In this document: piece by piece, positions 1 to 64,000 of the stretch
How positions within the stretch are numbered: position 1 is the first letter of the stretch
Layout: the number at the start of each line of letters is the position of its first letter
DNA from: Smithellaceae bacterium
GTDB lineage: Bacteria > Desulfobacterota > Syntrophia > Syntrophales > Smithellaceae
Length of the DNA stretch: 64,000 nucleotides
Reading direction: 5' to 3'
Assembly (NCBI GenBank): GCA_035416785.1
Contig: DAOLNX010000002.1
Coordinates: 867-64,866, forward strand
Notes under the pieces: generated by a model
What the model was told of the DNA's origin: nothing
The model's database searches: none
The model's input: the letters and a program-made list of their open reading frames with translations, nothing else
Translations under genes and position numbers: made by a program

Positions 1-649
1 TATATGCCCGTAAAAGCCTCTCATACACGGCATTTGCTCTAACAATATCCCTGTTTTCAGCATACTCGCTGACTGCTTCAGGCATTCCGCCAACCAAGGC
101 ATAGGACAGGAACATCTTCATCAATCGTTCGTGCGCGTATTCAGGAATATTATTATCCGACAATATCTGGAGCAATTGTTCTTCTCCGCAGGCGGCAAGA
201 AATTCTTTAAATGTTGCTGGTTTCAGAAAAAGATATTCGACTCGCCCGACGGGAAAATGTAAATCAAGGTCTATTGCCGACTCCAATAATGAGCCTGCGG
301 CAACAACATGCCACTGAGGCGCGCGTTCTTGAAAATAACGCATCCATCCGACGGCTTTTGGTGAATTTTGTATTTCATCAATGAAAATTAAGACCTGCTT
401 ATTTGACCGGGCAATGTTCTTGAATAAAAACAACGCCGCTGCCAAATCGTCAAAATTCTGAGCGCGCTCAAACAAATTGCGTTCTTCCGGTATTTCAAGG
501 TTAAAATATAGAAACGCTTGAAAATTTTGCGCAAAATGCTGCACGGCTGTCGTTTTGCCAACCTGTCGCGCCCCGCGCAAAACAAGCGCCTTGCGGTTTT
601 CACGTTTCGCCCATTCCTTAAGTGAGGTTTCTATCGCTCTTTTAAACAT
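1..649 (-). CDS. AAA+ ATPase, AAA_14/DUF4143-type (N-terminal part only; the C-terminus runs off the left window edge)
   Basis: My own minus-strand translation from the ATG (complement of 647-649) gives MFKRAIETSLKEWAKRENRKALVLRGARQVGKTTAVQHF...QVLIFIDEIQNSPKAV...AAGSLLE. It has a Walker A (GARQVGKTT) and a Walker B (LIFIDE). The frame stays open to position 1, so it is absent from the ORF track. Confidence 0.75.
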   Translation of the reverse strand, partial: MFKRAIETSLKEWAKRENRKALVLRGARQVGKTTAVQHFAQNFQAFLYFNLEIPEERNLFERAQNFDDLAAALFLFKNIARSNKQVLIFIDEIQNSPKAVGWMRYFQERAPQWHVVAAGSLLESAIDLDLHFPVGRVEYLFLKPATFKEFLAACGEEQLLQILSDNNIPEYAHERLMKMFLSYALVGGMPEAVSEYAENRDIVRANAVYERLLRAY

Positions 650-672
650 TTAATTGTCTCTGGCAATTAAAA

Positions 673-761
673 ATATCACAAAGTCAACCATAAAAGATGA
701 TGTAATAGTATCAAAGTCAACCATAATAATCCGCTAATATCACACATTGTCAGCCTTATAA
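673..761. repeat. Three imperfect direct repeats (TATCA[C]AAAGTCAACCATAA-like) in the spacer between the two ATPase genes
   Basis: Read directly: 673-694 atatcacaaagtcaaccataaa; 708-728 gtatcaaagtcaaccataat; 737-761 atatcacacattgtcagccttataa (more diverged). Spacing is about 30-35 bp. Confidence 0.6.
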
Positions 762-768
762 TTTTCAT

Positions 769-1902
769 TTATTTCACAAACTCCAGATAATTTTCCTGGT
801 CAATGATTTCCAGGGATGCATCGGGATAGGCTTCTGTCCATCCGGCGCCGGTTTTACGGGATTTACTCCTCCATTTGAATTCATAGCCGAATAATCGTCC
901 ATCTCTTTCTTCCACCCAGTCTATTTCTTTTTGACGCCAGGTACGCCAGAAGTAGTTGTTGGAGTAAAGCCGGGTGTAGGATTGCTTTTTTAAACGTTCG
1001 ATCACCAGAAAGTTTTCCCATAGTTTCCCAATGTCATCGCGCAGTTCCAGAGGATTAAAATTGGCGATGACGGCGTTGCGCAGGCCGTTGTCATAAAAAT
1101 AATATTTGCTTTTGGCCGTTATTTCATTGCGCAGATTGCGGCTGAAGCCGCGCAGGTTGAAGATGACAAAGGACTTTTCAAATAAATCCAGATAGCGAGC
1201 GATGGTTTTGTTATCAATTCCCAATTGTTTTCCCAATTCGGAAAGCGATACTTCGTTGCCGGTTTGGAAAGCCAAAAGACGCAGGAGGTCTAAAAGAAGT
1301 TTGGAGCTTTTCACTTTTTCCAATTCCAGAATATCTTTCAGGAGATATGAGCCGGTTAGTTCTTCCAGAACGCGTTTTTTTTCATCAATATTCTCCGCTG
1401 TCAGGACTTCGGGATAACAGCCGAAAATCAAATATTCCTCCAGGCGTCTTTTTAAATCGTAGTCGTTATAAAGGTTGCCCATTTCGATTTGCGACAGAGG
1501 AAAAAGGGTCAGGGTAATTTTCCGACCGGTCAGCGGCTCGCCGATTTGTCCGGCCAAAGCAAAAGAAGATGAGCCGGTGACAATGATTTTCAGATTCGGC
1601 ATCTGGTCAACAAGAATTTTAAGACCCATGCCGATGTTTTTAATTCTCTGTGCTTCATCAATGACGATTAGGTCATAGCCCTTGGCGTAATCAAGAATTT
1701 TTTTGAAGTCGGAAGAGGCCAGAATAATTTGTGTATTCACATTGTCGCCGGAATCGAGTCTGTATTTGAGACCATCCTTATTATCGGAAAGAAATTTTTT
1801 TAAAAGGGTGGTCTTGCCGGTTTGTCGTGATCCGTAAATGACCAGAACTTTGTTTGGCTTCAAGAACGTATTCAAATTGTCGTATCTTCTTGGCAAAAAC
1901 AT
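769..1902 (-). CDS. AAA+ ATPase, AAA_14 + DUF4143-type
   Basis: 377-aa ORF with Walker A GSRQTGKTT and Walker B LIVIDEAQ. The C-terminal half (…YYFYDNGLRN…) is typical of DUF4143 ATPases. It is a diverged paralog of the gene at 1-649. Confidence 0.8.
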   Translation of the reverse strand: MFLPRRYDNLNTFLKPNKVLVIYGSRQTGKTTLLKKFLSDNKDGLKYRLDSGDNVNTQIILASSDFKKILDYAKGYDLIVIDEAQRIKNIGMGLKILVDQMPNLKIIVTGSSSFALAGQIGEPLTGRKITLTLFPLSQIEMGNLYNDYDLKRRLEEYLIFGCYPEVLTAENIDEKKRVLEELTGSYLLKDILELEKVKSSKLLLDLLRLLAFQTGNEVSLSELGKQLGIDNKTIARYLDLFEKSFVIFNLRGFSRNLRNEITAKSKYYFYDNGLRNAVIANFNPLELRDDIGKLWENFLVIERLKKQSYTRLYSNNYFWRTWRQKEIDWVEERDGRLFGYEFKWRSKSRKTGAGWTEAYPDASLEIIDQENYLEFVK

Positions 1903-1918
1903 GGGTTTTCTATATCAA

Positions 1919-1956
1919 AATCCTTGTTATTGGTCAATAATGAGGATTAATAATCC
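1919..1956. promoter_or_regulatory. AT-rich nested palindromes immediately upstream of the 769-1902 ATPase gene (candidate operator/promoter)
   Basis: AATCCTTGTTATTGG/TCAATAATGAGGATT (1919-1948) has 14-nt arms with 2 mismatches and a perfect TTATTG-GT-CAATAA core. It overlaps GGATTA-A-TAATCC (1944-1956). Confidence 0.3.
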
Positions 1957-2188
1957 ATATAATTATGTAATTATGGGGAGTGATTTGTCTGGGATGTTCA
2001 TTGCTGGAGCAATCTTCATTCGTTCAGTTCCATTGAGGTAGATGTTCTTCCACCCGGAACTATTTCGCTCTCGACTGAATTCAGCTCCGCCCTTTGAGTT
2101 ACATTTGTGAACCGTAACTCCTGAAGTTGGATAACATATCTGTCTGTGAGCCGCATTTTATTCCAGCGCATGAAATATTTAATAATAC

Positions 2189-2213
2189 GGGATTCCTGTC
2201 TGCGCGGGAATGA
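2189..2213 (-). repeat. REP-like hairpin; possible terminator of the wHTH gene
   Basis: The minus strand reads GGTCATTCCCGCGCAGACAGGAATCCC. The stem is ATTCC(C/U)G / CGGGAAT, followed by an A/T-rich run. It lies 46 nt downstream of the stop at 2259. Confidence 0.35.
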
Positions 2214-2258
2214 CCAAATTGAAGAATCGTCTTATAATACAAAGTTATAGGAGCATCT

Positions 2259-2843
2259 TTAAACTTTTTCCTGCTTTTCCCAAACCAGAAAATAGGGTCT
2301 GTTTTCCAGTTTGGGCTTAAAATCTGTGAATTCTTCCCGGGTTAAAACCAGAGGGCGGATTTTTCTGTTGATGTATCGTTCAGTTTTTCTGCTCAAATCA
2401 TTCAGATGGTAATGGTCAATATTGCCCACCAGCGCTAAATCAATGATTCCGGTGTCTTTGCCTTCGGCGTAATCGTCTATGATATAGGCTTTTTCCAGGT
2501 CGCCCAGTCTGGCGAGGATGCTTTCGACAACCTGATCCAGCCCGATGACTTTGCTGACCATGGATTTCAGCTCTGGAAAGAGGGGATGTCGTTGGTTGGC
2601 CGTGTACAAAACGTTGCGTCCTTCTTTTTCGGAGGTTAGCAGTTTTGTCTGGGTCAGTTGGTTCAATTCTTCGCGGACGGCGTTGGTGGATACTTGAAAT
2701 TCTTTGGCAAGTTCCCGCAAATATGCTTTTGTTCCGGGATTGAAAAAAAAGCGCACCAGCAGGTTGATGCGGGTTTTGGAGGATATCAGTCCTGAAAAAA
2801 GGTCAGTCATTTCCATTCCAATATGAGTAGTTATCTTACTCAT
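2259..2843 (-). CDS. Winged-helix (ArsR-like) transcriptional regulator with a C-terminal nucleotidyltransferase-like domain
   Basis: 194 aa. The N-terminal part is AYLRELAKEFQVSTNAVREELNQLTQTKLL (HTH-like). The C-terminal part is AYIIDDYAEGKDTGIIDLALVG, a degenerate MNT-like NTase strand-loop. Confidence 0.55.
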   Translation of the reverse strand: MSKITTHIGMEMTDLFSGLISSKTRINLLVRFFFNPGTKAYLRELAKEFQVSTNAVREELNQLTQTKLLTSEKEGRNVLYTANQRHPLFPELKSMVSKVIGLDQVVESILARLGDLEKAYIIDDYAEGKDTGIIDLALVGNIDHYHLNDLSRKTERYINRKIRPLVLTREEFTDFKPKLENRPYFLVWEKQEKV

Positions 2844-2936
2844 AACATAGTCGTAGCCGTTGTCAAGATTTATTTACGGCGTAACCATTTGGTCTGTACG
2901 TTCATTTTATCCTTTATCTACTGCAAGCTTTCGGAA

Positions 2937-4076
2937 TTACGATGATTTATAAAGTCGTTCATTGTCCTGAATGTCCATCCACATGGCAAATAGCAGAGAT
3001 TGAAAGCTGCTGGTGAATAAAAAGAAGAAGGCCAGCATGGTGGTGGGAGAAACAGATTCGCCGGAAAGCGTATGTCCCAGAACTTTAAGGGCGTAAGGCA
3101 GAGCCATGATTCCCAGCGCAAAGGAAAAGTGATACAGCAGAAACAGAGGGTGAAAATCGCGGAAGAGGTATTTTAACCAGAGTCTTTTGAAAAAGCTTGT
3201 AAAGAGAAGCCAGGCGATTCGTGGAATGACCTTGTGCACTTTCATTTTTGAGATTTCACCGATGTCATAAACCGGTTTTATTTTGACTTCTTTAACTGTG
3301 CAAAAGGCGATGTTCAGTTTGACAAGCATATCGTTGGGCATGCCATACTTGGAATAAATTTCATGAATTTTGATGGCTTTCAATGCTTCCAGAGAAATGG
3401 CCGTATAGCCGCTTTGTGTATCGGATACATGCCAGTATCCTGAGGCGATTTTGGTCAGGATCGACAGCATGGAATTGCCAAAAAAGCGGATTTTGGGGAT
3501 CACCAGTCTGGCGCTGCCGTGTATCAGCCGGTTTCCCTTTACATAGTCCACTTCCTCGGACAAAACAGGAGTGCAGATTTTTTCCAGTTCTGATGGGTCC
3601 ATCTGGCCGTCGCCGGCCATGACGGCTGTACAGTCAATGTCATGATCCAGGCACCATTTATATCCCCGGGCAATGGCCGAGCCTACGCCGCCGTTTTTGT
3701 GGTGGTTGATCAGAATGACCCGGTCGGTTTCCGGATGGGCATTGACGATTTCGGAAGGAATGTAATGGCGCATGTCGTCTTGCTGTTTTTCTTTGAGCAT
3801 TTTTTCAGCCCGGTCATATTGGCTGTCACTACATGTACCGCAACTGGGGCGGATGATTTTGCCGATGGCGCGGTCTTCGTTGATATAATTCAAAACAACG
3901 CCCGCGGTGTTGTCGGTTGAACAGTCGTTGACCACAATGATGCGATCCACAAAGTGGGGCATGGTGCGTAACACATGGTCAATCTGCTTTTCCTCGTTGT
4001 AAGCAGGCACGACAACGGCAATGGTTTTATTCATTAACATGAAAGGCAGCTCCTGAAGTTCAGTATGATCCTGCAT
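2937..4076 (-). CDS. Family 2 glycosyltransferase with C-terminal transmembrane segments
   Basis: 379 aa with VVVPAYNEE…VVNDCSTDNT…AGDGQMDP (GT-A DxD region) and a hydrophobic C-terminal tail. The start may be the internal MLMNKT/MNKT. Confidence 0.8.
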   Translation of the reverse strand: MQDHTELQELPFMLMNKTIAVVVPAYNEEKQIDHVLRTMPHFVDRIIVVNDCSTDNTAGVVLNYINEDRAIGKIIRPSCGTCSDSQYDRAEKMLKEKQQDDMRHYIPSEIVNAHPETDRVILINHHKNGGVGSAIARGYKWCLDHDIDCTAVMAGDGQMDPSELEKICTPVLSEEVDYVKGNRLIHGSARLVIPKIRFFGNSMLSILTKIASGYWHVSDTQSGYTAISLEALKAIKIHEIYSKYGMPNDMLVKLNIAFCTVKEVKIKPVYDIGEISKMKVHKVIPRIAWLLFTSFFKRLWLKYLFRDFHPLFLLYHFSFALGIMALPYALKVLGHTLSGESVSPTTMLAFFFLFTSSFQSLLFAMWMDIQDNERLYKSS

Positions 4077-4314
4077 TTACTATGTTTGTTCTTTTTTGTC
4101 CAAACAATATCGCTTCCGGAATCCGTTGGAGGAATGAAAAAAAAATATTGAAAAAAAAATTAAAAAGTGTTGAGAAGTCAACATTAAACCTGATAGACGA
4201 ATACCATCATCATGGTTATGTGCTAAATCACCGGGTTGTAATGCTTGTGTAAGAAAAGCAATTCAATCCAAACGACGATGCGTGAGGAGGCTCTGACGCT
4301 GAACACATGCGTTA

Positions 4315-5250
4315 ATGAGTAAAGATATGGAGTCGCATTTTCTTATGAATTCTTTGACCGGAGATGAAAAGATGCGGGCTGGCATGTTTGATGTCCGGAA
4401 TTGTCGGGAAATTTATCAGGAGATCAAAGTTATCGTCAACTTGATGCAACTGGATTTTGATTTTCAATATTTCGATGCCGCGGTTGAGGATGTTGAACGT
4501 TTGTTTCGGGGCCAGTATGAAGGTTACCGTTCATGCAACACGCGCTATCATGATTTCGGTCACACATTGATGGTGATGCTGGCGATGACGCGTCTGGTTC
4601 ACGGCGCTTATGTGAGTGGCATTCATTTCACGGACAAGGAAGTCAATCTCGGGCTGATTTGCTCGCTGATGCATGATACAGGTTACATTCAGGAGACAGA
4701 GGATCGCGAGGGAACCGGCGCTAAATACACGCTGACGCATATTGCCCGAAGCATAGAATTCATTAAAAATTATTATGGAAACAGTCCATACTTTGCATGC
4801 GACGGAAAGAACTTCCACGATATCTTAAGTTGTACCGGACTTTGTACGGAGATCGAGAATGTGAAGTTTGAATCCGAGAGGATTGCTCTGCTGGGCAAAA
4901 TGGTGGGAACATCAGATTTGCTTGGACAGATGGCGGATCGCCTTTATCTGGAAAAACTCGTCCTGCTATACGGTGAATTTGAAGAAGGCAAAGTGCCCGG
5001 TTTTGATAGTGAAGTGGATCTTTACCGAAAAACGGTCGGTTTTTACAAATGGTCCAAGGAGCGTCTGGAAAATGAATTTGGAAATGTCAGCCGTTTTATG
5101 GTGCCGCATTTTAAAAATCGCTGGAATATCGAAATCAATCTTTATGAAGAAGCGATTGAAAACAACATCAATTATCTGAAGTGGATTCTACAAGAAAACG
5201 GTAATAATCTTTATTCCGCCCTGCGTCGCAAGGTTTTTTCTTTTAAGTAA
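4315..5250 (+). CDS. HD-superfamily metal-dependent phosphohydrolase
   Basis: 311 aa with YHDFGHTLMV … LMHDTGY (H…HD…D pattern). No GYP motif is present. Confidence 0.65.
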   Translation: MSKDMESHFLMNSLTGDEKMRAGMFDVRNCREIYQEIKVIVNLMQLDFDFQYFDAAVEDVERLFRGQYEGYRSCNTRYHDFGHTLMVMLAMTRLVHGAYVSGIHFTDKEVNLGLICSLMHDTGYIQETEDREGTGAKYTLTHIARSIEFIKNYYGNSPYFACDGKNFHDILSCTGLCTEIENVKFESERIALLGKMVGTSDLLGQMADRLYLEKLVLLYGEFEEGKVPGFDSEVDLYRKTVGFYKWSKERLENEFGNVSRFMVPHFKNRWNIEINLYEEAIENNINYLKWILQENGNNLYSALRRKVFSFK

Positions 5251-5344
5251 GAACTCGTTAATATTTCTTGATATTTTGAAAAATGTTGCATATGACCCGA
5301 TCATTCCACATGGCAGAAGGGTTTGTGGCCAAAAGGAGGCTCGC

Positions 5345-6850
5345 GTGAATATTACGGTGAAAAATGGAGATCCTGCAAATGTGAAAACGCCTGCCCTGGT
5401 TCTGGCACTATTCGAAGACCAAGCTGAACTAACGGGGGTGGCAGCAAGAATTGACCGGCAAACAGGCGGTTTGCTTGATGCTTTTATGAAAAGTGGTGAT
5501 TTTGAAGCCAAACCGTCTCAATTGGCCGTTCTTTATACCGGTGGGGTGATTCCGGCGGAAAGACTGGCGCTGGTAGGACTGGGGAAAAATGGCGAACTGA
5601 ATTTAGAGAAAATCCGCAGCGCATTTTCAAAGGTGATGCAGCATTTACGAGGCCTGAACATCAAGGAAGCGGCGGTGGCCACGGATGGAGCAATCCTGCC
5701 GGACCGGAAAGAGAAGTATGTTTCGGCAATGGCGGAGGGAGCCTTGCTTGGCCAGTATCAATATGTGAAGTATAAGACAGTTGATCGCAGCCAGATACGC
5801 GATATGAAACAGATGGAAATGATTTGCCGGCCGGAGGATGTTGTGTTGTTTCGCGATGAAGTTCGCAAGGCAAAAATCATTGCGAATGCGGTTTGTTTTG
5901 CCCGTGACCTGGTTTCGGCGCCGGCCAATGAGATGACGCCGACGATTTTGGCTGACCATGCAAAGAACGTTGCGAAAAGAAAGAATGTATCCTGTCGCGT
6001 GCTGGATAAGGCAAAGATGAAGTCTCTGGGAATGAATGCCTTGCTGGGTGTTGCGGCCGGCAGCGACGAGCCTCCCAAATTTATCATTCTGGAATATCAT
6101 GGCGGTAAGAGAAATGACCGGCCGGTTGCTCTGGTGGGTAAGGGCCTGACGTTTGACAGCGGGGGGATTTCTCTCAAACCTGCGGAAAAAATGGATGAGA
6201 TGAAAACGGACATGGCCGGCGGCGCTGCCGTGCTTTCCACAATTTTGGCGGCTGCTGAACTTTGCCTTCCGCTGAATCTGGTGGGGCTGGTTCCCGCTAC
6301 GGAAAATCTGTCCGGCGGCAGCGCCTTGAAACCGGGCGATATTTTAAAATCCTTTTCCGGCAAGACCATTGAAGTGCTGAACACGGATGCCGAAGGGCGT
6401 CTCATTCTGGCGGATGCCCTGACCTATGCGTCAAGGTATCAGCCGGCGGTGATCATTGATATTGCGACACTGACCGGCGCTTGTGTTGTGGCGCTGGGCG
6501 AAGATGTGATCGGTATGCTGGGGACGAACGAGCCACTCAAAGACGGTATCCGGAGTGCCGCACAAATGACCGGTGAACTAGTCTGGGAGCTTCCTTTGTG
6601 GGAGGCTTATTCCGAGCGGATTAAAAGTGATGTCGCAGATTATAAAAACAGCGCCGGTCGCATGGGAGGGGCGATTACGGCGGCTGCTTTCTTGAGTAAG
6701 TTTGTCGGCGATTATCCCTGGGTACATCTGGATATTGCCGGTCCTTCCTGGACCTCAAAAGACAAGGGCTATATCCCCAAGGGGGCTACCGGGATTCCCG
6801 TGCGCCTGCTGATGGAATATTTACAATCGCTTGTTCAACCGTCGTCATGA
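5345..6850 (+). CDS. pepA: Leucyl aminopeptidase (M17)
   Basis: NTDAEGRLILADAL signature, VGKGLTFDSGG and DMAGGA. I chose the GTG at 5345 because AAGGAGG lies 5 nt upstream. The ORF track opens at 5276. Confidence 0.9.
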   Translation: MNITVKNGDPANVKTPALVLALFEDQAELTGVAARIDRQTGGLLDAFMKSGDFEAKPSQLAVLYTGGVIPAERLALVGLGKNGELNLEKIRSAFSKVMQHLRGLNIKEAAVATDGAILPDRKEKYVSAMAEGALLGQYQYVKYKTVDRSQIRDMKQMEMICRPEDVVLFRDEVRKAKIIANAVCFARDLVSAPANEMTPTILADHAKNVAKRKNVSCRVLDKAKMKSLGMNALLGVAAGSDEPPKFIILEYHGGKRNDRPVALVGKGLTFDSGGISLKPAEKMDEMKTDMAGGAAVLSTILAAAELCLPLNLVGLVPATENLSGGSALKPGDILKSFSGKTIEVLNTDAEGRLILADALTYASRYQPAVIIDIATLTGACVVALGEDVIGMLGTNEPLKDGIRSAAQMTGELVWELPLWEAYSERIKSDVADYKNSAGRMGGAITAAAFLSKFVGDYPWVHLDIAGPSWTSKDKGYIPKGATGIPVRLLMEYLQSLVQPSS

Positions 6851-7830
6851 TACGTCCGCTACTCGAAATTCAAAACCTGCAGACGGTTTTTTCCACTGTA
6901 CGGGGGGAAATGAAGGCAGTGGACGGTGTTTCTCTGTCTCTGGCCGCCGGAGAAACACTTGGTGTTGTCGGGGAGTCGGGGTGCGGCAAAACCATGCTGG
7001 CTCTCTCTGTTTTACGGCTGCTTCCTCCAAACGGACGCATTGCGCAAGGAAGCATCTTGTTTGCAGGGCAGGATTTGCTGTCTTTGTCTGAGGAGGAGAT
7101 GAGGGAGAAGCGCGGACGGGATATCGCCATGATTTTTCAGGAGCCGATGACGTCATTGAATCCGGTTTTACGCATTGGCGAGCAAATTTCGGAGGCGATC
7201 TGCCTGCACCAGCACGTTCCGGCCCCGGAAGCGCTGGCTCGAAGCGTGAAGCTTTTAGGAGAAGTCGGTATTTCCGAACCGGAAAGGCGAGTAAGGGATT
7301 ATCCCCATCAGCTCAGCGGCGGGATGCGTCAGCGAGTGATGATTGCGATGGCGATGTCCTGCAATCCGCAATTGCTCTTGGCGGATGAACCGACCACGGC
7401 GCTGGATGTGACCATCCAGGCCCAGATTCTAAACCTGATCTCCGATTTAAAAGAAAAAAATCATATGGCGGTGATTCTGATTACGCATGATCTGGGCGTC
7501 ATTGCGGAAGCGGCGCAAATGGCGGCTGTGATGTATGCAGGCCGGGTGGTGGAGTTTGCCGAAGTTGAAACCCTGTTTGAAAGGCCGATGCACCCCTATA
7601 CGCAAGGACTGATCGCTTCGCGGCCTTCATCGGCTCTTGACTTGGAAGGTGACCGGGAAGGTTATTTGAAAACGATTCCCGGAACGGTTCCAAGTCTTTA
7701 TGATCTTCCTTCCGGATGCCGCTTTGCCGGGCGCTGCCAATTTGTCCAAAACAGATGTCGCAACGCTGAGCCTGAACTTCTGGAAAGAGAAGACCGTCAT
7801 TTTTCCGCATGTTTTCTGGGCGGCAGTTAG
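6847..7830 (+). CDS. Oligopeptide/dipeptide ABC transporter ATP-binding protein (OppD/DppD-like)
   Basis: Walker A GESGCGKT, signature LSGGMRQR, Walker B LLLADEPT and the C-terminal oligo_HPY region (HPYTQGL). An ATGA overlap links it to the pepA stop. Confidence 0.9.
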
Positions 7831-7862
7831 AGGGGATAGAGATTTTTGTGGCATCGGTATTG

Positions 7863-8816
7863 ATGGATATTCAAGAACTGCAAAAAAAATATGTCCTGGG
7901 CGGAGGTTTTCTCAAGGGTCATTCGCGTATTGTCCGGGCGGTTGATGAACTGAACCTGCAAATTCATCAGGGGGAAACGCTGGGGCTAGTTGGCGAATCC
8001 GGATGCGGAAAATCAACACTGGCCAAGATTTTAATGATGCTGGAAGAGCCGGATGCGGGAAATGTTTTCTTTCAGGGAAAAAGTATTTTTTCTATGTCCA
8101 GGGAGGATGTTCAGAATTACCGGCGTTTCGTTCAAATGGTTTTTCAAGACCCATATTCTTCGCTGAATCCCCGAAAAACGGCGCTCAGCATCGTGTCAGA
8201 ACCTCTCCATATTCACAGGCCGGGGAATAAGAGCGAAAACCGGGAGGCGGCCATGCAACTGATGGCCAGAGTCGGCTTGAACCGGGAACAGGCCAAACGC
8301 TATCCGCATGAATTCAGTGGTGGCCAGAGGCAGCGCATCGGTATTGCGCGGGCGCTTGCCTTGCAGCCTCTGCTGATGATCGCCGATGAGCCCGTTTCGG
8401 CGCTGGATGCTTCAATTCAGGCACAAATTCTCAATTTAATTCAGGATTTGAAGCAAGATTTTGATTTGACCTATTTATTTATCTCGCACGATCTGAATGT
8501 GATCCGCCACGTTTCCAATCGTGTGGCCGTCATGTATTTGGGAAGAATTGTGGAACTGGCAAACAAAAATGATTTGTATAAAACGCCGCTTCATCCCTAT
8601 ACCCGTATGCTGCTTGCGGCCATGCCATCTTGTGAAATACGCGGAAAAAAACGCGGCAGGACCGTGCTTGGTGAAGCCGGAGATGCGGGAGATGCGGGGT
8701 GCAGCTTCAAGAACCGCTGCATCTATAAAACAGCTGTCTGTGAAGAAGTGATGCCGTCGCTGAAACCGTTTGAAGGCGGTGGATGGTGTGCCTGTCATCA
8801 CACAGGAAAGATATGA
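7863..8816 (+). CDS. Oligopeptide/dipeptide ABC transporter ATP-binding protein (OppF/DppF-like)
   Basis: [28 protein letters not shown] and HPYT. I chose the start MDIQELQKKY (ATG 7863); the track ORF opens at 7809 and overlaps oppD. Confidence 0.9.
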   Translation: MDIQELQKKYVLGGGFLKGHSRIVRAVDELNLQIHQGETLGLVGESGCGKSTLAKILMMLEEPDAGNVFFQGKSIFSMSREDVQNYRRFVQMVFQDPYSSLNPRKTALSIVSEPLHIHRPGNKSENREAAMQLMARVGLNREQAKRYPHEFSGGQRQRIGIARALALQPLLMIADEPVSALDASIQAQILNLIQDLKQDFDLTYLFISHDLNVIRHVSNRVAVMYLGRIVELANKNDLYKTPLHPYTRMLLAAMPSCEIRGKKRGRTVLGEAGDAGDAGCSFKNRCIYKTAVCEEVMPSLKPFEGGGWCACHHTGKI

Positions 8817-9436
8817 AGATGAAGGAAGAAAAAGTGTTCTGGAAAAACGGTTTTTTGACCGGCGAAGGATTACTGCAAAAAAATTCCGGAGATGCGGGCG
8901 TGGTGATTTGCCATCCTCATCCGCTGATGGGCGGTTCCATGTTCAACAATGTTGTGGAAACCGTGCGTGATGTTTTCCATGGCGCAGGTTATTCCACACT
9001 ACGCTTTCATTTTCGCGGTGTGGGAGAAAGTTCCGGCAGTTATGACGAGGGAAGAGGTGAAATGCAGGATGTTATGTCTGCATGCGAGTTTCTGAAAAGC
9101 CGGGGCTCCACAAAAGTGGTTCTGGCCGGCTATTCTTTTGGTGCTTGGGTTTGCAGCCGGTTGCTGCAAAAGCATCCTTCGATTGCCGATTCAGCCGTTT
9201 TCATTTCTCCTCCGCATCAATACTTTCCTTTTGACTGGCATGGCCTAGAAAATCTAGTAGATTTCATTATTTGCGGAGATAGTGATCTTTTTGCCGATGT
9301 ACGAGATCTGCAAATGGTGGCACAGCGGATATCTGCGAAATGGACAGTGCTTCCCGCAACAGATCATTTTTATTCTGGCCGCGAAGATCTGCTGGCCGAA
9401 CATTTAAATCACTATTTACACGAAAAAAAAGCTTGA
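8813..9436 (+). CDS. Alpha/beta-fold hydrolase (COG2945-like)
   Basis: VVICHPHPLMGG… and GYSFGA (GxSxG nucleophile elbow). The ATG at 8813 overlaps the preceding stop (ATGA). Confidence 0.7.
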   Translation: MKMKEEKVFWKNGFLTGEGLLQKNSGDAGVVICHPHPLMGGSMFNNVVETVRDVFHGAGYSTLRFHFRGVGESSGSYDEGRGEMQDVMSACEFLKSRGSTKVVLAGYSFGAWVCSRLLQKHPSIADSAVFISPPHQYFPFDWHGLENLVDFIICGDSDLFADVRDLQMVAQRISAKWTVLPATDHFYSGREDLLAEHLNHYLHEKKA

Positions 9437-9565
9437 TTTTAATGAAAATAATGTTAATGTCTCTCTCGGGCAACCGAAAAAAGTTCATCAGGGATGCCGC
9501 AAAAAAGATAGTTTTTGTTGGGAATTTCGTAGTGTTAAAAGTGTTTTACCAGAGTAAGAGATGAG

Positions 9566-9610
9566 CCGCAGAGCATTCTTTAGTAAATAAAAAGAGCGCT
9601 GCGGTTTTTT
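9566..9610 (+). terminator. Putative rho-independent terminator after the pepA-ABC-hydrolase unit
   Basis: CCGCAG(AGC)…(GCG)CTGCGG followed by TTTTTT (9605-9610). The loop is long (about 24 nt), so confidence is moderate. Confidence 0.45.
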
Positions 9611-9611
9611 A

Positions 9612-9638
9612 GTTTCCGGCAGTTACCACTGCGGAAAC
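9612..9638 (+). promoter_or_regulatory. Stem-loop in the cold-shock gene 5' leader
   Basis: GTTTCCG(G)CAGT-TACC-ACTGCGGAAAC forms an 11-bp stem with one bulge. It ends about 10 nt before the AAGGGGGA Shine-Dalgarno sequence. Confidence 0.5.
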
Positions 9639-9665
9639 AAAATTTTGAAAGGGGGATTTTTAATT

Positions 9666-9866
9666 TTGGCAGAAGGAAAAGTGAAGTGGTTTAATGAGAA
9701 GAAGGGGTTTGGTTTTATTGAAAACGATGAGGGCGGAGATGTTTTTGTTCATTACAGTGCTATCTCCGGAACCGGATTCAAAACTCTTTACGAGGGTCAG
9801 AGAATTCGTTTCGATATTGAACAGGGCAACAAAGGTCCCAGCGCAGCGAATGTTCAACCGTTATAA
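9666..9866 (+). CDS. Cold-shock protein (CspA family)
   Basis: (L/M)[17 protein letters not shown]…DVFVHYSAI contains the RNP1/RNP2 motifs. The TTG start at 9666 gives the canonical 66 aa; the track ORF opens at TTG 9645. Confidence 0.9.
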
Positions 9867-9895
9867 TCATTCCAGGTAGTCAACGATCAACAAAT

Positions 9896-9920
9896 GCCCC
9901 GTTTTCGGGGCATTTTTTTT
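9896..9920 (+). terminator. Rho-independent terminator of the csp gene
   Basis: GCCCCG-TTTT-CGGGGC followed by A-TTTTTTTT. Confidence 0.85.
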
Positions 9921-9929
9921 GGATCGGTT

Positions 9930-10841
9930 ATGAAAACAAATCTCATTGTAATTTTGGGGCCGACAGCGTCCGGCAAAACATCCCTTGCGGTAAAACTGGC
10001 CTCCGGGTTTGGCGGAGAAATCATATCGGCGGATTCGCGCCAGGTGTATCGGGGAATGGATATCGGCACGGGCAAGGATTTATCTGAGTATTGCATAAAC
10101 GGCAAAATGGTTCGCCATCATTTAATTGATATAGCCGAGCCATCCCAGGAATTTAATGTGTTTGAATTTCAAAAACGATTTTACAGTATATTCAAGGACT
10201 TGACTGAAAAGAAAAAAGTCCCGATTCTGGTGGGTGGTACGGGGCTTTATCTGGAGTCTGTCCTTTCGGATTATATCTTTCCGGAAGCCCTGCCGGATGA
10301 CGTTTTTCGTAGGGAAACCGCATCAAAACCACTGGAGGAGCTGCAGAATATTCTTTTGGCGATGAAGCCTGATCTGCATAATAAAACCGATCTGGAAGAC
10401 AGAGAGAGGCTGATGCGAAAAATCGAGATTGAAAAAGCGAGGCGCTCTGTGGATGGAGAACGGATACAAAAAACTGCCGTAAAAGCCGGAGTTTTCGGTG
10501 TTCTCTGGGACAGGTCTGTTTTGAGGCGCAGAATTGCGGAAAGGCTGAAAAAGCGATTGAATAACGGAATGATTGAAGAAGTTTCCCGATTGCACGAAGA
10601 AGGCTTGTCGTGGGATCGGTTGGACAGTTTCGGCTTGGAATATCGCTATATTGCCCGATTTCTTCAAAATCAAATGACGAAGGAGCAGATGGCCGAAAAA
10701 CTGCAAATAGCCATTGGGCAATTTGCCAAGAGGCAGATGACCTGGTTTCGCCGAATGGAAAAAAAAGGCGTGGCGATTGAATGGATTTGCGGAGATGATC
10801 ATGCTTATTTTCACCGACGGGTATCTGATCTTCTGTCATGA
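9930..10841 (+). CDS. miaA: tRNA dimethylallyltransferase
   Basis: MKTNLIVILGPTASGKTSLAV… (P-loop), SADSRQVYRGMDIGTGK and QMTWFRR. The ATG at 9930 avoids the terminator that the track ORF (9894) overlaps. Confidence 0.9.
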   Translation: MKTNLIVILGPTASGKTSLAVKLASGFGGEIISADSRQVYRGMDIGTGKDLSEYCINGKMVRHHLIDIAEPSQEFNVFEFQKRFYSIFKDLTEKKKVPILVGGTGLYLESVLSDYIFPEALPDDVFRRETASKPLEELQNILLAMKPDLHNKTDLEDRERLMRKIEIEKARRSVDGERIQKTAVKAGVFGVLWDRSVLRRRIAERLKKRLNNGMIEEVSRLHEEGLSWDRLDSFGLEYRYIARFLQNQMTKEQMAEKLQIAIGQFAKRQMTWFRRMEKKGVAIEWICGDDHAYFHRRVSDLLS

Positions 10842-12307
10842 AGAAAGATCGCCTTCTTAACAAATATCTGGAGAGCGCTACGGCAGGCGCAATCTGGTCG
10901 CTCTATTCGGAAGGTCTTGATGATATTGAGCAAGTGGTTGTCGTTCCGGCTTATGCGGAACAGGAGATGATCTTTCGAACGCTGGCATCTCTTGCTGCAA
11001 ATCCGGAACCGTCTTTAAGGCGGACTTTAATTTTGTGTGTTATCAATAACAAGATGGACGCGCCGGCTGCAGATAAGGAAAATAATGCGCAAACACTTGA
11101 ACTGCTAAAATGTCTGATCCAACGGAAGTCCTTGCGAAATTTGAATCTTACTGATGTCCAGAACCGAAACAATCTGCAAAGCATTGCCGATCGTCCGGTT
11201 CGTCTGGGCCTGGTGGATGCCGCTTCTTCCGGGTTTGAAATCCCCTCTGGTGTTGGCGGAGTTGGAATGGCCCGCAAAATCGGCATGGATATGGCTTTAC
11301 AGCTGCTGATGGCTTCTCCGGTCGCGCCGCGGCTTATTTTGAGTCTGGATGCGGACACGCTGGTTCGTCCCGATTATTTGACGGCAGTCCGCCGTGCTTT
11401 TTCTTCCTCCAGGGCGATGACGGGCGTTATCGCTTATGAACATGTTTTGCCTGAAGAGGCGATGGAGCGGGCGGCCATCTGTCGGTATGAAATATTTCTG
11501 CGCTTTTGGGTTCATGGACTTCAATATGCTTGCTCACCCTATGCCTTTCACACCATTGGTTCTGCCTTGGCGACAACGGCGGAAAGCTATCTTGCCGTGC
11601 GCGGCATGAACCGACGTGCAGCGGGAGAGGATTTCTATTTTTTGAACAAGCTGGCAAAAATCGGTCCTGTTCATCAGATTGTGCAGACCGTGGTTTATCC
11701 TTCTTCCCGTGTGTCCGGAAGGGTTCCTTTTGGCACGGGAGCCGCGATGGGAAAAATTCTTGCCGGTCAGGGGGGAGAGCCTCCTTTTTATGATCCGCGA
11801 GTATTTATCATTTTAAAACAATGGCTTGCCCTGATGGCGCGATCCTTCGGCAGCACCCAAACGGAAATTCAGACACAGGCGAGAGCCATCCATCCGGAAC
11901 TGGCCTCGTTTTTAAACCGCCGCGGCTTTTTTCATGTCTGGCCAAAAATCCGCGCCAATGTGAAGGATGAGAAGACTTGGAACCGGCAATTTCATTACTG
12001 GTTTGATGGATTCGAGACCTTGAAAATGGTGAATGATCTGACTGGATCTGTATATCCTCGTGTGAGATTGGCGAAAGCGCTTCCGGAGATGATGGCGTTG
12101 GATGTGCTTGAGGGGAGAGACCAGAGGCCGGAGGGAACAGGCACGATGAATCGGTCTGAAGCACTTTCGGACGGTGAAGACTTTGGCGGATTGGCCGCTG
12201 CAAACGAGGTGGATGCGGAAGAGCTTTTAAGGGTTCTGAAGGATTGGCGAAAGAAGGCGGTAGCATCTGCAGGCAGGGAAAATTCGCATAATCTTTCCTT
12301 GACTTGA
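10838..12307 (+). CDS. GT-A-fold glycosyltransferase-like protein of unknown specificity
   Basis: 489 aa with VVVVPAYAEQE…, LSLDADTLV (DxD), GEDFYFLNKL and RVPFGTG. An ATGA overlap links it to the miaA stop. Confidence 0.55.
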   Translation: MKKDRLLNKYLESATAGAIWSLYSEGLDDIEQVVVVPAYAEQEMIFRTLASLAANPEPSLRRTLILCVINNKMDAPAADKENNAQTLELLKCLIQRKSLRNLNLTDVQNRNNLQSIADRPVRLGLVDAASSGFEIPSGVGGVGMARKIGMDMALQLLMASPVAPRLILSLDADTLVRPDYLTAVRRAFSSSRAMTGVIAYEHVLPEEAMERAAICRYEIFLRFWVHGLQYACSPYAFHTIGSALATTAESYLAVRGMNRRAAGEDFYFLNKLAKIGPVHQIVQTVVYPSSRVSGRVPFGTGAAMGKILAGQGGEPPFYDPRVFIILKQWLALMARSFGSTQTEIQTQARAIHPELASFLNRRGFFHVWPKIRANVKDEKTWNRQFHYWFDGFETLKMVNDLTGSVYPRVRLAKALPEMMALDVLEGRDQRPEGTGTMNRSEALSDGEDFGGLAAANEVDAEELLRVLKDWRKKAVASAGRENSHNLSLT

Positions 12308-12368
12308 TCAGCGTATTTCGCATATAGCGCAGTTCATTTTCCTGATTCGTGACTTTTGGAGGAGCTCC

Positions 12369-13457
12369 ATGAAAAAAAAATTCTTAAAACATGCTCTTAT
12401 TGTATTACTCGTGATGGTGTTGGCCGTCACAACGGGTTGTGGCAAAAAGGAAAAAGAGGAGGCGGCTCAGCCTTCAGCACCGACCGCGCAAGATAAGCAA
12501 GCCGGGCCGGAGACTTCGCCTGGCATGGAAAAGCCGGTCATTGCACCTGATTGGCCAGGCGCTCAGCCGGAGGCGCCCAAAGATGCAGCGGTGAGTGTGG
12601 ATGGAATTGTCCTGAAAAAGAGCGATCTGGACAGGCAGGTGCAGGCCAAAATGAAATTGTTCAAAGACAGAATTCCTGCCGATAAAAAAAAGGAAGCTCA
12701 GATCGGTATTCGAAGGCAGTTGAAAGAAGAGTTTGTGATGCGTACGCTCCTGACCCGGGAAATCGAAAATAAGAAAATTGTAGCGACAAAACAGGAAGTC
12801 GAAGCGGAGATGAATCAGATTCGCGCCAGCTTGCCGCCTGATAAGAAGGTGGAGGATTTTTTAAGAGATAATCAGATTTCCCGCCAGGATATCACATTGG
12901 GAGTGAAAATCCGAAAGCTGGTTGAAAAGGAAGCCGAAGGTCAGGCGAAACCCACCGCGAAGGAAATTTCGAAATTTTATAATGAAAATAAGGACAAGTT
13001 TACCTCTCCGGAATCCGCCCATGTTCGACACATCCTGGTAACGATTGATCCGAAAGACGATGAAAAGGTCAAAGCGGAAAAGAAAGCCAAAATAGAGGGG
13101 CTGCGCAAACAGTTGATCGAGGGCGCGGACTTTGCCGGAATCGCCAAAAATTATTCCGACTGTCCCAGCAAGGAAAACGGCGGCGATCTGGGAGAAATTA
13201 AAAAAGGCCAGACGGTCAAACCTTTTGAGGAAGCCGCTTTCTCGCAGGAACTCAAGGTCATCGGTCCGGTTGTGACCACGGAATACGGTTACCATATTGT
13301 ACAAGTTCTGGAAAGAAAACCGGGCAGCGCCGTTAAACTGGAAGAGGTGAAAGGACAAATTGCCAAGTATCTTGAACAGCAGAAACAGGCGGAAGTCTTT
13401 GCCAAAATGGCGGCAAGGTTAAAGAAAGGCTCGGCCATTATCGATTACGAGCGCTGA
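12369..13457 (+). CDS. Parvulin-type peptidyl-prolyl cis-trans isomerase lipoprotein (PrsA/SurA-like)
   Basis: Lipobox LAVTTGC. The parvulin core is HILV…FAGIAKNYSDCPSKENGGDLGEIKKGQTVKPFEEAAF…GYHIVQV. Confidence 0.85.
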   Translation: MKKKFLKHALIVLLVMVLAVTTGCGKKEKEEAAQPSAPTAQDKQAGPETSPGMEKPVIAPDWPGAQPEAPKDAAVSVDGIVLKKSDLDRQVQAKMKLFKDRIPADKKKEAQIGIRRQLKEEFVMRTLLTREIENKKIVATKQEVEAEMNQIRASLPPDKKVEDFLRDNQISRQDITLGVKIRKLVEKEAEGQAKPTAKEISKFYNENKDKFTSPESAHVRHILVTIDPKDDEKVKAEKKAKIEGLRKQLIEGADFAGIAKNYSDCPSKENGGDLGEIKKGQTVKPFEEAAFSQELKVIGPVVTTEYGYHIVQVLERKPGSAVKLEEVKGQIAKYLEQQKQAEVFAKMAARLKKGSAIIDYER

Positions 13458-14350
13458 TGAGATTACGAAATCCCGGCAGGATTGGTGACGGTCTGTGGCT
13501 TTTGGGCTCTCCTGAATCCTGCGTCTATCTGGTGCAAGGTTCTCAATCGTCGGCTCTGATCAGCGCCGGGTTAAGTTACATTCTGCCCGATTTGCTTTTT
13601 CAGCTGTCTTTAGCGGAAATCTCTGAAAAGCAGATTGATTCCATCATTATTTTGCACGCTCATTTCGATCATATCGGTATCGTTCCTTTTTTAAAAAGAC
13701 AATGGCCGCATGTCAACCTATACGCTTCTTCGCGTGGATGGCAAATTTTAAGCAATCCCAAGGCTATTTCCGTGAACAACGATTTTACAAGGCAAGTGTG
13801 CTGCAGAATGAGGGGCGGCGAAGAAGTTTTGGCCGGGTGGGATTGGTCGTGGCGCGATGACGTGAGCGGAATTTCGCTGCAACAAGGAAGCTGCCTGGAT
13901 CTAGGCGACAGGCAGATTCAGGTGATAGAAACGCCGGGTCATTCTTCATGCTCGATTTCCGTCTATATCCCGCAGATTCAGGCGTTATTTCCATCGGATG
14001 CAGCGGCCATTCCCTATCGGGACGAATATTTGGTTGCAGCCGGATCAAGCTTTGCGGATTATTTCCGAAGCCTGGATAAACTGTCCATGTTGGATGTGAA
14101 AATGATTTGTGCTGATCATTTTGGCGTGATAACGGGAGAGGAAGCGCAGCAGTATGTATCGCAAAGCAAATCCGCCGCGCAGCAGATGACAGATCACCTG
14201 CGCCTGGCGCTGCAAACCGAGGGAAGCCCCAAACGGGCGGCAAAGAGGATGGTAAAGCTTCATTTTGAGCAAAGACCGGATTACTTTATCACGCCTGAAA
14301 TTCTGCTCTACACCTATGAGCGAATGATGAAGCAGTTTGCCTCCGAATGA
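13457..14350 (+). CDS. MBL-fold metallo-hydrolase
   Basis: ILHAHFDHIG (HxHxDH) and ETPGHS. The start overlaps the preceding stop (TGATG). Confidence 0.75.
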   Translation: MRLRNPGRIGDGLWLLGSPESCVYLVQGSQSSALISAGLSYILPDLLFQLSLAEISEKQIDSIIILHAHFDHIGIVPFLKRQWPHVNLYASSRGWQILSNPKAISVNNDFTRQVCCRMRGGEEVLAGWDWSWRDDVSGISLQQGSCLDLGDRQIQVIETPGHSSCSISVYIPQIQALFPSDAAAIPYRDEYLVAAGSSFADYFRSLDKLSMLDVKMICADHFGVITGEEAQQYVSQSKSAAQQMTDHLRLALQTEGSPKRAAKRMVKLHFEQRPDYFITPEILLYTYERMMKQFASE

Positions 14351-14352
14351 AT

Positions 14353-15171
14353 TTATTTAAAACTGTGTTCCGTGTCGGGAAAGGCGCCCGATTTCACGTC
14401 TTCTATGTAGCGCAGGATGGCGCTACGGATTTCCTGATTCAGGTGGGCGTATTTTTTGACGAACTTCGGTGTCATCCGGTCATTCATGCCCAGCATGTCG
14501 TTAACCACTAAAACCTGCCCGTCGCAAGAGACGCCGGCGCCGATACCGATGGTGGGAATGGAAATCGTTCGGGTAATTTCCGCTGCGAGCTTTTCGGGAA
14601 CGCATTCCAGAACCAATGCAAAAGCGCCCGCCTCTTCCATGATGACGGCATCCTGAATCATTTTATCGGCCGCTTCTTCCTTTTTGCCCTGAACTTTGTA
14701 GCCGCCCAGCTGATGGATGGATTGAGGCGTCAGGCCCAGATGCGCCATGACGGGAACGCCTGCCCTTGTCAATTTTTCAACTGTATCCGCATATTCACGT
14801 CCACCTTCCAGCTTAATTGCCTGGGCGTCTGCTTCCTTGAGAAACCGTCCGGCATTGGCCAGTGCCGCTTCCGGCGATACCTGGTAGGATAGAAAAGGCA
14901 AGTCCGCGACGACCATGGCTTTTCGTGTACCGCGGGCGACGGCTTGCGTGTGGTGCAGCATATCTTCCATTGTAACCGGAAGAGTGGTGTCGTAGCCCAG
15001 AACAACGTTGCCCAGCGAATCACCGACCAGGATGATATCGATATTGCTTTCATCCAAGAGGCAAGCCATCCCAAAATCATATGCTGTCAGCATGGCGATT
15101 TTCTCGCCCGAGGTTTTCATTTTTTTGATGTCCAGAAGAGTTTTCCGGTTGATTTTCGTTTGTGTGCTCAT
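14353..15171 (-). CDS. panB: 3-methyl-2-oxobutanoate hydroxymethyltransferase
   Basis: MLTAYD…ILVGDSLGNVVLGY…KLEGG…GHLGLTPQS. A strong AAGGAG lies 7 nt upstream of the ATG at 15171. Confidence 0.92.
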   Translation of the reverse strand: MSTQTKINRKTLLDIKKMKTSGEKIAMLTAYDFGMACLLDESNIDIILVGDSLGNVVLGYDTTLPVTMEDMLHHTQAVARGTRKAMVVADLPFLSYQVSPEAALANAGRFLKEADAQAIKLEGGREYADTVEKLTRAGVPVMAHLGLTPQSIHQLGGYKVQGKKEEAADKMIQDAVIMEEAGAFALVLECVPEKLAAEITRTISIPTIGIGAGVSCDGQVLVVNDMLGMNDRMTPKFVKKYAHLNQEIRSAILRYIEDVKSGAFPDTEHSFK

Positions 15172-16054
15172 TTTTTGCTCCTTTCAGAAGCTTTTGAATA
15201 AAGTTGGCCTGTTCGGTGTTTAAAGCGCCTTTCCGGCGAGCCAAATTCACGGCGATGAATCCCATATTTGTATACAGAGGTGAGAGATCAGGATGATGGC
15301 TAGCCATGGCTTTGATGTGTTTTTGAATCGTTCCTGCATCGCCGCGTGCAATCGGACCCGTTAGGGCTTTTTCGCAGCCCTGGTTTTTTATGTTGGCCAG
15401 GCTTCCATACACTAAAGGTAGATAGGCTTTGCGGGCGTCTTTGTCCGAAAAGCCGATAGACCGGTAAATGGATTCGACCACGCTCATTAAGGAGACCAGG
15501 TAATTTGAGGCAATACAGGCAGCCGCGTGATATAGAGGTTTCTGTTCCGGCGTGATTTCCATCGGGATGCCGCCCAGATCGCGGACTAGAGACGATGCGA
15601 ATTTTTTTGCACCTTTGGCGGCCGTGACGCCGAAATAGCTGCCGGGAATGCTTGCGATGGCGCCTTCGATGGATGAAAAACTCTGCAGGGGATGAATGCT
15701 GGCCACTTGTCCGCCGGCCCGGACCGCATGATCCAGAAGGTCCAGGCCGCCCGCGCCGCTCATGTGCAGCACTTTCTTTCCCTGAAGGGATGCATGGGTG
15801 GCGATTTCCGCGCAGACGGTTCGAATACGGTCATCAGGGGTGGTAATCAGAAGGCAGTCGGCCTTTTCCGCCGCCTGTACGGGTTTGTGAAAACCTGGCG
15901 CTCCTGTATATTTTTGGGCTCTTTTTAAATGAGCCTGCGACACATCGACAAAAGAGACGATATGATGGCCGGCTTTTTTCAGTAGAAAACCGATGGCCGT
16001 GCCGACCATTCCAGCGCCGATGACGGAAAACTTCTGTGGTTTTCTTGTTTTCAT
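15077..16054 (-). CDS. Rossmann-fold NAD(P)-binding protein with a DUF2520 C-terminal domain (candidate ketopantoate reductase)
   Basis: FSVIGAGMVGTAIG (GxGxxG) … TGPIARGD. The 3' end overlaps panB by 95 nt. Confidence 0.65.
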   Translation of the reverse strand: MKTRKPQKFSVIGAGMVGTAIGFLLKKAGHHIVSFVDVSQAHLKRAQKYTGAPGFHKPVQAAEKADCLLITTPDDRIRTVCAEIATHASLQGKKVLHMSGAGGLDLLDHAVRAGGQVASIHPLQSFSSIEGAIASIPGSYFGVTAAKGAKKFASSLVRDLGGIPMEITPEQKPLYHAAACIASNYLVSLMSVVESIYRSIGFSDKDARKAYLPLVYGSLANIKNQGCEKALTGPIARGDAGTIQKHIKAMASHHPDLSPLYTNMGFIAVNLARRKGALNTEQANFIQKLLKGAKNEHTNENQPENSSGHQKNENLGRENRHADSI

Positions 16055-16276
16055 TGCTTATGGTTTGTCCCAAAAAAAAAGCCTTCCCCATGATACGGAA
16101 GACTTGTTGAAAAGAGATTGACCAACTACCGTCTCAGTCTGCACAAGTGATCCAAGCGGTCGAAGATTTCGTAACATACCCGCAGGCGCCCGTCAAATGA
16201 TATTTCCGAATATTTTTTGGGGAAAGCGCCTTGTATTTGCGGAATCTCTCGGTTATACAGCGCCAGGGAGAAGAAC

Positions 16277-16921
16277 ATGAAAAAAGTGGATTTACTGCTG
16301 TTTGATTTCGACGGCACGATTGCTGATACAGGGGCGGATCTGGTTTCTTCCGTGAATTCCACCTTGATGTCCATGAATCTGCCAGCCAGAACATGTCCGG
16401 AAATTATCAGCTTTGTCGGCGATGGTGTGAGAAAACTGATGGAAAGAGCTCTGGGAGAAAGGCACAGAGAGCGCCTGGATGAGGCGCTGGACATTTTTAG
16501 CGTGCATTATGAAAAGCACATGCTGGATCAAACCGTGCTTTATCCCCATGTCGAGGATGTGCTGCAACATTTCAGCGCCAAGGTTAAAGTAATTCTGACC
16601 AACAAGCGCCATTGCTTTGCTTGGAGCATGGCTCGTTCGCTTGGCATAGACCGGTATTTTTTGGAGATTGTCGGTGCCGATTCCACACCGTATCAGAAGC
16701 CGGACAGACGCGCTGCAGAATGTGTCCTGGAAAAATACCATGTCTTGCCTCAAAAGGCCGTGATGATTGGCGACGGCATCAATGACATTGCCGTGGCCCG
16801 AAACGCAGGCATTTTGTCCCTGGCGTATCTGAATGGCCTGGGGGATCGGGAAACACTTTTACAGATGAATGCTGATTTTTATTGCGAAGATCTGTTGGAA
16901 ATGAAGGTGTTGTTTGAGTGA
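16277..16921 (+). CDS. HAD-superfamily hydrolase (phosphoglycolate phosphatase-like)
   Basis: MKKVDLLLFDFDGTIADT (DxDGT), TNK and GDGINDI. I chose the ATG at 16277; the track opens at 16217. Confidence 0.75.
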   Translation: MKKVDLLLFDFDGTIADTGADLVSSVNSTLMSMNLPARTCPEIISFVGDGVRKLMERALGERHRERLDEALDIFSVHYEKHMLDQTVLYPHVEDVLQHFSAKVKVILTNKRHCFAWSMARSLGIDRYFLEIVGADSTPYQKPDRRAAECVLEKYHVLPQKAVMIGDGINDIAVARNAGILSLAYLNGLGDRETLLQMNADFYCEDLLEMKVLFE

Positions 16922-18303
16922 TGATGATCAGAGAAATTGAACGGACGGTTCGGAAATACGCGCTGTTGAACCATGGCGAAACCGTTTTGATCGCTTTGTC
17001 CGGCGGAGCGGATTCCTGCGCTTTGCTCCTGGCGTTTTGGGAGCTTGCCCGTGGCTATGGCCTGAAATTGATCGTTGCCCATTTCAATCACCGATTACGC
17101 GGTGCGGAGTCTGATGAGGATGAAGCGTTTTGTCGCCGTCTGGCCGGACACTACGGGCTGGTATTTGTGACGGAATCCCTGCGTCATCCGTCTGTTCCCC
17201 GGGGAACATCGCCTGAAGACTATTTCAGACGGGAAAGATACCGTTTTCTGGACCGGGCGGCAGCGGATTATGCGGCGGACAAGATTGCTCTGGGCCATCA
17301 TCGAAATGATCAGGTGGAGACGGTTCTGATGAATTTTTTGCGTGGCAGCGGCCTGGACGGTCTTCGGGGAATTCTTCCGATGCGCCAAAATCGATATATC
17401 CGCCCGCTGATTGAAGTGTCTCGAGAGGAAATACTCTCTTTTCTCAAAGCGTCCGGCCAAAACTATCGGGAAGACGTTACCAACAACAGCAGGCTTTACC
17501 TTCGTAATCGTATACGCTCAGATCTGATTCCTTATCTGAAAGAAAAATATAATCCTGGCCTTGAAGAGAATCTGGCGCGCATGGCAGAGGTTATTCGCCG
17601 TGATGATGAATTTCTGGACAGTTGCGTCTCAGAAATTCTTCTGTCGCCCTTTATTCACAGAAATCATGGGGAGGTGTCGTTTTCCACGGATTTTTTTAAG
17701 ACGCTTCATGCCGCTTTGGGGTACCGTTTGCTCAAAACGCTTCTGGAGGGTCTGGCACCGGAGAAAAAGGGCTTTTCCTTTACGCATATCTCGCTTCTGG
17801 CCGGACTGGTGCTCGAAGGAGAAACAGGGAAAGCGCTTACGCTGCCTCATGGGCTTGGAGCGCGAAAAGAATATCATCGGATGGTCATTTTTACAGAATG
17901 TTCCCATAAAACAAAAGATTACGAATATGTGATTTCGGTGGGAAATACGGTGGAGATCCAGGAAAGAAAGATGATTCTGATGCTGAAGCGTGTTGCGGCG
18001 GATGAGGTTGATTTTCGTTGTGCCCACAGATTTTTTCTGGACGGTGATAAAGTGAAAGGAAGGCTGATCATTAGAAATCGTCGGCGCGGAGACTGGTTCC
18101 TTCCGCTCGGAGCCGAAGGATCGCAAAAAATAAAGAAACTGTTTATTGACCGCAAGATTCCCAGAGCGAAACGCGGCACTTTCATGCTTCTGGTCGATGA
18201 GGAGTCCGTTCTCTGGATTGAAAGACTTCATTTGAGTGAAAGAGTAAAAGTGACGCCCGAGACAAAAAACATTCTGATGCTGGAAATTGCGCCGGAGGAA
18301 TGA
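16918..18303 (+). CDS. tilS: tRNA(Ile)-lysidine synthetase
   Basis: LIALSGGADSCALL (PP-loop SGGxDS), GHHRNDQVET and a C-terminal TilS domain. The start is GTG 16918 or ATG 16921. Confidence 0.9.
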   Translation: MMMIREIERTVRKYALLNHGETVLIALSGGADSCALLLAFWELARGYGLKLIVAHFNHRLRGAESDEDEAFCRRLAGHYGLVFVTESLRHPSVPRGTSPEDYFRRERYRFLDRAAADYAADKIALGHHRNDQVETVLMNFLRGSGLDGLRGILPMRQNRYIRPLIEVSREEILSFLKASGQNYREDVTNNSRLYLRNRIRSDLIPYLKEKYNPGLEENLARMAEVIRRDDEFLDSCVSEILLSPFIHRNHGEVSFSTDFFKTLHAALGYRLLKTLLEGLAPEKKGFSFTHISLLAGLVLEGETGKALTLPHGLGARKEYHRMVIFTECSHKTKDYEYVISVGNTVEIQERKMILMLKRVAADEVDFRCAHRFFLDGDKVKGRLIIRNRRRGDWFLPLGAEGSQKIKKLFIDRKIPRAKRGTFMLLVDEESVLWIERLHLSERVKVTPETKNILMLEIAPEE

Positions 18304-18392
18304 GGCCTGAAAAAGCGTAAGAAAATATTTGAGTTAAAATGGATATTATTATAAAGGCTCGCAGAGGCATTTAATTTTAAAGGAGAAAGATA

Positions 18393-20207
18393 TTGAATCA
18401 GTTGCAGAAGAATATTGCGCTTGTCCTGACGGTGCTTTTGGTTTTTTTGCTGGTTTGGCAGTTGTTTAATCAGCAGAAGCCCGGCACGCAGGAAATGAAT
18501 TATACGGAAATGCTTTCCCATCTCAAGAACGGAGAAATTACGGAAGTCACCATTCAGGGCGAAACCGTAACCGGCAAATTGGCGGGAGGCAAAATATTCA
18601 AGGCGTTTACGCCCAAAGATGATGGATTGGTGGCCATGTTTCGGGAGAAAAATGTCAAAATCACCGCCAAACCGATCGATGAGAACCCTTGGTACATGAT
18701 TCTGGTTTCGTGGTTTCCCATGCTTTTGCTGATTGGGGTGTGGATCTTCTTCATGCGTCAGATGCAGGCGGGCGGCGGCAAGGCTATGTCTTTTGGCAAA
18801 AGCAGGGCCCGCCTCATTACGGACAAAGCCAATAAAGTGACCTTTGCCGATGTGGCCGGGGTCAATGAAGCCAAGGCGGAACTCGAAGAAGTCATTGACT
18901 TTTTGAAAGACCCTAAAAAATACACGAAGTTAGGCGGACGCATTCCAAAAGGGCTTCTGCTGGTGGGGCCTCCCGGCACAGGCAAGACGCTTCTGGCCCG
19001 GGCGATTGCCGGAGAAGCTGATGTTCCCTTTTTGAGCATCAGCGGCTCGGATTTTGTGGAAATGTTCGTGGGTGTCGGTGCTTCCCGTGTGAGGGATTTG
19101 TTCAGTCAGGCCAAAAAGAACGCTCCCTGCATCATTTTTATTGATGAAATTGACGCGGTCGGACGCCACCGCGGTGCAGGTTTGGGCGGAGGCCATGACG
19201 AACGAGAACAGACCCTCAATCAGCTCTTGGTGGAAATGGATGGTTTTGAATCGAATGAAGGGGTTATTCTGGTTTCGGCAACCAACCGTCCCGATGTTTT
19301 GGACCCCGCGCTTCTGCGGCCGGGACGTTTTGACAGGCAGGTGGTGGTTCCTCTTCCGGACGTTAAAGGCCGGGAAAAAATCTTCGAAGTGCACGCAAGA
19401 AAAACTCCGGTTGCCGATGATGTTAATTACGCAGTGCTGGCACGGGGAACGCCTGGCGCATCAGGGGCGGATATTGAGAATCTGGTTAATGAAGGCGCTT
19501 TGAACGCCGCCCGCCTAAACAAGGATAAAGTCACCATGTCGGATTTTGAATTTGCCAAGGATAAAATTCTAATGGGCAGTGAGAGAAAGAGTCTGGTCAT
19601 TAGCGATGAGGAAAAGAAAAATACGGCATACCACGAGGCAGGCCACACGCTGGTGGCTCGCCTGATTCCCGGAACAGATCCGATTCACAAAGTGACGATC
19701 ATTCCTCGCGGCAGGGCGCTCGGGGTAACCCAGCAGCTGCCGATGGATGAGAAACACACCTATCCCAGCAAGTATCTGGAAGGCAATATCTCCGTCCTGC
19801 TAGCGGGACGGGCGGCGGAAGAACTGGTGCTGAAGGATTTTACCACCGGAGCGGGCAACGATATTGAACGAGCTACCAATCTGGCGCGAAAAATGGTGTG
19901 TGAATGGGGCATGAGCGAGACCATGGGACCGCTCAGCTACGGAAAAAAGGAAGAGCAAATCTTTTTGGGGCGCGAATTTGCTACGCACAAAGATTACAGC
20001 GAGGAGACTGCACGTAGAATCGATGAAGAAGTGGTCTCCATCGTGAAGCGAAATTATGACAAGGCAAAATCTCTTCTACATGAGCATATGGATATTCTTC
20101 ACCAAATGTCCAAGGAGCTTTTGGAAAAAGAAGTGCTAAACAGTATGGAAATCGATGCCATTATTGGAAGCGCCCTGCCCGCCGAACATGCCGTGCAGAA
20201 CCAATAA
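18393..20207 (+). CDS. ftsH: ATP-dependent zinc metalloprotease FtsH
   Basis: [17 protein letters not shown], the SRH region [19 protein letters not shown], and the zinc site HEAGH. TTG start. Confidence 0.95.
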
Positions 20208-21414
20208 ATCCTGGTGCCCGAAGTTGAAAACAGTCAGAATTTCCCGAATTGACGATGCAGTTGAAATATTCCGGAAAATAGGAGTGGACGAGCATGGGAT
20301 CAGCATTATGGCCCCCAAAGCCCTGCACAGCCACATCTTGATTTCATCGCAGTCCTGCAAGATTGCCAACATTCTCAAACAGGAGATGTTGTCACTGGGG
20401 GGCGATGCGGCAGTAGCGCGCGGCAGCGTTTCCTGTTCTGTTGACGCCACAGATATTTTGCTGATGGGGTCGCGCAGGCAGTTGGCCGCTCTGGGCGGCA
20501 AAATCGAAAAACAACCGTTCGGATTGTCTCAAATCGGAAGGGAAATATTGGATATTCTTGACAATATTTCCCGGAATCGCTTCGTTTTGAAAACATCGCG
20601 CCGCGAAATCATTTTGGGAGAGAAAACGTTGGTCATGGGGATTTTAAATGTGACCCCCGATTCTTTCTCCGATGGCAACGTTTTTTTTGATGTACAAAAA
20701 GCCATTGATCACGGAAAGCAGATGGAGGAGGAAGGAGCGGATCTGATTGACATTGGCGGCGAGTCAACAAGGCCGGGATCGAAACCCGTTTCCGCGGAAG
20801 AGGAAATGCAAAGAGTTCTTCCGGTCATTGAGGGCCTGTCCCGCACGGGAAGGGTTCCGATTTCCGTGGATACGAAGAAATCATCCGTGGCCTTGCGGGC
20901 TTTGGAGGCTGGCGCAGAAATAGTTAATGATATCAGTGCACTGGGAGATGTGGACATGGCTTTGATGGTCCGGAAATTCCAGGCAGGATTAATTTTGATG
21001 CATATGCGGGGCACACCGGAAAATATGCAGACTGGTAATTTAATGTATCATGATTTAATGGGAGAAATCATTGATTATTTGCGTGACAGATGTCGCACGG
21101 CCATGGCGGCCGGCATTGGCACAGAGCATCTGGTGGTTGATCCGGGGATCGGTTTTGGAAAAACCTATGGGGATAATTGTAAAATACTGAAAAATATTAG
21201 TGAATTGAAGATTCTGGGATTGCCGCTCTTGATCGGAGCATCACGCAAGGCCTTTATCGGCAGCGTTACCGGCGGAAGTCCGGCCGAAAGGTTGGAAGGA
21301 ACGGCTGCTACGGTTTCGGCAGCTGTTTTAAACGGCTGTCATATTCTTCGCGTTCACGATGTAGCCTTTATGAAAAAAGTTGCAGCCATGACGGATGCGA
21401 TTGTCCGGGCTTGA
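20155..21414 (+). CDS. folP: Dihydropteroate synthase with an N-terminal extension of about 135 aa
   Basis: The DHPS core begins at [15 protein letters not shown], with [10 protein letters not shown] and GASRK. The start is uncertain (ATG 20155, ATG 20188 or TTG 20224); the two ATGs overlap the ftsH 3' end, the TTG does not. Confidence 0.85.
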
Positions 21415-21424
21415 AAGAATTTTT

Positions 21425-21799
21425 ATGGTTTACGGCATCGGTATTGATCTTGTCGAAAATGAACGTATGGAAAGAATCATCCAAAAATGGGGCGACAGGT
21501 TTTTAGCCAGGGTTTTTTCTCCGGGGGAGATAGCCTATTGCAGCCGCCACGCTCAGGCGTCTTTGCATTATGGAGCACGCTTTGCCGCGAAAGAGGCGTT
21601 TCTCAAAGCGATTGGCAAGGGGTTGGGTGCAGGTGTGAATCTTCTGGATATTGAAGTGGAAAACGAAAAAAGCGGCAGGCCGCGGTTGATCCTGTCTGGA
21701 GGTGCCCGGACTTGTCTGGACAAAGCCTGCGTTGAAAATGTTCATCTGAGCATTTCACATACCAAAAGATATGCGACCGCTTTGGTCGTGCTGGAATAA
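21425..21799 (+). CDS. acpS: Holo-[acyl-carrier-protein] synthase
   Basis: MVYGIGIDLVEN…FAAKEAFLKA…SISH. Confidence 0.9.
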   Translation: MVYGIGIDLVENERMERIIQKWGDRFLARVFSPGEIAYCSRHAQASLHYGARFAAKEAFLKAIGKGLGAGVNLLDIEVENEKSGRPRLILSGGARTCLDKACVENVHLSISHTKRYATALVVLE

Positions 21800-21825
21800 T
21801 AACGGATGCCTATGCCGGTTTTTGT

Positions 21826-22311
21826 ATGAATGAACAAAGCAAGAATTTTGAAATATTGTCCGAAAACGCCGGCCGGACGGTTTGTGTCGGACTGGCCATT
21901 GGGAAAAAGGCGGGGGCAGGGGACATTTTTGCCTTGTCCGGTGAACTGGGAGCGGGAAAAACCTGCTGGACCGGCGGATTGGCCAGAGGACTGGGGGTCG
22001 GCGAGGAGTATCCGATTGTCAGTCCGACTTTTACGCTGGTCAATGAGTATCCGGGCCGATGTCCTTTATATCATTTCGATGTTTACCGGTTAAAACAGGC
22101 AGGAGATTTGGACGATTTGGGGTATGAGGAATATCTTTCGGGCAAGGGGGTGATGGTCGTCGAATGGGCGGAGAAGATTGCGGACGCATTACCTTCGGAG
22201 GCCATATGGGTCCATTTTTCATATATTGATGAAAACAGAAGAAAGATTGTTTTACGCGGTCCGGAAAAAAGGGTTGAAGAATTGGTCAAAGATCTTCAGG
22301 AGGAGGTTTGA
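21826..22311 (+). CDS. tsaE: tRNA t6A37 biosynthesis ATPase TsaE (YjeE)
   Basis: LSGELGAGKT…SPTFTLVNEY…HFDVYRL. Confidence 0.88.
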   Translation: MNEQSKNFEILSENAGRTVCVGLAIGKKAGAGDIFALSGELGAGKTCWTGGLARGLGVGEEYPIVSPTFTLVNEYPGRCPLYHFDVYRLKQAGDLDDLGYEEYLSGKGVMVVEWAEKIADALPSEAIWVHFSYIDENRRKIVLRGPEKRVEELVKDLQEEV

Positions 22312-22314
22312 TAT

Positions 22315-23535
22315 ATGGGGTTGGTGGTTCAGAAATTTGGCGGTACATCGGTGGCGAATATTGAAAAAATTAAAAATGTAGCGGGAAAGGCTATCAAAGA
22401 GAAAAATGCCGGACATGATGTCATTGTCGTTCTCTCTGCAATGGCGGGAGAAACCAACAGGCTGATTGATCTGGCGCACAGCGCCGCAGATAATCCTGAT
22501 GAGCGGGAATATGATTCGCTGATTTCGACAGGCGAGCAGGTAACCATTACTTTGCTGTCGATTGTGTTAAATGCGATGGGGTACCGTTCCCGTTCCCTGC
22601 TTGGTTTTCAGGTGAAAATCAAGACGGATAAAGCCTATAAAAAAGCCAGGATTGAAGTGATCGATACGGAGCTTATCGAGCAAGAGCTGAAAAACGGTAC
22701 GATTGTCGTTGTTGCCGGGTTTCAGGGGGTGGATCAGGAGAACAACATTACCACGCTGGGACGCGGCGGCTCTGACACAAGTGCCGTCGCTTTGGCGGCT
22801 GCACTGAACGCCGAGCGCTGCGATATCTATACGGATGTGGACGGTGTTTATACAACGGATCCCAATATCTGTGCCAAAGCCAGAAGGCTGGATAAAATTT
22901 CCTACGATGAAATGCTGGAAATGGCCATGACGGGCGCAAAAGTTTTGCAGCCTCGTTCTGTGGAAATGGCCAAAAAATACAATGTGCCTGTTTATGTCAA
23001 ATCAACCTTTTCCGATGAAGGCGGAACACTTGTAACGAAGGAGGATGGAGAGATGGAAAAAGAAGTGCTTTCAGGAGTGACCTATGACCGGGATCAGGCG
23101 AAAATAACGGTTGTTCATGTGCCCGACAAGCCGGGGATCGCGGCCAGCTTGTTTTCGCCTTTGTCGGAACGGAATATCAGCGTGGACATGATTATTCAGA
23201 ATGCCAGCGCGCAGGGTTTCACGGATCTGACCTTTACTGTCTCCAAGAAAGACATGAAAGAGGCACAGAGGATGATTGAAGCGGCGGCAAAAGACATTGG
23301 TGCTCAGAGCGTGGAAGTGGATGATGATGTGGCGAAGGTGTCCATCATCGGCGTGGGAATGGTCAGTCATTCCGGCGTTGCGGCGAAAATGTTTAAAGCC
23401 ATGGCGGATGAAGGCATCAACATTATGATGATCAGTACATCTGAAATTAAAATCTCATGCGTGATTCAGAGAAAATACACGGAGCTCGCCGTTACCGTGC
23501 TTCATGACGCTTTTCATCTGGAAAAGAAAAGCTAA
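22315..23535 (+). CDS. lysC: Aspartate kinase (monofunctional, with ACT domains)
   Basis: VVQKFGGTSV…LGRGGSDTSAVALAAAL…IYTDVDGVYTTDP and C-terminal ACT repeats. Confidence 0.92.
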   Translation: MGLVVQKFGGTSVANIEKIKNVAGKAIKEKNAGHDVIVVLSAMAGETNRLIDLAHSAADNPDEREYDSLISTGEQVTITLLSIVLNAMGYRSRSLLGFQVKIKTDKAYKKARIEVIDTELIEQELKNGTIVVVAGFQGVDQENNITTLGRGGSDTSAVALAAALNAERCDIYTDVDGVYTTDPNICAKARRLDKISYDEMLEMAMTGAKVLQPRSVEMAKKYNVPVYVKSTFSDEGGTLVTKEDGEMEKEVLSGVTYDRDQAKITVVHVPDKPGIAASLFSPLSERNISVDMIIQNASAQGFTDLTFTVSKKDMKEAQRMIEAAAKDIGAQSVEVDDDVAKVSIIGVGMVSHSGVAAKMFKAMADEGINIMMISTSEIKISCVIQRKYTELAVTVLHDAFHLEKKS

Positions 23536-23576
23536 TGTTAAATGTGATCTGATAGTCAGAAGCGAAAGGTTCAACC

Positions 23577-24128
23577 ATGGTTGAACGTCAGACAAGGGGA
23601 ATGATTGCCATAGCTGTTATTTTGTCCTTTATTCCCCTTGTCGGTTTTTTTTATCCGTCAACCTTCACATATCCGATTTTATCCACATCCAACAAGGATT
23701 CTCTCATCATCGAAATTGATGCGGAAGACGGCCCATCCGGTGTCTTCTTTGTCGGGCCGAAAACAACGGCAAAAGAGCTTCTATGCCAGCTTCAGGTTGT
23801 TTTTGACGGCAAACAGGATTTTCCGTTGCAAAATGCCATGAAAATCCGTCTTCTGGAAGAGAGAGGCGGGCAGCGCATTCTTGTGGAGAAGATGGCCGCC
23901 GCGAATAGACTGGCGTTGGGTTTGCCGATGGACGTCAATTCGGCTGGTCAGGAGGAATTGGAACTGGTTCCGGGCCTGGGGCGGAAAACAGCCGCCGGGA
24001 TTTTGGCGCTACGAAGGGAAATCGGCCGGTTTGAATCGTTGGAGCAACTGACTCGCATTAAAGGAATCAAGGAAAAAAAACTATCAAAAATAAGACCTTA
24101 TCTTTATATTGAAGATGCCCCGCCATGA
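23577..24128 (+). CDS. comEA: ComEA-like helix-hairpin-helix DNA-binding protein
   Basis: N-terminal transmembrane segment. The C-terminal part is VNSAGQEELELVPGLGRKTAAGILALRREIGRFESLEQLTRIKGIKEKKL (HhH repeats). Confidence 0.7.
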   Translation: MVERQTRGMIAIAVILSFIPLVGFFYPSTFTYPILSTSNKDSLIIEIDAEDGPSGVFFVGPKTTAKELLCQLQVVFDGKQDFPLQNAMKIRLLEERGGQRILVEKMAAANRLALGLPMDVNSAGQEELELVPGLGRKTAAGILALRREIGRFESLEQLTRIKGIKEKKLSKIRPYLYIEDAPP

Positions 24129-24131
24129 AGA

Positions 24132-24755
24132 TTACGTTTTGCTGTAAGATTCGTACAGGTCCAAAACGCGCCGCACGTAATTTTGTGTTTCACGATAGGG
24201 AGGAATGCTGTTGTTGTATTTTGCGACAGCTCCTTCTCCGGCATTATAGGCGGCCAGTGCAAGCGTCAGATTGCCCCGATAAAGGTTCAGCAGATACCGC
24301 AGGTACCTTGCTCCACCCTCGATATTATCGCCGGGATGAAAAACATCTTCTACATTCAGCGCGGAAGCAGTTTGAGGCATCAGCTGCATCAGGCCTTTGG
24401 CGCCGGCGCGGGAAACCGCCTGATGGTTAAAGTTGGATTCGGCCTTGATCACGGCTTTTATGAGAGCTGCGTCCAGATTGAATTTGGCTGCGGCGTTGCT
24501 GATGATTTTATCATATTGCTGAATATTGATTTTATTTGAAATAATGATTCTTTTTTCCTTGAGCACCACCACATATTTTGCGCGGGGGTTGGAGGGCACA
24601 TTGGTGATATGGATGACGCCGCTGGCATCTTCATACTTGTAGATATCCGCCCAGGCGGTTGCGGCATTTCCGGTTAGCCAAAAAGACAACAAAACGGAAA
24701 CGAAGAAGATCGCTTTTCTGATTCTGAATAGAAATATTCTTTCCAGTTTGCTCAT
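24132..24755 (-). CDS. Lytic transglycosylase (SLT domain) with a DUF4124-like N-terminal part
   Basis: Signal peptide. IYKYEDASGVIHITN (DUF4124-like), ESNFNHQAVSRAGAKGLMQLMPQTA and AYNAG. Confidence 0.85.
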   Translation of the reverse strand: MSKLERIFLFRIRKAIFFVSVLLSFWLTGNAATAWADIYKYEDASGVIHITNVPSNPRAKYVVVLKEKRIIISNKINIQQYDKIISNAAAKFNLDAALIKAVIKAESNFNHQAVSRAGAKGLMQLMPQTASALNVEDVFHPGDNIEGGARYLRYLLNLYRGNLTLALAAYNAGEGAVAKYNNSIPPYRETQNYVRRVLDLYESYSKT

Positions 24756-24886
24756 GTATTTTTCATACGTGAAGATGATTTTTTATTCAAGAAAAAAATG
24801 AAATCAGCGTATAATGAGCAAAATCAAGGCTTTTGCCTTTTGGAAATCTTGGATTATTTCCCGGCATCTTTGACTTTTGTTTGTCC

Positions 24887-24915
24887 TTGACATGCTTCTT
24901 TGATGGTGGTAATGA
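24887..24915 (+). promoter_or_regulatory. Candidate sigma70 promoter for tRNA-Pro
   Basis: TTGACA (24887-24892), then 14 nt, then an extended -10-like element (TGg, 24907-24909) followed by TAATGA (24910-24915). The tRNA 5' end lies 27 nt downstream. Confidence 0.35.
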
Positions 24916-24941
24916 CTTTTTCACTTAAAAATAAGGCATGT

Positions 24942-25018
24942 CGGGGCGTGGCGCAGTCTGGTAGCGTATCTGAATGGGGTTCAGAGGGCCGGTGGTTCAA
25001 ATCCACTCGCCCCGACCA
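24942..25018 (+). tRNA. tRNA-Pro (anticodon GGG), CCA encoded
   Basis: Folded by hand. Acceptor stem CGGGGCG/CGCCCCG, D stem GCGC/GCGT, anticodon stem TCTGA/TCAGA with loop AT-GGG-GT, T arm GGTGG-TTCAAAT-CCACT, and 3' ACCA. Total length 77 nt. Confidence 0.9.
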
Positions 25019-25046
25019 GTTCTTATTAAATTTGAGTAAACATTCC

Positions 25047-27635
25047 ATGCCGCGAAACTTTAAATCTCGATTTTTTCAACAAAAAAAAATGTTTTGGTCC
25101 TGTTGTGCGTTGTTTGTGGTCTGTTTTCTGGTTTTAGGCTGCTCTCATCTGGCAAACCGCCATTTCCGGAGCAAACTGGATGATCTCCAGGGAACCGTCA
25201 TTTTGGATGGACTCAAGGATAAGGTTACGGTAAGCCGGGATGATTACGGTATTCCTCTGGTGGAAGCGCAAAACATGGAAGATATGGCCATGGCTGTCGG
25301 ATATGTCCATGCCTCTGATCGGCTCACCCAGATGATCGGCATGAAGTTGTTGTCGCAGGGGAGGCTGGCCGAGATGGCCGGTCCTTCGGTCCTCGCTTTA
25401 GATATCTACATGCGCAGCGTGAATCCCGCCAGCACGGCGGAAATCCTCTATAAAAATGTATCAGCGGCCAACCGCCGGCTTTTGCAGTGCTACAGCGACG
25501 GCGTGAACGCCTATCTGAAAAGCCATCAGAACAGGCTGCCTCCGGGGCTTGCCCTGTCCGGTTACAAACCGGAGCCCTGGGAACCTGTCGATTCGGTCCG
25601 AGTCTTTACACTTTTGAGTCTTGGTCTGTCTTTTAACTTTGCTGAGGAAATCGCCATTTTGAATGTTGCCCAGGCGATTGGCGCAAAGAAGACGGCCTGG
25701 CTTTCGCCCATTTATCCGGATGAGTCTCTTGCGTTTGACGAGGCGGCCAAACTCGGAGAAATCAATCTGAAAATGGCGGAGGCCGGAATCCGCGAGCTTG
25801 CCGAACTTCATCCAATTTTGCATTCCCTCGGTCTGGGGGGCATTGCGGCATCCAATAACTGGGCCATCTCCAGGGAAAGAACCAGCGGCAAAGCCAGCAT
25901 TTTTTCCAATGACATGCATTTGCCCTTGAGCATGCCCTCGGTCTGGAATCTGTTGCACGTGCGCTGCGGCTCCTATGATGCAGCCGGAGTGAGCATTGCG
26001 GGAGCGCCGGTGATTATCGCAGGCTATAACGGACGCGTTGCCTGGGGTATGACGATGGTCATGGCGGACAATCAGGATGTTTTTCTTGAGCAAATCAAAC
26101 TGGTGGAAGGCAGGCTTCATTATCTGCACAAGGGAAAGTGGCTGCCGGTTTCCGAGCGTCGGGAAGTTTTCCGCAGTAAGGGAGGGGAACGAAAAAATAT
26201 CAGTATTTACGAGACCTTACATGGAACGTTGATGAGCGAGGCGCTAAGGGGGGAGCCTTTGCATCTTATTCAGGCCATGCCGGTGGACATTCCTTACGGT
26301 ATCGCCCTTTGCCGTGCGAAGCCGGATGGAAATGATGACAGCATGAATGCTTTTTTCCAGTTGGGTTTCTCCGGTTCGGTGGATGAAGCCATAGCGGCTG
26401 CAAAACGGATCCGGTCCATTCCTTTGAATATGATGTTTGCGGATAAAGAAAATATTGCGTGGCAGGTGACCGGCAATTACCCTTTGCGGGCCGGAGGGCG
26501 AGGACTTGCGCCATCGCCGGGCTGGACAGGCCGTTATGACTGGACCGGTTTTCTGGATTCGTCCGCTTTGCCGTATCAAAAAAATCCTCCGCAAGGATTT
26601 CTGGGCACGGCAAATCACCGCACAGTTCCGAAAGACTATCCCCATATTCTTTCCTCCTCTTGGTACTGGCCGGAACGAGCCGAGCGTATCGAACAAATGG
26701 TCCTTGCGACCCATCAGCACACGGCGGAAACCAGCATGGCAATGCAACTGGACACTTTCTCGCTGTTTGTGTCAAAATTGCGGAATGACGTGCTGACAGG
26801 ACCATTTGCGGCGGAAATCATGAAAGAGTCAGAGTCCTGGCAGGATGAAAAAAGAGTTTCGCGTATGCGCCTTGCCCTGGAGATGCTGCGGAATTTTCGC
26901 GGTGATATGAAGGCGGATTCGGCGGAAGCGGCGCTTTTGGGCTCTTTTCTGGACGCAGTTACGAAAAACATCTTTCTGGATGAATTGGGGCCAATGGATT
27001 CCCGGGCCTGGAAGTCGTTTGTGATTCTCAACAGTGAGAGCTATAACGCCACCTGCGATCATCTGCTCGTTCGCGGAAATGAAAGTCCCTTCTGGGATGA
27101 CATCGCTACGCCCGAAAAGGAAACCAAGGCCGGCATCGTTGCCCGGTCACTGGCGGATGCCGTTTTATTTCTGGAATCGACCTGTGCGGAAAAGCCACAG
27201 CAATGGAAATGGGGAAATCTGCACACCGGCACTTGGGAAACCGATAGTTTCCAAATGGCGAAGCATCTGGGATGGATGGAAAGAACAGCGTTGAAAAGCC
27301 TCTGGTCCTATTTTAACAGGGGGCCTTATCCTGCCGAAGGAGATATGTTCACACTCAATGTGTCGATGTATATGATGGGGGGAGATTTTCAGGCCTGGAT
27401 CATTCCCTCGATGCGGATGGTTGTCGATTTTAGCAGGAAAGAGCCCATGATGGCTGTCAACAGTTCCGGACAGTCGGATAATCCTTCCAGTCCCTATTAT
27501 GATGACGGTGTAGAAGCTTGGCGCGAAGGACGCTATTTACCTTTTCCTTTCCAGGAAGAAAACATTCGTGCACATTACAGACATATTCTGATTCTGCAGC
27601 CGTCTTCCAGTGCCGAAGAAAAAAACGCCATATAA
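25047..27635 (+). CDS. Penicillin-acylase-family Ntn hydrolase (AHL-acylase-like), lipoprotein
   Basis: Lipobox VLGCS. Candidate beta-subunit nucleophile in GIAASNNWAIS. Length about 860 aa. The start is trimmed to ATG 25047 because the track ORF (24900) reads through the tRNA. Confidence 0.85.
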   Translation: MPRNFKSRFFQQKKMFWSCCALFVVCFLVLGCSHLANRHFRSKLDDLQGTVILDGLKDKVTVSRDDYGIPLVEAQNMEDMAMAVGYVHASDRLTQMIGMKLLSQGRLAEMAGPSVLALDIYMRSVNPASTAEILYKNVSAANRRLLQCYSDGVNAYLKSHQNRLPPGLALSGYKPEPWEPVDSVRVFTLLSLGLSFNFAEEIAILNVAQAIGAKKTAWLSPIYPDESLAFDEAAKLGEINLKMAEAGIRELAELHPILHSLGLGGIAASNNWAISRERTSGKASIFSNDMHLPLSMPSVWNLLHVRCGSYDAAGVSIAGAPVIIAGYNGRVAWGMTMVMADNQDVFLEQIKLVEGRLHYLHKGKWLPVSERREVFRSKGGERKNISIYETLHGTLMSEALRGEPLHLIQAMPVDIPYGIALCRAKPDGNDDSMNAFFQLGFSGSVDEAIAAAKRIRSIPLNMMFADKENIAWQVTGNYPLRAGGRGLAPSPGWTGRYDWTGFLDSSALPYQKNPPQGFLGTANHRTVPKDYPHILSSSWYWPERAERIEQMVLATHQHTAETSMAMQLDTFSLFVSKLRNDVLTGPFAAEIMKESESWQDEKRVSRMRLALEMLRNFRGDMKADSAEAALLGSFLDAVTKNIFLDELGPMDSRAWKSFVILNSESYNATCDHLLVRGNESPFWDDIATPEKETKAGIVARSLADAVLFLESTCAEKPQQWKWGNLHTGTWETDSFQMAKHLGWMERTALKSLWSYFNRGPYPAEGDMFTLNVSMYMMGGDFQAWIIPSMRMVVDFSRKEPMMAVNSSGQSDNPSSPYYDDGVEAWREGRYLPFPFQEENIRAHYRHILILQPSSSAEEKNAI

Positions 27636-27717
27636 AACCGATTTGATACGCTCCGCGAATCGGTTTCCGCCGATGCGGATTTAAACTTGAATGTTTTTTC
27701 TCGAAAGGATCATTCCC

Positions 27718-29838
27718 ATGAGTTTTGGTCAAAGAGTTTTTTGCGGACAGGTGACGAAGGAGAATGTCGGCCGCCAGGTGCGGCTTTGCGGGTGGGTGGA
27801 TGCATTCCGGGATCACGGCGGCCTTTTGTTTGTCCATCTGCGCGATCGCAGCGGTATTCTGCAAATTGTTTTTAATCCGGAACTTGCCTCGGGAGAGGTT
27901 ATGCTCCGGGCATCGGCGCTGCGCTCCGAATATTGTATCACCGTTGCGGGCGAGGTGAAAATCAGGCGGGAAGGCACGGAAAATCCCCACATCGAAACGG
28001 GCGACGTCGAGGTCATTGTTACGGAACTGACCGTGCTTTCCGAAGCGGATGCGCTTCCTTTTGCCGTTTCGGAAAAGGCAATGATTGCCGGGGTGTCCAG
28101 CACCGGCACCGATCAGGTGGCAGAAGACCTGCGCCTCCAATACCGGTATCTGGACATTCGAAGGCCTTCCATGAGAGACAATTTAATGGCCCGGCATCGC
28201 ATTTTTCAATGCGTGCGTGAATTTCTGGATTCCAAAGGATTTCTGGAAATTGAAACGCCCGTACTTACGTCCAGTACGCCGGAAGGTGCCCGAGATTACC
28301 TGGTGCCCAGCCGCGTGCACGAGCGGAAGTTTTACGCTTTGCCCCAGTCGCCGCAGCTTTTCAAGCAGCTGCTCATGATCGGCGGCCTGGAGCGTTATTT
28401 CCAACTGGCCCGCTGTTTTCGTGACGAAGATCTGCGCCCGAACCGCCAGCCGGAATTTACGCAGCTCGACATCGAAGCTTCGTTTATCGACGAGGAATTT
28501 CTTTACGATCTGGTCGAGGAACTGACGGTGAAAATGTTTGCCGTCGGCGGTATCGAGCTTTCCCGTCCCTTTCCGCGTATGACGTATGCGGAGGCGATGG
28601 ATGCCACAGGCTCCGATCGTCCGGATTTGCGCTTCGGTCTTCGCTTTGTGGATGTGACAGATTTGTTTGCCAAAACCCACTATGCGATCTTTCGTCAGAT
28701 TCTGCAGAGAGGCGGATGCATTAAGGGCATCAACGTCAAGAGCCAGTCTGAAAAACTCAGCAAAAACGTTTTGCAGAATGAATATGCCAGGGAAATCGCC
28801 CCGTCGTTCGGCGCCAAGGGCATGACCTGGATGCGCGCCGAGGGCGGAAAACTGGAGTCCAACATCGTCCAGTTTTTCAGTCCCGATGAGCTCGATGCGC
28901 TATGGAAAAGGTTTGAGGTGGCCGACGGAGATGTGCTGATCATGGTTGCCGATCCTTCCTATGCTGTCGTTACGCACGCGCTGGGTCAGTTGCGTCTACA
29001 TCTGGCGCACCGTCTGGGGTTGATTCCGGAAAACCTTTTCTGTCCGGTCTGGGTGACGGAATTTCCGCTGTTTGAACCGGCGGAGGATGGATTTGTCACT
29101 TCCAGTCATCATCCTTTCACCGCGCCGGAGCGCATTGATTTTGATCCGAAAAATATCGAAGAACTGTTGTCCCTGCGTTCGCGGGCCTATGACCTGGTCA
29201 TGAACGGAGAGGAGCTGGGAGGCGGCAGCATCCGCATCAACCACCGCGACGTGCAGCGCAAAATCTTTGCGGCCCTGGGGCTGACGGAAGAGGAAACCAG
29301 GGAAAAATTCGGGTTCTTTCTGCGGGCATTCGATTTTGGAGCGCCGCCCCATGGCGGTCTGGCCCTGGGGATGGACCGCACCGTATCCATGATTCTTCAA
29401 ACCCAATCAATCCGGGAGGTTATCGCCTTTCCCAAAAACCGCAGTGCTGCCTGCCCCCTGACCGGAGCACCCTCCACAGTGAAAAAGGAACAACTGGTGG
29501 AACTGGGGTTGTTGAATATGGGCGGTCAGGATGTTTTGCCGGGAACCGCGGCAAAGGAAAACAAGCTTGATCATCTATCCTGGGTGTCGCGTATTGGTAT
29601 TTCCGGGGAAGAGAGGCCGGCAATCGAAGAGGGGATTGCGCAGGCTGAAAAACTGGCCCGGCTGGTGTCGGAAAAGGCGGGGTCGGAAGAGCCGATTTAT
29701 ACAGTGGCGCCGGTTTGCAACCGCACCCGCCCCGGAAAAGAGGCGGTACGTTCGGTTTTTTCGCAAAACGATCAGCTGTTCAAGAGCGCACCGGCGGTCA
29801 AAGGCCGTTATTTTAAAGTTGCCAGCATTCTGGAATAA
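27718..29838 (+). CDS. aspS: Aspartyl-tRNA synthetase fused in frame to a C-terminal GatC-like domain
   Basis: Class II AspRS motifs are present (FRDEDLR, GGGSIRI, HGGLALGMDR). The normal C-terminus lies near LVELGLL. The frame then continues 29563-29838 as a 91-aa GatC-like sequence ending GRYFKVASILE. ATG 27718 has AAAGGA upstream. Confidence 0.85.
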   Translation: MSFGQRVFCGQVTKENVGRQVRLCGWVDAFRDHGGLLFVHLRDRSGILQIVFNPELASGEVMLRASALRSEYCITVAGEVKIRREGTENPHIETGDVEVIVTELTVLSEADALPFAVSEKAMIAGVSSTGTDQVAEDLRLQYRYLDIRRPSMRDNLMARHRIFQCVREFLDSKGFLEIETPVLTSSTPEGARDYLVPSRVHERKFYALPQSPQLFKQLLMIGGLERYFQLARCFRDEDLRPNRQPEFTQLDIEASFIDEEFLYDLVEELTVKMFAVGGIELSRPFPRMTYAEAMDATGSDRPDLRFGLRFVDVTDLFAKTHYAIFRQILQRGGCIKGINVKSQSEKLSKNVLQNEYAREIAPSFGAKGMTWMRAEGGKLESNIVQFFSPDELDALWKRFEVADGDVLIMVADPSYAVVTHALGQLRLHLAHRLGLIPENLFCPVWVTEFPLFEPAEDGFVTSSHHPFTAPERIDFDPKNIEELLSLRSRAYDLVMNGEELGGGSIRINHRDVQRKIFAALGLTEEETREKFGFFLRAFDFGAPPHGGLALGMDRTVSMILQTQSIREVIAFPKNRSAACPLTGAPSTVKKEQLVELGLLNMGGQDVLPGTAAKENKLDHLSWVSRIGISGEERPAIEEGIAQAEKLARLVSEKAGSEEPIYTVAPVCNRTRPGKEAVRSVFSQNDQLFKSAPAVKGRYFKVASILE

Positions 29839-29849
29839 AGGAAAACATT

Positions 29850-31046
29850 ATGGATTCAATTTTTTTCCATCGCCATTTTGAAGAAACCGTTTTACCGGAC
29901 GGCATTTTGAAGGGATTGAAGATTGCGATTCAGCCCAATATCTCCGTTGCTGGCTGGCCGACGGAAGCAGGCTCTGGCGCTCTGACCGGTTTTCGAGCAC
30001 TGGAGGACGCAACGCTTTACCGTCTGATTCGTGAAGCGGGGGCGTACGTTTGCGGTTCCACGCGTATGAGCGAATTCGGTTTCGGCCTGACCGGTAGCAG
30101 AGCCGGCAAAGCGCTGATTTCGCAGGAAGCAGATGTGGAGCTGGTTTTGGATATGACGGGCGAAAGCCGGCTTGCGGCCGCCGGAGCTTCTGTCTGCGGC
30201 TTGAAGCCCAGTTGGGGGCTGGTATCTCATTTGGGCCTCATCGGTTTGATTCCCTCCATGGAATGTTGTGGGATTATTTCAGAAAATATCAATAATATCC
30301 GTATTATACTAAAGTCGGTCGCGGGACCGGACGAGAGGGATTTTTCAATGCCCGATGAAGAAATTCCGGATTTCGAGCCGAAGGGTGTTGATCCGGCAAA
30401 AATCGCAGTCGGCATTCTTACGGAAGTGCAGGACGCTTTACCGTCCACGGAGCAAAACCTTTTTCGCCGGGAGGTGGATGATCTGAAAAAACAGGGGATT
30501 CCCATCAGAGAACTGTCCCTGCCCGATTTTCCTCTGTTTATGGCGGTTCATCAAGTTGTCGGTTCGGTGGAGGCTTCTTCTGCGGCCGGCCGGTATGATT
30601 CCGTTCGCTACGGGCGCCGGGCGGCGGGCTCCAAAAACTGGAACGAGATGTATCTGGCCTCGCGCGGGGCGGCTTTTGGACCGCTGCTGAAGAGCTATCT
30701 GTTTCAGGGGGCGTATTTTCAATTTCAAAACTATCGCGCGTATGAGGACGCCTGTCGTTTGCGGGCGCGTCTTTGTCAGCAAATGGAAAAGCTATTTACA
30801 GAGACCGACTTTCTGCTCTTTCCGGCATTCCGCAGGGGCCTGTCGGAGAAGTCTTTGTCGCTTGCCGACACGTATGCTCAGTTTGCGGAAACGGCTTTCG
30901 CCAATGTGGCCGGATGTCCTGCATTTTACATACCGCCGGTTGCAGAAGAACGGGTCGGAATACAGCTGGCCGGACCCAGGCGAAGCGATGGACGGCTTCT
31001 GAATTTTGGCGAATATACGCAAAATTTGCGCCGGGGAGGTCATTAA
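29850..31046 (+). CDS. gatA: GatA-like amidotransferase subunit A, shortened and divergent (398 aa)
   Basis: GatA-specific blocks are present: GLKPSWG, VEASSAAGRYDSVRYG and NVAGCPAFYIP. It lacks about 50 N-terminal residues and about 20 residues of the amidase signature. It has IQPN where GatA has IKDN. AAGGA lies 7 nt upstream of the ATG. Confidence 0.75.
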   Translation: MDSIFFHRHFEETVLPDGILKGLKIAIQPNISVAGWPTEAGSGALTGFRALEDATLYRLIREAGAYVCGSTRMSEFGFGLTGSRAGKALISQEADVELVLDMTGESRLAAAGASVCGLKPSWGLVSHLGLIGLIPSMECCGIISENINNIRIILKSVAGPDERDFSMPDEEIPDFEPKGVDPAKIAVGILTEVQDALPSTEQNLFRREVDDLKKQGIPIRELSLPDFPLFMAVHQVVGSVEASSAAGRYDSVRYGRRAAGSKNWNEMYLASRGAAFGPLLKSYLFQGAYFQFQNYRAYEDACRLRARLCQQMEKLFTETDFLLFPAFRRGLSEKSLSLADTYAQFAETAFANVAGCPAFYIPPVAEERVGIQLAGPRRSDGRLLNFGEYTQNLRRGGH

Positions 31047-31048
31047 AA

Positions 31049-32476
31049 ATGGAATTTGAAGCGGTTATCGGATTGGAAATACATGTGGAACTGAATTGCC
31101 GGACAAAACTGTTTTGTGATTGCCCGAATAATCCCGGCGATGAACCCAATGCCAACACCTGTCCGGTCTGTCTGTGGTTTCCGGGCGCCGTGCCCCGTTT
31201 AAGTCAGGAAGCCCTTGAAAAAGCTGTTCTTTTGTGCATGGGACTGGGCGCTCAACTCCAGCCCCGCAGCGCTTTTGATCAAAAGGTTTATTACTATCCG
31301 GATTTGCCCAAGGGCTACCAGTTATCCCAGGCCCACCTGCCGCTTTCACGCGGTGGCGGCATTGATATTATGGATGAAAACGGAAAAATGCAAAGGTTGC
31401 GCATCCATCACATCCATATGGAGGAGGATGTCGCCAAATTGGTGCATGAAATGGAAGGGCGCCAGCCAATCAGTCTGGTGGACTTCAACCGCGCCGGCGC
31501 TCCTCTTGTGGAAATTGTGACGGAACCGGATTTTCGCACACCTTACCAAGCGATGGAATTTCTTAAGGCGTTGCGCACACAGGTGCGCTACGTGGGAGCG
31601 TCTGAATGCAGCATGGAAAACGGCACGATGCGCGCCGACGCCAATATTTCCATCCGTCCCCGGGGCTCAAACGAAATGAACACGAAGGTGGAGGTCAAAA
31701 ACATGAACTCTATCCGCCATGTGGGAGATGCCATCGCTTTTGAGATTACCCGCCAGACCGCAGCCGTTCACGACGGGAAGCCGGTCATTTTACACACTCG
31801 GCTGTGGGATCCGGACAAGAAAGTTACTACCGCCATGCGGGGCAAGTTTGAAGGTCCGTGTGTTCCCGATCCGATGGTGCCGGTCATTGAATTGTCATCG
31901 GACTGGATCGAAAAGATGCGTTCCCGGCTTCCGGAAATGCCCGCAGTCCGGGCCGCTCGTTTTGTTTCGCGGCATGGCCTGACCGGTGAAGAAGCAGCTT
32001 TTTTAAGCGCCGATCCGGACGTGGCCGGCTATTTTGAGGAATTGCTGGCAGAAGAAATTGCTCCGCGCATGGCCCTGCATTGGTTGACCACGCAGTTGTT
32101 GCCGGCATTGAAAGAGCGTAAACAGGAGGTGAGTGCTTCTCGTGTGACTTCCCAACGTTTCGGGGCGCTTTTGAAAATGCTGTCTCGTGATGAAATCAAC
32201 GCCAACGCCGCACGTGAAACCCTGACCTGTATGTTTGAGAATGATGACTCTCCCGAAGTCATTGTCGGCGCTCGGGGATTCCGGCAGGTTTCCGATGTTG
32301 CGGCGCTTGAATCTTTGATAGAAAAGGTGCTGGGTGAGCAAACGGAAGCCGTTACCGACTTTCACAGCGGCCAGGGAAAAGCAATGGGATTTCTCATCGG
32401 CCAGGTGATGAAGGCCTCCGGCGGCAAAGCCAATCCGAAAATGATCCGGGAATTGCTGGCAGCCAAGCTTTCATAA
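31049..32476 (+). CDS. gatB: Asp/Glu-tRNA amidotransferase subunit B
   Basis: MEFEAVIGLEIHVELNCRTKLFCDCPN…DLPKGYQLSQ…NRAGAPLVEIVTEPD… and a C-terminal YqeY-like tail. Starts 2 nt after the gatA stop. Confidence 0.92.
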   Translation: MEFEAVIGLEIHVELNCRTKLFCDCPNNPGDEPNANTCPVCLWFPGAVPRLSQEALEKAVLLCMGLGAQLQPRSAFDQKVYYYPDLPKGYQLSQAHLPLSRGGGIDIMDENGKMQRLRIHHIHMEEDVAKLVHEMEGRQPISLVDFNRAGAPLVEIVTEPDFRTPYQAMEFLKALRTQVRYVGASECSMENGTMRADANISIRPRGSNEMNTKVEVKNMNSIRHVGDAIAFEITRQTAAVHDGKPVILHTRLWDPDKKVTTAMRGKFEGPCVPDPMVPVIELSSDWIEKMRSRLPEMPAVRAARFVSRHGLTGEEAAFLSADPDVAGYFEELLAEEIAPRMALHWLTTQLLPALKERKQEVSASRVTSQRFGALLKMLSRDEINANAARETLTCMFENDDSPEVIVGARGFRQVSDVAALESLIEKVLGEQTEAVTDFHSGQGKAMGFLIGQVMKASGGKANPKMIRELLAAKLS

Positions 32477-32544
32477 TGGGAAGACACCGTAATCTGTAAT
32501 CCATATGGCGAGAACCATGTCAGCGACACCCGTACGGTTTGGGT

Positions 32545-34956
32545 CTATGCTTTGTCCAATTCTTTCTTAACGGCCAATCCAAGTTTCTCAATAACGTAGG
32601 GCTTTTTCACATAGGCACCGGCGCCCAGTCTCTGTGCGGAACGAACCCGATCCGTTTCGGAAAAACCGCTCACGATAATCGCCTTCTGTGTAGGGTTGAT
32701 TTCCAGGATTCGCTGATAAGTGTCAAGACCATCGATCCCGGGATCCATGATCATGTCCAGGACAACCAAATCTGCCTTGTGGGTTTTGAGATATTCCACT
32801 GCTTCTTCGCCTCCCGCAACCATGTGAACATCGTATTGGAGTTTGCGGAGCATGGTGGATGCCAATTCGCGTTGTCCAGGGACATCATCCACAACGAGAA
32901 TGGATTCTCCCTTTCCTCGGTATTCGGAAATATCGATGAATTCCTTTTCCGTGTCTTTCTCCTGTTTTGTTACCGGGAAATACAAAGTGAATATCGTTCC
33001 TTTTTCCAGTTCACTTTGGACATCAATGTAGCCGTTGTGGTCCTTTACGGTTCCCCAGACCACGGCAAGTCCAAGTCCTGTTCCGCTTCTCCCCATGACC
33101 TTCTTTGTGTAGAAAGGTTCGAAGATCCGGTTGGTGTCCTGTGCCGATATGCCTTCCCCCGTGTCGGAAACGGTAAGCACGACATAATGATCCTCCCGGA
33201 CTTCATCATAACCATGCACGGGACGATCCAGGTATTTGCTGCTTGTTTTCAAGGAAATCAGGCCGCCTTTGGGCATGGCTTCGGCGGCATTGGAAATGAG
33301 ATTGGCAATGGTTTTTTCAAGGTGGACTTTTGACCCCATGATATTGGGAAGCTCTGCTTGGCACTCCGTTTGTATTTGCAGATGGGGATGATAGGATGAC
33401 AACTTTTCTAATTCCGGGCTTTTTTGATAATCCAAAAGGATGGTGTTCAGATTGACGGAGCTTGTTTTCTGGACGCCTCTTCTGGCCAATGTCAGCAGAT
33501 CCTGAACAATAGCTGCCGCCTTCTGACTGGCGTCCTTGATATGAGCAACATGCGGTCTGATCGGGCTCGATTGGTCGATGTCATCCAGGATGATTTCCGA
33601 ATACCCCACCATGATGCCGAGCACATTATTGAGATCGTGCGCAACCCCGCCTGCCAGCCTTCCCAATGCCTCCATTTTTTCCGCGCGATTCAGCCGTTGA
33701 TAAAGTTGGAGCTTTTCTTCTTCAGCCGCTTTTCTTTCCGTGATATCAATCACCTGGATGAGAGATCTCATTTTGCCTGCTGAATCCATATAGACCGCGC
33801 TTAAGACCTCGCCAAAACGTTTTGAACCGTTTTTCCGGATAAAGGAAAATTCATAATGAGACGGGACATCTTCTCCACGTTGACGGCGCTGGTATCTTTC
33901 GAGTCCTACTAACTGGCTTTCTTCCGTCAGAAGAAAAGCGAAGTTTCTGCCGAGTAGTTCTTGCTTGGAATAACCAGTGATTCTGCATAATTCTTCATTC
34001 ACATAAATATAACGGGCGGCGTCATCCACAATGGCAATACCGGTAAGGGATCTTTCAACCGCGGAGCGGAATTTTTCCTCACTTTCCCGAATCATTTGAT
34101 CCGCACGCCTTCGCTCGGTAATGTCGATCAAATTGCCCACGACTTTGATCGGGCGGTTGCCTTCCAGCACCGGTTGGGCCATGGTCTGAATCCAGATACG
34201 ACGGCCATCGGCAGTGTTGAGTGGAAACACCAGGTCATAGGGTTGACCTTCCTGTACGCAACGTTGAAAAGCTGCCTGGATAACCGGACGGTCTTCAGGG
34301 TCATAGCAGGCCAGACTGCGTTTGATATGTTCGGGGGAACCTGCCTCAAATTCGTCGGACAAAAAACCGTGAATGCGGTATGTTTCGTTTGTCCAGGTCA
34401 TGGTCTGCCGCATTACATCCCATTCCCAGCCGCCGATTTTTGCCAGGCGCTGTGTTTCATCCAGCAGATTTCTGCTGTGACGCAAGGTCTCTTCCACGCG
34501 TTTGCGTTTTGTGATGTCTCGGCAGGCAGCTACACGAACCTGCTTTCCATGGTAGGACATTTCCCTTACCTGGATTTCTTCGATGAATGTAGAGCCGTCC
34601 TTCCGTCTTGCGCAAACTTCATAAGGTCCTGTGTCGCCGTGATTAATTTTTTCCAGCATGATCGCCTGATATTCAGGAACAATCAGATCATAGGCGCTCA
34701 TGCGTTTTAACTCTTCGAGTGTATATCCGAACATCTCCACAAAATGAGAGTTCACATCAATTGTTTTGCCGTGGTCATGAATGAGAATGCCCTCGTAACT
34801 GGCTTCCGAGAGCGTGCTGTAGCGCTCTTCGCTTTCCCGAAGAGCCTCCTGATCACCTTGAAAAAGCGTTCTGGAGTGTTCCAGTTCCTGAATTCTCTTC
34901 CTGAGTGCGGCGTTCTCTTGGATAAGTTCTTGATAGTTATCGGTATGATCGGACAT
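32545..34956 (-). CDS. Hybrid sensor histidine kinase (coiled coil, three PAS, HisKA, HATPase_c, receiver)
   Basis: 803 aa. Three PAS-like blocks, each ending in DIT(K/E)RK(R/A). H-box GGVAHDLNNVLG. DTGEGI…GTGLGL. Receiver ILVVDD…LDMIMDPGIDG…K. Confidence 0.9.
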   Translation of the reverse strand: MSDHTDNYQELIQENAALRKRIQELEHSRTLFQGDQEALRESEERYSTLSEASYEGILIHDHGKTIDVNSHFVEMFGYTLEELKRMSAYDLIVPEYQAIMLEKINHGDTGPYEVCARRKDGSTFIEEIQVREMSYHGKQVRVAACRDITKRKRVEETLRHSRNLLDETQRLAKIGGWEWDVMRQTMTWTNETYRIHGFLSDEFEAGSPEHIKRSLACYDPEDRPVIQAAFQRCVQEGQPYDLVFPLNTADGRRIWIQTMAQPVLEGNRPIKVVGNLIDITERRRADQMIRESEEKFRSAVERSLTGIAIVDDAARYIYVNEELCRITGYSKQELLGRNFAFLLTEESQLVGLERYQRRQRGEDVPSHYEFSFIRKNGSKRFGEVLSAVYMDSAGKMRSLIQVIDITERKAAEEEKLQLYQRLNRAEKMEALGRLAGGVAHDLNNVLGIMVGYSEIILDDIDQSSPIRPHVAHIKDASQKAAAIVQDLLTLARRGVQKTSSVNLNTILLDYQKSPELEKLSSYHPHLQIQTECQAELPNIMGSKVHLEKTIANLISNAAEAMPKGGLISLKTSSKYLDRPVHGYDEVREDHYVVLTVSDTGEGISAQDTNRIFEPFYTKKVMGRSGTGLGLAVVWGTVKDHNGYIDVQSELEKGTIFTLYFPVTKQEKDTEKEFIDISEYRGKGESILVVDDVPGQRELASTMLRKLQYDVHMVAGGEEAVEYLKTHKADLVVLDMIMDPGIDGLDTYQRILEINPTQKAIIVSGFSETDRVRSAQRLGAGAYVKKPYVIEKLGLAVKKELDKA

Positions 34957-35031
34957 GTGAAAAAAGAACTCCTATATCTAAAATGAATATTCCATGCTGG
35001 AAAGATCGTGGATGATGAATGATGGATAACT

Positions 35032-37167
35032 TCAGGATCTGTCGAAAACCTCCTTGATGACTTCAGAAAGTTTTTCCAGGGTGTATGGTTTCTGGATAAA
35101 GGCATTGACGCCCTGCGCCAGGGCGAAGGTCACTCTTTCGTCCTGTTTGAACCCCGAGGTCATGATGACCTTGACGCGGCTATCGATTTTTTTCATTTCC
35201 AGATACACCTGTTCTCCGGATTTTTGCGGCATCACCAGGTCCAGAAGAACACACGCGATTTCCTGATATCGTTTGCCGAAGATCTGCAAAGCCTGCAGGC
35301 CATCAGAAGCGGTAAGCACTTCATAGCCGCATTTTTTTAGAATGGCGCCTGCTGCCTGCCTCATGATTTCTTCATCATCGACGACGAGAATGATTCCCTT
35401 GCCTTGCGGCAGCTCAAAGCATTTTTCTTGCGTCTCTCGAATTTCTCCGTTATGAAGCACCGGTATATAAACATCGAAAGTGGTTCCCTGACCTTCTTCA
35501 GAATAAATATTGATAAATCCGGAATGTTGCTGAACAATGTTGTAAACCATGGAAAGGCCCAAGCCCGTGCCTTTGCCCTTTTCCTTGGTGGTAAAAAAGG
35601 GGACGAATATTTTGGCGATGGTTTGTGGCGTCATCCCGACACCCGTATCTTCAACCGAAATGCGCCAGTAGTCGATTTGTTTGGCCTCTGGACGGATTTT
35701 ACAAAAATCAGCGTCTGCGCGTACCTGGTCCAAACTGATCGTCAGAGTGCCGCCTTGCGGTTCCTGCGCGGACCGCATGATGGTCATGGCGTGGCCGGCA
35801 TTGACGCAGAGATTGAGAAGCGCCTGTTCCATATGGGTGGCGTCGGCCTTGGCCATGGCTTTTTCCGGGGGAACCTGCATATGGATATTAATGGATTTAT
35901 CAAAAGTGTTTTTAATGATGTTTTGAACATTCCATAGGGTGGTCTTCAAATCCATGGGGTAAAATTGAGTGTCCTGCTTGCGCGACAGGGTTAAAAGCTG
36001 CTGCACCATTTCCACGGCCCGCTGACCGGCCTTGTCCATGATATTCAACCATTTTTTCAGTTTTTCCGGATCGATTTGGCGGTTATTCTGCACTTCGAAC
36101 TGCAAAATGGAAAGCGTGCTGACAATGCCACCCAGGACATTGTTGAAATCATGGGCCAGGCCTCCGGCTAGAGTGCCGATGGTTTCCATTTTTTGTGCCT
36201 GAAGAAGCTGCTCTTCTAATGCATCTCTTTCCATGTCTGAAAGAATTCTTGCAACATGATCGGCAAAGATCACGCCAAATCCGATTTCATCTTCTTCCCA
36301 TACTTTGGGGGTGTTGTGCTCAAACGATACAAATCCTGCCACTTTACCTTTCAGAATAATGGAAACCATCAGAGCGGAGGCAATACCGCCGGGACGGAAA
36401 TAATTTTCATAAAGGCCGTTCATGAGCGGATCGGTTGCAACATCCGGCTGTAGGATGATTCTTTGTGCCTGAATTGCCTTGAAAAATTCCGGACAATCAT
36501 CTTCCTGCAGGAGAACATCCGTAAGATGCCTTTGTTCTGAAGAAATGAAAATGTCGGAGGATTTCAGACTTTTTCCGTTATTTTTCATCTGCCAGATGCC
36601 GCAACGGGAAACCTCCAGTGCGGCAAGGGCATTTTCGGAAAAGATATGAAAAACCATGCTAATGCTTTTGAAAGGGTCATTGCTTGTCAAACCGAATTCT
36701 GAGGACGCTTTCAGTTGTTTGGCCAGTCGGTTTTTCGAGCATAGTAATGTATGCTCGGAAACGGCCAGGTCAAAAACATTTTGCACAAGACCTTCGGCGT
36801 ATTCATTCAGTTGATTCGTAATCTGTTCGAATTCGGCACGGCTCCGGGCGTGAATCAGGAGTAAATCTTCCGCCGGATCGTGATGGAGATAAAGATGATA
36901 CTTTTCGTCATGAATCTTGATCTTCAGCGGTGTGCTGGCTGGATGGTGAAAACGACCGGCGATTCTTTCTTCGAGGCTTTCCCTGTCTTTTTCTGAAACG
37001 AAGATGCAGGGCAGGATGTCATCCAGATTCCGGAGATCAGGAATGTGAAACATATTCCGGAAGGCGCTGTTTGACAATGCTTCCCTCGTTTCCGGATTGA
37101 TCAGCAAAAGCGCCTCGATCGGATCATTTTGAAGCAAGTGCAGGGATAGAGAGCGTTTTTTCTTCAT
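35032..37167 (-). CDS. Hybrid sensor histidine kinase (N-terminal PAS-like region, GAF, HisKA, HATPase_c, receiver)
   Basis: 711 aa. GAF-like segment (…GKVAGFVSFEH…). H-box GGLAHDFNNVLGG. N-box NLCVNAGHA. DTGVGM…GTGLGLS. Receiver ILVVDDEE…LDLVMP…K. Confidence 0.9.
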   Translation of the reverse strand: MKKKRSLSLHLLQNDPIEALLLINPETREALSNSAFRNMFHIPDLRNLDDILPCIFVSEKDRESLEERIAGRFHHPASTPLKIKIHDEKYHLYLHHDPAEDLLLIHARSRAEFEQITNQLNEYAEGLVQNVFDLAVSEHTLLCSKNRLAKQLKASSEFGLTSNDPFKSISMVFHIFSENALAALEVSRCGIWQMKNNGKSLKSSDIFISSEQRHLTDVLLQEDDCPEFFKAIQAQRIILQPDVATDPLMNGLYENYFRPGGIASALMVSIILKGKVAGFVSFEHNTPKVWEEDEIGFGVIFADHVARILSDMERDALEEQLLQAQKMETIGTLAGGLAHDFNNVLGGIVSTLSILQFEVQNNRQIDPEKLKKWLNIMDKAGQRAVEMVQQLLTLSRKQDTQFYPMDLKTTLWNVQNIIKNTFDKSINIHMQVPPEKAMAKADATHMEQALLNLCVNAGHAMTIMRSAQEPQGGTLTISLDQVRADADFCKIRPEAKQIDYWRISVEDTGVGMTPQTIAKIFVPFFTTKEKGKGTGLGLSMVYNIVQQHSGFINIYSEEGQGTTFDVYIPVLHNGEIRETQEKCFELPQGKGIILVVDDEEIMRQAAGAILKKCGYEVLTASDGLQALQIFGKRYQEIACVLLDLVMPQKSGEQVYLEMKKIDSRVKVIMTSGFKQDERVTFALAQGVNAFIQKPYTLEKLSEVIKEVFDRS

Positions 37168-37242
37168 GGGTTCTCACCCTCTTCATCCATCTTTTTGTTT
37201 TATCCTTTCCTACCCGTCTTCTGAAACAGGCAGGTTCCACCA

Positions 37243-37644
37243 TTAGTCCTGACTGAATGTAATCAATTCAGGAAAAAGTTTCTGGATGACCGGAAACGTA
37301 CTTTCCTGCCAGGGAATATCGCTGTTTTGAACAATTCTTACCTTGTAGCCCTGGTCACTGGGTAAGCTTTTGGATTTCATCAGCCAGCTGATGATTGTCT
37401 TGATTCCGCTGGAGTTCACATAAGAGAGCTCTCTGAAATCGACAGATAGGATTTTGACTTTCTGGGCGATGGCCTCATCGTGTATCCGAAGCAAATAAGG
37501 CAGAATGAATTCGGAAGGATCTCTCATATCAATTTCTCCTGAAATGGCCAGAAGAATGCCATTTTCGGCTTCCTGTTCCTGAAGATCAGAAATGACCACT
37601 TTTGTTTTTTCGACTTCCAGAGGTTCGATATGGAGTTTATTCAT
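37243..37644 (-). CDS. STAS-like anti-sigma-antagonist-type protein (candidate phospho-acceptor of the adjacent kinase)
   Basis: 133 aa. VDFRELSYVNSSGIKTIISWL resembles the SpoIIAA/RsbV loop (…F(M/I)DSSGLG…). The start overlaps the kinase gene stop by 8 nt. Confidence 0.55.
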   Translation of the reverse strand: MNKLHIEPLEVEKTKVVISDLQEQEAENGILLAISGEIDMRDPSEFILPYLLRIHDEAIAQKVKILSVDFRELSYVNSSGIKTIISWLMKSKSLPSDQGYKVRIVQNSDIPWQESTFPVIQKLFPELITFSQD

Positions 37645-38131
37645 GGCTCGCCTCCCATTTTTCTATTGGAATGTTCGCAGTGATCTTCACGATACCGTTT
37701 TCAATGCTTGTGCTGATGTCCGCTTGGCATTCATAACGGATACGAGCCAGACCGAGAGCGCTTTTGCCATTGATAGCAATCGAACTGTCCTTCATTCTCT
37801 TGATGTAGGCGTCCAGGGGCGGGTTCTCGAAGAGTTCCTGAAGGCAACTTTGCAGGTCCGCGATATTTTCCTGTGAAGCGTGATTGCTCACGATGACTTT
37901 GATCATTTTTTGCGCACTGGTGACGTAAATATTCAGTTCGCTCCCCTCCAGATCGGAAAATTTGACGGCATTTTCGATGAGTTCATTCACAGCCATGGCA
38001 ATGCTGGTGGCCTGCTTTTTATTTTCAAGAGTGATGGCCATGAAGTTTTCCACAAATGTACGCACGGTTGATATGTATGTCCATTTGGGCCCGAATTTTA
38101 ATTCTACGTAAATCTTCGATTCCTTTTCCAT
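37637..38131 (-). CDS. Small GHKL-type serine kinase / anti-sigma-factor-like protein (RsbW/SpoIIAB/SiaB-like)
   Basis: About 164 aa from MEKESKIYVELKF (ATG, complement of 38129-38131). N-box-like AVNELIENAVKFS and G2-like SALGLARI. I saw no clear DxGxG G1 box. The upstream part of the track ORF overlaps the PP2C gene, so I discarded it. Confidence 0.55.
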   Translation of the reverse strand: MEKESKIYVELKFGPKWTYISTVRTFVENFMAITLENKKQATSIAMAVNELIENAVKFSDLEGSELNIYVTSAQKMIKVIVSNHASQENIADLQSCLQELFENPPLDAYIKRMKDSSIAINGKSALGLARIRYECQADISTSIENGIVKITANIPIEKWEASHE

Positions 38132-38160
38132 GCCCTTTCCCCTTTTTTCATTTATGCGTT

Positions 38161-39756
38161 TTACTGCTGTTTCAGACGTTTTACGGCGATCAGAGTTATA
38201 TCGTCCTGCTTTTGGTAAGGCGCCAATTCCTTCAGAATCCCGTCTTTGATGTCGTCGGGAGATTGATTGCCCAGTTGCTTGAAAACATTTTTCAGGCCAC
38301 TTTTGGAAAAGCGGTCGCCTTGGGTGCTTACGGCGTCCGTAATGCCGTCCGTGTATAACAGCATAACATCTCCCGCATGGAGAATCAAAGATGAATCTCG
38401 CAGCATGGCGCCGATTTCCTGCCTGAGTCCCAGCCACATTCCTTCTGTTTTAATCAATTCCACTTCCCGGTCTTCCGCCCTGTATATCATGATATCCTCG
38501 TGCAGTCCGGAATAGATGAGCCGTCCGTTTTCGTGAATGGACAGAATGACTAAAGTAATAAACTTGTCTTCTCCCAAAGCTTCAATATTTTCGGTCAGTA
38601 CAAGGTTGATATCTTCAATCATTTTGGACGGAGCGATGTCCGGCGATCGGGAAAGCACGGTTTTGATGGATGTCTGCAGCATCATCATGATGAGGCCCGC
38701 CGGGACACCGTGGCCGGACACGTCGCCAATGACAATCCAGTCTCTGCCCGCAGCATTGATTACGTCATAGTAATCGCCGCCCACTTCGTCGGCCGGCGTC
38801 ATGTGCACGGCCACCTCATACCCGGATAAACGCGGAGCCTGGGGGATGAGTGCAGTCTGGATTTTTTTGGCCAGCTTCATTTCGCCCCACAGGGCATCCC
38901 TCGTTTCCACAAGCTCGGAGTTGGTGTTCTTAATGTCGGTCAAATACTTTTTAAAGTATCGGGCAAATTCTCCGATCTCGTCTTTAGACTCGATTTGATC
39001 AAACAGACTGAAGTCAACTGAAGCCACAGAGCTCTGGCGAAGAATTCGAATCAACTTGGTGACGGGTTCCATGATGAATCGTGAAATCGTCAGGCTGATG
39101 AAGATGGAAAGGACCAGGGCGCTGAAAACAAATCCCACTGCCAGATAAAGAAAATTCGCAAAGCTGCGTATGGAATGTTCATGGCTTTCCCGGCTCAGAT
39201 CGTTTTGAATGGTCATGAGTTTGTTGAGGTTTTCATAAAGAATTTCAAATTCATCCTCGCCCATTTGCAGCATCACGGACGCGGTGGTAATGTCGTTTCC
39301 CTCCAGTGCGGAATCCTTGGCATAGATGGATCTCGTTTTATACTCTTCATGATTTTTTAAGATGGAAAGAAAGGCGTTTCTTTCTTTTTCGGTCAGTACA
39401 TCGGATTGCAAAATGTCCTTGATCAGCTTTGCCGATTCGTCTAGGAGCTCTATCTGGCGGTTGAGAAGCTTTTCGACGATTTTCCAGTCATAGCCGGTCA
39501 GTGCCCATACGTATCCCTTATACATGTTTGCGTGAATAACGTCAATTTTTCTAACAATTTCAGAGCTTTGCTTATAAATGCGGAAACGCTTGTTAAAGAT
39601 GTCGTCAATCAGTGCTCTTTGTTGAACCAGTCCGATGATAAAGAGGATGCACAGAACCAAAAGAAAAAATATTCCGATATATGCGGCAACAAAAACTTTT
39701 TTACGCACAGAAAGGCTATTGATGAAATGAGCTGTCCAGGACGGTACCGTATTCAT
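38161..39756 (-). CDS. Membrane-bound PP2C (SpoIIE/RsbU-type) phosphatase with a periplasmic helical sensor and HAMP
   Basis: 531 aa. Two transmembrane segments flank a helical domain of about 170 aa. HAMP region (ISRFIMEPVTKLIRIL). PP2C core GGDYYDVI…VIGDVSGHGVPAGLIMM…LLYTDGITD. Confidence 0.85.
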   Translation of the reverse strand: MNTVPSWTAHFINSLSVRKKVFVAAYIGIFFLLVLCILFIIGLVQQRALIDDIFNKRFRIYKQSSEIVRKIDVIHANMYKGYVWALTGYDWKIVEKLLNRQIELLDESAKLIKDILQSDVLTEKERNAFLSILKNHEEYKTRSIYAKDSALEGNDITTASVMLQMGEDEFEILYENLNKLMTIQNDLSRESHEHSIRSFANFLYLAVGFVFSALVLSIFISLTISRFIMEPVTKLIRILRQSSVASVDFSLFDQIESKDEIGEFARYFKKYLTDIKNTNSELVETRDALWGEMKLAKKIQTALIPQAPRLSGYEVAVHMTPADEVGGDYYDVINAAGRDWIVIGDVSGHGVPAGLIMMMLQTSIKTVLSRSPDIAPSKMIEDINLVLTENIEALGEDKFITLVILSIHENGRLIYSGLHEDIMIYRAEDREVELIKTEGMWLGLRQEIGAMLRDSSLILHAGDVMLLYTDGITDAVSTQGDRFSKSGLKNVFKQLGNQSPDDIKDGILKELAPYQKQDDITLIAVKRLKQQ

Positions 39757-39857
39757 GAAGTAACCTGCCGGTTTTGCATTCGTTCACATCCTGCCGGTTG
39801 TCCGGATTGCGGAAATCCGCTTTTCCTGCGCGTCTGTTCGTCCATCGGCAGATGGGG

Positions 39858-40331
39858 TTAATTTACCTTATAATATCCGCTTAAGAATATGATATTGTCG
39901 ATTTTTTCAAAATACGTGACTTTGGGCATGGCTTTTTTTCGTGTGGGGTGCGCCCAGCGGTATTCCACCCATCCTTTGCCATCCTTTTTCGCCTTGCTGC
40001 ATATTTCCCGAATAAAATATTTTCCGTCCGGATCCTTGACGTTGTACCACTCCTTGCCGGGAATAGTTCTATTAATTCCATGAGCCAGGACGATGGCCTT
40101 GTTCTTGAAATCCGTCTGGATGACCCACAGATACAGTTCACCTTTCTGCAGCATGCCCTTATCGGTGATTGCTGTCATGGTCTTCGATTCGCCATTTTCC
40201 TTGTAAAACGCAATGCCCTTTCTGACCAAAGAAACCGCTTCTTCTTTCTGATCAGCCCATGCCGCTGAAACAAACAACATACTGCTGAACATGAAAGAAA
40301 TAACCAGATTTCTGATGATTGCTTTTATCAT
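39858..40331 (-). CDS. Secreted single-Cache (sCache_2-like) domain protein
   Basis: 157 aa. Signal peptide …VSAAWA/DQ. …GELYLWVIQTD…VLAHG…DPDGKYFIREI…GKGWVEYRWAHP… is typical of single Cache sensor domains. Confidence 0.65.
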   Translation of the reverse strand: MIKAIIRNLVISFMFSSMLFVSAAWADQKEEAVSLVRKGIAFYKENGESKTMTAITDKGMLQKGELYLWVIQTDFKNKAIVLAHGINRTIPGKEWYNVKDPDGKYFIREICSKAKKDGKGWVEYRWAHPTRKKAMPKVTYFEKIDNIIFLSGYYKVN

Positions 40332-40441
40332 ATCATCGCCTCCCTTGTTTTATGCAATACGGTTTGTCAGTTAAACTGAAGATACTATTTCGACATCCTG
40401 CTCTCGACGGTATTACTGTAATGACGATTGACCTTTCAAGT

Positions 40442-40481
40442 CAAGAAAAACTTGAGGGCATTTCCCACCGGAAATGCCCTC
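40442..40481 (-). terminator. Rho-independent terminator of the 971-aa kinase gene
   Basis: Perfect 12-bp stem GAGGGCATTTCC / GGAAATGCCCTC with a 4-nt loop. On the minus strand it is followed by AAGTTTTTCTT. It overlaps the stop codon by 2 nt. Confidence 0.8.
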
Positions 40482-43242
40482 ATGACTGTGAGCGGTCTAC
40501 ACTTTGCGTGCCAAATACTTCCACGAGCAGTTCCGCCAGCTTTTCCAGCGTGTAGGGCTTCTGGATAAAGGCATTCACGCCCTGTTGCATAGCAAACGTA
40601 ACTCTTTCATCCTGCTTAAAGCCGGAGGCCATGATCACCTTGACCCTATGGTCGATTTTTTTCATTTCCACATAGACCTGTTCTCCGGATTTTTGAGGCA
40701 TGACCAGATCTAGAAGAACGCCATCAATTTCCTCATGCCTTTTTCTGAAGATTTCCATGGCTTGCACGCCGTCGCTGACGGCGATAACCTCGTAACCGCA
40801 TTTTCTCAATATGGTGTCGGCGGTGTGCCGCATCACTTCTTCGTCATCCACCACCAGAATGATCCCCCGGCCGCGGGGAAGTTCAAAATATGTTTCTTTG
40901 GTTTCGGGCGGAGCTTCGCCCGAGTAAACGGGAATATAGGCATCAAAAGTCGAGCCTGTGCCGATTTCGGAATAAATATTCATAAAACCTTCATGTTGAT
41001 GAACAATGTTGTAAACCATCGAGAGTCCGAGACCTGTTCCCTTGCCTTTTTCCTTGGTGGTGAAAAACGGGACAAAAACTTTGGAAATGGTTTGCTGGCT
41101 CATGCCGATTCCCGTATCTTCGACGGATATTCGCCAGTAGTCGATTAATTTTGCCTCAGGTCGGATTTTGCAGAATGACTCGTCCGCCCTGATTTTTTCC
41201 AAGCTTATCGTTAAAACGCCTCCTTTGGGATCTTTTTCCGGACGCATAATGGTCATAGCGTGGCCTGCGTTGACACAGAGATTCAGCAATACTTGTTCCA
41301 TCTGTGTCGCGTCGGCGTGAGCCATGGCTTTTTCGCTTGGAAGGTTTACTCGAATCTCGATGGATTTGTCGAATGTATTATCACATATTTTTTTCACATT
41401 GGAGATCGTGGTATTAAGATCTACGGGGGCAAACTGCGTTTCTCTTCTGCGGGATAGAGTCAAAAGCTGCTGAACCATGTCAACTGCCCGCTGGCCGGAT
41501 TTGTCCATGATGTTTATGTATTTCTTTAGTTTTTCCGGATCGAGGGATTTGTTCTGCTGAAGCTCGAATTGCAAAATGGACAGAGTGCTGACAATGCCTC
41601 CCAGAACATTGTTGAAATCATGGGCTAGGCCTCCGGCCAGAGTACCGATGGTTTCCATTTTTTGTGCCTGAAGCAGTTGTTCTTCCATCCGAATTTTATC
41701 GGTGACATCGCGGATGCTGCCTCTTAAGCCCGTCAGACGCCCTTCGTCGTATGTAGCAATGCAGTTGTCTTCTCCAAAAATATGGTAGCCGTCCCGGCGG
41801 GGGATTTTATGAATGGAGAGAAACTTTGTCTGTCGTTTTTCAATATTTCTGGATACTTCCGTAAAGCCGGTATCGCCGATCAATTCCCGGATGGTGATCC
41901 CTTTTTCCAAGTCTTTCGGTGAATGACCGGTCAGGCGAAGTCCCGCCTGATTCAGATAGGTGACCTTCATGTCGGCATCCGCTTCGTAAATGATATCCGG
42001 AGTATTATCCGCCAGAGATCGGTATCGCTCCTCGCTTTCCCGGAGGGCTTTTGCCACCTGTTTGTGTTCCAGGATCTCGTCATGCAGCGAGCGGCTGTAC
42101 TGCTGGAGTTTTTCCATGAAGATATTGAAATACTTGGCCAACCTTCCTAATTCATCATCGGAGGGAGAACGCATGCGGACGGAGAAATCATCCGTGACGC
42201 CTGTTGAAAAGTATCCGATGAGCTTCTTGACAGGCTTGGTGATGGCGGAACTGATCCAGATCGTCATGATAAATACAAGGGTGAAAGCCAGCAAAGAGAA
42301 GAAAATAATCATATTTTTCAAATGCTTCAGCGGGGCATAAAATTCGTCCGTATAGCCGGATGCGGCGACAATCCAGTCAAGTTCGGGAATGTAGTTGAGC
42401 ATGACAATTTTTTCGCGAGGCTTTTTTTCGCCGGGGTTATGCCACTGATAGACAAGTTTTCCGACTTTCTTCTTGACGATATTTGCGCCGGCCGCCCGCA
42501 AATCCGGATCCGGCAAGGTGAAGACATTGCCTCCCTGCAGAGAGGGATGGATAATGATATTGCCTTTGGAATCCACAATATAGGAATAACCGGTTTTCCC
42601 GAAGCGCATCGACAAGACGCTTTCTCGCAGATCGCTGACGCTGATCAGGTGAATGAATTCTGAACGGTAGGAAGAAACGGAGATGATCCAATCCCAGGGC
42701 TGAAAGTGTGTCATATAAAGAGCCTTCGGCTTCATCTCTTCGTCTCCGGGATTTTTCCATTCGTAGGTCAGAAAACCTTCTTTGCGTTTCATCTGTTCAC
42801 GGACAAAAGCGTGATTCGTGAAACTTCGCCCTTCAACACCCGGAATCGGATGAACAATAGCGATGCCGTCTTTATTGGCGCAATAGATATAGCCCGTTTT
42901 TCCGATGACCTGGCTGAAAAGAACGTCACGAGATCTTCTTTTGGCCTCTTCCTCTGTCATCAAACCTTTTCGGTATTGGTTGTAGAATTTTTCGATGATC
43001 ATTTTGTTGGCTTCGGCCGATGATCGCAAATAGTTCTTGATGGAGACATCTGCCGATGTTTTTACCGTGTTCAGAAGCATTTCCGTTGAGGAGTTCAGTT
43101 GGTTTTCAATACTTTCTTCCAGGGTTTTTTGCGCGACATGATAAATGGCAAAGCCGATCAAAGCGGTGACCAGAATCAAGGTTCCGCATGTGCTGAGCAG
43201 GAGTTTATAGCGAACGGGAAGATCGGCGAAAAAACGTTTCAT
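40480..43242 (-). CDS. Hybrid sensor histidine kinase (double Cache, HAMP, PAS, HisKA, HATPase_c, receiver)
   Basis: Transmembrane segment, then dCache (GYIYCANKDGIAIVHP … GYSYIVDSKGNIIIHP), a second transmembrane segment, HAMP, PAS, H-box GGLAHDFNNVLGG and a receiver. I chose the start MKRFFADL (complement of 43240-43242); the track ORF extends to 43395. Confidence 0.9.
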   Translation of the reverse strand: MKRFFADLPVRYKLLLSTCGTLILVTALIGFAIYHVAQKTLEESIENQLNSSTEMLLNTVKTSADVSIKNYLRSSAEANKMIIEKFYNQYRKGLMTEEEAKRRSRDVLFSQVIGKTGYIYCANKDGIAIVHPIPGVEGRSFTNHAFVREQMKRKEGFLTYEWKNPGDEEMKPKALYMTHFQPWDWIISVSSYRSEFIHLISVSDLRESVLSMRFGKTGYSYIVDSKGNIIIHPSLQGGNVFTLPDPDLRAAGANIVKKKVGKLVYQWHNPGEKKPREKIVMLNYIPELDWIVAASGYTDEFYAPLKHLKNMIIFFSLLAFTLVFIMTIWISSAITKPVKKLIGYFSTGVTDDFSVRMRSPSDDELGRLAKYFNIFMEKLQQYSRSLHDEILEHKQVAKALRESEERYRSLADNTPDIIYEADADMKVTYLNQAGLRLTGHSPKDLEKGITIRELIGDTGFTEVSRNIEKRQTKFLSIHKIPRRDGYHIFGEDNCIATYDEGRLTGLRGSIRDVTDKIRMEEQLLQAQKMETIGTLAGGLAHDFNNVLGGIVSTLSILQFELQQNKSLDPEKLKKYINIMDKSGQRAVDMVQQLLTLSRRRETQFAPVDLNTTISNVKKICDNTFDKSIEIRVNLPSEKAMAHADATQMEQVLLNLCVNAGHAMTIMRPEKDPKGGVLTISLEKIRADESFCKIRPEAKLIDYWRISVEDTGIGMSQQTISKVFVPFFTTKEKGKGTGLGLSMVYNIVHQHEGFMNIYSEIGTGSTFDAYIPVYSGEAPPETKETYFELPRGRGIILVVDDEEVMRHTADTILRKCGYEVIAVSDGVQAMEIFRKRHEEIDGVLLDLVMPQKSGEQVYVEMKKIDHRVKVIMASGFKQDERVTFAMQQGVNAFIQKPYTLEKLAELLVEVFGTQSVDRSQS

Positions 43243-43333
43243 GAAGTTTTCCTTTGCAAATATCATAAGATATTCAGAAAGATCTGTCAAGCCAGGCGGT
43301 GAGGGACTTGAAAAAGAAGGATGTATCAAATAA

Positions 43334-43873
43334 TCAATAACTTGCGAGTTCCGCGGATAGTTTGGACTCGATGTCTTTTGCTGTTGCGGAGTCAAGGGAT
43401 TCGGTCGCCACCTGATCAGGGATCATGTCCAGTAATTGTTTTGCAAGCGTTTTGCGATCCCCTGAATTTTCTTTGGCGGCCAGCCATGCCTCCATTTTTT
43501 TGTTAAATAAAAGCTTGTTGACCAGATCGGCTAATTGTTTATCCTGGCCGTCAGGATTCAGTTTAGCGATGTTGCGCAGTACCTGCCATTCGAATTCAGA
43601 AACATAGTCAGGACGGTCGGTTATCGGTCCGGTTACCGGCTTTCCTTGCATCACTTCCGGTGTTGCCGCTTTCTGATGATCCAGATATTCTTTTGCCTGG
43701 CGGTGGGTGGCCGTTGGAACTTCTGAACCGGTTGCCGAAACCATTTCATCGACATTATTATCCTGTGGATATTGTAGAAAAAGAAAGGCAATAGCAGCAA
43801 TTCCCAGAAGCATCATTGAAATCAAAAGAATTTTTTTTCTTGAAAGCCTATTATTTGTGCGACGATCGGACAT
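43334..43873 (-). CDS. Membrane-anchored hypothetical protein (possible lipase helper, by position only)
   Basis: 179 aa with an N-terminal transmembrane anchor (ILLISMMLLGIAAIAFLFL) and a helical, charged C-terminal part. I recognised no motif. Confidence 0.4.
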   Translation of the reverse strand: MSDRRTNNRLSRKKILLISMMLLGIAAIAFLFLQYPQDNNVDEMVSATGSEVPTATHRQAKEYLDHQKAATPEVMQGKPVTGPITDRPDYVSEFEWQVLRNIAKLNPDGQDKQLADLVNKLLFNKKMEAWLAAKENSGDRKTLAKQLLDMIPDQVATESLDSATAKDIESKLSAELASY

Positions 43874-43924
43874 GATTTCTGTCTCCTTGAATTATTCCCA
43901 TTGCTTCATTCAGGTAGGGCAGAA

Positions 43925-43969
43925 GGAAAAACAAATCCGGCCTGGCCGCATGGAAGCGGCCGGACCGGA
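43925..43969 (-). terminator. Rho-independent terminator of the lipase gene
   Basis: GC-rich hairpin TCCGGTCCGGCCGC-TTCCAT-GCGGCCAGGCCGGA (14-nt arms, 2 mismatches). On the minus strand it is followed by TTTGTTTTTCC. Confidence 0.7.
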
Positions 43970-43995
43970 GAGAGAAATTATTACTGCGAATCATG

Positions 43996-45813
43996 CTACC
44001 ACTTTTTCGGAAGAGGAGGCGTAATCGTGAACGCGAATTTCTGTCCGGGGCCGGACATCAATGTCGTGAACAGAGCATTGATTAAAGAACCGTTACCCAC
44101 CAATCTGGGAAAGGTTGTTGTTCCCTTGAAAGTCAAAGTGCCATCACCAAGAGCCGATGCGGGACCATCATAATCAATGGGGAACACAATCGGTTCTGCA
44201 CCGTGCAGCTTGAAAGGAATTTTAATGCCCAAGGCACCAACCTGCTTGATGTACAAATTGACATACATTTTTCCGTGCACATGCAATATGCCATCTTTAT
44301 CAATAGAAGCCGTTCCGGTCATGGGTTTTGCAGGCACAATGGACAGATTGACTTTTAAAGGAAGGATCACATTGATATTGGAGGGAAAATCCGGAATTTC
44401 TGTCGATCCCACAATTGTGTTAATCGTCATGTTTGTGTTGGCGGAAAATGTTGATGCTCCGGGAAGGTAAACATCCTGGCGTAAAGTTTTCAGATGAATC
44501 GTTCCGGCCAAATTCCATTTGTTCATCGAAACCACAAAGTCACCATCCACCGGATTTGCCGTGGATACGGGACGGGGCGTGGTGGAATTGCAGGTTGATG
44601 CTGCAAATTTCCCATTGAAACGATCTTGGAGCCACGAAAGTGCATAAGGTGCGGCCTGGAATTGTGTTGTCAGATGCTCACCGGGGAAATACATATAAGA
44701 GACGTTCACACCCTGATCGCAATAAGCTTTTTTCAGATCCAATGCCTGATTGAGTTCGATAAACTCGTCGGATGTTCCGTGATATAGAAAAACGGGTACA
44801 TTGATCGGAGTTTTTCCAAGGTTTTGCGCCTCCATGGTTTCCTTGATGGGGGATATCGAAGACAGAATTGATATCGGTATATAATCGCCGTGTCCGATAT
44901 AACTGGACAGGCGTACGTTCATAAAGGTGAACAGAGCTTCGAAAACGCCCATGTTTTTTGCCCCCTGGATGGCGCTTTTTCCTGCATCATTGGTCATGAG
45001 CGCCAGGGGAATGCCTTCCGGATATTGAGTGGACAATCCGATTACGGTATCCAGTAAAAAAGCGGAGCCGTTTTTACCGTCTATGTATTCTGAAACCCGA
45101 AAGAAATTGGCGGGGACACCACCTGCGGCGACACCGACCAGATTCATGTTGGGAGCATAGGAAGGCTGGAGCTGTCCCGCCCATGCCGCTGTCTGTCCAC
45201 CTTGGGAATAGCCCCAGATGCCGATCTTTGCAGAAGAACTCAATCCAATATAGGGGATTTGCAAGGCTGCTTTGATGATGTCGAGAGCAGCGTGTCCCTG
45301 AGCGATGCCGGACATGTAAGTGGGGGAACTCCCATTGGTGTATCCCGGATTGTCGGTGATCAGAACGGCATAACCTTTTTGCAGGGCCGCCCGGATATTG
45401 ACATTCTCATAGTCCGTGCCGTTGGCAAGTTGAAGAGACGGAGCCCAGGATTGTGCAAGACCATGAGTTCCTACGGCGTATGTTATCATCGGGCGGGGAT
45501 AAGAGGCTCTCCATGTGGTTCGGGGAACCAGAACCGTTCCCGTAACGACATTGGGCATTCCGAACGCATCTTTTGATCGATACATAATCTGCCAGGAATT
45601 GCATGCAGGACTTTCAGGGGGGACTGATTTTGAGGTGCGATACCAGATCAAATCTCCATTGGTATCAGGAAGAGTTGCCGGAGGCGTGTAAAAAGCCATG
45701 CCGGCGGGACCTACTTTTGGAGCGGCTATCGCCGAAAACGCAAAAAGACATCCCATGGCCAAAATGGTAAAAGAGACCAGAAACCACTGCCGGCAACAAA
45801 TAACGCGCTTCAT
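43996..45813 (-). CDS. Secreted LIP-family (secretory lipase, PF03583-like) alpha/beta hydrolase with an extra C-terminal domain of about 190 aa
   Basis: Signal peptide …FSAIA/AP. Nucleophile elbow IWGYSQGGQTAAW. Strong GGAGG Shine-Dalgarno sequence before ATG 45813. The C-terminal third is beta-rich and has no motif I recognise. Confidence 0.7.
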   Translation of the reverse strand: MKRVICCRQWFLVSFTILAMGCLFAFSAIAAPKVGPAGMAFYTPPATLPDTNGDLIWYRTSKSVPPESPACNSWQIMYRSKDAFGMPNVVTGTVLVPRTTWRASYPRPMITYAVGTHGLAQSWAPSLQLANGTDYENVNIRAALQKGYAVLITDNPGYTNGSSPTYMSGIAQGHAALDIIKAALQIPYIGLSSSAKIGIWGYSQGGQTAAWAGQLQPSYAPNMNLVGVAAGGVPANFFRVSEYIDGKNGSAFLLDTVIGLSTQYPEGIPLALMTNDAGKSAIQGAKNMGVFEALFTFMNVRLSSYIGHGDYIPISILSSISPIKETMEAQNLGKTPINVPVFLYHGTSDEFIELNQALDLKKAYCDQGVNVSYMYFPGEHLTTQFQAAPYALSWLQDRFNGKFAASTCNSTTPRPVSTANPVDGDFVVSMNKWNLAGTIHLKTLRQDVYLPGASTFSANTNMTINTIVGSTEIPDFPSNINVILPLKVNLSIVPAKPMTGTASIDKDGILHVHGKMYVNLYIKQVGALGIKIPFKLHGAEPIVFPIDYDGPASALGDGTLTFKGTTTFPRLVGNGSLINALFTTLMSGPGQKFAFTITPPLPKKW

Positions 45814-46065
45814 AAAACCTCCCCGTAAACAAGTTCTAGACAAACGATTTACGAAACACTGCAGCCCCGACAAAAAAGCACATTCTTGCTATTTTGCCCG
45901 ACCACTTCTCTATATGATTTTTTACCTTTGGAGGCATCTTATTCCCATGAAAAAAAATGTCAAGCATTATTATCAAAAAAATGAAAAAAATGAAAAACCG
46001 TAACGGCGTGGATAAGGGCGAATTTCATTTTCAGGAGATCAAGAAGATGGACTACACGTGATATT

Positions 46066-46983
46066 TTACAGGCGCTGTTGATTCGTTGATATGCCCGCTG
46101 GTTCATCAGGCAGCGAAGCGTGATAGGAACTGCGTACCAGAGGACCGGACTGGATATTGGCAAATCCTCTAGAAAGGGCAATGGTTTGAAATTCGTCAAA
46201 TTCCTCAGGAGAGTAATATTTGGCCACCGGCCAGTGCTTGAGCGTTGGTTGCTGGTATTGTCCAATGGTCAGTCGCTGACAGGAAATGGAAGACAGATCA
46301 TCCATTAGACGAAAAATATCTGCTTTGTCTTCACCAAATCCCACCATGAAACCGCTTTTGGTGATAATTGGCGTAGGTGCCACACTGGATAAAAGAGCCA
46401 ATGAACGCTGATAGTTGCCTTGCGGGCGAAGCAGCGGGAAAAGAGGTGCCACAACTTCCAGGTTGTGATTAATCACATCAGGCTTTGCATCAATCACTTT
46501 TTCCAGAGATTTGATATTTCCCCGAAAATCAGGAATTAAAACTTCAATTTTACAGTCGGGAATAGCTTGGCGCAGTCCTGTAATGCAGCGGGCAAAGGTT
46601 TCCGCGCCACCGTCCGGCAAGTCATCTCTTGTTACGGAAGTAAGCACCACATAGCGCAACTTCATCTGCCCAACGGCGGAGATTAAATGTTCAATTTCGT
46701 TTTCATTGACTTTTTGGGGGGGAATGCCATGGGAAATGTTGCAGTAAAGACAGTTTCTTGTGCAGACGTTGCCCAGAATAAGAAACGTGGCCGTGCCCTT
46801 TTGGAAGCACTCCGCCATGTTGGGACAGGCGGCTTCCTGACAGACTGTATGCAGCTGTAAAGAAGAGAGAGTTTTGCGAATCTGACGGCACTTGTCTGTA
46901 CAGGCTGGACGTACTTTCAGCCAAGGGGGTTTGCGCAGAAGATGCCTTGTTTCATTCATTTGAGGGTTTTTTCCAGCAGACAT
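46066..46983 (-). CDS. lipA: Lipoyl synthase
   Basis: CQEAACPN (auxiliary cluster), the radical-SAM motif CTRNCLYC, and VTRDDL. Overlaps the gcvPB 3' end. Confidence 0.92.
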
Positions 46984-48487
46984 CCGGCTTGCGGGCGGCC
47001 AAAACCTCGTCGAGACGGTTGACCGGCGTGGAAAGCGGCGCGTCTTTAATCCGCTGAGGATTGTTCCTGGCCTCTTCGGCGATGGCGATCATTGCGTTGC
47101 AGAAAGCGTCAAGGGTTTCCTTGCTTTCCGTTTCCGTCGGCTCAATCATGATGGCTTCATGGACAATCAGCGGAAAATATATTGTCGGCGGATGATAGCC
47201 GAAATCGATGAGGCGTTTGGCAATGTCGCTGGTGTGGACACTGTTTTCCGCTACCTGACGGTTTCCGGAGAACACGCATTCGTGCATGCAGGCGCGGTCA
47301 AACGGTAGATCATAGACAAATTTCAGTTTTTCTTTAATATAATTGGCGTTAAGGACAGCCATTTCCGTGACGCGTGTCAGACCTGTCGCGCCCAGCGAGC
47401 GGATATAGGTGTAGGCCTTGACGATGACATTGAAGTTTCCGTAAAAGGCGCGTACACGGCCGATAGAGTCGGGAAAATCCGACGACCAGGCGTAAGTTGC
47501 ATCATTTGCAATGAAATGCGGAATCGGCAGATACGATGTTTCGCCGTCACGGTTAACGGAATAATCCGTTGGCCATTCGTAGCTTGAATTCTTGATGATA
47601 CGAGGTACGGGCAGATAATCTACCAGTTTGGCGCTCACACCCACCGGGCCGCTCCCGGGACCGCCGCCACCGTGTGGTGTGGAGAAAGTTTTATGCAGGT
47701 TGAGCTGAATTACATCAAAGCCCAGATCACCGGGCCGGGTTTTTCCCAAGAAGGCATTGGCATTTGCGCCGTCGCCATAAAGCAGGCCGCCCTTCCCATG
47801 GACAATAGAGGCGACTTTTTCAATATTACGTTCAAACAGCCCCAGTGTATTGGGATTGGTCAGCATGAGAGCAGCCACATCTTCTGTCATCAGGGATTCC
47901 AGATGGTCCAGATCGACGCCGCCATCCGTATTGGAGCGTAGGGTGACGGTTTCAAATCCGCACAGAGCGCCGGAGGCGGGATTGGTGCCGTGGGCGGCAT
48001 CGGGAATCAGAATCAAGTGACGCTTTTGCCCTTTCTTCTCAAAATACTTCTTGATTATCATGACGCCCGTCAACTCTCCGTGCGCGCCTGCCGCTGGTTG
48101 CAGCGTAAAATCCGCCATGCCGAAGATATCGCTTAAAAGCCTTTGCATATCAAACATCAGTTTCAGGCTGCCCTGAGCAAACTCATCCGGGACCTCCGGG
48201 TGCAGATTTGTAAATCCCGGCAGAACGGCTGCGTTTTCGTTGATCTTGGGATTGTATTTCATGGTGCAGGAACCCAGGGGATAAAAACCCATATCCACAC
48301 CGAAGTTCCGCCTTGATAGATTCGTATAATGTCTCACCAGATCGATTTCCGCCACTTCCGGAAGATCCAGATCGTCGCGTAGATATTTTCTTCCGATCAC
48401 ATCCTCGAGAGAGACAACCGGAACATCGCTTTGAGAGACATCCGCCGCGCTGCGTCCGGGCTTGCTGATTTCAAAAATTAATTCCAT
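46952..48487 (-). CDS. gcvPB: Glycine dehydrogenase (decarboxylating) subunit 2
   Basis: [12 protein letters not shown]…[10 protein letters not shown]…[16 protein letters not shown] (PLP Lys). AAGGAG lies before ATG 48487; the track ORF opens at 48559. Confidence 0.92.
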
Positions 48488-48498
48488 GAATGCACTCC

Positions 48499-49824
48499 TT
48501 ATTTCAGAATATCCAACACACGATCCATATCGTCTTTGGAAAGCATTTCTGTAGCGCAAACAAGCAGAGTGTTTTCCAATTCCGGATAATCCTTCGACAG
48601 TTCATAAGCGCCGGTTATCCCTGCAGCCCACAACTTCTCATTCACCATCCGGGCAGCGGGACAGCGCAGGGCAAACTCGTTGTAAACTGGTGAAGAAAAT
48701 ACCTGCTGCCAACCCGGAAGGGATAGAAGCCTGTTCTTGAAATACTGGGCTTTGTTAATGTTAAGAGCCGATAGTTTTTTCAGATTTTTACCCAGTGCTG
48801 CAAGATAAATACAGGCGGACAGAGCGCAGAGGGCCTCATTGGAGCAGATATTGGAAGTCGCTTTTTCCCGGCGGATGTGCTGTTCGCGGGTTTGCAATGT
48901 GAGCACGAAGCCTCGCTTGCCGTTTTTATCCACAGTAGCACCCGCCAGTCTGCCCGGAATACGACGCAGATACTTTTCTCGTGCTGCGAGAATGCCCAGA
49001 TATGGTCCTCCGTAATGAAGCGGGTTGCCCAGGCTTTGCCCTTCGCCCACTACGAAATCCGCTCCGCTGTCTCCAGCCGGACGCAGAATTCCCAGTGATG
49101 TGCCATCGGTAAAACCAGAAATGAGCATTGCACCGTTTTGATGAGCGGCTTCGGCAACCGGTGCAATATCTTCGATGCATCCGAAAAAATTGGGGCTTTG
49201 GATGATCACCGCCGCGATGCGGCTATCCAGAAGATCGGTAAGCGCGGCCAAATCCAGTTGACCGGAGGGAGCGTAGGGTATTTCTGTAACGGCATAACCG
49301 TTGGCCCATGCATAGGTTTGCAGAACCTGGCGATATTGCGGATGAACTGACCGAGCGACGACAATCCGTTTGCGATTCGAGATCTTGGCACACAAAACCG
49401 CTGCTTCCGCCATGGCCGAGGCCCCGTCATACAAAGATGCGTTAGCGACCTCCATTCCGGTCAAACGGGCGATCATGGTTTGATATTCGTAAATCGCCTG
49501 CAAAATGCCCTGGCTCATTTCCGCCTGGTAGGGAGTGTAGGCTGTAAAAAATTCGGCGCGTCCAATCAGATGGCTTACAACAGCCGGTATGTAGTGGGCA
49601 TAAGCACCGGCGCCGGTCATCGTGACTTGAGGGATCCGGTTTCTTGCGCTGATGGTCTTCATCAGCGTGAAGGTATCTTGTTCGGATAAGGACTCCGGTA
49701 TACCGGGCATTTGCTGTAAACGGAATGGTTGCGGAATGTCGGCAAAAAGCTCATCAATGCTGTGGATGCCGATCAACGCTTGCATTTCAGCGACATCTTC
49801 TGGTGTGTGAGGGCAGTAATCCAT
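48499..49824 (-). CDS. gcvPA: Glycine dehydrogenase (decarboxylating) subunit 1
   Basis: MDYCPHT…[13 protein letters not shown]…NICSNEAL. Confidence 0.92.
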
Positions 49825-49828
49825 TTTA

Positions 49829-50227
49829 TTAATGTTTTTCCTCCTGAATCAGAGCGTCATAGGTGACGGCATCCATCAGGGATTGCAATTCTTCTGCATG
49901 AGAGATTTTGAGTTTGACGATCCAGCCTTCCCCAAAGGCATCACGGTTGATCACCTCCGGGGCTTCCTCCAAAACGTTGTTGATATCGATGACTTCACCG
50001 CTAATCGGCGCATAAACATCGGATACAGATTTAACAGATTCCACAACGGCCACTGGTTTGCCTTTTTCAACTTTCTTGCCGATGGGGGGTAATTCTACAA
50101 AAACAATATCCGTCAGCATGTTCTGAGCGTAATCGGTGATGCCGATCAGAGCCGTGCCGTCGCCCAGGTCTTTTACCCATTCATGGTCTTTTGAATACAG
50201 TCTGTCGGTTGGGTTGGATTTGGACAT
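49829..50227 (-). CDS. gcvH: Glycine cleavage system H protein
   Basis: YSKDHEWV…VESVKSVSDVYAP (lipoyl-Lys motif). Confidence 0.93.
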   Translation of the reverse strand: MSKSNPTDRLYSKDHEWVKDLGDGTALIGITDYAQNMLTDIVFVELPPIGKKVEKGKPVAVVESVKSVSDVYAPISGEVIDINNVLEEAPEVINRDAFGEGWIVKLKISHAEELQSLMDAVTYDALIQEEKH

Positions 50228-50337
50228 TCGAGGTCTCCTTCTTCTTGAATTTTTTATCTTTTATCAAATGGTTCCTGTTTTTACCGGGTGTCGAATTTAA
50301 GGAACGATGATCTCGGATTTCTTTGGCAGCTCTTTGA

Positions 50338-51429
50338 TTATCGTTGCCTTTTATAGAAAGGAAGTTGAACGATTCTGGCCTGGCTGATGGTATCGCGAAT
50401 CATTACGGAAATTTCTGTATCTGGTGCGGTATATTCCATATCAACAAATGCCAGACCAATTGGTTTGTTCAGCGTGGGGGAAAAGGTGCCGGATGTAACG
50501 ATACCGATTTGTTTGCTGTTTTTCATGACCAGATAGCCGTGGCGGGCAATACCGCGCCCGGTCATTTCAAATCCGGCCAGTTTTTTTTTAAAGCCGGTTT
50601 CCCTGATGATTGCGAGTGCCGCTTTACCGGCAAAATCCTTTTTCCAATCCACCAACCAGCCGTAAGGAACTTCCAACGGGCATATTTCTTCAGTAATATC
50701 CTGACCGTTGAGCATCATGCCGGATTCCAGGCGCAACGTGTCCCGTGCTCCCAGGCCTGCCGGCTTCAGACCTTCGGAAGCGCCCGTTTCCATGAATTTG
50801 TCCCACACCAAGCCTATTTTTTCAGCGTCCGCATAAATTTCAAAACCATCTTCTCCCGTATAGCCACTGCGGGAAATCATGGCAGGAATGTCTGCCACCC
50901 TCGAATCAGCAAAATGGTAGAAACGAATACTTTTCAAATCAGCCGGGGTCAGTTGTTGCAGAATATCTTCCGCACGCGGCCCCTGCAAATCCAGTTTGCC
51001 TGTTCTGTCGCTCACGTCCGAAAGACGGCAGTCAAAATGGTGTTTGTCAAGAATAGATTGGACGCGCAGAAAATCCGCTTCACGGGTTGTGGCATTGGTG
51101 ACCAGCATGTAGAGATCCTGATCCATTTTGTAAACCGTCAAATCATCAATAATTCCGCCACGATCGTTAAGTAGCGCGGAAAGTTTGACCTGTCCCACCT
51201 TTTGTCCGGCAAGATCCCGCGTCAGTGCCGTTTGCAGCAGGTCAAACGCCTGAGGACCTTTTACCTGGATTTCCCCCATATGACAGATATCAAAAAGTGT
51301 CGCGTTGGTTCGGGTTGTCCGATGTTCCTCAATGACGTTGGTGTATTGTACCGGCATGGCCCATCCGCCGAAATCGATGATTTTTGCGTTCATATCGGTA
51401 TGTCTGTCATATAAAACGGTTTTTCTCAT
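50338..51429 (-). CDS. gcvT: Glycine cleavage system aminomethyltransferase T
   Basis: FGGWAMPVQY…FDICHMGE…SRSGYTGEDGFEI. Confidence 0.93.
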   Translation of the reverse strand: MRKTVLYDRHTDMNAKIIDFGGWAMPVQYTNVIEEHRTTRTNATLFDICHMGEIQVKGPQAFDLLQTALTRDLAGQKVGQVKLSALLNDRGGIIDDLTVYKMDQDLYMLVTNATTREADFLRVQSILDKHHFDCRLSDVSDRTGKLDLQGPRAEDILQQLTPADLKSIRFYHFADSRVADIPAMISRSGYTGEDGFEIYADAEKIGLVWDKFMETGASEGLKPAGLGARDTLRLESGMMLNGQDITEEICPLEVPYGWLVDWKKDFAGKAALAIIRETGFKKKLAGFEMTGRGIARHGYLVMKNSKQIGIVTSGTFSPTLNKPIGLAFVDMEYTAPDTEISVMIRDTISQARIVQLPFYKRQR

Positions 51430-51447
51430 AGATGGCGCTCCTGCCTG

Positions 51448-52014
51448 CTACTTAAAAATTTTATTGATTAAAGATTGTTTTTCTTTCGGATAATAGAGGT
51501 TTCCTTCGTAGTCAACAATCAGTTTGCCGTCAAGATGGTCGATTTCATGCTGTACAACCCGTGCCGTCCAATCCAGATAACGTTTGCTGACTTTCTCACC
51601 TTTTTGATTCAGGGCGCGGATTTTAATTTCCGGAAAACGGCTGACTTCGATTTGAATATCCGGGCAGGATAGGCATCCCTCTGCTGCTGTTACTTTTTCA
51701 CCGCGTGATTGCGTAATGCGTGGGTTGATCAGCACATCGTAGTCATCGGGCGTCATTTTTTTCTTCCGTTCATCGTCGGTCTTGTTGCGAAAGATAATGA
51801 TTCTTTTATTGATGCCGATTTGGGGGGCCGCTAGTCCTGAAGCGTCGTTACGGCAGGTAAAGGAATCAATCAGGGTCTGAATTTCCTTTTTTTCATCTTT
51901 TTCCAGCGGCGTTTTCAATTCCGCGGACTTCTTCCGTAAAATGGAAGTGTCTTCTGAATTGATGCCGTCATTGTTCCAAAGGGTTAATACTCTTTCAGGA
52001 GCCATTTTGTTCAC
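51448..52014 (-). CDS. def: Peptide deformylase
   Basis: GLAAPQIG, EGCLS and QHEIDHLDG. All three PDF motifs are present. Confidence 0.88.
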   Translation of the reverse strand: MNKMAPERVLTLWNNDGINSEDTSILRKKSAELKTPLEKDEKKEIQTLIDSFTCRNDASGLAAPQIGINKRIIIFRNKTDDERKKKMTPDDYDVLINPRITQSRGEKVTAAEGCLSCPDIQIEVSRFPEIKIRALNQKGEKVSKRYLDWTARVVQHEIDHLDGKLIVDYEGNLYYPKEKQSLINKIFK

Positions 52015-52091
52015 CGGGGCAAAAAATTTTCAAGGCTATAACATCTATCGGGAGTTATTTCAAGCAAACGAACACGAACTTGCCGATTTGG

Positions 52092-52571
52092 TTAAATATC
52101 GATTCTAATGTTGTTATTTTTCAAAAACTGTCGTGTGTTGCGAACGTGGGTTCCGGGCCAGTATATTTTTCCGCAGCAGTGACACTTGAAATATTCTTCA
52201 CAATTTTCAAATACATAGGCAGGAACATCATTTCGGACATCCTCTCGCTTTATCGGACGAAGTTTTTCATTGCATAATAGGCATCTGCTGTGCATTTTTT
52301 CAGAACGGATGGATAGATGCAATTGATTGATGACAAAATGAAGTTGGTGGCTCGTGCTGAATTCCGGAATCAGCAACATCTTTCCGGAAAATTGCCTTTC
52401 CATCATGTCCCTTCGACGGGTAAGCACAATGCGCTGTTCACAAAGCGCCATTTTCATCATCGGCCGGCCTGCAGGCCCGGAATAGACTTCTGCATCGAAA
52501 CCCAGCAATCTTAACCATCTGACCAATCCCGCCAGACTGGCGTCGGCAAGAAACTTCAGGGGGGCGTTCAT
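52092..52571 (-). CDS. Mut7-C RNase (DUF82) domain protein with a C-terminal zinc ribbon
   Basis: FLADASLAGLVRWLRLLGFD… and CxxC…CxxC (CLLCN … CHCCG). Confidence 0.7.
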   Translation of the reverse strand: MNAPLKFLADASLAGLVRWLRLLGFDAEVYSGPAGRPMMKMALCEQRIVLTRRRDMMERQFSGKMLLIPEFSTSHQLHFVINQLHLSIRSEKMHSRCLLCNEKLRPIKREDVRNDVPAYVFENCEEYFKCHCCGKIYWPGTHVRNTRQFLKNNNIRIDI

Positions 52572-52885
52572 GGTGCAGGGGGAGGGATTTTTTTATTTTC
52601 TTCAATAATCGGAGGTGCTTCGCGATCACGTAATTCCTTACGCAGATCCCGAATGATTTTATTCAGACGACCGATGGTGCGATTCAAGCGGAATCTTTCA
52701 ACGATGCCCAGAAATCCGGTAATGATAACACCCGTCAGCAGAGCAGCGAAAATCAGCATGTAGGCGGGAACAACAATGTCCTGCAAATAGTAATATCGAA
52801 TAACGACCGGTCCGGAATTGAAGTTGGAAAAGGTGACGATGAAAAAAGCAAAAAGAATCGTCAGGATTAAATAAAAAACTCTCAT
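52568..52885 (-). CDS. LapA-family (DUF1049) inner-membrane protein
   Basis: 105 aa with two transmembrane helices and then a basic/charged tail (RLNKIIRDLRKELRDRE). Confidence 0.6.
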   Translation of the reverse strand: MRVFYLILTILFAFFIVTFSNFNSGPVVIRYYYLQDIVVPAYMLIFAALLTGVIITGFLGIVERFRLNRTIGRLNKIIRDLRKELRDREAPPIIEENKKIPPPAP

Positions 52886-53388
52886 GGCGTTTGCGTCTCC
52901 TCGGCATATTTTTTAAATAGGGGAGCAAGCTTGGCCGCGGTTGTCGCCAATTCCTCTGGAATAACGCGTACTTGCCCAACGACACTCATAAAATTGGTGT
53001 CGCCTTCCCAGCGGGGGATGACATGGACATGCGCATGCTCTTCAACGCCTGCGCCCGCCGCCTTTCCCAGATTCATGCCGATATTGAACCCCTGTGGATT
53101 CATGGATTCTTTTAGGACTTGGATAGAGGTGTCCAGCAAAGAGAAGATTTCGGCGCGTTCGGCAAGCGTCAGCTCGGAAATATTCCCCAGATGTCTTGTG
53201 GGAATAATCATTAAATGGCCGTTGACATAAGGATAGCGGTTGAGCATGACAAAGCAGGTTTTTCCTTCGTAAATAACGTAATCATCGCAGCGGATGGAAC
53301 ATTTGCAAAACACACATCCGTTGGGTTTTTCACTCACAAGATACTCCATTCGCCAGGGCGCAAAAATAGTTTTCATGTTTCCTGCCAA
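52882..53388 (-). CDS. HIT-family nucleotide hydrolase/transferase
   Basis: Histidine triad HAHVHVIPR, plus CVFC and NRYPYVNGHLM. The start could be the internal MKTIF (53376). Confidence 0.85.
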   Translation of the reverse strand: MAGNMKTIFAPWRMEYLVSEKPNGCVFCKCSIRCDDYVIYEGKTCFVMLNRYPYVNGHLMIIPTRHLGNISELTLAERAEIFSLLDTSIQVLKESMNPQGFNIGMNLGKAAGAGVEEHAHVHVIPRWEGDTNFMSVVGQVRVIPEELATTAAKLAPLFKKYAEETQTP

Positions 53389-53394
53389 ATCACT

Positions 53395-53892
53395 TCATTC
53401 AAGGGCAATGATGCGGCCTGTTATTTCTTTTCCAATTTCCAGGATTCCGACGCTTTTGGTTTTGGCAAAACGTTTATCTGTCGCCGAGCCGGGATTAAAA
53501 AAATAAACTCCGTCAATCATTCTGTTAACCGGGTCATGAGTATGGCCGAAGACAATGCAGTCCAGTTTTCCCATTTTTTCTGCAAGTTTCTTTTCAAGGC
53601 CTTCCGGTGATCCCCAACCGTGAATGAGACCGATTTGAAATCCTCTGATCTCCATTACCATCTGTTCGGGAAGTTCCTGCCTGACCCCATAGCGGTCCAT
53701 ATTTCCGCACACCGCCTTTACCTTTGTGTCACCGAAAAGATCCAGGACGGACAGATCAATCAAATCTCCGGCATGGAAAATCAAATCAACATCCGAAAAA
53801 TGCTGGTCCAGAATTTTCTTTAAATTTTCGTCAAAGCCCGCCAGATGCGTGTCGGACACGACGCCAATCCGTATGATGTTGTTATTTATCAT
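53395..53892 (-). CDS. YfcE/MJ0936-type metallophosphoesterase
   Basis: VVSDTHL…HAGDL…GNMD…GHTH. Confidence 0.85.
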   Translation of the reverse strand: MINNNIIRIGVVSDTHLAGFDENLKKILDQHFSDVDLIFHAGDLIDLSVLDLFGDTKVKAVCGNMDRYGVRQELPEQMVMEIRGFQIGLIHGWGSPEGLEKKLAEKMGKLDCIVFGHTHDPVNRMIDGVYFFNPGSATDKRFAKTKSVGILEIGKEITGRIIALE

Positions 53893-54003
53893 CGCGCTGG
53901 TTTATTAACGGCAAGATGCAAAAAAAACAAGTTTTATTTGGAGAATTTTGGGCGGCCAGGCTTTTGATTTGACTTTCCGGCCAAGCGGCGATATGAAGGC
54001 AAC

Positions 54004-56569
<2,566 letters not shown>

Positions 56570-56600
56570 GGCACACCGCTGCATGCCACAGAAATGTTGC

Positions 56601-56963
56601 CTATTTGCCCAGGCAATCGGATTTTCCGCTGCCTCTTCCTTCCGTAGATTCCTTCACCAGTCTGCCGTCTTCGAATGTCAGAGCGTAAATGTAGTCGTTT
56701 TCTCCGCAATTGTAGTACCAAACCTCCGCCTTTTTGGCGCATTTCTTGGATTTTGAAATTCTTCCTTGTTTGTCTTTGTTGACAGTCGTTTGAATGTTCG
56801 GGCAGATTTTTTCTTTGGATGTTGGTATGCCACAAGCAACGGAAACGTTGATTTTTTTATCGCCGGTGGTGACCAGGCCGGAACCGCAGCGAAAAGCATA
56901 TCCTTCCATCACCGAAAAACAGGAAAGCACCAAGCATAGAACACTGATTTTAAAAAATTGCAT
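56601..56963 (-). CDS. Secreted DUF2845-like protein
   Basis: Signal peptide. FRCGSGLVTTGDKKINVSVACGIPT… fits the DUF2845 pattern. Confidence 0.5.
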   Translation of the reverse strand: MQFFKISVLCLVLSCFSVMEGYAFRCGSGLVTTGDKKINVSVACGIPTSKEKICPNIQTTVNKDKQGRISKSKKCAKKAEVWYYNCGENDYIYALTFEDGRLVKESTEGRGSGKSDCLGK

Positions 56964-56981
56964 AAGTATTGCCTTTTGCCA

Positions 56982-57926
56982 TCAACCTTTCTTTTTGGAT
57001 TCGTTTATCAGCACTAGATATTCGTATTTATAAAGATCATACACGAAATGTTTGAGAATTTCTTGTTCATCAGAAAGAGAGGTGGTCTGGCGCATAGCAG
57101 TCTGGAGTTTATTGCTGAAATCTACGGGCAGAATATCGATATATTGACCACGGATGACTTTGTAGCGGAAAGCCCGGGCAATTTTTTCCAGATGAGAAAA
57201 TTTTACAGTATATTCATCGTGTCCCTTGAGGGATATTTTTTCAGGACTTCCGGGTGCTTCAAAATTCATTTGAGGAAAAGACGGATGGTTGCAGGATGAC
57301 TCGCAGCTGTGTTCACTGATAAAGATAAAGGGAATACGAGCGCCACAGAGCTTTTCCACGGATGCGATGGCACCGATGTTGATGGGTTCGTTCGGCTGAA
57401 AATTCAGGGAAAATTCTTCTTCAAAATCAAATACCTTGTTCGCCCAGAGACAGGTTTCGGCATCCGCGGTCGAGCCTGGGGCTTTTTGCACCACCAGTGT
57501 AGGAAAGTCTCCCAGGATTTCGTTAAGAATGACCAGATCGAACGTCTGAAGACCCGTCAGAGGCATGTTCAAAAAATCCATTTCCACGAATGTTACCGGC
57601 AGACCGGCAAGGGTATCTTTCTGCTTCTGAAGGAGGAAAGGAGAGATATCCAGCATGGTTGCCTGAATACTGGGGTGTAGCGTGAGTAGGTCTTTCATGA
57701 CATACCCCAAGCCACCGCCAATTTCCAGGACCTTTCTGATGCCATCCAACGGAAAAAGCTTGGCGAGAAAATGAAAAAGCTGTTCTCCGAAAGACCCGTC
57801 ATTTCGCAGCGCCCTGCGGCAGGGACTGCTTTTTTCATACAGGGCGTTGCAAACAGTTAATTCCCATCCTAGGGAATCTATTTGGGAAACATGGTAATGG
57901 GCTGTTGTATTTAGCTCATAGTTCAT
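56982..57926 (-). CDS. Class I SAM-dependent methyltransferase (possibly MidA/COG1565-like)
   Basis: VLEIGGGLGYVMKDL (motif I) and ILNEILGDFP. Confidence 0.6.
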   Translation of the reverse strand: MNYELNTTAHYHVSQIDSLGWELTVCNALYEKSSPCRRALRNDGSFGEQLFHFLAKLFPLDGIRKVLEIGGGLGYVMKDLLTLHPSIQATMLDISPFLLQKQKDTLAGLPVTFVEMDFLNMPLTGLQTFDLVILNEILGDFPTLVVQKAPGSTADAETCLWANKVFDFEEEFSLNFQPNEPINIGAIASVEKLCGARIPFIFISEHSCESSCNHPSFPQMNFEAPGSPEKISLKGHDEYTVKFSHLEKIARAFRYKVIRGQYIDILPVDFSNKLQTAMRQTTSLSDEQEILKHFVYDLYKYEYLVLINESKKKG

Positions 57927-57959
57927 CGTCCGGGTTCTCTTCTTGGATGTTTAAAAAAG

Positions 57960-58586
57960 TTATTTTTTTCCGGGGAACCGTCTCTGAAGCTCCGGAATCA
58001 GTCCTACCCTGATCTGGTCCGCATCACCGTATTTTTTCGTGTAGGTGCTGGAAAAGCGAAGCAGACAGGTCGGTGTTGCGTTGATTTCATAACGTTTGAT
58101 CATGTCAAGCCAGGCTTTGTAAATGGGTTCCGGGTTAATCGTCTTCAAGGAAATATTTTGGGATTTCATCGCTTCGGCGATTTCTTTTTCCTGATCCATT
58201 CTCTTGTATTCCGCCAAGGAGAAAAGAATGCGTCTTGCCTTCATGGCATTTTCATGGCTTTTGTCCGCTGCAACGGCGCTAAGAAAGAACTTAGCGTACA
58301 GGGCGGACTTCTTGCCGTGACCCGGATAATCCACAAAGGTGATTTTGACATCGCCTCTGGCCAGAAGTTTTTCCAATTCCGGTTCCAGTAATTTTTCCAC
58401 TCTCTGACAGGGAGGACAGAAATAATCCGTGAAAATGATGAGTTCCCAGGAGCCTTTTCCGTATGAGGGGATATTGGTCATTTCAGCGGCGCAGGCGGAA
58501 GTGGCCGAACCGGATAGCCAAAAGGCGACGAAAAGATAGCCCGTTATCATCATGGCTGCAACAGGAAAGCGCAAACGTCCGATCAT
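57960..58586 (-). CDS. DsbA/thioredoxin-fold thiol:disulfide oxidoreductase, exported
   Basis: CPPC active site (FTDYFCPPCQRVE). Signal-like N-terminus from MIGRLRFPVAAMMITGYLFVAFWL…ACAA. The track ORF extends to 58715, so the start is uncertain. Confidence 0.65.
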   Translation of the reverse strand: MIGRLRFPVAAMMITGYLFVAFWLSGSATSACAAEMTNIPSYGKGSWELIIFTDYFCPPCQRVEKLLEPELEKLLARGDVKITFVDYPGHGKKSALYAKFFLSAVAADKSHENAMKARRILFSLAEYKRMDQEKEIAEAMKSQNISLKTINPEPIYKAWLDMIKRYEINATPTCLLRFSSTYTKKYGDADQIRVGLIPELQRRFPGKK

Positions 58587-58862
58587 GCTTTTCTTTGCCT
58601 CTCCGAACGTGTAAATCATTATTGAGGACCAACGGTTCATTCTGCCGTACCTTTCATTATTTAGGATTTCCCTCCGTAATACCATCATGCCAACAGTCAA
58701 ACAGTAAATGCTCAAAACAGTCCCGGCCTGGAAGATTTGAAAAAATTATAAAGACTAAAAGGGATGATGTCAACATAATGTTCAAAAAGGAAACTTCCTT
58801 CGATAAATCTTGACAATTACGGGCCAATCCATTAGCCTGCGCCCCTGTTTTTGGAGATTCAT

Positions 58863-58914
58863 ACAGTCATGCCAGCGGTTGACTTACCGGTCGTCTCGGT
58901 TTGTTCATGACTGT
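58863..58914 (+). promoter_or_regulatory. Long stem-loop in the PTS operon leader
   Basis: Perfect 9-nt inverted repeat ACAGTCATG (58863-58871) / CATGACTGT (58906-58914). It ends 1 nt before the AAAGGGGG Shine-Dalgarno sequence of the EIIA gene. Confidence 0.4.
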
Positions 58915-58927
58915 AAAGGGGGCAATC

Positions 58928-59338
58928 ATGATAGGCGTGTTGATTACGACACACGGGAATTTGGGAAACGAATTGATTCATGCGGCCGAGCTGATCAAAG
59001 GGCCATTGCAGGACGTTATGCATGTCTGTGTCGAACAGAATAAAGGTGTCGAAGACATTAAGAAAGAAATCAGCAGCGCGATTAAAAAACTGGATAAAGG
59101 CAAAGGGGTATTAATTTTAACGGATCTTTTTGGCGGGACGCCGTCGAATATTTCCCTTTCTTTCATGAAAGAAGGCAAGGTTGAAGTGGTGACGGGGGTG
59201 AATTTGCCGATGCTGCTGAAATTGTCCGAGGTCAATGAAGAGACCAAACTGAATGAATTTGCCACATTTATCAAGGAGTACGGGAAAAAGAACATTTCCC
59301 TGGCCAGTGAAATATTAAGCAGAAAAGCAATCGGGTGA
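58928..59338 (+). CDS. PTS mannose-family EIIA component
   Basis: MIGVLITTHGNLG (phospho-His in THG) … DLFGGTP. Confidence 0.85.
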   Translation: MIGVLITTHGNLGNELIHAAELIKGPLQDVMHVCVEQNKGVEDIKKEISSAIKKLDKGKGVLILTDLFGGTPSNISLSFMKEGKVEVVTGVNLPMLLKLSEVNEETKLNEFATFIKEYGKKNISLASEILSRKAIG

Positions 59339-59360
59339 AGCATTGACGGAAGCTTTTGAC

Positions 59361-59855
59361 ATGGTTCTGGTGCGGGTGGACAATCGGCTGGTTCACGGCC
59401 AGATTCTGGAGGCTTGGGTGCCGTATGTCAAGGCCAGATGCATTATGGTTGTTGACGACAATTCCGCCAGAGATTTTTTTTGCGAGACCGTGATTCGCAT
59501 GGCTGTGCCCAGCGACATGGAGGTCTTTATCTATTCCGTTGCGGATTTTGCCGCCAATCATGTCTTTGCACAGGGGAAAGGTTTGAAAACCATTGTTCTT
59601 TTCGGAAGTATTGCCGATGCTTTGCGGGCCTATTCGTCGGGTTTCCATTTTGAAAAGCTCAATATCGGCAACATCCATCATGAAGAATATCAGGTTTGCT
59701 GTTCACCGTCTGTGTCATTATGTGAATCAGAAATTGCGGATATCTTGAATTTTTTGGAGGAAAAGGGTGTTACCGTGGAGTTGAGAAGAGTGCCCCGGGA
59801 AAAAGCGCTCAATATGAAAGAAGTTTTGCAGAATCTATGCCCCGGAAAACCATAA
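59361..59855 (+). CDS. PTS mannose-family EIIB component
   Basis: MVLVRVDNRLVHGQ (phospho-His). The start is ATG 59361 (GGAAG 8 nt upstream) or TTG 59343. Confidence 0.85.
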   Translation: MVLVRVDNRLVHGQILEAWVPYVKARCIMVVDDNSARDFFCETVIRMAVPSDMEVFIYSVADFAANHVFAQGKGLKTIVLFGSIADALRAYSSGFHFEKLNIGNIHHEEYQVCCSPSVSLCESEIADILNFLEEKGVTVELRRVPREKALNMKEVLQNLCPGKP

Positions 59856-59859
59856 GTGT

Positions 59860-60567
59860 ATGGATGCGGAAGTGATTTTAGACATCATGCTCACATCATT
59901 GGTTGGAGGACTGTTTTGCCTTGACCGTGTCTTGATTCAGGTTATGATTTCCCGTCCCGTCGTGATTGCTCCGGCAATCGGCATTCTTCTGGGAGACCCT
60001 TACACGGGCTTGATCATCGGCGCCATCCTGGAGCTGCTGTGGATGGACCGGTTGCCCATCGGTATTTATATTCCTCCCAATGATTCCATTGCTGCCGTGT
60101 TTGCTGCCGCTTTGGCGATACTGGCCGGTCAGGCGTTGGGATCGGTCAGTAAAGAACTGATCACCTTTGCCGTATTGATAGCGATTCCCTTTGGCCTCGC
60201 GGCCAAAGCTATCGACGTGAAAATTGTGGAATCCAATAATCTTCTTTCTGATCAGGCGCTGGAAGCAGCCAGAGAGGCGGACATACCGGCCATTGAGAGA
60301 AAAGTTTATCTTGGACTTTTCAAAGTGGCGATTTTTTATGTATCTTTCCTTTTTCTTCTACAGCTTCTTTTTGTTCCTATGTTGATCAGTGTTTTTCCGC
60401 TTTTACCGGCTGTCTTCAAAAGCATGCTTTTTCTCATGTATTATTTTTTACCGATTCTGGGAATGGCAGTGGCCCTGAATACCATCCGGTTGCGCGGGGC
60501 GGTTCCTGTTTTTTGCGCAATGATTCTGACTGCGGCTATCGTGATGGAATTCTTTTATGTTTTTTGA
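59860..60567 (+). CDS. PTS mannose-family EIIC membrane component
   Basis: 235 aa and polytopic. GGLFCLDRVLIQVMISRPVV… is ManY/AgaC-like. Confidence 0.75.
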   Translation: MDAEVILDIMLTSLVGGLFCLDRVLIQVMISRPVVIAPAIGILLGDPYTGLIIGAILELLWMDRLPIGIYIPPNDSIAAVFAAALAILAGQALGSVSKELITFAVLIAIPFGLAAKAIDVKIVESNNLLSDQALEAAREADIPAIERKVYLGLFKVAIFYVSFLFLLQLLFVPMLISVFPLLPAVFKSMLFLMYYFLPILGMAVALNTIRLRGAVPVFCAMILTAAIVMEFFYVF

Positions 60568-61030
60568 AAAAGACAAGCCTCAAGTCAGGGTTGATCTGAT
60601 GAGTCAGGCGGATCTTCCCGAAATCATGGCGATTGAACAGGCATCATTTCGATCACCTTGGACCCAGGGGATGTTTCTTGATGAGATGAGAACGACCCAC
60701 GCCCAGTGCCTGGCTGTAAAAATCAGAAAAGGCCAGAAAGCCGAGATTGCCGCCTATATGATTTTCTGGTTGGTGGCCGACGAGGGGCATTTGCATAAGA
60801 TGGCGGTTAAAATGGAATATCGACGACTGGGTCTAGCCGCCAGCTTGATGAATGTCATGAAGGACATCGCGGCACAGATGGGTATTTCACGCCGGACTCT
60901 GGAAGTGCGAGAATCGAATGACGGGGCGATCCATCTTTACAGGAAATGCGGTTTTGTTGTAAAGGGAAGGCGACCGAACTATTATGACGATACCCACGAG
61001 GCGGCTCTGATTATGTGGGCGGAACCTTGA
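60557..61030 (+). CDS. rimI: Ribosomal-protein-alanine N-acetyltransferase (GNAT)
   Basis: IMAIEQASFRSPW…LHKMAVKMEYRRLGLA…LEVRESNDGAIHLYRKCGF. The start may be the internal MSQADL (60599). Confidence 0.8.
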   Translation: MFFEKDKPQVRVDLMSQADLPEIMAIEQASFRSPWTQGMFLDEMRTTHAQCLAVKIRKGQKAEIAAYMIFWLVADEGHLHKMAVKMEYRRLGLAASLMNVMKDIAAQMGISRRTLEVRESNDGAIHLYRKCGFVVKGRRPNYYDDTHEAALIMWAEP

Positions 61031-61036
61031 CAGGAA

Positions 61037-61903
61037 ATGAACATGGCAAAAGAGGTTTACATGGGTGAAGTGCTTCGGAATGAAGAAATTCGAAAGCATT
61101 TTTTTCTTCTGAAGATAAGGCTGCCCGTGCAGTTTGGCGATCCCCTGCCGGGACAATTTGTGATGGTTCGCATAGCGGGGTTGCAGGATCCTTTCCTGTC
61201 GCGGCCGATCAGTATTTATTCTTTTATCCGTCAGCCCAAGGGATGCGTCCTTGAACTGCTCTATCGGGTGGCGGGCAGGGGAACCTCGATTCTGGCCGGG
61301 TTAATGAAAGGTTCTCTGTTGGAAATATCCGGACCTCTGGGAGGAAGCTATCGCCTTGATCCGACAAGGAAAAAAAACGTTTTTCTTGCGGGAGGCATAG
61401 GAGTGGCGCCTCTGTCCCTTCTTGCCCGGCATTTGTGTGAAACGGCCTGCACGGACACGATGGATATGACGTTTTACCTGGGTGCGCAAAATTCGGAAGC
61501 GGTAGTCGGACTTGATCGGCTGCGGGAATATTGCTACCAAATCATTGTCTGCACGGATGACGGATCTCTGGGAAGAAAAACCCTTGTGACGGCAGCGTTT
61601 CAAGAAGACATTCGAAAATATTCGCCACAGGATACAGCGATTTATGCCTGCGGGCCGAAGCCGATGCTTCGTTCTTTATCTTCTTTCTTGGGAAGGGAAT
61701 ATTTTTGTCAGGTGTCGCTGGAAGAGCGGATGGCCTGCGGCGTAGGCGCATGTGTTGGATGTGCCGTGGCTGTGAAAGACGAAGCGGGAAGACAGGCATA
61801 CAGGCGCGTTTGTGTTGACGGGCCTGTGTTTGAACTGAAAAATGTGATTTGGGAATCGTCATCTGTGCCCGGAGATTATGGTGGGACTGCCGCAGAGGTC
61901 TGA
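61037..61903 (+). CDS. pyrK: Dihydroorotate dehydrogenase B electron-transfer subunit
   Basis: FAD/NAD-binding fold (RPISI…, GGIGVAPL). C-terminal 2Fe-2S ligands C…CGVGACVGC. The start may be the internal MGEV (61061). Confidence 0.88.
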   Translation: MNMAKEVYMGEVLRNEEIRKHFFLLKIRLPVQFGDPLPGQFVMVRIAGLQDPFLSRPISIYSFIRQPKGCVLELLYRVAGRGTSILAGLMKGSLLEISGPLGGSYRLDPTRKKNVFLAGGIGVAPLSLLARHLCETACTDTMDMTFYLGAQNSEAVVGLDRLREYCYQIIVCTDDGSLGRKTLVTAAFQEDIRKYSPQDTAIYACGPKPMLRSLSSFLGREYFCQVSLEERMACGVGACVGCAVAVKDEAGRQAYRRVCVDGPVFELKNVIWESSSVPGDYGGTAAEV

Positions 61904-61959
61904 TGGTTGAAAGTGCCGGATCCAGGGTTCATGGCGCAGGATGCGAGGAGTGAGGTCGA

Positions 61960-62898
61960 TTGAGAAAGGCGATAACAGCAGATACGGCTCTGACGTTGGA
62001 GATTGCCGGCTTGAAGATGAAAAACCCGGTGATGACGGCATCCGGTACCTTTGGATATGGCGAAGAATATGCCGATTATGTGGATTTGAATGGCTTGGGA
62101 GGTATCGTGGTGAAGGGGCTTTCTCTGAAACCGCGTTTGGGCAATCCGCCGCCGCGTATCATGGAAACATCATGTGGCATGCTTAATTCGGTCGGCCTGC
62201 AAAATGTAGGTGTTGATGCGTTTATTGAAGAAAAGCTTCCATTTTTGCGGCAGTATGATGTTGCCGTCATTGCCAATATCTATGGGGAAAGCTATCAGGA
62301 ATATGTCCGGGTGGCCGAAAAGCTGAGCCGGGTGCAAGGTGTTCATGCTTTGGAAGTCAATGTTTCCTGCCCGAATGTTCAGAAAGGGGGACTGAGTTTC
62401 GGCTCTGATCCGAAAGTCGCGGCCGAGGTGACGCGCCGGGTCAAGGCGCAAACCGATCTGCCCGTCATTGTCAAGCTTACTCCCAATGTGACGGATATTA
62501 CCGTGATTGCGCAGGCCGTGGAAAAGGCAGGAGCCGACGCTGTATCGCTTATTAACACGCTGACAGGGATGTCGATTGACTTAAAAACCCGCACGCCGCA
62601 CTTAAAAAATGTGACGGGTGGTTTATCCGGTCCTGCTATTAAACCGGTGGCGCTCAGAATGGTGTGGCAAGTGGCGAGAAAGGTGACCATACCGGTCATC
62701 GGTATCGGCGGCATCAGCACCGCCGAAGACGCTCTGGAATTCCTGGTGGCGGGTGCAAGAGCCGTACAAATCGGCACAGCCAATTTTGTTAATCCTCTGG
62801 CCACAACGGAAATTATTGAAGGGATGCGGAAGTATCTTCATCGTTATAAACTGAATAAAATCAGCGATATTGTCGGCACTCTGCAGGTGCCGGGCTGA
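61960..62898 (+). CDS. pyrD: Dihydroorotate dehydrogenase 1B catalytic subunit
   Basis: LKMKNPVMTASGTFGYG…NVSCPN…GGLSGPAIKP…IGIGGI. TTG start. Confidence 0.92.
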   Translation: MRKAITADTALTLEIAGLKMKNPVMTASGTFGYGEEYADYVDLNGLGGIVVKGLSLKPRLGNPPPRIMETSCGMLNSVGLQNVGVDAFIEEKLPFLRQYDVAVIANIYGESYQEYVRVAEKLSRVQGVHALEVNVSCPNVQKGGLSFGSDPKVAAEVTRRVKAQTDLPVIVKLTPNVTDITVIAQAVEKAGADAVSLINTLTGMSIDLKTRTPHLKNVTGGLSGPAIKPVALRMVWQVARKVTIPVIGIGGISTAEDALEFLVAGARAVQIGTANFVNPLATTEIIEGMRKYLHRYKLNKISDIVGTLQVPG

Positions 62899-62987
62899 CG
62901 GCGTCGAGACGGATTCCTTTTGTGGGTATTTGGGATTCTGGCGGAGACCGGCAGATGGATCGTAAGGGTGGCGTCTTCAATAAGGAC

Positions 62988-63016
62988 TTGACTTCGCGCT
63001 TCAGTAAAGCTAATTG
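62988..63016 (+). promoter_or_regulatory. Candidate sigma70 promoter for the TPR lipoprotein gene
   Basis: TTGACT, then 17 nt, then TAATTG. It lies 70 nt upstream of the ATG at 63086. Confidence 0.3.
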
Positions 63017-63085
63017 TTAAATCAGGTTTTTTACGGGGAACAGATTTTTTGTCGCGGTGAACCTTTAACAGGAAAGGAGCAAAAT

Positions 63086-64000
63086 ATGTTTCAAAAAAAA
63101 GGCAGGATTCAATGGTTTTCCTTCATTTTACTAATGTCGGCTCTCCTGGTGATCATCGGTTGCGGCGGACCAAAAGCCAGGGTGGCGTCAAGCGAGCTGG
63201 ATACGCCTGAACATCACGTTTTTACGGGGATGAGATTGATTGATCAGGAAAAGTATGCGGATGCGCAGAGGGAATTTGAACTGGCTTTGCAGTTGAACGA
63301 TAAGTATTCCAAAGCCTACATGGGAATGGGCCTGGCCAGAGCATATCTGCGTAATTACACCGAGGCGCTGCAAAACTTGGATACCGCCTGGAAATATGCT
63401 AAGAAAAATGACGAGAAAGAGGCGGTTCACATCGGGTATATTCGCGTTAATACGCTCAGCAAGGCGGCGTGTGTGAAAATCGGCGTTGATTGTGAGCAGG
63501 ACCAAAGTTGGTTGGAAAAATGTGTAGATTCCTATTCTGCGGCCGTCGAGCTGAATCCATCGTCTTCCGCAGCCAATTATTACATGGGGCTGGCCTACAA
63601 GACGGCGCTGCAATTTGGCAACGCCGGAACCATGTTTTCCAAGGTATTGAAAATTAAAGGAGATTATGTTCGGCAAGCCGATGAACAGTGGGAGCTGATT
63701 CAGAAAATCCAGCGGGCGGTGCCCGGCACCACAACGGGAAAGAAAATTGCGCTGGTGGAGACGATCAGCCGTGCCGATGCTGCTGCTCTCTTTATGGAAG
63801 AGCTGAAGATCGACGTACTGTACAAGAAGAGAACGCCGAAAACATTTGACACCTCTTTCAAAGATCCGGAGAAAGCGGCTCAAACAGCGATGAAAAGCCA
63901 GGTTTCGGCCAGGGACATTGCAGATCATCCCTTGCGGGCGGATGTCGAGGGAATTCTGAACATTGGCGTCAGAGGACTGGAAGTTGGCCCCAATGGTAAT
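63086..64000 (+). CDS. TPR-repeat lipoprotein with an SLH-like C-terminal segment (partial; runs off the right window edge)
   Basis: My own translation gives MFQKKGRIQWFSFILLMSALLVIIGCGGPK… (lipobox). TPR-like helices follow (…YADAQREFELALQLNDKYSKAYMGMGLA…NYYMGLAY…), then …ISRADAAALFMEEL…. GGAAAGGAG lies upstream. The frame is open to position 64000, so it is absent from the track. Confidence 0.7.
   Translation, partial: MFQKKGRIQWFSFILLMSALLVIIGCGGPKARVASSELDTPEHHVFTGMRLIDQEKYADAQREFELALQLNDKYSKAYMGMGLARAYLRNYTEALQNLDTAWKYAKKNDEKEAVHIGYIRVNTLSKAACVKIGVDCEQDQSWLEKCVDSYSAAVELNPSSSAANYYMGLAYKTALQFGNAGTMFSKVLKIKGDYVRQADEQWELIQKIQRAVPGTTTGKKIALVETISRADAAALFMEELKIDVLYKKRTPKTFDTSFKDPEKAAQTAMKSQVSARDIADHPLRADVEGILNIGVRGLEVGPNGN

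What the first reader, a model, noticed from the sequence alone, without database searches (positions are those of the whole stretch)
29850..31046. GatA is shortened and appears to lack the catalytic lysine (possible pseudo-glutaminase subunit)
The product is clearly of GatA lineage: GLKPSWG, HQVVGSVEASSAAGRYDSVRYG and NVAGCPAFYIPP line up with GatA blocks. However, it is 398 aa against about 485 aa for typical GatA. I aligned it by eye to the S. aureus GatA sequence as I remember it (catalytic triad Lys79-Ser154-Ser178), and three differences appear. (i) About 50 N-terminal residues are missing. The ATG at 29850 has a good AAGGA Shine-Dalgarno sequence, and it is the most upstream start the ORF track reports in this frame. 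(ii) The conserved G-I-P-x-x-I-K-D-N block reads GLKIAIQPN, so the catalytic Lys is Gln and the adjacent Asp is Pro. (iii) About 20 residues between the MDEF-like block (MSEFGFG) and the GGSSGG block are deleted, and GGSSGGS reads TGSRAGK. The two serines may be retained (GS…TGES). An amidase-signature enzyme without the Lys is not expected to hydrolyse glutamine efficiently. This GatA may therefore be a structural scaffold only, with GatB using free ammonia or another donor. Alternatively, the locus may be a specialised paralog of a canonical gatCAB encoded elsewhere.
Basis: partly seen in the sequence, partly recalled or inferred. Interest (0 to 1): 0.78.

Follow-up and report, generated by a model that had tools for sequence, protein, structure and literature searches.

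The report
Glutaminase-dead GatA in AspRS–GatC operon
This gene encodes a shortened but widely conserved GatA subunit of the tRNA-dependent amidotransferase that has lost the residues needed to bind and split glutamine; it lies between an AspRS–GatC fusion gene and gatB, so the complex that makes Asn-tRNA(Asn) here probably uses free ammonia instead of glutamine.

Summary
ORF 29850-31046 (398 aa) has the GatA fold (AlphaFold pLDDT 93; best PDB matches are GatA chains, TM 0.86-0.89). It lacks about 50 N-terminal residues and a 20-residue loop.

Three alignment methods agree on two substitutions: catalytic Lys79 is Gln28 and the nucleophile Ser178 is Glu105. The glutamine-binding residues are also replaced: Tyr309 to His234, Glu354 to Leu279, Arg358 to Tyr283, Asp425 to Phe345.

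This is a conserved family, not an error. A pattern scan found relatives in 160 genome stretches, mostly Syntrophales and other Desulfobacterota. None of 82 orthologs has the Lys, and dN/dS is about 0.23.

The gene always sits between an AspRS–GatC fusion gene (27691-29838) and a canonical gatB (31049-32476). Degenerate GatA lineages in Bacillota have the same three-gene layout, in two cases behind T-box leaders with an Asn (AAC) specifier.

Best reading: a tethered Asn-transamidosome in which GatA' is a scaffold and probable ammonia entry port. Ammonia use is inferred, not shown. I could not test whether a canonical gatA exists elsewhere in these genomes.

I found no published description. 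I rate it a new variant of a known kind.

The parts
27691..29838 (+). aspS::gatC fusion gene (715 aa): bacterial-type AspRS joined by a linker to a C-terminal GatC-like domain
   Evidence: NCBIfam NF009460 'bifunctional aspartyl-tRNA synthetase/...amidotransferase subunit C' scores 1310 bits against a cutoff of 1379. NF001750 aspartate--tRNA ligase scores 756 bits against a cutoff of 443. Pfam finds tRNA_anti-codon, tRNA-synt_2 and GAD.
29566..29835 (+). GatC-like domain at the C-terminus of the AspRS fusion (about aa 626-715)
   Evidence: In the window PF02686 GatC matches only weakly (17.1 bits, E 0.006). All 26 orthologous C-terminal extensions tested hit PF02686, with a best E-value of 2e-8.
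29838..29842 (+). Shine-Dalgarno-like AAGGA, 8 nt upstream of the gatA' start and overlapping the aspS::gatC stop codon
   Evidence: Read directly from the sequence.
29850..31046 (+). gatA' : shortened GatA homologue (398 aa) lacking the glutaminase residues
   Evidence: PF01425 scores 176 bits; TIGR00132 scores 216 bits against a cutoff of 481. hhalign against canonical GatA gives probability 100%. The AlphaFold model has pLDDT 93.2, and its best PDB matches are GatA chains 3kfu, 3h0l, 4wj3 and 2df4 at TM 0.86-0.89.
29931..29936 (+). Codons for Gln28-Pro29, at the position of catalytic Lys79-Asp80 of canonical GatA
   Evidence: Gln is found in 80/82 orthologs and Lys in 0/82. Lys is found in 50/50 canonical GatA sequences.
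30087..30110 (+). Junction of the 20-residue deletion, plus the remnant of the GGSSGGS loop (L80-T81-G82-S83-R84-A85-G86-K87)
   Evidence: hhalign shows canonical residues 133-152 absent. MAFFT shows the GGSS columns empty in all 48 degenerate sequences. Whether Ser83 occupies the cis-Ser154 position is ambiguous.
30150..30170 (+). D101-M-T-G104-E105-S-R107: remnant of the 'DTGGSIR' nucleophile motif, with Glu105 (30162-30164) in place of Ser178
   Evidence: All three alignment methods agree. Glu105 is found in 82/82 orthologs; Ser106 in only 55/82.
30549..30551 (+). His234 codon, at the position of canonical Tyr309
   Evidence: His is found in 80/82 orthologs.
30684..30698 (+). Leu279...Tyr283, at the positions of canonical Glu354...Arg358, which binds the glutamine carboxylate
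   Evidence: The role of the equivalent yeast residues E330 and R334 is described in PMC4027206.
30882..30884 (+). Phe345 codon, at the position of canonical Asp425, a glutamine-binding residue
   Evidence: Phe is found in 72/82 orthologs. The role of the equivalent yeast residue D418 is described in PMC4027206.
31049..32476 (+). gatB (475 aa), canonical; its start lies 2 nt after the gatA' stop codon
   Evidence: NF004012 scores 555 bits (cutoff 338) and TIGR00133 scores 486 bits (cutoff 315). Pfam finds GatB_N and GatB_Yqey.

Best explanation
ORF 29850-31046 encodes GatA', a derivative of the GatA glutaminase subunit of the tRNA-dependent amidotransferase GatCAB. It keeps the GatA fold but has lost the catalytic Lys, the nucleophile Ser and the glutamine-binding residues, so it cannot hydrolyse glutamine by the amidase-signature mechanism.

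It is the middle gene of a fixed three-gene module: aspS::gatC, gatA', gatB. I propose that the products form a covalently tethered Asn-transamidosome. AspRS charges tRNA(Asn) with Asp. The fused GatC domain clamps GatA' to GatB, as free GatC does in GatCAB. GatB phosphorylates and amidates Asp-tRNA(Asn).

GatA' would serve as the obligatory structural partner of GatB. I infer that it is also the entry port for free NH3/NH4+ into the old ammonia tunnel, so that ammonia replaces glutamine as the nitrogen donor.

Shown here: loss of the residues, retention of the fold, family-wide conservation, purifying selection, invariant synteny, and an Asn-specifier T-box in the Bacillota counterpart. Inferred: complex formation, ammonia as the donor, and the absence of another glutaminase partner.
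For: 1. Residue loss. Lys79 is Gln28 and Ser178 is Glu105 by phmmer, MAFFT and hhalign. Tyr309 is His234, Glu354 is Leu279, Arg358 is Tyr283 and Asp425 is Phe345. All of these positions are invariant in 50/50 canonical GatA sequences. The replacement residues are themselves conserved in 82 orthologs.

2. Fold kept. The AlphaFold model has pLDDT 93.2 and pTM 0.92. Its top Foldseek hits are GatA chains from transamidosome and GatCAB structures, at TM 0.86-0.89 and rmsd about 2.6 A.

3. Selection. Median dN/dS over 44 pairs is 0.23 for gatA', 0.10 for gatB and 0.11 for aspS::gatC.

4. Synteny. In every one of 85 loci where the contig allows, aspS::gatC lies directly upstream and gatB directly downstream. 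The same holds for members only 40-43% identical.

5. GatC domain. All 26 C-terminal extensions tested hit PF02686.

6. GatB passes its equivalog cutoffs.

7. Bacillota parallel. Other degenerate GatA lineages have the same three-gene layout. Two of those operons carry T-box leaders whose specifier is AAC (Asn), so expression responds to uncharged tRNA(Asn).

8. Precedent for ammonia. NH4Cl supports transamidation while bypassing the glutaminase. Removing the GatF N-terminal domain, which caps the GatA site, increased NH4Cl-dependent activity in yeast GatFAB (PMC4027206).

9. Other aaRS genes. A GlnRS gene sits next to the module in L001/L002, so no Glu-AdT is needed there. A published survey lists Syntrophus aciditrophicus SB with one gatCAB set, one aspS, no asnS and one glnS (PMC4206432 Table S1).
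Against: - No biochemical data exist for this module.
- I could not scan any complete genome that carries the module for a second, canonical gatA, gatC, asnS or asnB.
- I did not see the S. aciditrophicus SB ortholog directly. Its membership is inferred from the NF009460 model scores.
- Most delta-proteobacteria in the survey encode both AsnRS and GlnRS. The survey's authors call GatCAB retention possibly vestigial in those that also have an Asn synthetase, so the module may not be essential everywhere.
- I believe wild-type AdTs use free ammonia less efficiently than glutamine. This is my own recollection and was not checked.
- Ser83 may sit at the cis-Ser position according to hhalign.
- Clostridia related to the Bacillota lineage can carry duplicate gatCAB sets, for example C. 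acetobutylicum with 2.
Confidence: 0.6

Rival explanations
1. Specialised paralog. The genomes also encode a canonical, active GatA (with or without its own GatC and GatB) that supplies glutamine-derived ammonia. In this reading GatA' is a non-catalytic paralog that forms an alternative or regulatory complex with AspRS–GatC and GatB.
For: I could not exclude it, because only 64 kb of the source genome and about 10 kb flanks of related loci were readable. Some Clostridia have two gatCAB sets and up to three aspS genes (PMC4206432 Tables S1/S2). Bacillota that lack GlnRS would still need a Glu-AdT.
Against: The only GatC seen is fused to AspRS, and the only GatB seen is translationally coupled to gatA'. 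This GatB is highly conserved (dN/dS 0.10) and passes its equivalog cutoffs, as expected of a primary copy. GlnRS lies beside the module in L001/L002. The survey lists a single gatCAB set and a single aspS for S. aciditrophicus SB and for every Desulfo* genus seen in the retrieved passages. No second gatA, gatC, asnS, glnS or asnB is present in the 64-kb window.
Confidence: 0.2
2. Vestigial module. These bacteria have AsnRS, GlnRS and an Asn synthetase, so transamidation is dispensable. GatA has decayed and is kept only because GatB or the GatC domain needs it to fold, or out of inertia. Little or no Asn-tRNA(Asn) is made this way.
For: Most delta-proteobacteria encode all 20 aaRS plus GatCAB, and its retention has been called possibly vestigial (PMC4206432). 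GatA' evolves about twice as fast as its partners.
Against: A dN/dS of 0.23 is far from neutral. Intact ORFs of constant length occur across 160 genome hits, and the replacement residues are invariant (Gln28, Glu105, Trp36, His234). GatB and the GatC domain are strongly conserved. In the Bacillota counterpart, Asn-specifier T-boxes drive the whole operon. S. aciditrophicus SB is listed without asnS.
Confidence: 0.08
3. Re-tooled hydrolase. GatA' still releases ammonia from an amide donor using a new catalytic set, for example Ser83-Glu105-Asp101, by analogy with Ser-Glu-Asp hydrolases.
For: Glu105 and Asp101 are invariant. Ser83 is present in 77/82 orthologs and aligns with cis-Ser154 in hhalign.
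Against: Ser83 is Asn in 5/82 orthologs. In the wider short family it is Gly or Asp (P0122, P0124, P0125, P0128, P0130, P0133). All conserved glutamine-binding residues are replaced by hydrophobic or aromatic ones. The oxyanion-forming GGSS loop is deleted or degenerate. The Bacillota lineages carry Phe, Leu, Ala or Ile at the nucleophile position.
Confidence: 0.07
4. Artefact: a sequencing or assembly error, or a recent pseudogene.
For: None found.
Against: An identical protein occurs in an independent assembly (P0001). More than 120 clusters at 90% identity have the same length and substitutions. Related sequences were found in 160 genome stretches. The gene is under purifying selection.
Confidence: 0.01

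Closest known systems
Canonical bacterial GatCAB (e.g. S. aureus 2DF4/2F2A, Aquifex aeolicus 3H0L)
   Same: GatA' has the GatA fold (TM 0.86-0.87). GatB is canonical and a GatC-like element is present. The gene order C-A-B is kept.
   Different: GatA' lacks the Lys and the nucleophile Ser of the Ser-cisSer-Lys triad and lacks the glutamine-binding residues. About 50 N-terminal residues and a 20-residue active-site loop are missing. GatC is not free-standing but fused to AspRS.
Asn-transamidosome (T. thermophilus 3KFU; P. aeruginosa 4WJ3): non-covalent ND-AspRS–GatCAB–tRNA(Asn) complex
   Same: The same partners are involved (AspRS, GatA-like, GatB, GatC-like). The best structural match of GatA' is the GatA chain of 3KFU. 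The logic of channelling Asp-tRNA(Asn) is the same.
   Different: Here the association would be hard-wired through an AspRS–GatC polypeptide, and the glutaminase is dead. Complex formation was not tested.
C. acetobutylicum T-box-controlled aspS–gatCAB operon (Saad et al. 2012, as cited in PMC4206432; details from my own memory)
   Same: An operon that encodes the whole indirect Asn-tRNA(Asn) pathway under an Asn-responsive T-box. The same arrangement is seen in L092 and L094.
   Different: As far as I recall, that operon encodes a separate GatC and a full-length, catalytic GatA. I could not read the paper.
Yeast mitochondrial GatFAB (4N0H/4N0I)
   Same: A non-standard GatC-type subunit remodels the surroundings of the GatA active site. 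NH4Cl can bypass the glutaminase, and opening the site raises ammonia-dependent activity (PMC4027206).
   Different: Yeast GatA keeps the S154-cisS130-K52 triad and binds glutamine.
AtzE–AtzG (PDB 6C62): a GatA-like amidase with a GatC-like partner, described as a vestigial complex
   Same: It is a derivative of the GatC–GatA pair that has left canonical AdT function. It appears among the structural hits (ranks 27 and 31).
   Different: By my recollection AtzE is an active amidase acting on a small molecule and has no GatB partner. GatA' is the reverse case: it keeps GatB and loses catalysis.
Tse8, a GatA-like type VI secretion toxin of P. aeruginosa (bioRxiv 10.1101/733030)
   Same: A GatA homologue whose biology rests on interaction with the transamidosome rather than on amidase chemistry (abstract listing).
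   Different: Tse8 is a secreted toxin, is not encoded in an aspS/gatB operon, and belongs to a different lineage.

Membership tests
GatA, glutaminase subunit of GatCAB (NCBIfam TIGR00132 equivalog) | Scores at or above the curated HMM cutoff | tested here: not met
   216 bits against a cutoff of 481.1.
GatA, glutaminase subunit of GatCAB (NCBIfam TIGR00132 equivalog) | Ser-cisSer-Lys catalytic triad (S. aureus Ser178, Ser154, Lys79) | tested here: not met
   Lys79 is Gln28 and Ser178 is Glu105 in three independent alignments. Lys is found in 0/82 orthologs and Glu105 in 82/82. The cis-Ser position is ambiguous: Ser83 sits there by hhalign only.
GatA, glutaminase subunit of GatCAB (NCBIfam TIGR00132 equivalog) | Conserved glutamine-binding residues (Tyr309, Glu354, Arg358, Asp425) | tested here: not met
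   They are replaced by His234, Leu279, Tyr283 and Phe345. The roles of the equivalent yeast residues are given in PMC4027206.
GatA, glutaminase subunit of GatCAB (NCBIfam TIGR00132 equivalog) | GatA three-dimensional fold | tested here: met
   AlphaFold pLDDT 93.2. The top nine Foldseek PDB hits are GatA chains or a GatA model, with TMq 0.81-0.89.
GatA, glutaminase subunit of GatCAB (NCBIfam TIGR00132 equivalog) | Encoded next to gatC and gatB | tested here: met
   The gene lies between the GatC-bearing aspS fusion and gatB in the window and in all 85 related loci where the contig allows.
GatA, glutaminase subunit of GatCAB (NCBIfam TIGR00132 equivalog) | Glutaminase activity, and physical complex with GatB and GatC | not testable with these tools
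   This needs protein biochemistry or a multimer structure.
Amidase-signature superfamily (Pfam PF01425) | HMM match above the gathering score | tested here: met
   176.2 bits against a cutoff of 27, in two stretches because of the internal deletion.
Amidase-signature superfamily (Pfam PF01425) | Gly/Ser-rich signature GGSSGG(S) followed by the DTGGS nucleophile motif | tested here: not met
   The motifs read TGSRAGK and DMTGES. The GGSS columns are empty in the MAFFT alignment for all degenerate sequences.
Bifunctional AspRS/GatC (NCBIfam NF009460, PRK12820) | Scores at or above the curated cutoff over the full length | tested here: inconclusive
   1310 bits against a cutoff of 1379, aligned over residues 9-715 to profile positions 17-723 of 723. 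Syntrophales orthologs score 1316-1363. Architecture and length match, but the score falls just below the very strict cutoff.
Bifunctional AspRS/GatC (NCBIfam NF009460, PRK12820) | C-terminal domain homologous to GatC (PF02686) | tested here: met
   The window alone is weak (17.1 bits, cutoff 23). All 26 orthologous extensions hit PF02686, best E-value 2e-8. Precomputed GatC hits are on record for the L086, L092, L093 and L094 fusions.
GatB (NF004012 / TIGR00133) | Scores above the equivalog cutoff, with GatB_N and YqeY domains | tested here: met
   555 bits against 338 and 486 bits against 315. PF02934 and PF02637 are both found.
Asn-transamidosome (functional class) | [quoted passage not shown] | not tested
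   The window contains no tRNA(Asn) gene, only tRNA-Pro. Non-discrimination cannot be read from sequence with these tools. Table S1 lists U1-A72 for S. aciditrophicus SB.

The most novel reading that the evidence does not exclude
A natural tRNA-dependent amidotransferase with no glutaminase that depends on free ammonia. GatA has been turned into a non-catalytic ammonia funnel. The former glutamine pocket is opened by loss of the N-terminal helices and a 20-residue loop. It is relined with Glu105, Trp36, His234, Tyr283 and Phe345, a carboxylate-plus-aromatic set that resembles NH4+ recruitment sites.

The whole enzyme is hard-wired to AspRS through a GatC fusion. This solution recurs, possibly more than once, in anaerobes from ammonia-rich, energy-limited niches (Syntrophales and other Desulfobacterota; Tissierellia and Clostridia). 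It would save the ATP that glutamine synthetase spends for each Asn-tRNA(Asn).
Probability: 0.45. Interest if true: 0.85.

Novelty: new variant of a known kind. Interest (0 to 1): 0.72.

Why it matters
Every GatCAB and GatDE enzyme I know of from the literature read here couples a glutaminase or asparaginase to the tRNA-dependent kinase/transamidase through an ammonia tunnel. A widespread natural variant that keeps the GatA body but removes its chemistry would show that the glutaminase half is dispensable in vivo.

It would also provide a natural experiment on how the tunnel is fed and gated. It would give a covalent version of the transamidosome that is useful for structural work.

It links translation to nitrogen and energy economy in syntrophic and amino-acid-fermenting anaerobes.

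There is a practical consequence for annotation. JGI names these proteins 'amidotransferase subunit A' and NCBI names them 'amidase family protein'. Metabolic reconstructions may therefore assume glutamine dependence wrongly, or miss the pathway altogether.

Tried and rejected
- First AlphaFold run. With 26 close homologues it gave an unusable model (pLDDT 58). It was replaced by a run with a 98-sequence alignment that included canonical GatA.
- Canonical gatA in the same genomes. The single genome-collection scan went on mapping the family. Protein searches list only the best 120 hits, so they could not reach a hypothetical canonical paralog.
- Cluster look-ups. The nearest canonical GatA sequences came from scattered taxa (a halophilic archaeon, WOR-3), which was not informative.
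- Syntrophus aciditrophicus proteomics papers. No usable supplementary text was held.
- S. aciditrophicus SB ortholog. I searched with the S. buswellii protein and found no hit named for that organism.
- Papers not held. Saad 2012/2013, Wu 2009 and Zhao 2012 could not be read. Tunnel-residue mapping and the C. acetobutylicum comparison therefore rest partly on memory.
- Literature searches. Searches for an AspRS–GatC fusion, a pseudo-GatA or an ammonia-dependent AdT found nothing relevant.
- PDB search with the GatC-like tail alone. It gave only chance hits.
- Neighbour-joining tree. It did not resolve whether the Desulfobacterota and Bacillota degenerate lineages share one origin. Each group is monophyletic, and the Bacillota forms are closer to canonical GatA (distance 0.67) than to the Desulfobacterota forms (0.80).
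- Considered and rejected: a sequencing error, a mis-called start codon, and a recent pseudogene.
Full report
**What is at the coordinates.** The window holds three tightly packed genes on the + strand.
- 27691-29838 encodes a 715-aa protein.
- 29850-31046 encodes the 398-aa protein in question. Its ATG comes 11 nt after the upstream stop and follows an AAGGA.
- 31049-32476 encodes a 475-aa protein that starts 2 nt after the preceding stop.

Family searches give the following.
- The first protein is a bacterial-type AspRS (NF001750, 756 bits, cutoff 443). Its best match is NCBIfam NF009460, 'bifunctional aspartyl-tRNA synthetase/aspartyl/glutamyl-tRNA amidotransferase subunit C' (1310 bits, cutoff 1379).
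- The third protein is a canonical GatB (555 bits, cutoff 338).
- The middle protein matches Pfam Amidase (176 bits). It reaches only 216 bits on the gatA equivalog TIGR00132, whose cutoff is 481.

**Checking the observation.** Three independent alignments map the catalytic positions.
- phmmer against solved GatA structures aligns 'LKGLKIAIQPN' with Aquifex 'LFGIPIAVKDN'. That puts Gln28 on Lys72 (S. aureus Lys79). It aligns 'LDMTGESR' with 'SDTGGSIR', which puts Glu105 on the nucleophile Ser171 (S. aureus Ser178). About 24 residues are missing in between.
- A MAFFT alignment with canonical representatives gives the same result.
- A profile-profile comparison of 26 family members against 26 canonical GatA sequences gives probability 100% and E 1.5e-53. 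The first canonical sequence happens to carry S. aureus numbering.

The profile-profile mapping is:
- Gln28 on Lys79 and Pro29 on Asp80.
- Canonical residues 133-152 deleted.
- Glu105 on Ser178.
- His234 on Tyr309.
- Leu279 on Glu354.
- Tyr283 on Arg358.
- Phe345 on Asp425.
- About 50 N-terminal residues absent.

In 50 canonical sequences Lys79, Ser154, Ser155, Ser178, Tyr309, Arg358 and Asp425 are invariant. The yeast GatFAB structure paper assigns the equivalent residues to glutamine binding (D418, R334, E330) and catalysis (S154-cisS130-K52) (PMC4027206).

Only the cis-Ser is uncertain. hhalign puts Ser83 on Ser154. phmmer and MAFFT do not.

**It is a family, not an accident.** A database search returned more than 120 clusters of 397-400 aa proteins at 58-69% identity. 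An alignment shows Gln28, Glu105 and many other positions invariant.

A scan of one genome per species found 160 stretches encoding relatives. Most are in Syntrophales: Smithella, Syntrophus buswellii DM-2 and Syntrophaceae MAGs. Others are the benzene degrader ORM2a, Desulfatiglans and Desulfobacteraceae. Some MAGs carry other phylum labels.

In 82 distinct orthologs:
- none has Lys at position 28 (80 have Gln);
- all have Glu105;
- Ser106 is Ser in only 55;
- Ser83 is Ser in 77;
- Trp36, His234, Trp264 and Gln291-Phe292 are invariant or nearly so.

Median dN/dS over 44 moderately diverged pairs is 0.23 for gatA', 0.10 for gatB, 0.11 for aspS::gatC and 0.16 for the GatC domain. GatA' evolves about twice as fast as its partners but is under clear purifying selection.

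With a deep alignment AlphaFold gives a confident model (pLDDT 93.2, pTM 0.92). Its best PDB matches are the GatA chains of the Thermus transamidosome, Aquifex, Pseudomonas, Thermotoga and S. aureus GatCAB, at TM 0.86-0.89 and rmsd 2.4-2.9 A.

**Context.** In all 85 related loci fetched, wherever the contig reaches far enough, an AspRS with the C-terminal extension lies directly upstream and gatB directly downstream. The flanking genes beyond that differ from locus to locus.

The extension is GatC. The window's own Pfam hit is weak (17 bits). However, all 26 orthologous extensions tested hit PF02686, with a best E-value of 2e-8.

A phmmer search against 50%-identity representatives shows a wider short family at 40-57% identity. 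It includes Desulfobulbus alkaliphilus and Desulfobacterales MAGs. Members examined are again flanked by the fusion and gatB.

A gap follows in the scores: the lowest near-full-length family member has E 1e-82 and the first ordinary GatA sequences appear at about E 1e-43.

Further degenerate lineages occur in Bacillota: Tissierella creatinophila and Clostridiaceae/Tissierellia MAGs. In these, Lys79 is Glu, Ser, Ala or Thr; Ser178 is Glu, Phe, Leu, Ala or Ile, and is retained as Ser in a few; and the GGSS loop is lost. They sit in the same aspS::gatC, gatA', gatB arrangement.

Two of those operons are preceded by T-box leaders at or above the Rfam gathering score. Their 8-nt specifier loops read CAAA-AAC-A and GAAG-AAC-G, so the specifier is the Asn codon. 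[quoted passage not shown] This is regulatory evidence that the module answers to uncharged tRNA(Asn).

**How it most likely works.** AdTs need three activities: kinase and transamidase, both in GatB, and an ammonia source, normally the GatA glutaminase, joined to GatB by a tunnel about 30 A long (PMC2330236). GatC is needed for GatA to fold and to bind GatB.

Here GatB and the GatC element are intact and strongly conserved. GatA' keeps the fold but lacks the glutamine-hydrolysing and glutamine-binding residues. The simplest reading is that GatA' is retained as the structural partner of GatB and GatC and that ammonia comes from solution.

There is experimental precedent. NH4Cl supports transamidation by yeast GatFAB when the glutaminase is bypassed. 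Truncating the GatF N-terminal domain that caps the GatA site lowers glutamine-dependent activity but raises NH4Cl-dependent activity (PMC4027206). The loss of the N-terminal helices and of a 20-residue active-site loop in GatA' could have the same opening effect.

The replacement residues are a carboxylate (Glu105) surrounded by aromatics (Trp36, His234, Tyr283, Phe345). They would suit an NH4+ recruitment site, but this is speculation.

Fusing GatC to AspRS would fix the stoichiometry and hold the amidotransferase on the synthetase. That would be a covalent version of the known Asn-transamidosome.

Using ammonia directly would save the ATP that glutamine synthetase spends per amide. That is plausible for syntrophs and amino-acid fermenters living in ammonia-rich, energy-poor settings (my inference). 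Many hits come from anaerobic-digester and biogas metagenomes.

**Is there another GatA in the genome?** This is the main gap. The 64-kb window has no second gatA, gatC, asnS, glnS or asnB. I could not scan whole genomes. Indirect evidence follows.
- A GlnRS gene lies next to the module in a Smithella-like genome, so Glu-AdT activity is not needed there.
- A published census of 547 genera counts genes per genome. Syntrophus aciditrophicus SB is listed with asnA 0, asnB 1, gatCAB 1, aspS 1, asnS 0 and glnS 1. C. acetobutylicum is listed with gatCAB 2 and aspS 3 (PMC4206432 Table S1).
- If S. aciditrophicus carries the module, the module is its only route to Asn-tRNA(Asn). I infer that it does for two reasons. 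The 723-aa NF009460 model scores 1310-1363 bits on every Syntrophales fusion tested, just under its cutoff. By my recollection S. aciditrophicus SB was the only Syntrophales genome available when such PRK models were built.
- I did not see its GatA' directly.
- Most other delta-proteobacteria in that census have both AsnRS and GlnRS. The authors call GatCAB retention in those that also have an Asn synthetase possibly vestigial. The module may therefore be essential in some hosts and auxiliary in others.

**Comparison with what is known.** The module works like GatCAB combined with a transamidosome. GatA' fails the defining tests of GatA membership: the equivalog score, the triad and the glutamine site. 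It passes the fold and context tests.

The AspRS–GatC fusion is already recognised by an NCBI model. JGI annotates GatA' as 'amidotransferase subunit A' and NCBI annotates it as 'amidase family protein' or 'hypothetical protein'.

Ten full-text searches found no paper that describes a triad-less GatA, an AspRS–GatC fusion or an ammonia-dependent AdT. The library covers open-access papers only, so prior description elsewhere cannot be excluded.

**Verdict.** The pseudo-glutaminase interpretation is supported. The ammonia-donor mechanism is plausible but untested. I rate it a new variant of a known kind, with interest 0.72.

Noticed in passing
window 27691-29838: The gene upstream of the finding is an AspRS with a C-terminal GatC-like domain of about 90 aa joined through a linker of about 30 aa. 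It is present in every related locus examined.
   Followed up: yes
L092 7918-12632 (Tissierella creatinophila), L091, L093 4882-9687, L094 2678-7538: Separate degenerate GatA lineages in Bacillota sit in the same aspS::gatC, gatA', gatB arrangement. In them Lys79 is Glu, Ser or Ala, Ser178 is Glu, Phe or Leu, and the GGSS loop is lost. A neighbour-joining tree did not resolve whether they share an origin with the Desulfobacterota family.
   Followed up: partly
L092 7618-7868; L094 2375-2623: T-box leaders lie directly upstream of the aspS::gatC operons. Both have AAC (Asn) at the specifier position. The L094 loop (GAAGAACG) also contains an overlapping GAA (Glu), which resembles the dual-codon NT-box I recall from C. 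acetobutylicum.
   Followed up: partly
L095 556-3740 (P0158, biogas fermenter metagenome); L088 428-2077 (P0154): These are GatA-like proteins with partial decay. P0158 keeps Lys79 and Ser178 but lacks GGSS. P0154 keeps the Lys but has Glu at the nucleophile position. Each lies next to a free-standing ORF of about 95 aa at the gatC position rather than an AspRS fusion. Decay of the glutaminase site is therefore not strictly tied to the fusion.
   Followed up: partly
L001/L002 10883-12574: A GlnRS-type gene (tRNA-synt_1c with the C and C2 domains, 563 aa) lies immediately downstream of the module, on the opposite strand, in a Smithella-like genome.
   Followed up: no
L006-L085 (record titles): Many loci with AspRS 75-80% identical to the window come from MAGs labelled Dehalococcoidia, Chloroflexota, Verrucomicrobia, Acidobacteria, Pirellulaceae, Gaiellales or Actinomycetota. 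Either contigs were mis-binned or the whole module has moved horizontally.
   Followed up: no
L020 2410-3606: The gatA' homologue in a MAG labelled Verrucomicrobia showed an in-frame stop when I extracted it. It could be a real pseudogene, a sequencing error or an artefact of my coordinate handling.
   Followed up: no
window 24942-25018 and 24900-27635: A tRNA-Pro(GGG) gene lies inside the 5' end of the mechanically called 911-aa ORF. The penicillin-amidase family gene (PF01804, match from residue 108) must therefore start further downstream.
   Followed up: no
window 32545-43395 (- strand): A run of signalling genes lies just downstream of gatB: three hybrid sensor kinases with receiver domains (PAS; GAF; dCache+PAS) and a SpoIIE-type phosphatase with a 4HB_MCP sensor.
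   Followed up: no
window 46066-51429 (- strand): A glycine-cleavage gene cluster (T protein and the two-subunit P protein) lies next to a lipoyl-synthase-like radical SAM gene.
   Followed up: no

Follow-up and report, generated by a model that had tools for sequence, protein, structure and literature searches.

In textbooks, partner switches appear as regulators of sigma factors, and a few of them control diguanylate cyclases. The window analyzed here, a stretch of DNA of 64,000 nucleotides, carries a partner-switching trio composed of a membrane PP2C phosphatase, a small GHKL protein and a STAS-like protein, which raises the question of what such a switch controls when its cluster contains neither a sigma factor gene nor a diguanylate cyclase gene. 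The absence of both genes from the cluster had been pointed out in the initial annotation of this locus, and it was confirmed. Throughout the text, K refers to the GHKL protein, S to the STAS-fold protein, HK711 to the 711-aa hybrid histidine kinase encoded after S, and NTD to the N-terminal domain of HK711. Based on sequence features and gene arrangement, the trio is probably a SiaABCD-like partner switch that targets HK711 and not a sigma factor.

The unit consists of five genes on the minus strand, in the order sCache protein, PP2C phosphatase, K, S and HK711. The phosphatase ORF (38161-39756, 531 aa) is followed after a spacer of 29 nt, containing the ribosome-binding site GGGGAAAGGG ahead of the K ATG at 38131, by the K ORF (37637-38131, 164 aa). 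The K and S ORFs overlap by 8 nt (ATGAATAA), and a gap of 75 nt separates the S ORF (37243-37644, 133 aa) from the HK711 gene (35032-37167). The trio had been described as co-directional and tightly linked, with precisely these distances, and all the coordinates hold. A listed 266-aa ORF at the position of K is an upstream extension of K that overlaps the PP2C gene. The cluster genes are real and not chance ORFs, because each of them has many homologues and other genomes show the arrangement again.

The membrane phosphatase (38161..39756, minus strand) is the input of the switch. It is composed of a first transmembrane helix, a periplasmic four-helix bundle, a second transmembrane helix, a HAMP-like linker and a PP2C/SpoIIE domain, and matched the Pfam models SpoIIE (1.9e-37) and 4HB_MCP_1 (5.4e-07); the HAMP-like linker was indicated by NCBIfam matches to residues 196-291. 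The metal-binding motifs GDVSGHG, YTDG and DDITL are present, and the helical sensor, the HAMP segment, the PP2C/SpoIIE domain and the first two motifs had all been read correctly before. The score against the SiaA equivalog model NF038263 was 73.9 bits, well below its cut-off of 700. Upstream of the phosphatase gene lies the gene of a secreted single-Cache protein (39858..40331, minus strand, 157 aa; sCache_2, 1.5e-15) with an N-terminal signal peptide ending AWA/DQ, which is a probable periplasmic ligand-binding partner of the phosphatase sensor domain. This gene adjoins the PP2C gene in 13 of the 13 loci that have an NTD-GAF kinase, rearranged loci included, and it belongs to the unit as a further member beyond the trio.

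K (37637..38131, minus strand) is a 164-aa protein of the anti-sigma-kinase fold, distantly related to the slr1658 superfamily, and contains both motifs previously noticed in it, NELIENAVKFS and ALGLARI. Its expected family membership stood with respect to fold but not with respect to sequence: the match to HATPase_c_2 (PF13581) reached 26.2 bits, just below the cut-off of 27.4, and the best NCBIfam match was NF047703 (slr1658; 68.2 bits, E 5.8e-19), which itself remained below the cut-off of 100. In the AF2 model (pLDDT 87), K is predicted to have the Bergerat (GHKL) fold of the single-domain anti-sigma type, and the top folds found by Foldseek were SpoIIAB (1tid_A, E 2.9e-07), RsbW (6m36_A), UsfX (8ih8) and SiaB (6kko_A). 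The sequence profile of K gave no more than marginal N-box matches in the PDB, and its kinship with SpoIIAB, RsbW and SiaB therefore rests on the predicted fold. Among 46 sequences, the conserved residues of K are E50, E53, N54, K57 and Y58 of the N-box and the G2-like G127; the catalytic Glu (E50) and the Mg-binding Asn (N54) are invariant and aligned with E46 and N50 of SpoIIAB. The DxGxG G1 box is missing, as suspected at first reading, and VSNHA occupies its place, where N83 (codon 37883-37885), invariant in the 46 homologues, replaces the G1 Asp. In the hhalign alignment, N83 falls on D81 and R24 on R20 of SpoIIAB.

S (37243..37644, minus strand), a distant relative of the slr1659 superfamily, likewise fitted its expected family by fold, resembling anti-sigma antagonists and SiaC, but not by sequence score. 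The Pfam STAS models (PF01740 and PF13466) gave no match to it at E<=0.01, the SiaC model PF09345 gave 16.2 bits (cut-off 24.5), and TIGR00377 and TIGR02886 gave 17.2 bits (cut-off 53.45) and 18.4 bits (cut-off 114.75); the best NCBIfam match was NF047705 (slr1659; 47.2 bits, E 2.3e-12), also below the cut-off of 100. The AF2 model (pLDDT 92) has a predicted STAS fold with a conserved Ser at the N-terminus of helix alpha2, which begins at residue 78, and its top folds were the anti-sigma antagonists 4qtp, 1tid_B, 8ih8_A and 6m36_B, with SiaC also among the matches. The motif N77-S78-x-G80-I81 is invariant in 42 sequences, and so is W112-Q113. Profile matches to TM1442 and SpoIIAA placed the NSSG of S on the DSAG and DSSG of these proteins, respectively. 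S78 (codon 37411-37413) is thus predicted to be the phosphorylation site, at the position of the SpoIIAA phospho-serine. The likeness of the YVNSSGIK loop to the SpoIIAA/RsbV loop, and the RsbU/RsbW/RsbV or SiaA/SiaB/SiaC logic that had been proposed on this ground, are supported by the folds of K and S and by the aligned serine.

Judged by profile scores, the nearest sequence families of K and S are slr1658/slr1659 of Synechocystis sp. PCC 6803 (NF047703 and NF047705; Pfam DUF6272), not RsbW/RsbV or SiaB/SiaC. These were the best-scoring curated families, and the co-directional adjacent gene pair that characterizes them is found here as well, although the scores of K and S lie below the curated thresholds; some homologues carry DUF6272. 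Published work on Slr1658 is confined to genetics, namely an iron-starvation recovery phenotype and de-repression of pgr5, and its signalling chain was stated as unknown (PMC7555055, PMC6525291). Our literature search on DUF6272 returned no papers, and that on slr1658 returned genetics only.

Conservation was surveyed in 65 species-level loci, with PP2C genes counted within 6 kb and sigma factor genes within 10 kb. In 64 of the 65, K lies next to S in the same order, the K-then-S order being kept in all related loci, and a PP2C gene was found in about 42; a relative of cyanobacterial lineage also has the order PP2C-K-S. A nearby sigma factor was considered as a hidden partner and rejected: a sigma-70-family gene was found in only one of the approximately 65 loci (L041, 1.8 kb downstream), and a cognate sigma factor is not the conserved partner. 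Immediately 3' of S, a kinase of the HK711 type is encoded both in the window and at 12 further loci from two phyla. The genes for the sCache protein, PP2C, K, S and GAF kinase occur together in Syntrophaceae and Leptospirales, including loci in which an inversion has placed the sCache-PP2C pair on the other side, and the outer flanking genes differ. The neighbourhood is therefore conserved across rearrangement and across phyla, and PP2C, K, S and the following kinase gene make up a cassette that is conserved and horizontally mobile. Between lineages the gene after S differs and can encode an NTD-GAF kinase, an NTD-HD-GYP protein, a second, unrelated type of hybrid kinase, an MCP, a GGDEF protein (only 2 of 65 loci), a Ser/Thr kinase-REC protein (Hanks-type, in Acidobacteriota) or a PP2C. 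Such variation suggests a plug-in regulatory module of a general kind. An adjacent output is not universal, since S is followed by no obvious signalling gene in about 19 of the 65 loci and by PP2C only in 11.

The proposed link from the switch to HK711 is the NTD. HK711 (35032..37167, minus strand) is a cytoplasmic protein with the architecture NTD-GAF-HisKA-HATPase_c-REC, and HisKA (32.2 bits), HATPase_c (80) and Response_reg (77.2) all scored above the Pfam gathering scores, which confirms the earlier description of a hybrid histidine kinase with a GAF domain, encoded 75 nt downstream of S. The H-box His, the N, G1 and G2 boxes and the receiver Asp were recognized in HDFNN, NAGHAM, EDTGVGM, GTGLGL and LLDLVMP. 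The NTD, about residues 1-155/160 (36688..37167, minus strand), is composed of an alpha/beta part of approximately 105 residues followed by a long helix; it has no Pfam match and no sequence relative in the PDB, and faint PAS matches (E 0.026) were obtained with one HD-GYP version. It shares homology (E about 1e-50) with the N-termini of HD-GYP proteins whose genes directly follow K-S pairs. Only three confident clusters of it were found among 1.84 billion representative proteins, all NTD-bearing loci being from metagenome assemblies. Every case examined follows a K-S pair, including an additional NTD HD-GYP cluster that was checked, and the K-S pairs linked to an NTD protein constitute one clade (SH-aLRT 96). 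Because the NTD is rare and seen in genes directly after K-S, the serine switch probably controls HK711 directly, and the NTD is proposed from its distribution to be the docking and receiver site for the switch. The suggestion that the switch acts on a neighbouring kinase thus gained a sequence basis in the otherwise HD-GYP-restricted NTD, and direct control is what we infer from it.

A short docking motif common to all output classes was also considered. By eye, QNxFDLEIS of the NTD resembles KQNTLLEIT of the Desulfobacterales kinases; the resemblance is unsupported, with a profile-profile probability of 0.5% and a register off by one residue, and profile-profile comparison found no docking motif common across output classes.

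Taken as a SiaABCD-like switch, the cassette would operate as follows. A periplasmic signal would be bound by the sCache protein, by the four-helix bundle of the phosphatase, or by both, and would set the activity of the PP2C domain via HAMP. K, on the evidence of its conserved residues a putative active kinase, would phosphorylate S at S78, and PP2C would take the phosphate off, so that the phosphorylation state of S would select the partner bound. In the favoured, SiaC-like version, unphosphorylated S would bind the NTD and stalk of HK711 and alter its autokinase activity; in an RsbW-like version, K would hold the NTD until displaced by unphosphorylated S. The data establish the gene structure, the predicted folds, the conserved catalytic and acceptor residues, the linkage of the genes and the confinement of the NTD to this position; kinase activity of K, phosphorylation of S78, binding of the NTD by S or by K and the sign of the effect on HK711 are inferred. 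HK711 would combine the state of the switch with whatever its GAF domain senses, and its receiver would pass phosphate to an Hpt protein and a response regulator encoded elsewhere.

Control might also run in the reverse or a parallel direction, with the GAF signal of HK711 and its phosphorelay setting the state of K, S and PP2C, or with both systems converging on a shared target elsewhere. HK711 may stand upstream of or beside the switch, because the linkage fits an output and a co-input alike and HK711 has its own GAF sensor. The known couplings mostly run from phosphorelay to switch (HptB-HsbR-HsbA, SypE-SypA and RsbK-RsbY), and the hybrid kinase of Nostoc hcyA-D was suggested by its authors as an activator of the phosphatase (PMC9127174). 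However, the PP2C protein of the window comes with a periplasmic sensor and a HAMP linker of its own and lacks a receiver domain, which leaves no evident route for a phosphorelay signal into it. Typical outputs (HD-GYP, GGDEF or MCP) occupy the same position in other lineages, and the NTD precedes kinase and HD-GYP catalytic modules alike, as would fit an input domain of those proteins. This reading survives best among the alternatives and is nevertheless unlikely.

Less likely again is that K is a pseudokinase, in which case S would be phosphorylated by another kinase or never, and K would act only as a stoichiometric binder or a scaffold linking S to the NTD. ATP binding is abolished by an Asp-to-Asn change at the G1 position in some other GHKL proteins. 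In 46 of 46 homologues, Asn stands in place of the G1 Asp and the G1 glycines have been lost. K, lacking the G1 box, could for this reason bind without catalysis, in the manner of M. tuberculosis UsfX, a kinase-inactive protein that is among its fold matches; in Acidobacteriota, the Hanks-type kinase-REC protein after S could supply the kinase activity. Against this, little or no variation is seen in the catalytic Glu, the Mg-binding Asn, the N-box Lys-Tyr and the G2-like Gly, a constancy for which a dead pocket would have no need, and PP2C and the invariant Ser accompany K in most lineages without another kinase nearby.

The least likely alternative is a conventional anti-sigma switch, in which K would sequester a sigma factor encoded elsewhere, S and PP2C would govern its release and the kinase would be co-regulated or incidental: the best structural matches of K are anti-sigma factors (SpoIIAB, RsbW and UsfX), at least four sigma-70-family genes lie on other contigs of the genome, about 30 of the 65 loci have no separate signalling output beside S, and L041 does have its sigma gene, but that is the only such locus, incidental linkage explains neither the confinement of the NTD to proteins encoded directly after K-S nor the travelling of five genes together across phyla, and the K-then-S order is the reverse of rsbV-rsbW and spoIIAA-spoIIAB.

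Among known systems, the preferred SiaABCD-like switch has a close counterpart in Pseudomonas aeruginosa SiaABCD, which has the same order of HAMP-PP2C protein SiaA, GHKL kinase SiaB, STAS-like SiaC and enzyme SiaD. SiaB (6kko) is among the K folds and SiaC (6kko, 7e6g and 6k4f) among the S folds, and the output of SiaABCD, like the one proposed here, is an enzyme instead of a sigma factor. In its unphosphorylated form, SiaC was reported to bind SiaD at the stalk helix, using the phospho-site that it carries at the N-terminus of alpha2 (PMC8457831). The two systems differ in that the SiaA and SiaC scores given above fail the membership cut-offs, the acceptor is Ser of the NSSG loop here and Thr68 in Sia, a hybrid histidine kinase bearing a dedicated PAS-like NTD stands in the output position instead of a GGDEF diguanylate cyclase, and a secreted sCache protein is added. 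The Bacillus systems RsbU-RsbV-RsbW-SigB and SpoIIE-SpoIIAA-SpoIIAB-SigF follow the same logic of PP2C, STAS protein and GHKL kinase, provide the top structures for both K (SpoIIAB/RsbW) and S (SpoIIAA/RsbV), and share the phospho-serine position and the Arg equivalent to R20; in contrast, the present cluster has no sigma factor, the kinase gene precedes the STAS gene, the G1 box is absent, S lacks a Pfam STAS match and the HATPase_c_2 match of K is sub-threshold.

The hcyA-D cluster of Nostoc punctiforme, which encodes an anti-sigma antagonist, an RsbU-like phosphatase, an anti-sigma factor and a hybrid histidine kinase with multiple sensors, similarly combines a partner switch with a GAF-containing hybrid histidine kinase and lacks a cognate sigma factor; HcyC did not bind the sigma factors tested (PMC9127174). 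Its proteins are described as being of canonical RsbV, RsbW and RsbU types, its gene order is different, its kinase was proposed as an input, and neither a shared docking domain nor cross-lineage swapping of outputs was reported there. HptB-HsbR-HsbA of Pseudomonas and SypE-SypA of Vibrio fischeri also join His-Asp signalling to a Ser/Thr partner switch with non-sigma outputs, for example the cyclase HsbD or biofilm control. In these systems the phosphorelay controls the switch via a receiver fused to the PP2C or the kinase, whereas in the present cluster the phosphatase carries a membrane sensor of its own and the output position is taken by the histidine kinase.

Where two-component systems and partner switches are linked, the known cases are mostly ones in which the phosphorelay acts on the switch. 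The cassette would run the opposite way, with a sensor phosphatase and a Ser-phosphoprotein gating a histidine kinase, and would merge periplasmic and cytoplasmic (GAF) signals into one phosphorelay. If true, it would be the first defined partner switch to act on a His-Asp phosphorelay from upstream by way of a specific docking domain, a previously unnamed 155-residue adaptor of PAS-like and stalk parts that is also grafted onto an HD-GYP phosphodiesterase in sister lineages; the invariant Asn of K, replacing the adenine-binding Asp, might change its nucleotide preference. The broader claim that K-S is a portable serine switch that plugs into signalling enzymes, gates HK711 through the NTD as adaptor and has an active K without a G1 box is tentative, and we give it somewhat less than an even chance. 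In any case, the acceptor serine, the odd active-site residue and the candidate docking domain common to two enzymes offer a testable handle on the widespread, biochemically uncharacterized slr1658/slr1659 (DUF6272) family, for which a cyanobacterial mutant phenotype is all that has been published.

The flanking kinases show no conserved association with the switch. Neighbouring kinases in the plural had been considered as possible partners; only HK711 is conserved, and the other two are ruled out as parts of the switch by their absence from orthologous loci. An intrinsic-terminator-like hairpin (40453..40482, minus strand; 13-bp stem with 7 GC pairs, and a T tail) at the stop of the upstream 971-aa kinase gene marks the upstream limit of the transcription unit of the module, and the stretch from the sCache gene to the end of HK711 showed no terminator comparable to it. 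Downstream, an 803-aa PAS hybrid kinase (32545..34956, minus strand), encoded 75 nt after HK711 and 32% identical to it in the transmitter, may be co-transcribed with HK711; in relatives, asd and not this gene follows HK711. The 971-aa dCache-HAMP-PAS hybrid kinase (40480..43395, minus strand) is missing from five orthologous loci (L004-L006, L012 and L013). With HK711 it shares 76% identity in the transmitter and receiver, which makes it a likely recent copy feeding the same relay downstream.

All genes of the cluster are encoded on the minus strand. The gene of the 531-aa membrane phosphatase (PP2C, 38161-39756) is separated by a spacer of 29 nt, in which a purine-rich ribosome-binding site lies, from the gene of K, the 164-aa GHKL protein (38131 (ATG) to 37637), which overlaps by 8 nt (ATGAATAA) the gene of S, the 133-aa STAS-fold protein (37243-37644); a further 75 nt lead to the start of the gene of the 711-aa GAF hybrid histidine kinase HK711 (35032-37167). 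This spacer, overlap and gap, as well as all the motifs quoted in the initial annotation, were found in the sequence as claimed. The longer version of K in the ORF list, 266 aa, extends upstream into the phosphatase gene, and the 164-aa start is supported because K homologues span 158-180 aa. The phosphatase gene is preceded, at a distance of 101 nt, by the gene of a secreted single-Cache protein of 157 aa (39858-40331). Since a strong terminator-like hairpin (40482-40453) lies before this Cache gene, at the stop codon of the 971-aa kinase gene ahead of it, and no comparable hairpin was detected from the Cache gene to the end of HK711, the transcription unit likely consists of the Cache, PP2C, K, S and HK711 genes, and possibly runs on into the 803-aa PAS kinase gene.

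Domains were assigned with Pfam and NCBIfam. The phosphatase matched SpoIIE (1.9e-37) and 4HB_MCP_1, and several NCBIfam matches spanned a HAMP-like linker at residues 196-291. GAF, HisKA, HATPase_c and Response_reg domains were assigned to HK711. The two small proteins scored below the family cut-offs: K reached 26.2 bits for HATPase_c_2 (cut-off 27.4) and 68.2 bits for the slr1658 superfamily (cut-off 100), and S reached 47.2 bits for the slr1659 superfamily (cut-off 100), with faint SiaC and SpoIIAA matches.

The predicted structure of K (pLDDT 87) best matched SpoIIAB, RsbW, UsfX and SiaB. Among 46 homologues, E50, E53, N54, N83, G127 and E134 were invariant, and R24, K57, Y58, L128, R130 and R132 nearly so. 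In a profile alignment, R24, E50, N54 and N83 fell on R20, E46, N50 and D81 of SpoIIAB. By this alignment, K keeps the Arg for antagonist docking, the catalytic Glu, the Asn that binds Mg and an NAxKY N-box like that of histidine kinases. Throughout the family, xNxA stands in place of the G1 box DxGxG. The invariant pocket residues argue for a functional pocket, and the absent G1 Asp is a reason for caution on this point. In S, the residues G36, N77, S78, G80, I81, W112 and Q113 were invariant among 42 homologues. Its profile matched solved anti-sigma antagonists, TM1442 (3.7e-05) and SpoIIAA, and aligned its NSSG loop onto their DSAG/DSSG phosphorylation loops. The AlphaFold model of S (pLDDT 92), in which helix alpha2 begins at residue 78, was closest to anti-sigma antagonists (4qtp, SpoIIAA, RsfB, RsbV) and SiaC.

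The neighbourhood was compared in one genome per species, which yielded 66 related loci, 65 of them usable; ORFs were called, domains were labelled through iterated searches seeded with the window proteins, and representatives were checked against Pfam. The nearest loci are in Smithella and Syntrophaceae MAGs (79-85% identity), the next in Leptospirales and other Spirochaetota, and further ones in Acidobacteriota, Desulfobacterales, Myxococcota and one cyanobacterial-lineage MAG. S immediately follows K in 64 of the 65 loci, and about 42 have a PP2C gene within 6 kb. When the four sigma factors of the window's genome were used as seeds, a sigma-70-family gene was found within 10 kb of the K-S pair in only one of about 65 loci (L041:12706-13581, a Spirochaetes MAG, 1.8 kb downstream of S).

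The gene after S varies with lineage. It encodes an NTD-GAF-HisKA-HATPase-REC kinase, where NTD is the N-terminal domain of HK711, at seven species-level loci besides the window and metagenome contigs, all from metagenome assemblies; an NTD-HD-GYP protein at three, plus two metagenome contigs; an unrelated HisKA-HATPase-REC-REC kinase at six (Desulfobacterales); PP2C alone at 11; and GGDEF at two. About 19 have no obvious signalling gene there. Seven loci of Acidobacteriota and Polyangia (L054:1879-3351, L062:10863-12320 and five similar) carry a Zn-ribbon/Hanks-type Ser/Thr kinase/receiver gene after S, and the immediate upstream neighbour of K is a PP2C gene; a fusion of a eukaryote-like kinase with a receiver is unusual in the output position of the switch. 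At ten loci (L028-L030, L038, L039, L042, L046, L051, L063, L073), K-S is followed by a short membrane-anchored MCP and then a PP2C of ~720 aa; in Spirochaetales this MCP has about 370 aa with MCPsignal as its sole domain, and the gene order suggests that the switch is tied to chemotaxis-type signalling arrays. Another Spirochaetales MAG (L075:134-8681) has tandem duplicate units, PP2C (1091 aa)-K-S and PP2C (1084 aa)-K-S. The only cultured isolate among the matches, Anaeromyxobacter oryzisoli strain SG63 (L074, NZ_JALCZA010000047.1), encodes HAMP-PP2C (623 aa)-K-S, with about 33% identity to the window K, and is a possible experimental entry point to the family; the 959-aa ORF after its S gene has no Pfam match and may be a spurious high-GC ORF.

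The NTD comprises residues 1 to about 155 of HK711, ahead of the GAF domain. It matched nothing in Pfam and had no sequence relative in the PDB, and faint PAS similarity was seen in one member. It is homologous, at E about 1e-50, to the N-termini of HD-GYP proteins whose genes come straight after K-S pairs. When its profile was run against 1.84 billion representative proteins, the confident clusters numbered only three, two of HD-GYP proteins and one of a 714-aa kinase; a fourth match was weak. The additional HD-GYP cluster among them likewise lies directly after a K-S pair of 161 and 129 aa. On the K+S tree, the NTD-linked pairs group in a single clade (SH-aLRT 96), within which the kinase-linked and HD-GYP-linked sets are sister groups. 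One adaptor domain has thus been joined to two different catalytic outputs, always with one K-S lineage, and this is the strongest argument that the product of the gene after S is the target of the switch and the NTD its probable site of action. No common docking motif was found across the output classes.

SiaABCD, with its identical gene order, offers the closest mechanistic precedent. There, SiaC binds SiaD when unphosphorylated: the phospho-site, at the N-terminal end of helix alpha2, contacts the coiled-coil stalk of SiaD, and once SiaB has phosphorylated SiaC this binding is prevented (PMC8457831; bioRxiv 10.1101/674879). By analogy, the favored reading is that S would bind directly to the NTD and its long helix, at about residues 108-160, and that K and the PP2C would set the state of S78. 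Alternatively, in an RsbW-like version, the NTD would be held by K until displaced by S. Downstream, phosphate would pass from HK711 by way of its own receiver domain to an Hpt protein. Sixteen Hpt matches were found in the genome, and the window's contig carries none of them.

Partner switches with non-sigma outputs are established, including SiaC-SiaD (PMC8457831), HsbA-HsbD, BgrV-BgrR, SypA and HmpWUV. The Nostoc hcyA-D cluster, described genetically, also combines a partner switch and a GAF hybrid kinase without a sigma target, but its components are canonical and its kinase was proposed as an input (PMC9127174). For the slr1658/slr1659 family, the published record consists only of a Synechocystis mutant phenotype, with the signalling chain stated to be unknown, and no paper mentioning DUF6272 was found. 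What sets the present system apart is that its small kinase, which lacks a G1 box, and its STAS protein are a divergent pair, that the output position is taken by a histidine kinase, that there is a dedicated adaptor domain and that the outputs depend on lineage.

The Syntrophaceae relatives have the five genes in the order seen in the window but between different outer flanks, with lipA upstream, asd downstream and neither the 971-aa nor the 803-aa kinase. In Leptospirales, K-S-kinase forms one operon with the Cache-PP2C pair convergent behind it; thus the unit survives rearrangement and inter-phylum transfer. The window's genome is a MAG, 82% complete. K was found in only three of 37 genomes of its genus and was absent from 24 further genera of the order; the cassette is an accessory one that has spread horizontally. 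The sister clade of the window K+S in the tree belongs to Spirochaetota (Leptospirales). Together with the patchy presence, this suggests that all five genes were transferred horizontally as one unit between Desulfobacterota and Spirochaetota.

In the NTD-kinase loci, the 4HB-PP2C gene and that of the secreted, stand-alone sCache_2 protein always occur as a pair. The pair recalls periplasmic binding proteins docking on sensor kinases, although the partner here is a phosphatase. The transmitter and receiver of the 971-aa dCache-HAMP-PAS kinase (encoded at 40480-41688) and those of HK711 (35032-36219) are 76% identical over 400 residues, whereas true HK711 orthologues in Leptospirales are only 46% identical overall. 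The 971-aa gene is missing from the loci of the closest relatives, and its transmitter-receiver part appears to be a recent copy or a product of gene conversion, which would bring a second sensor into the same downstream relay.
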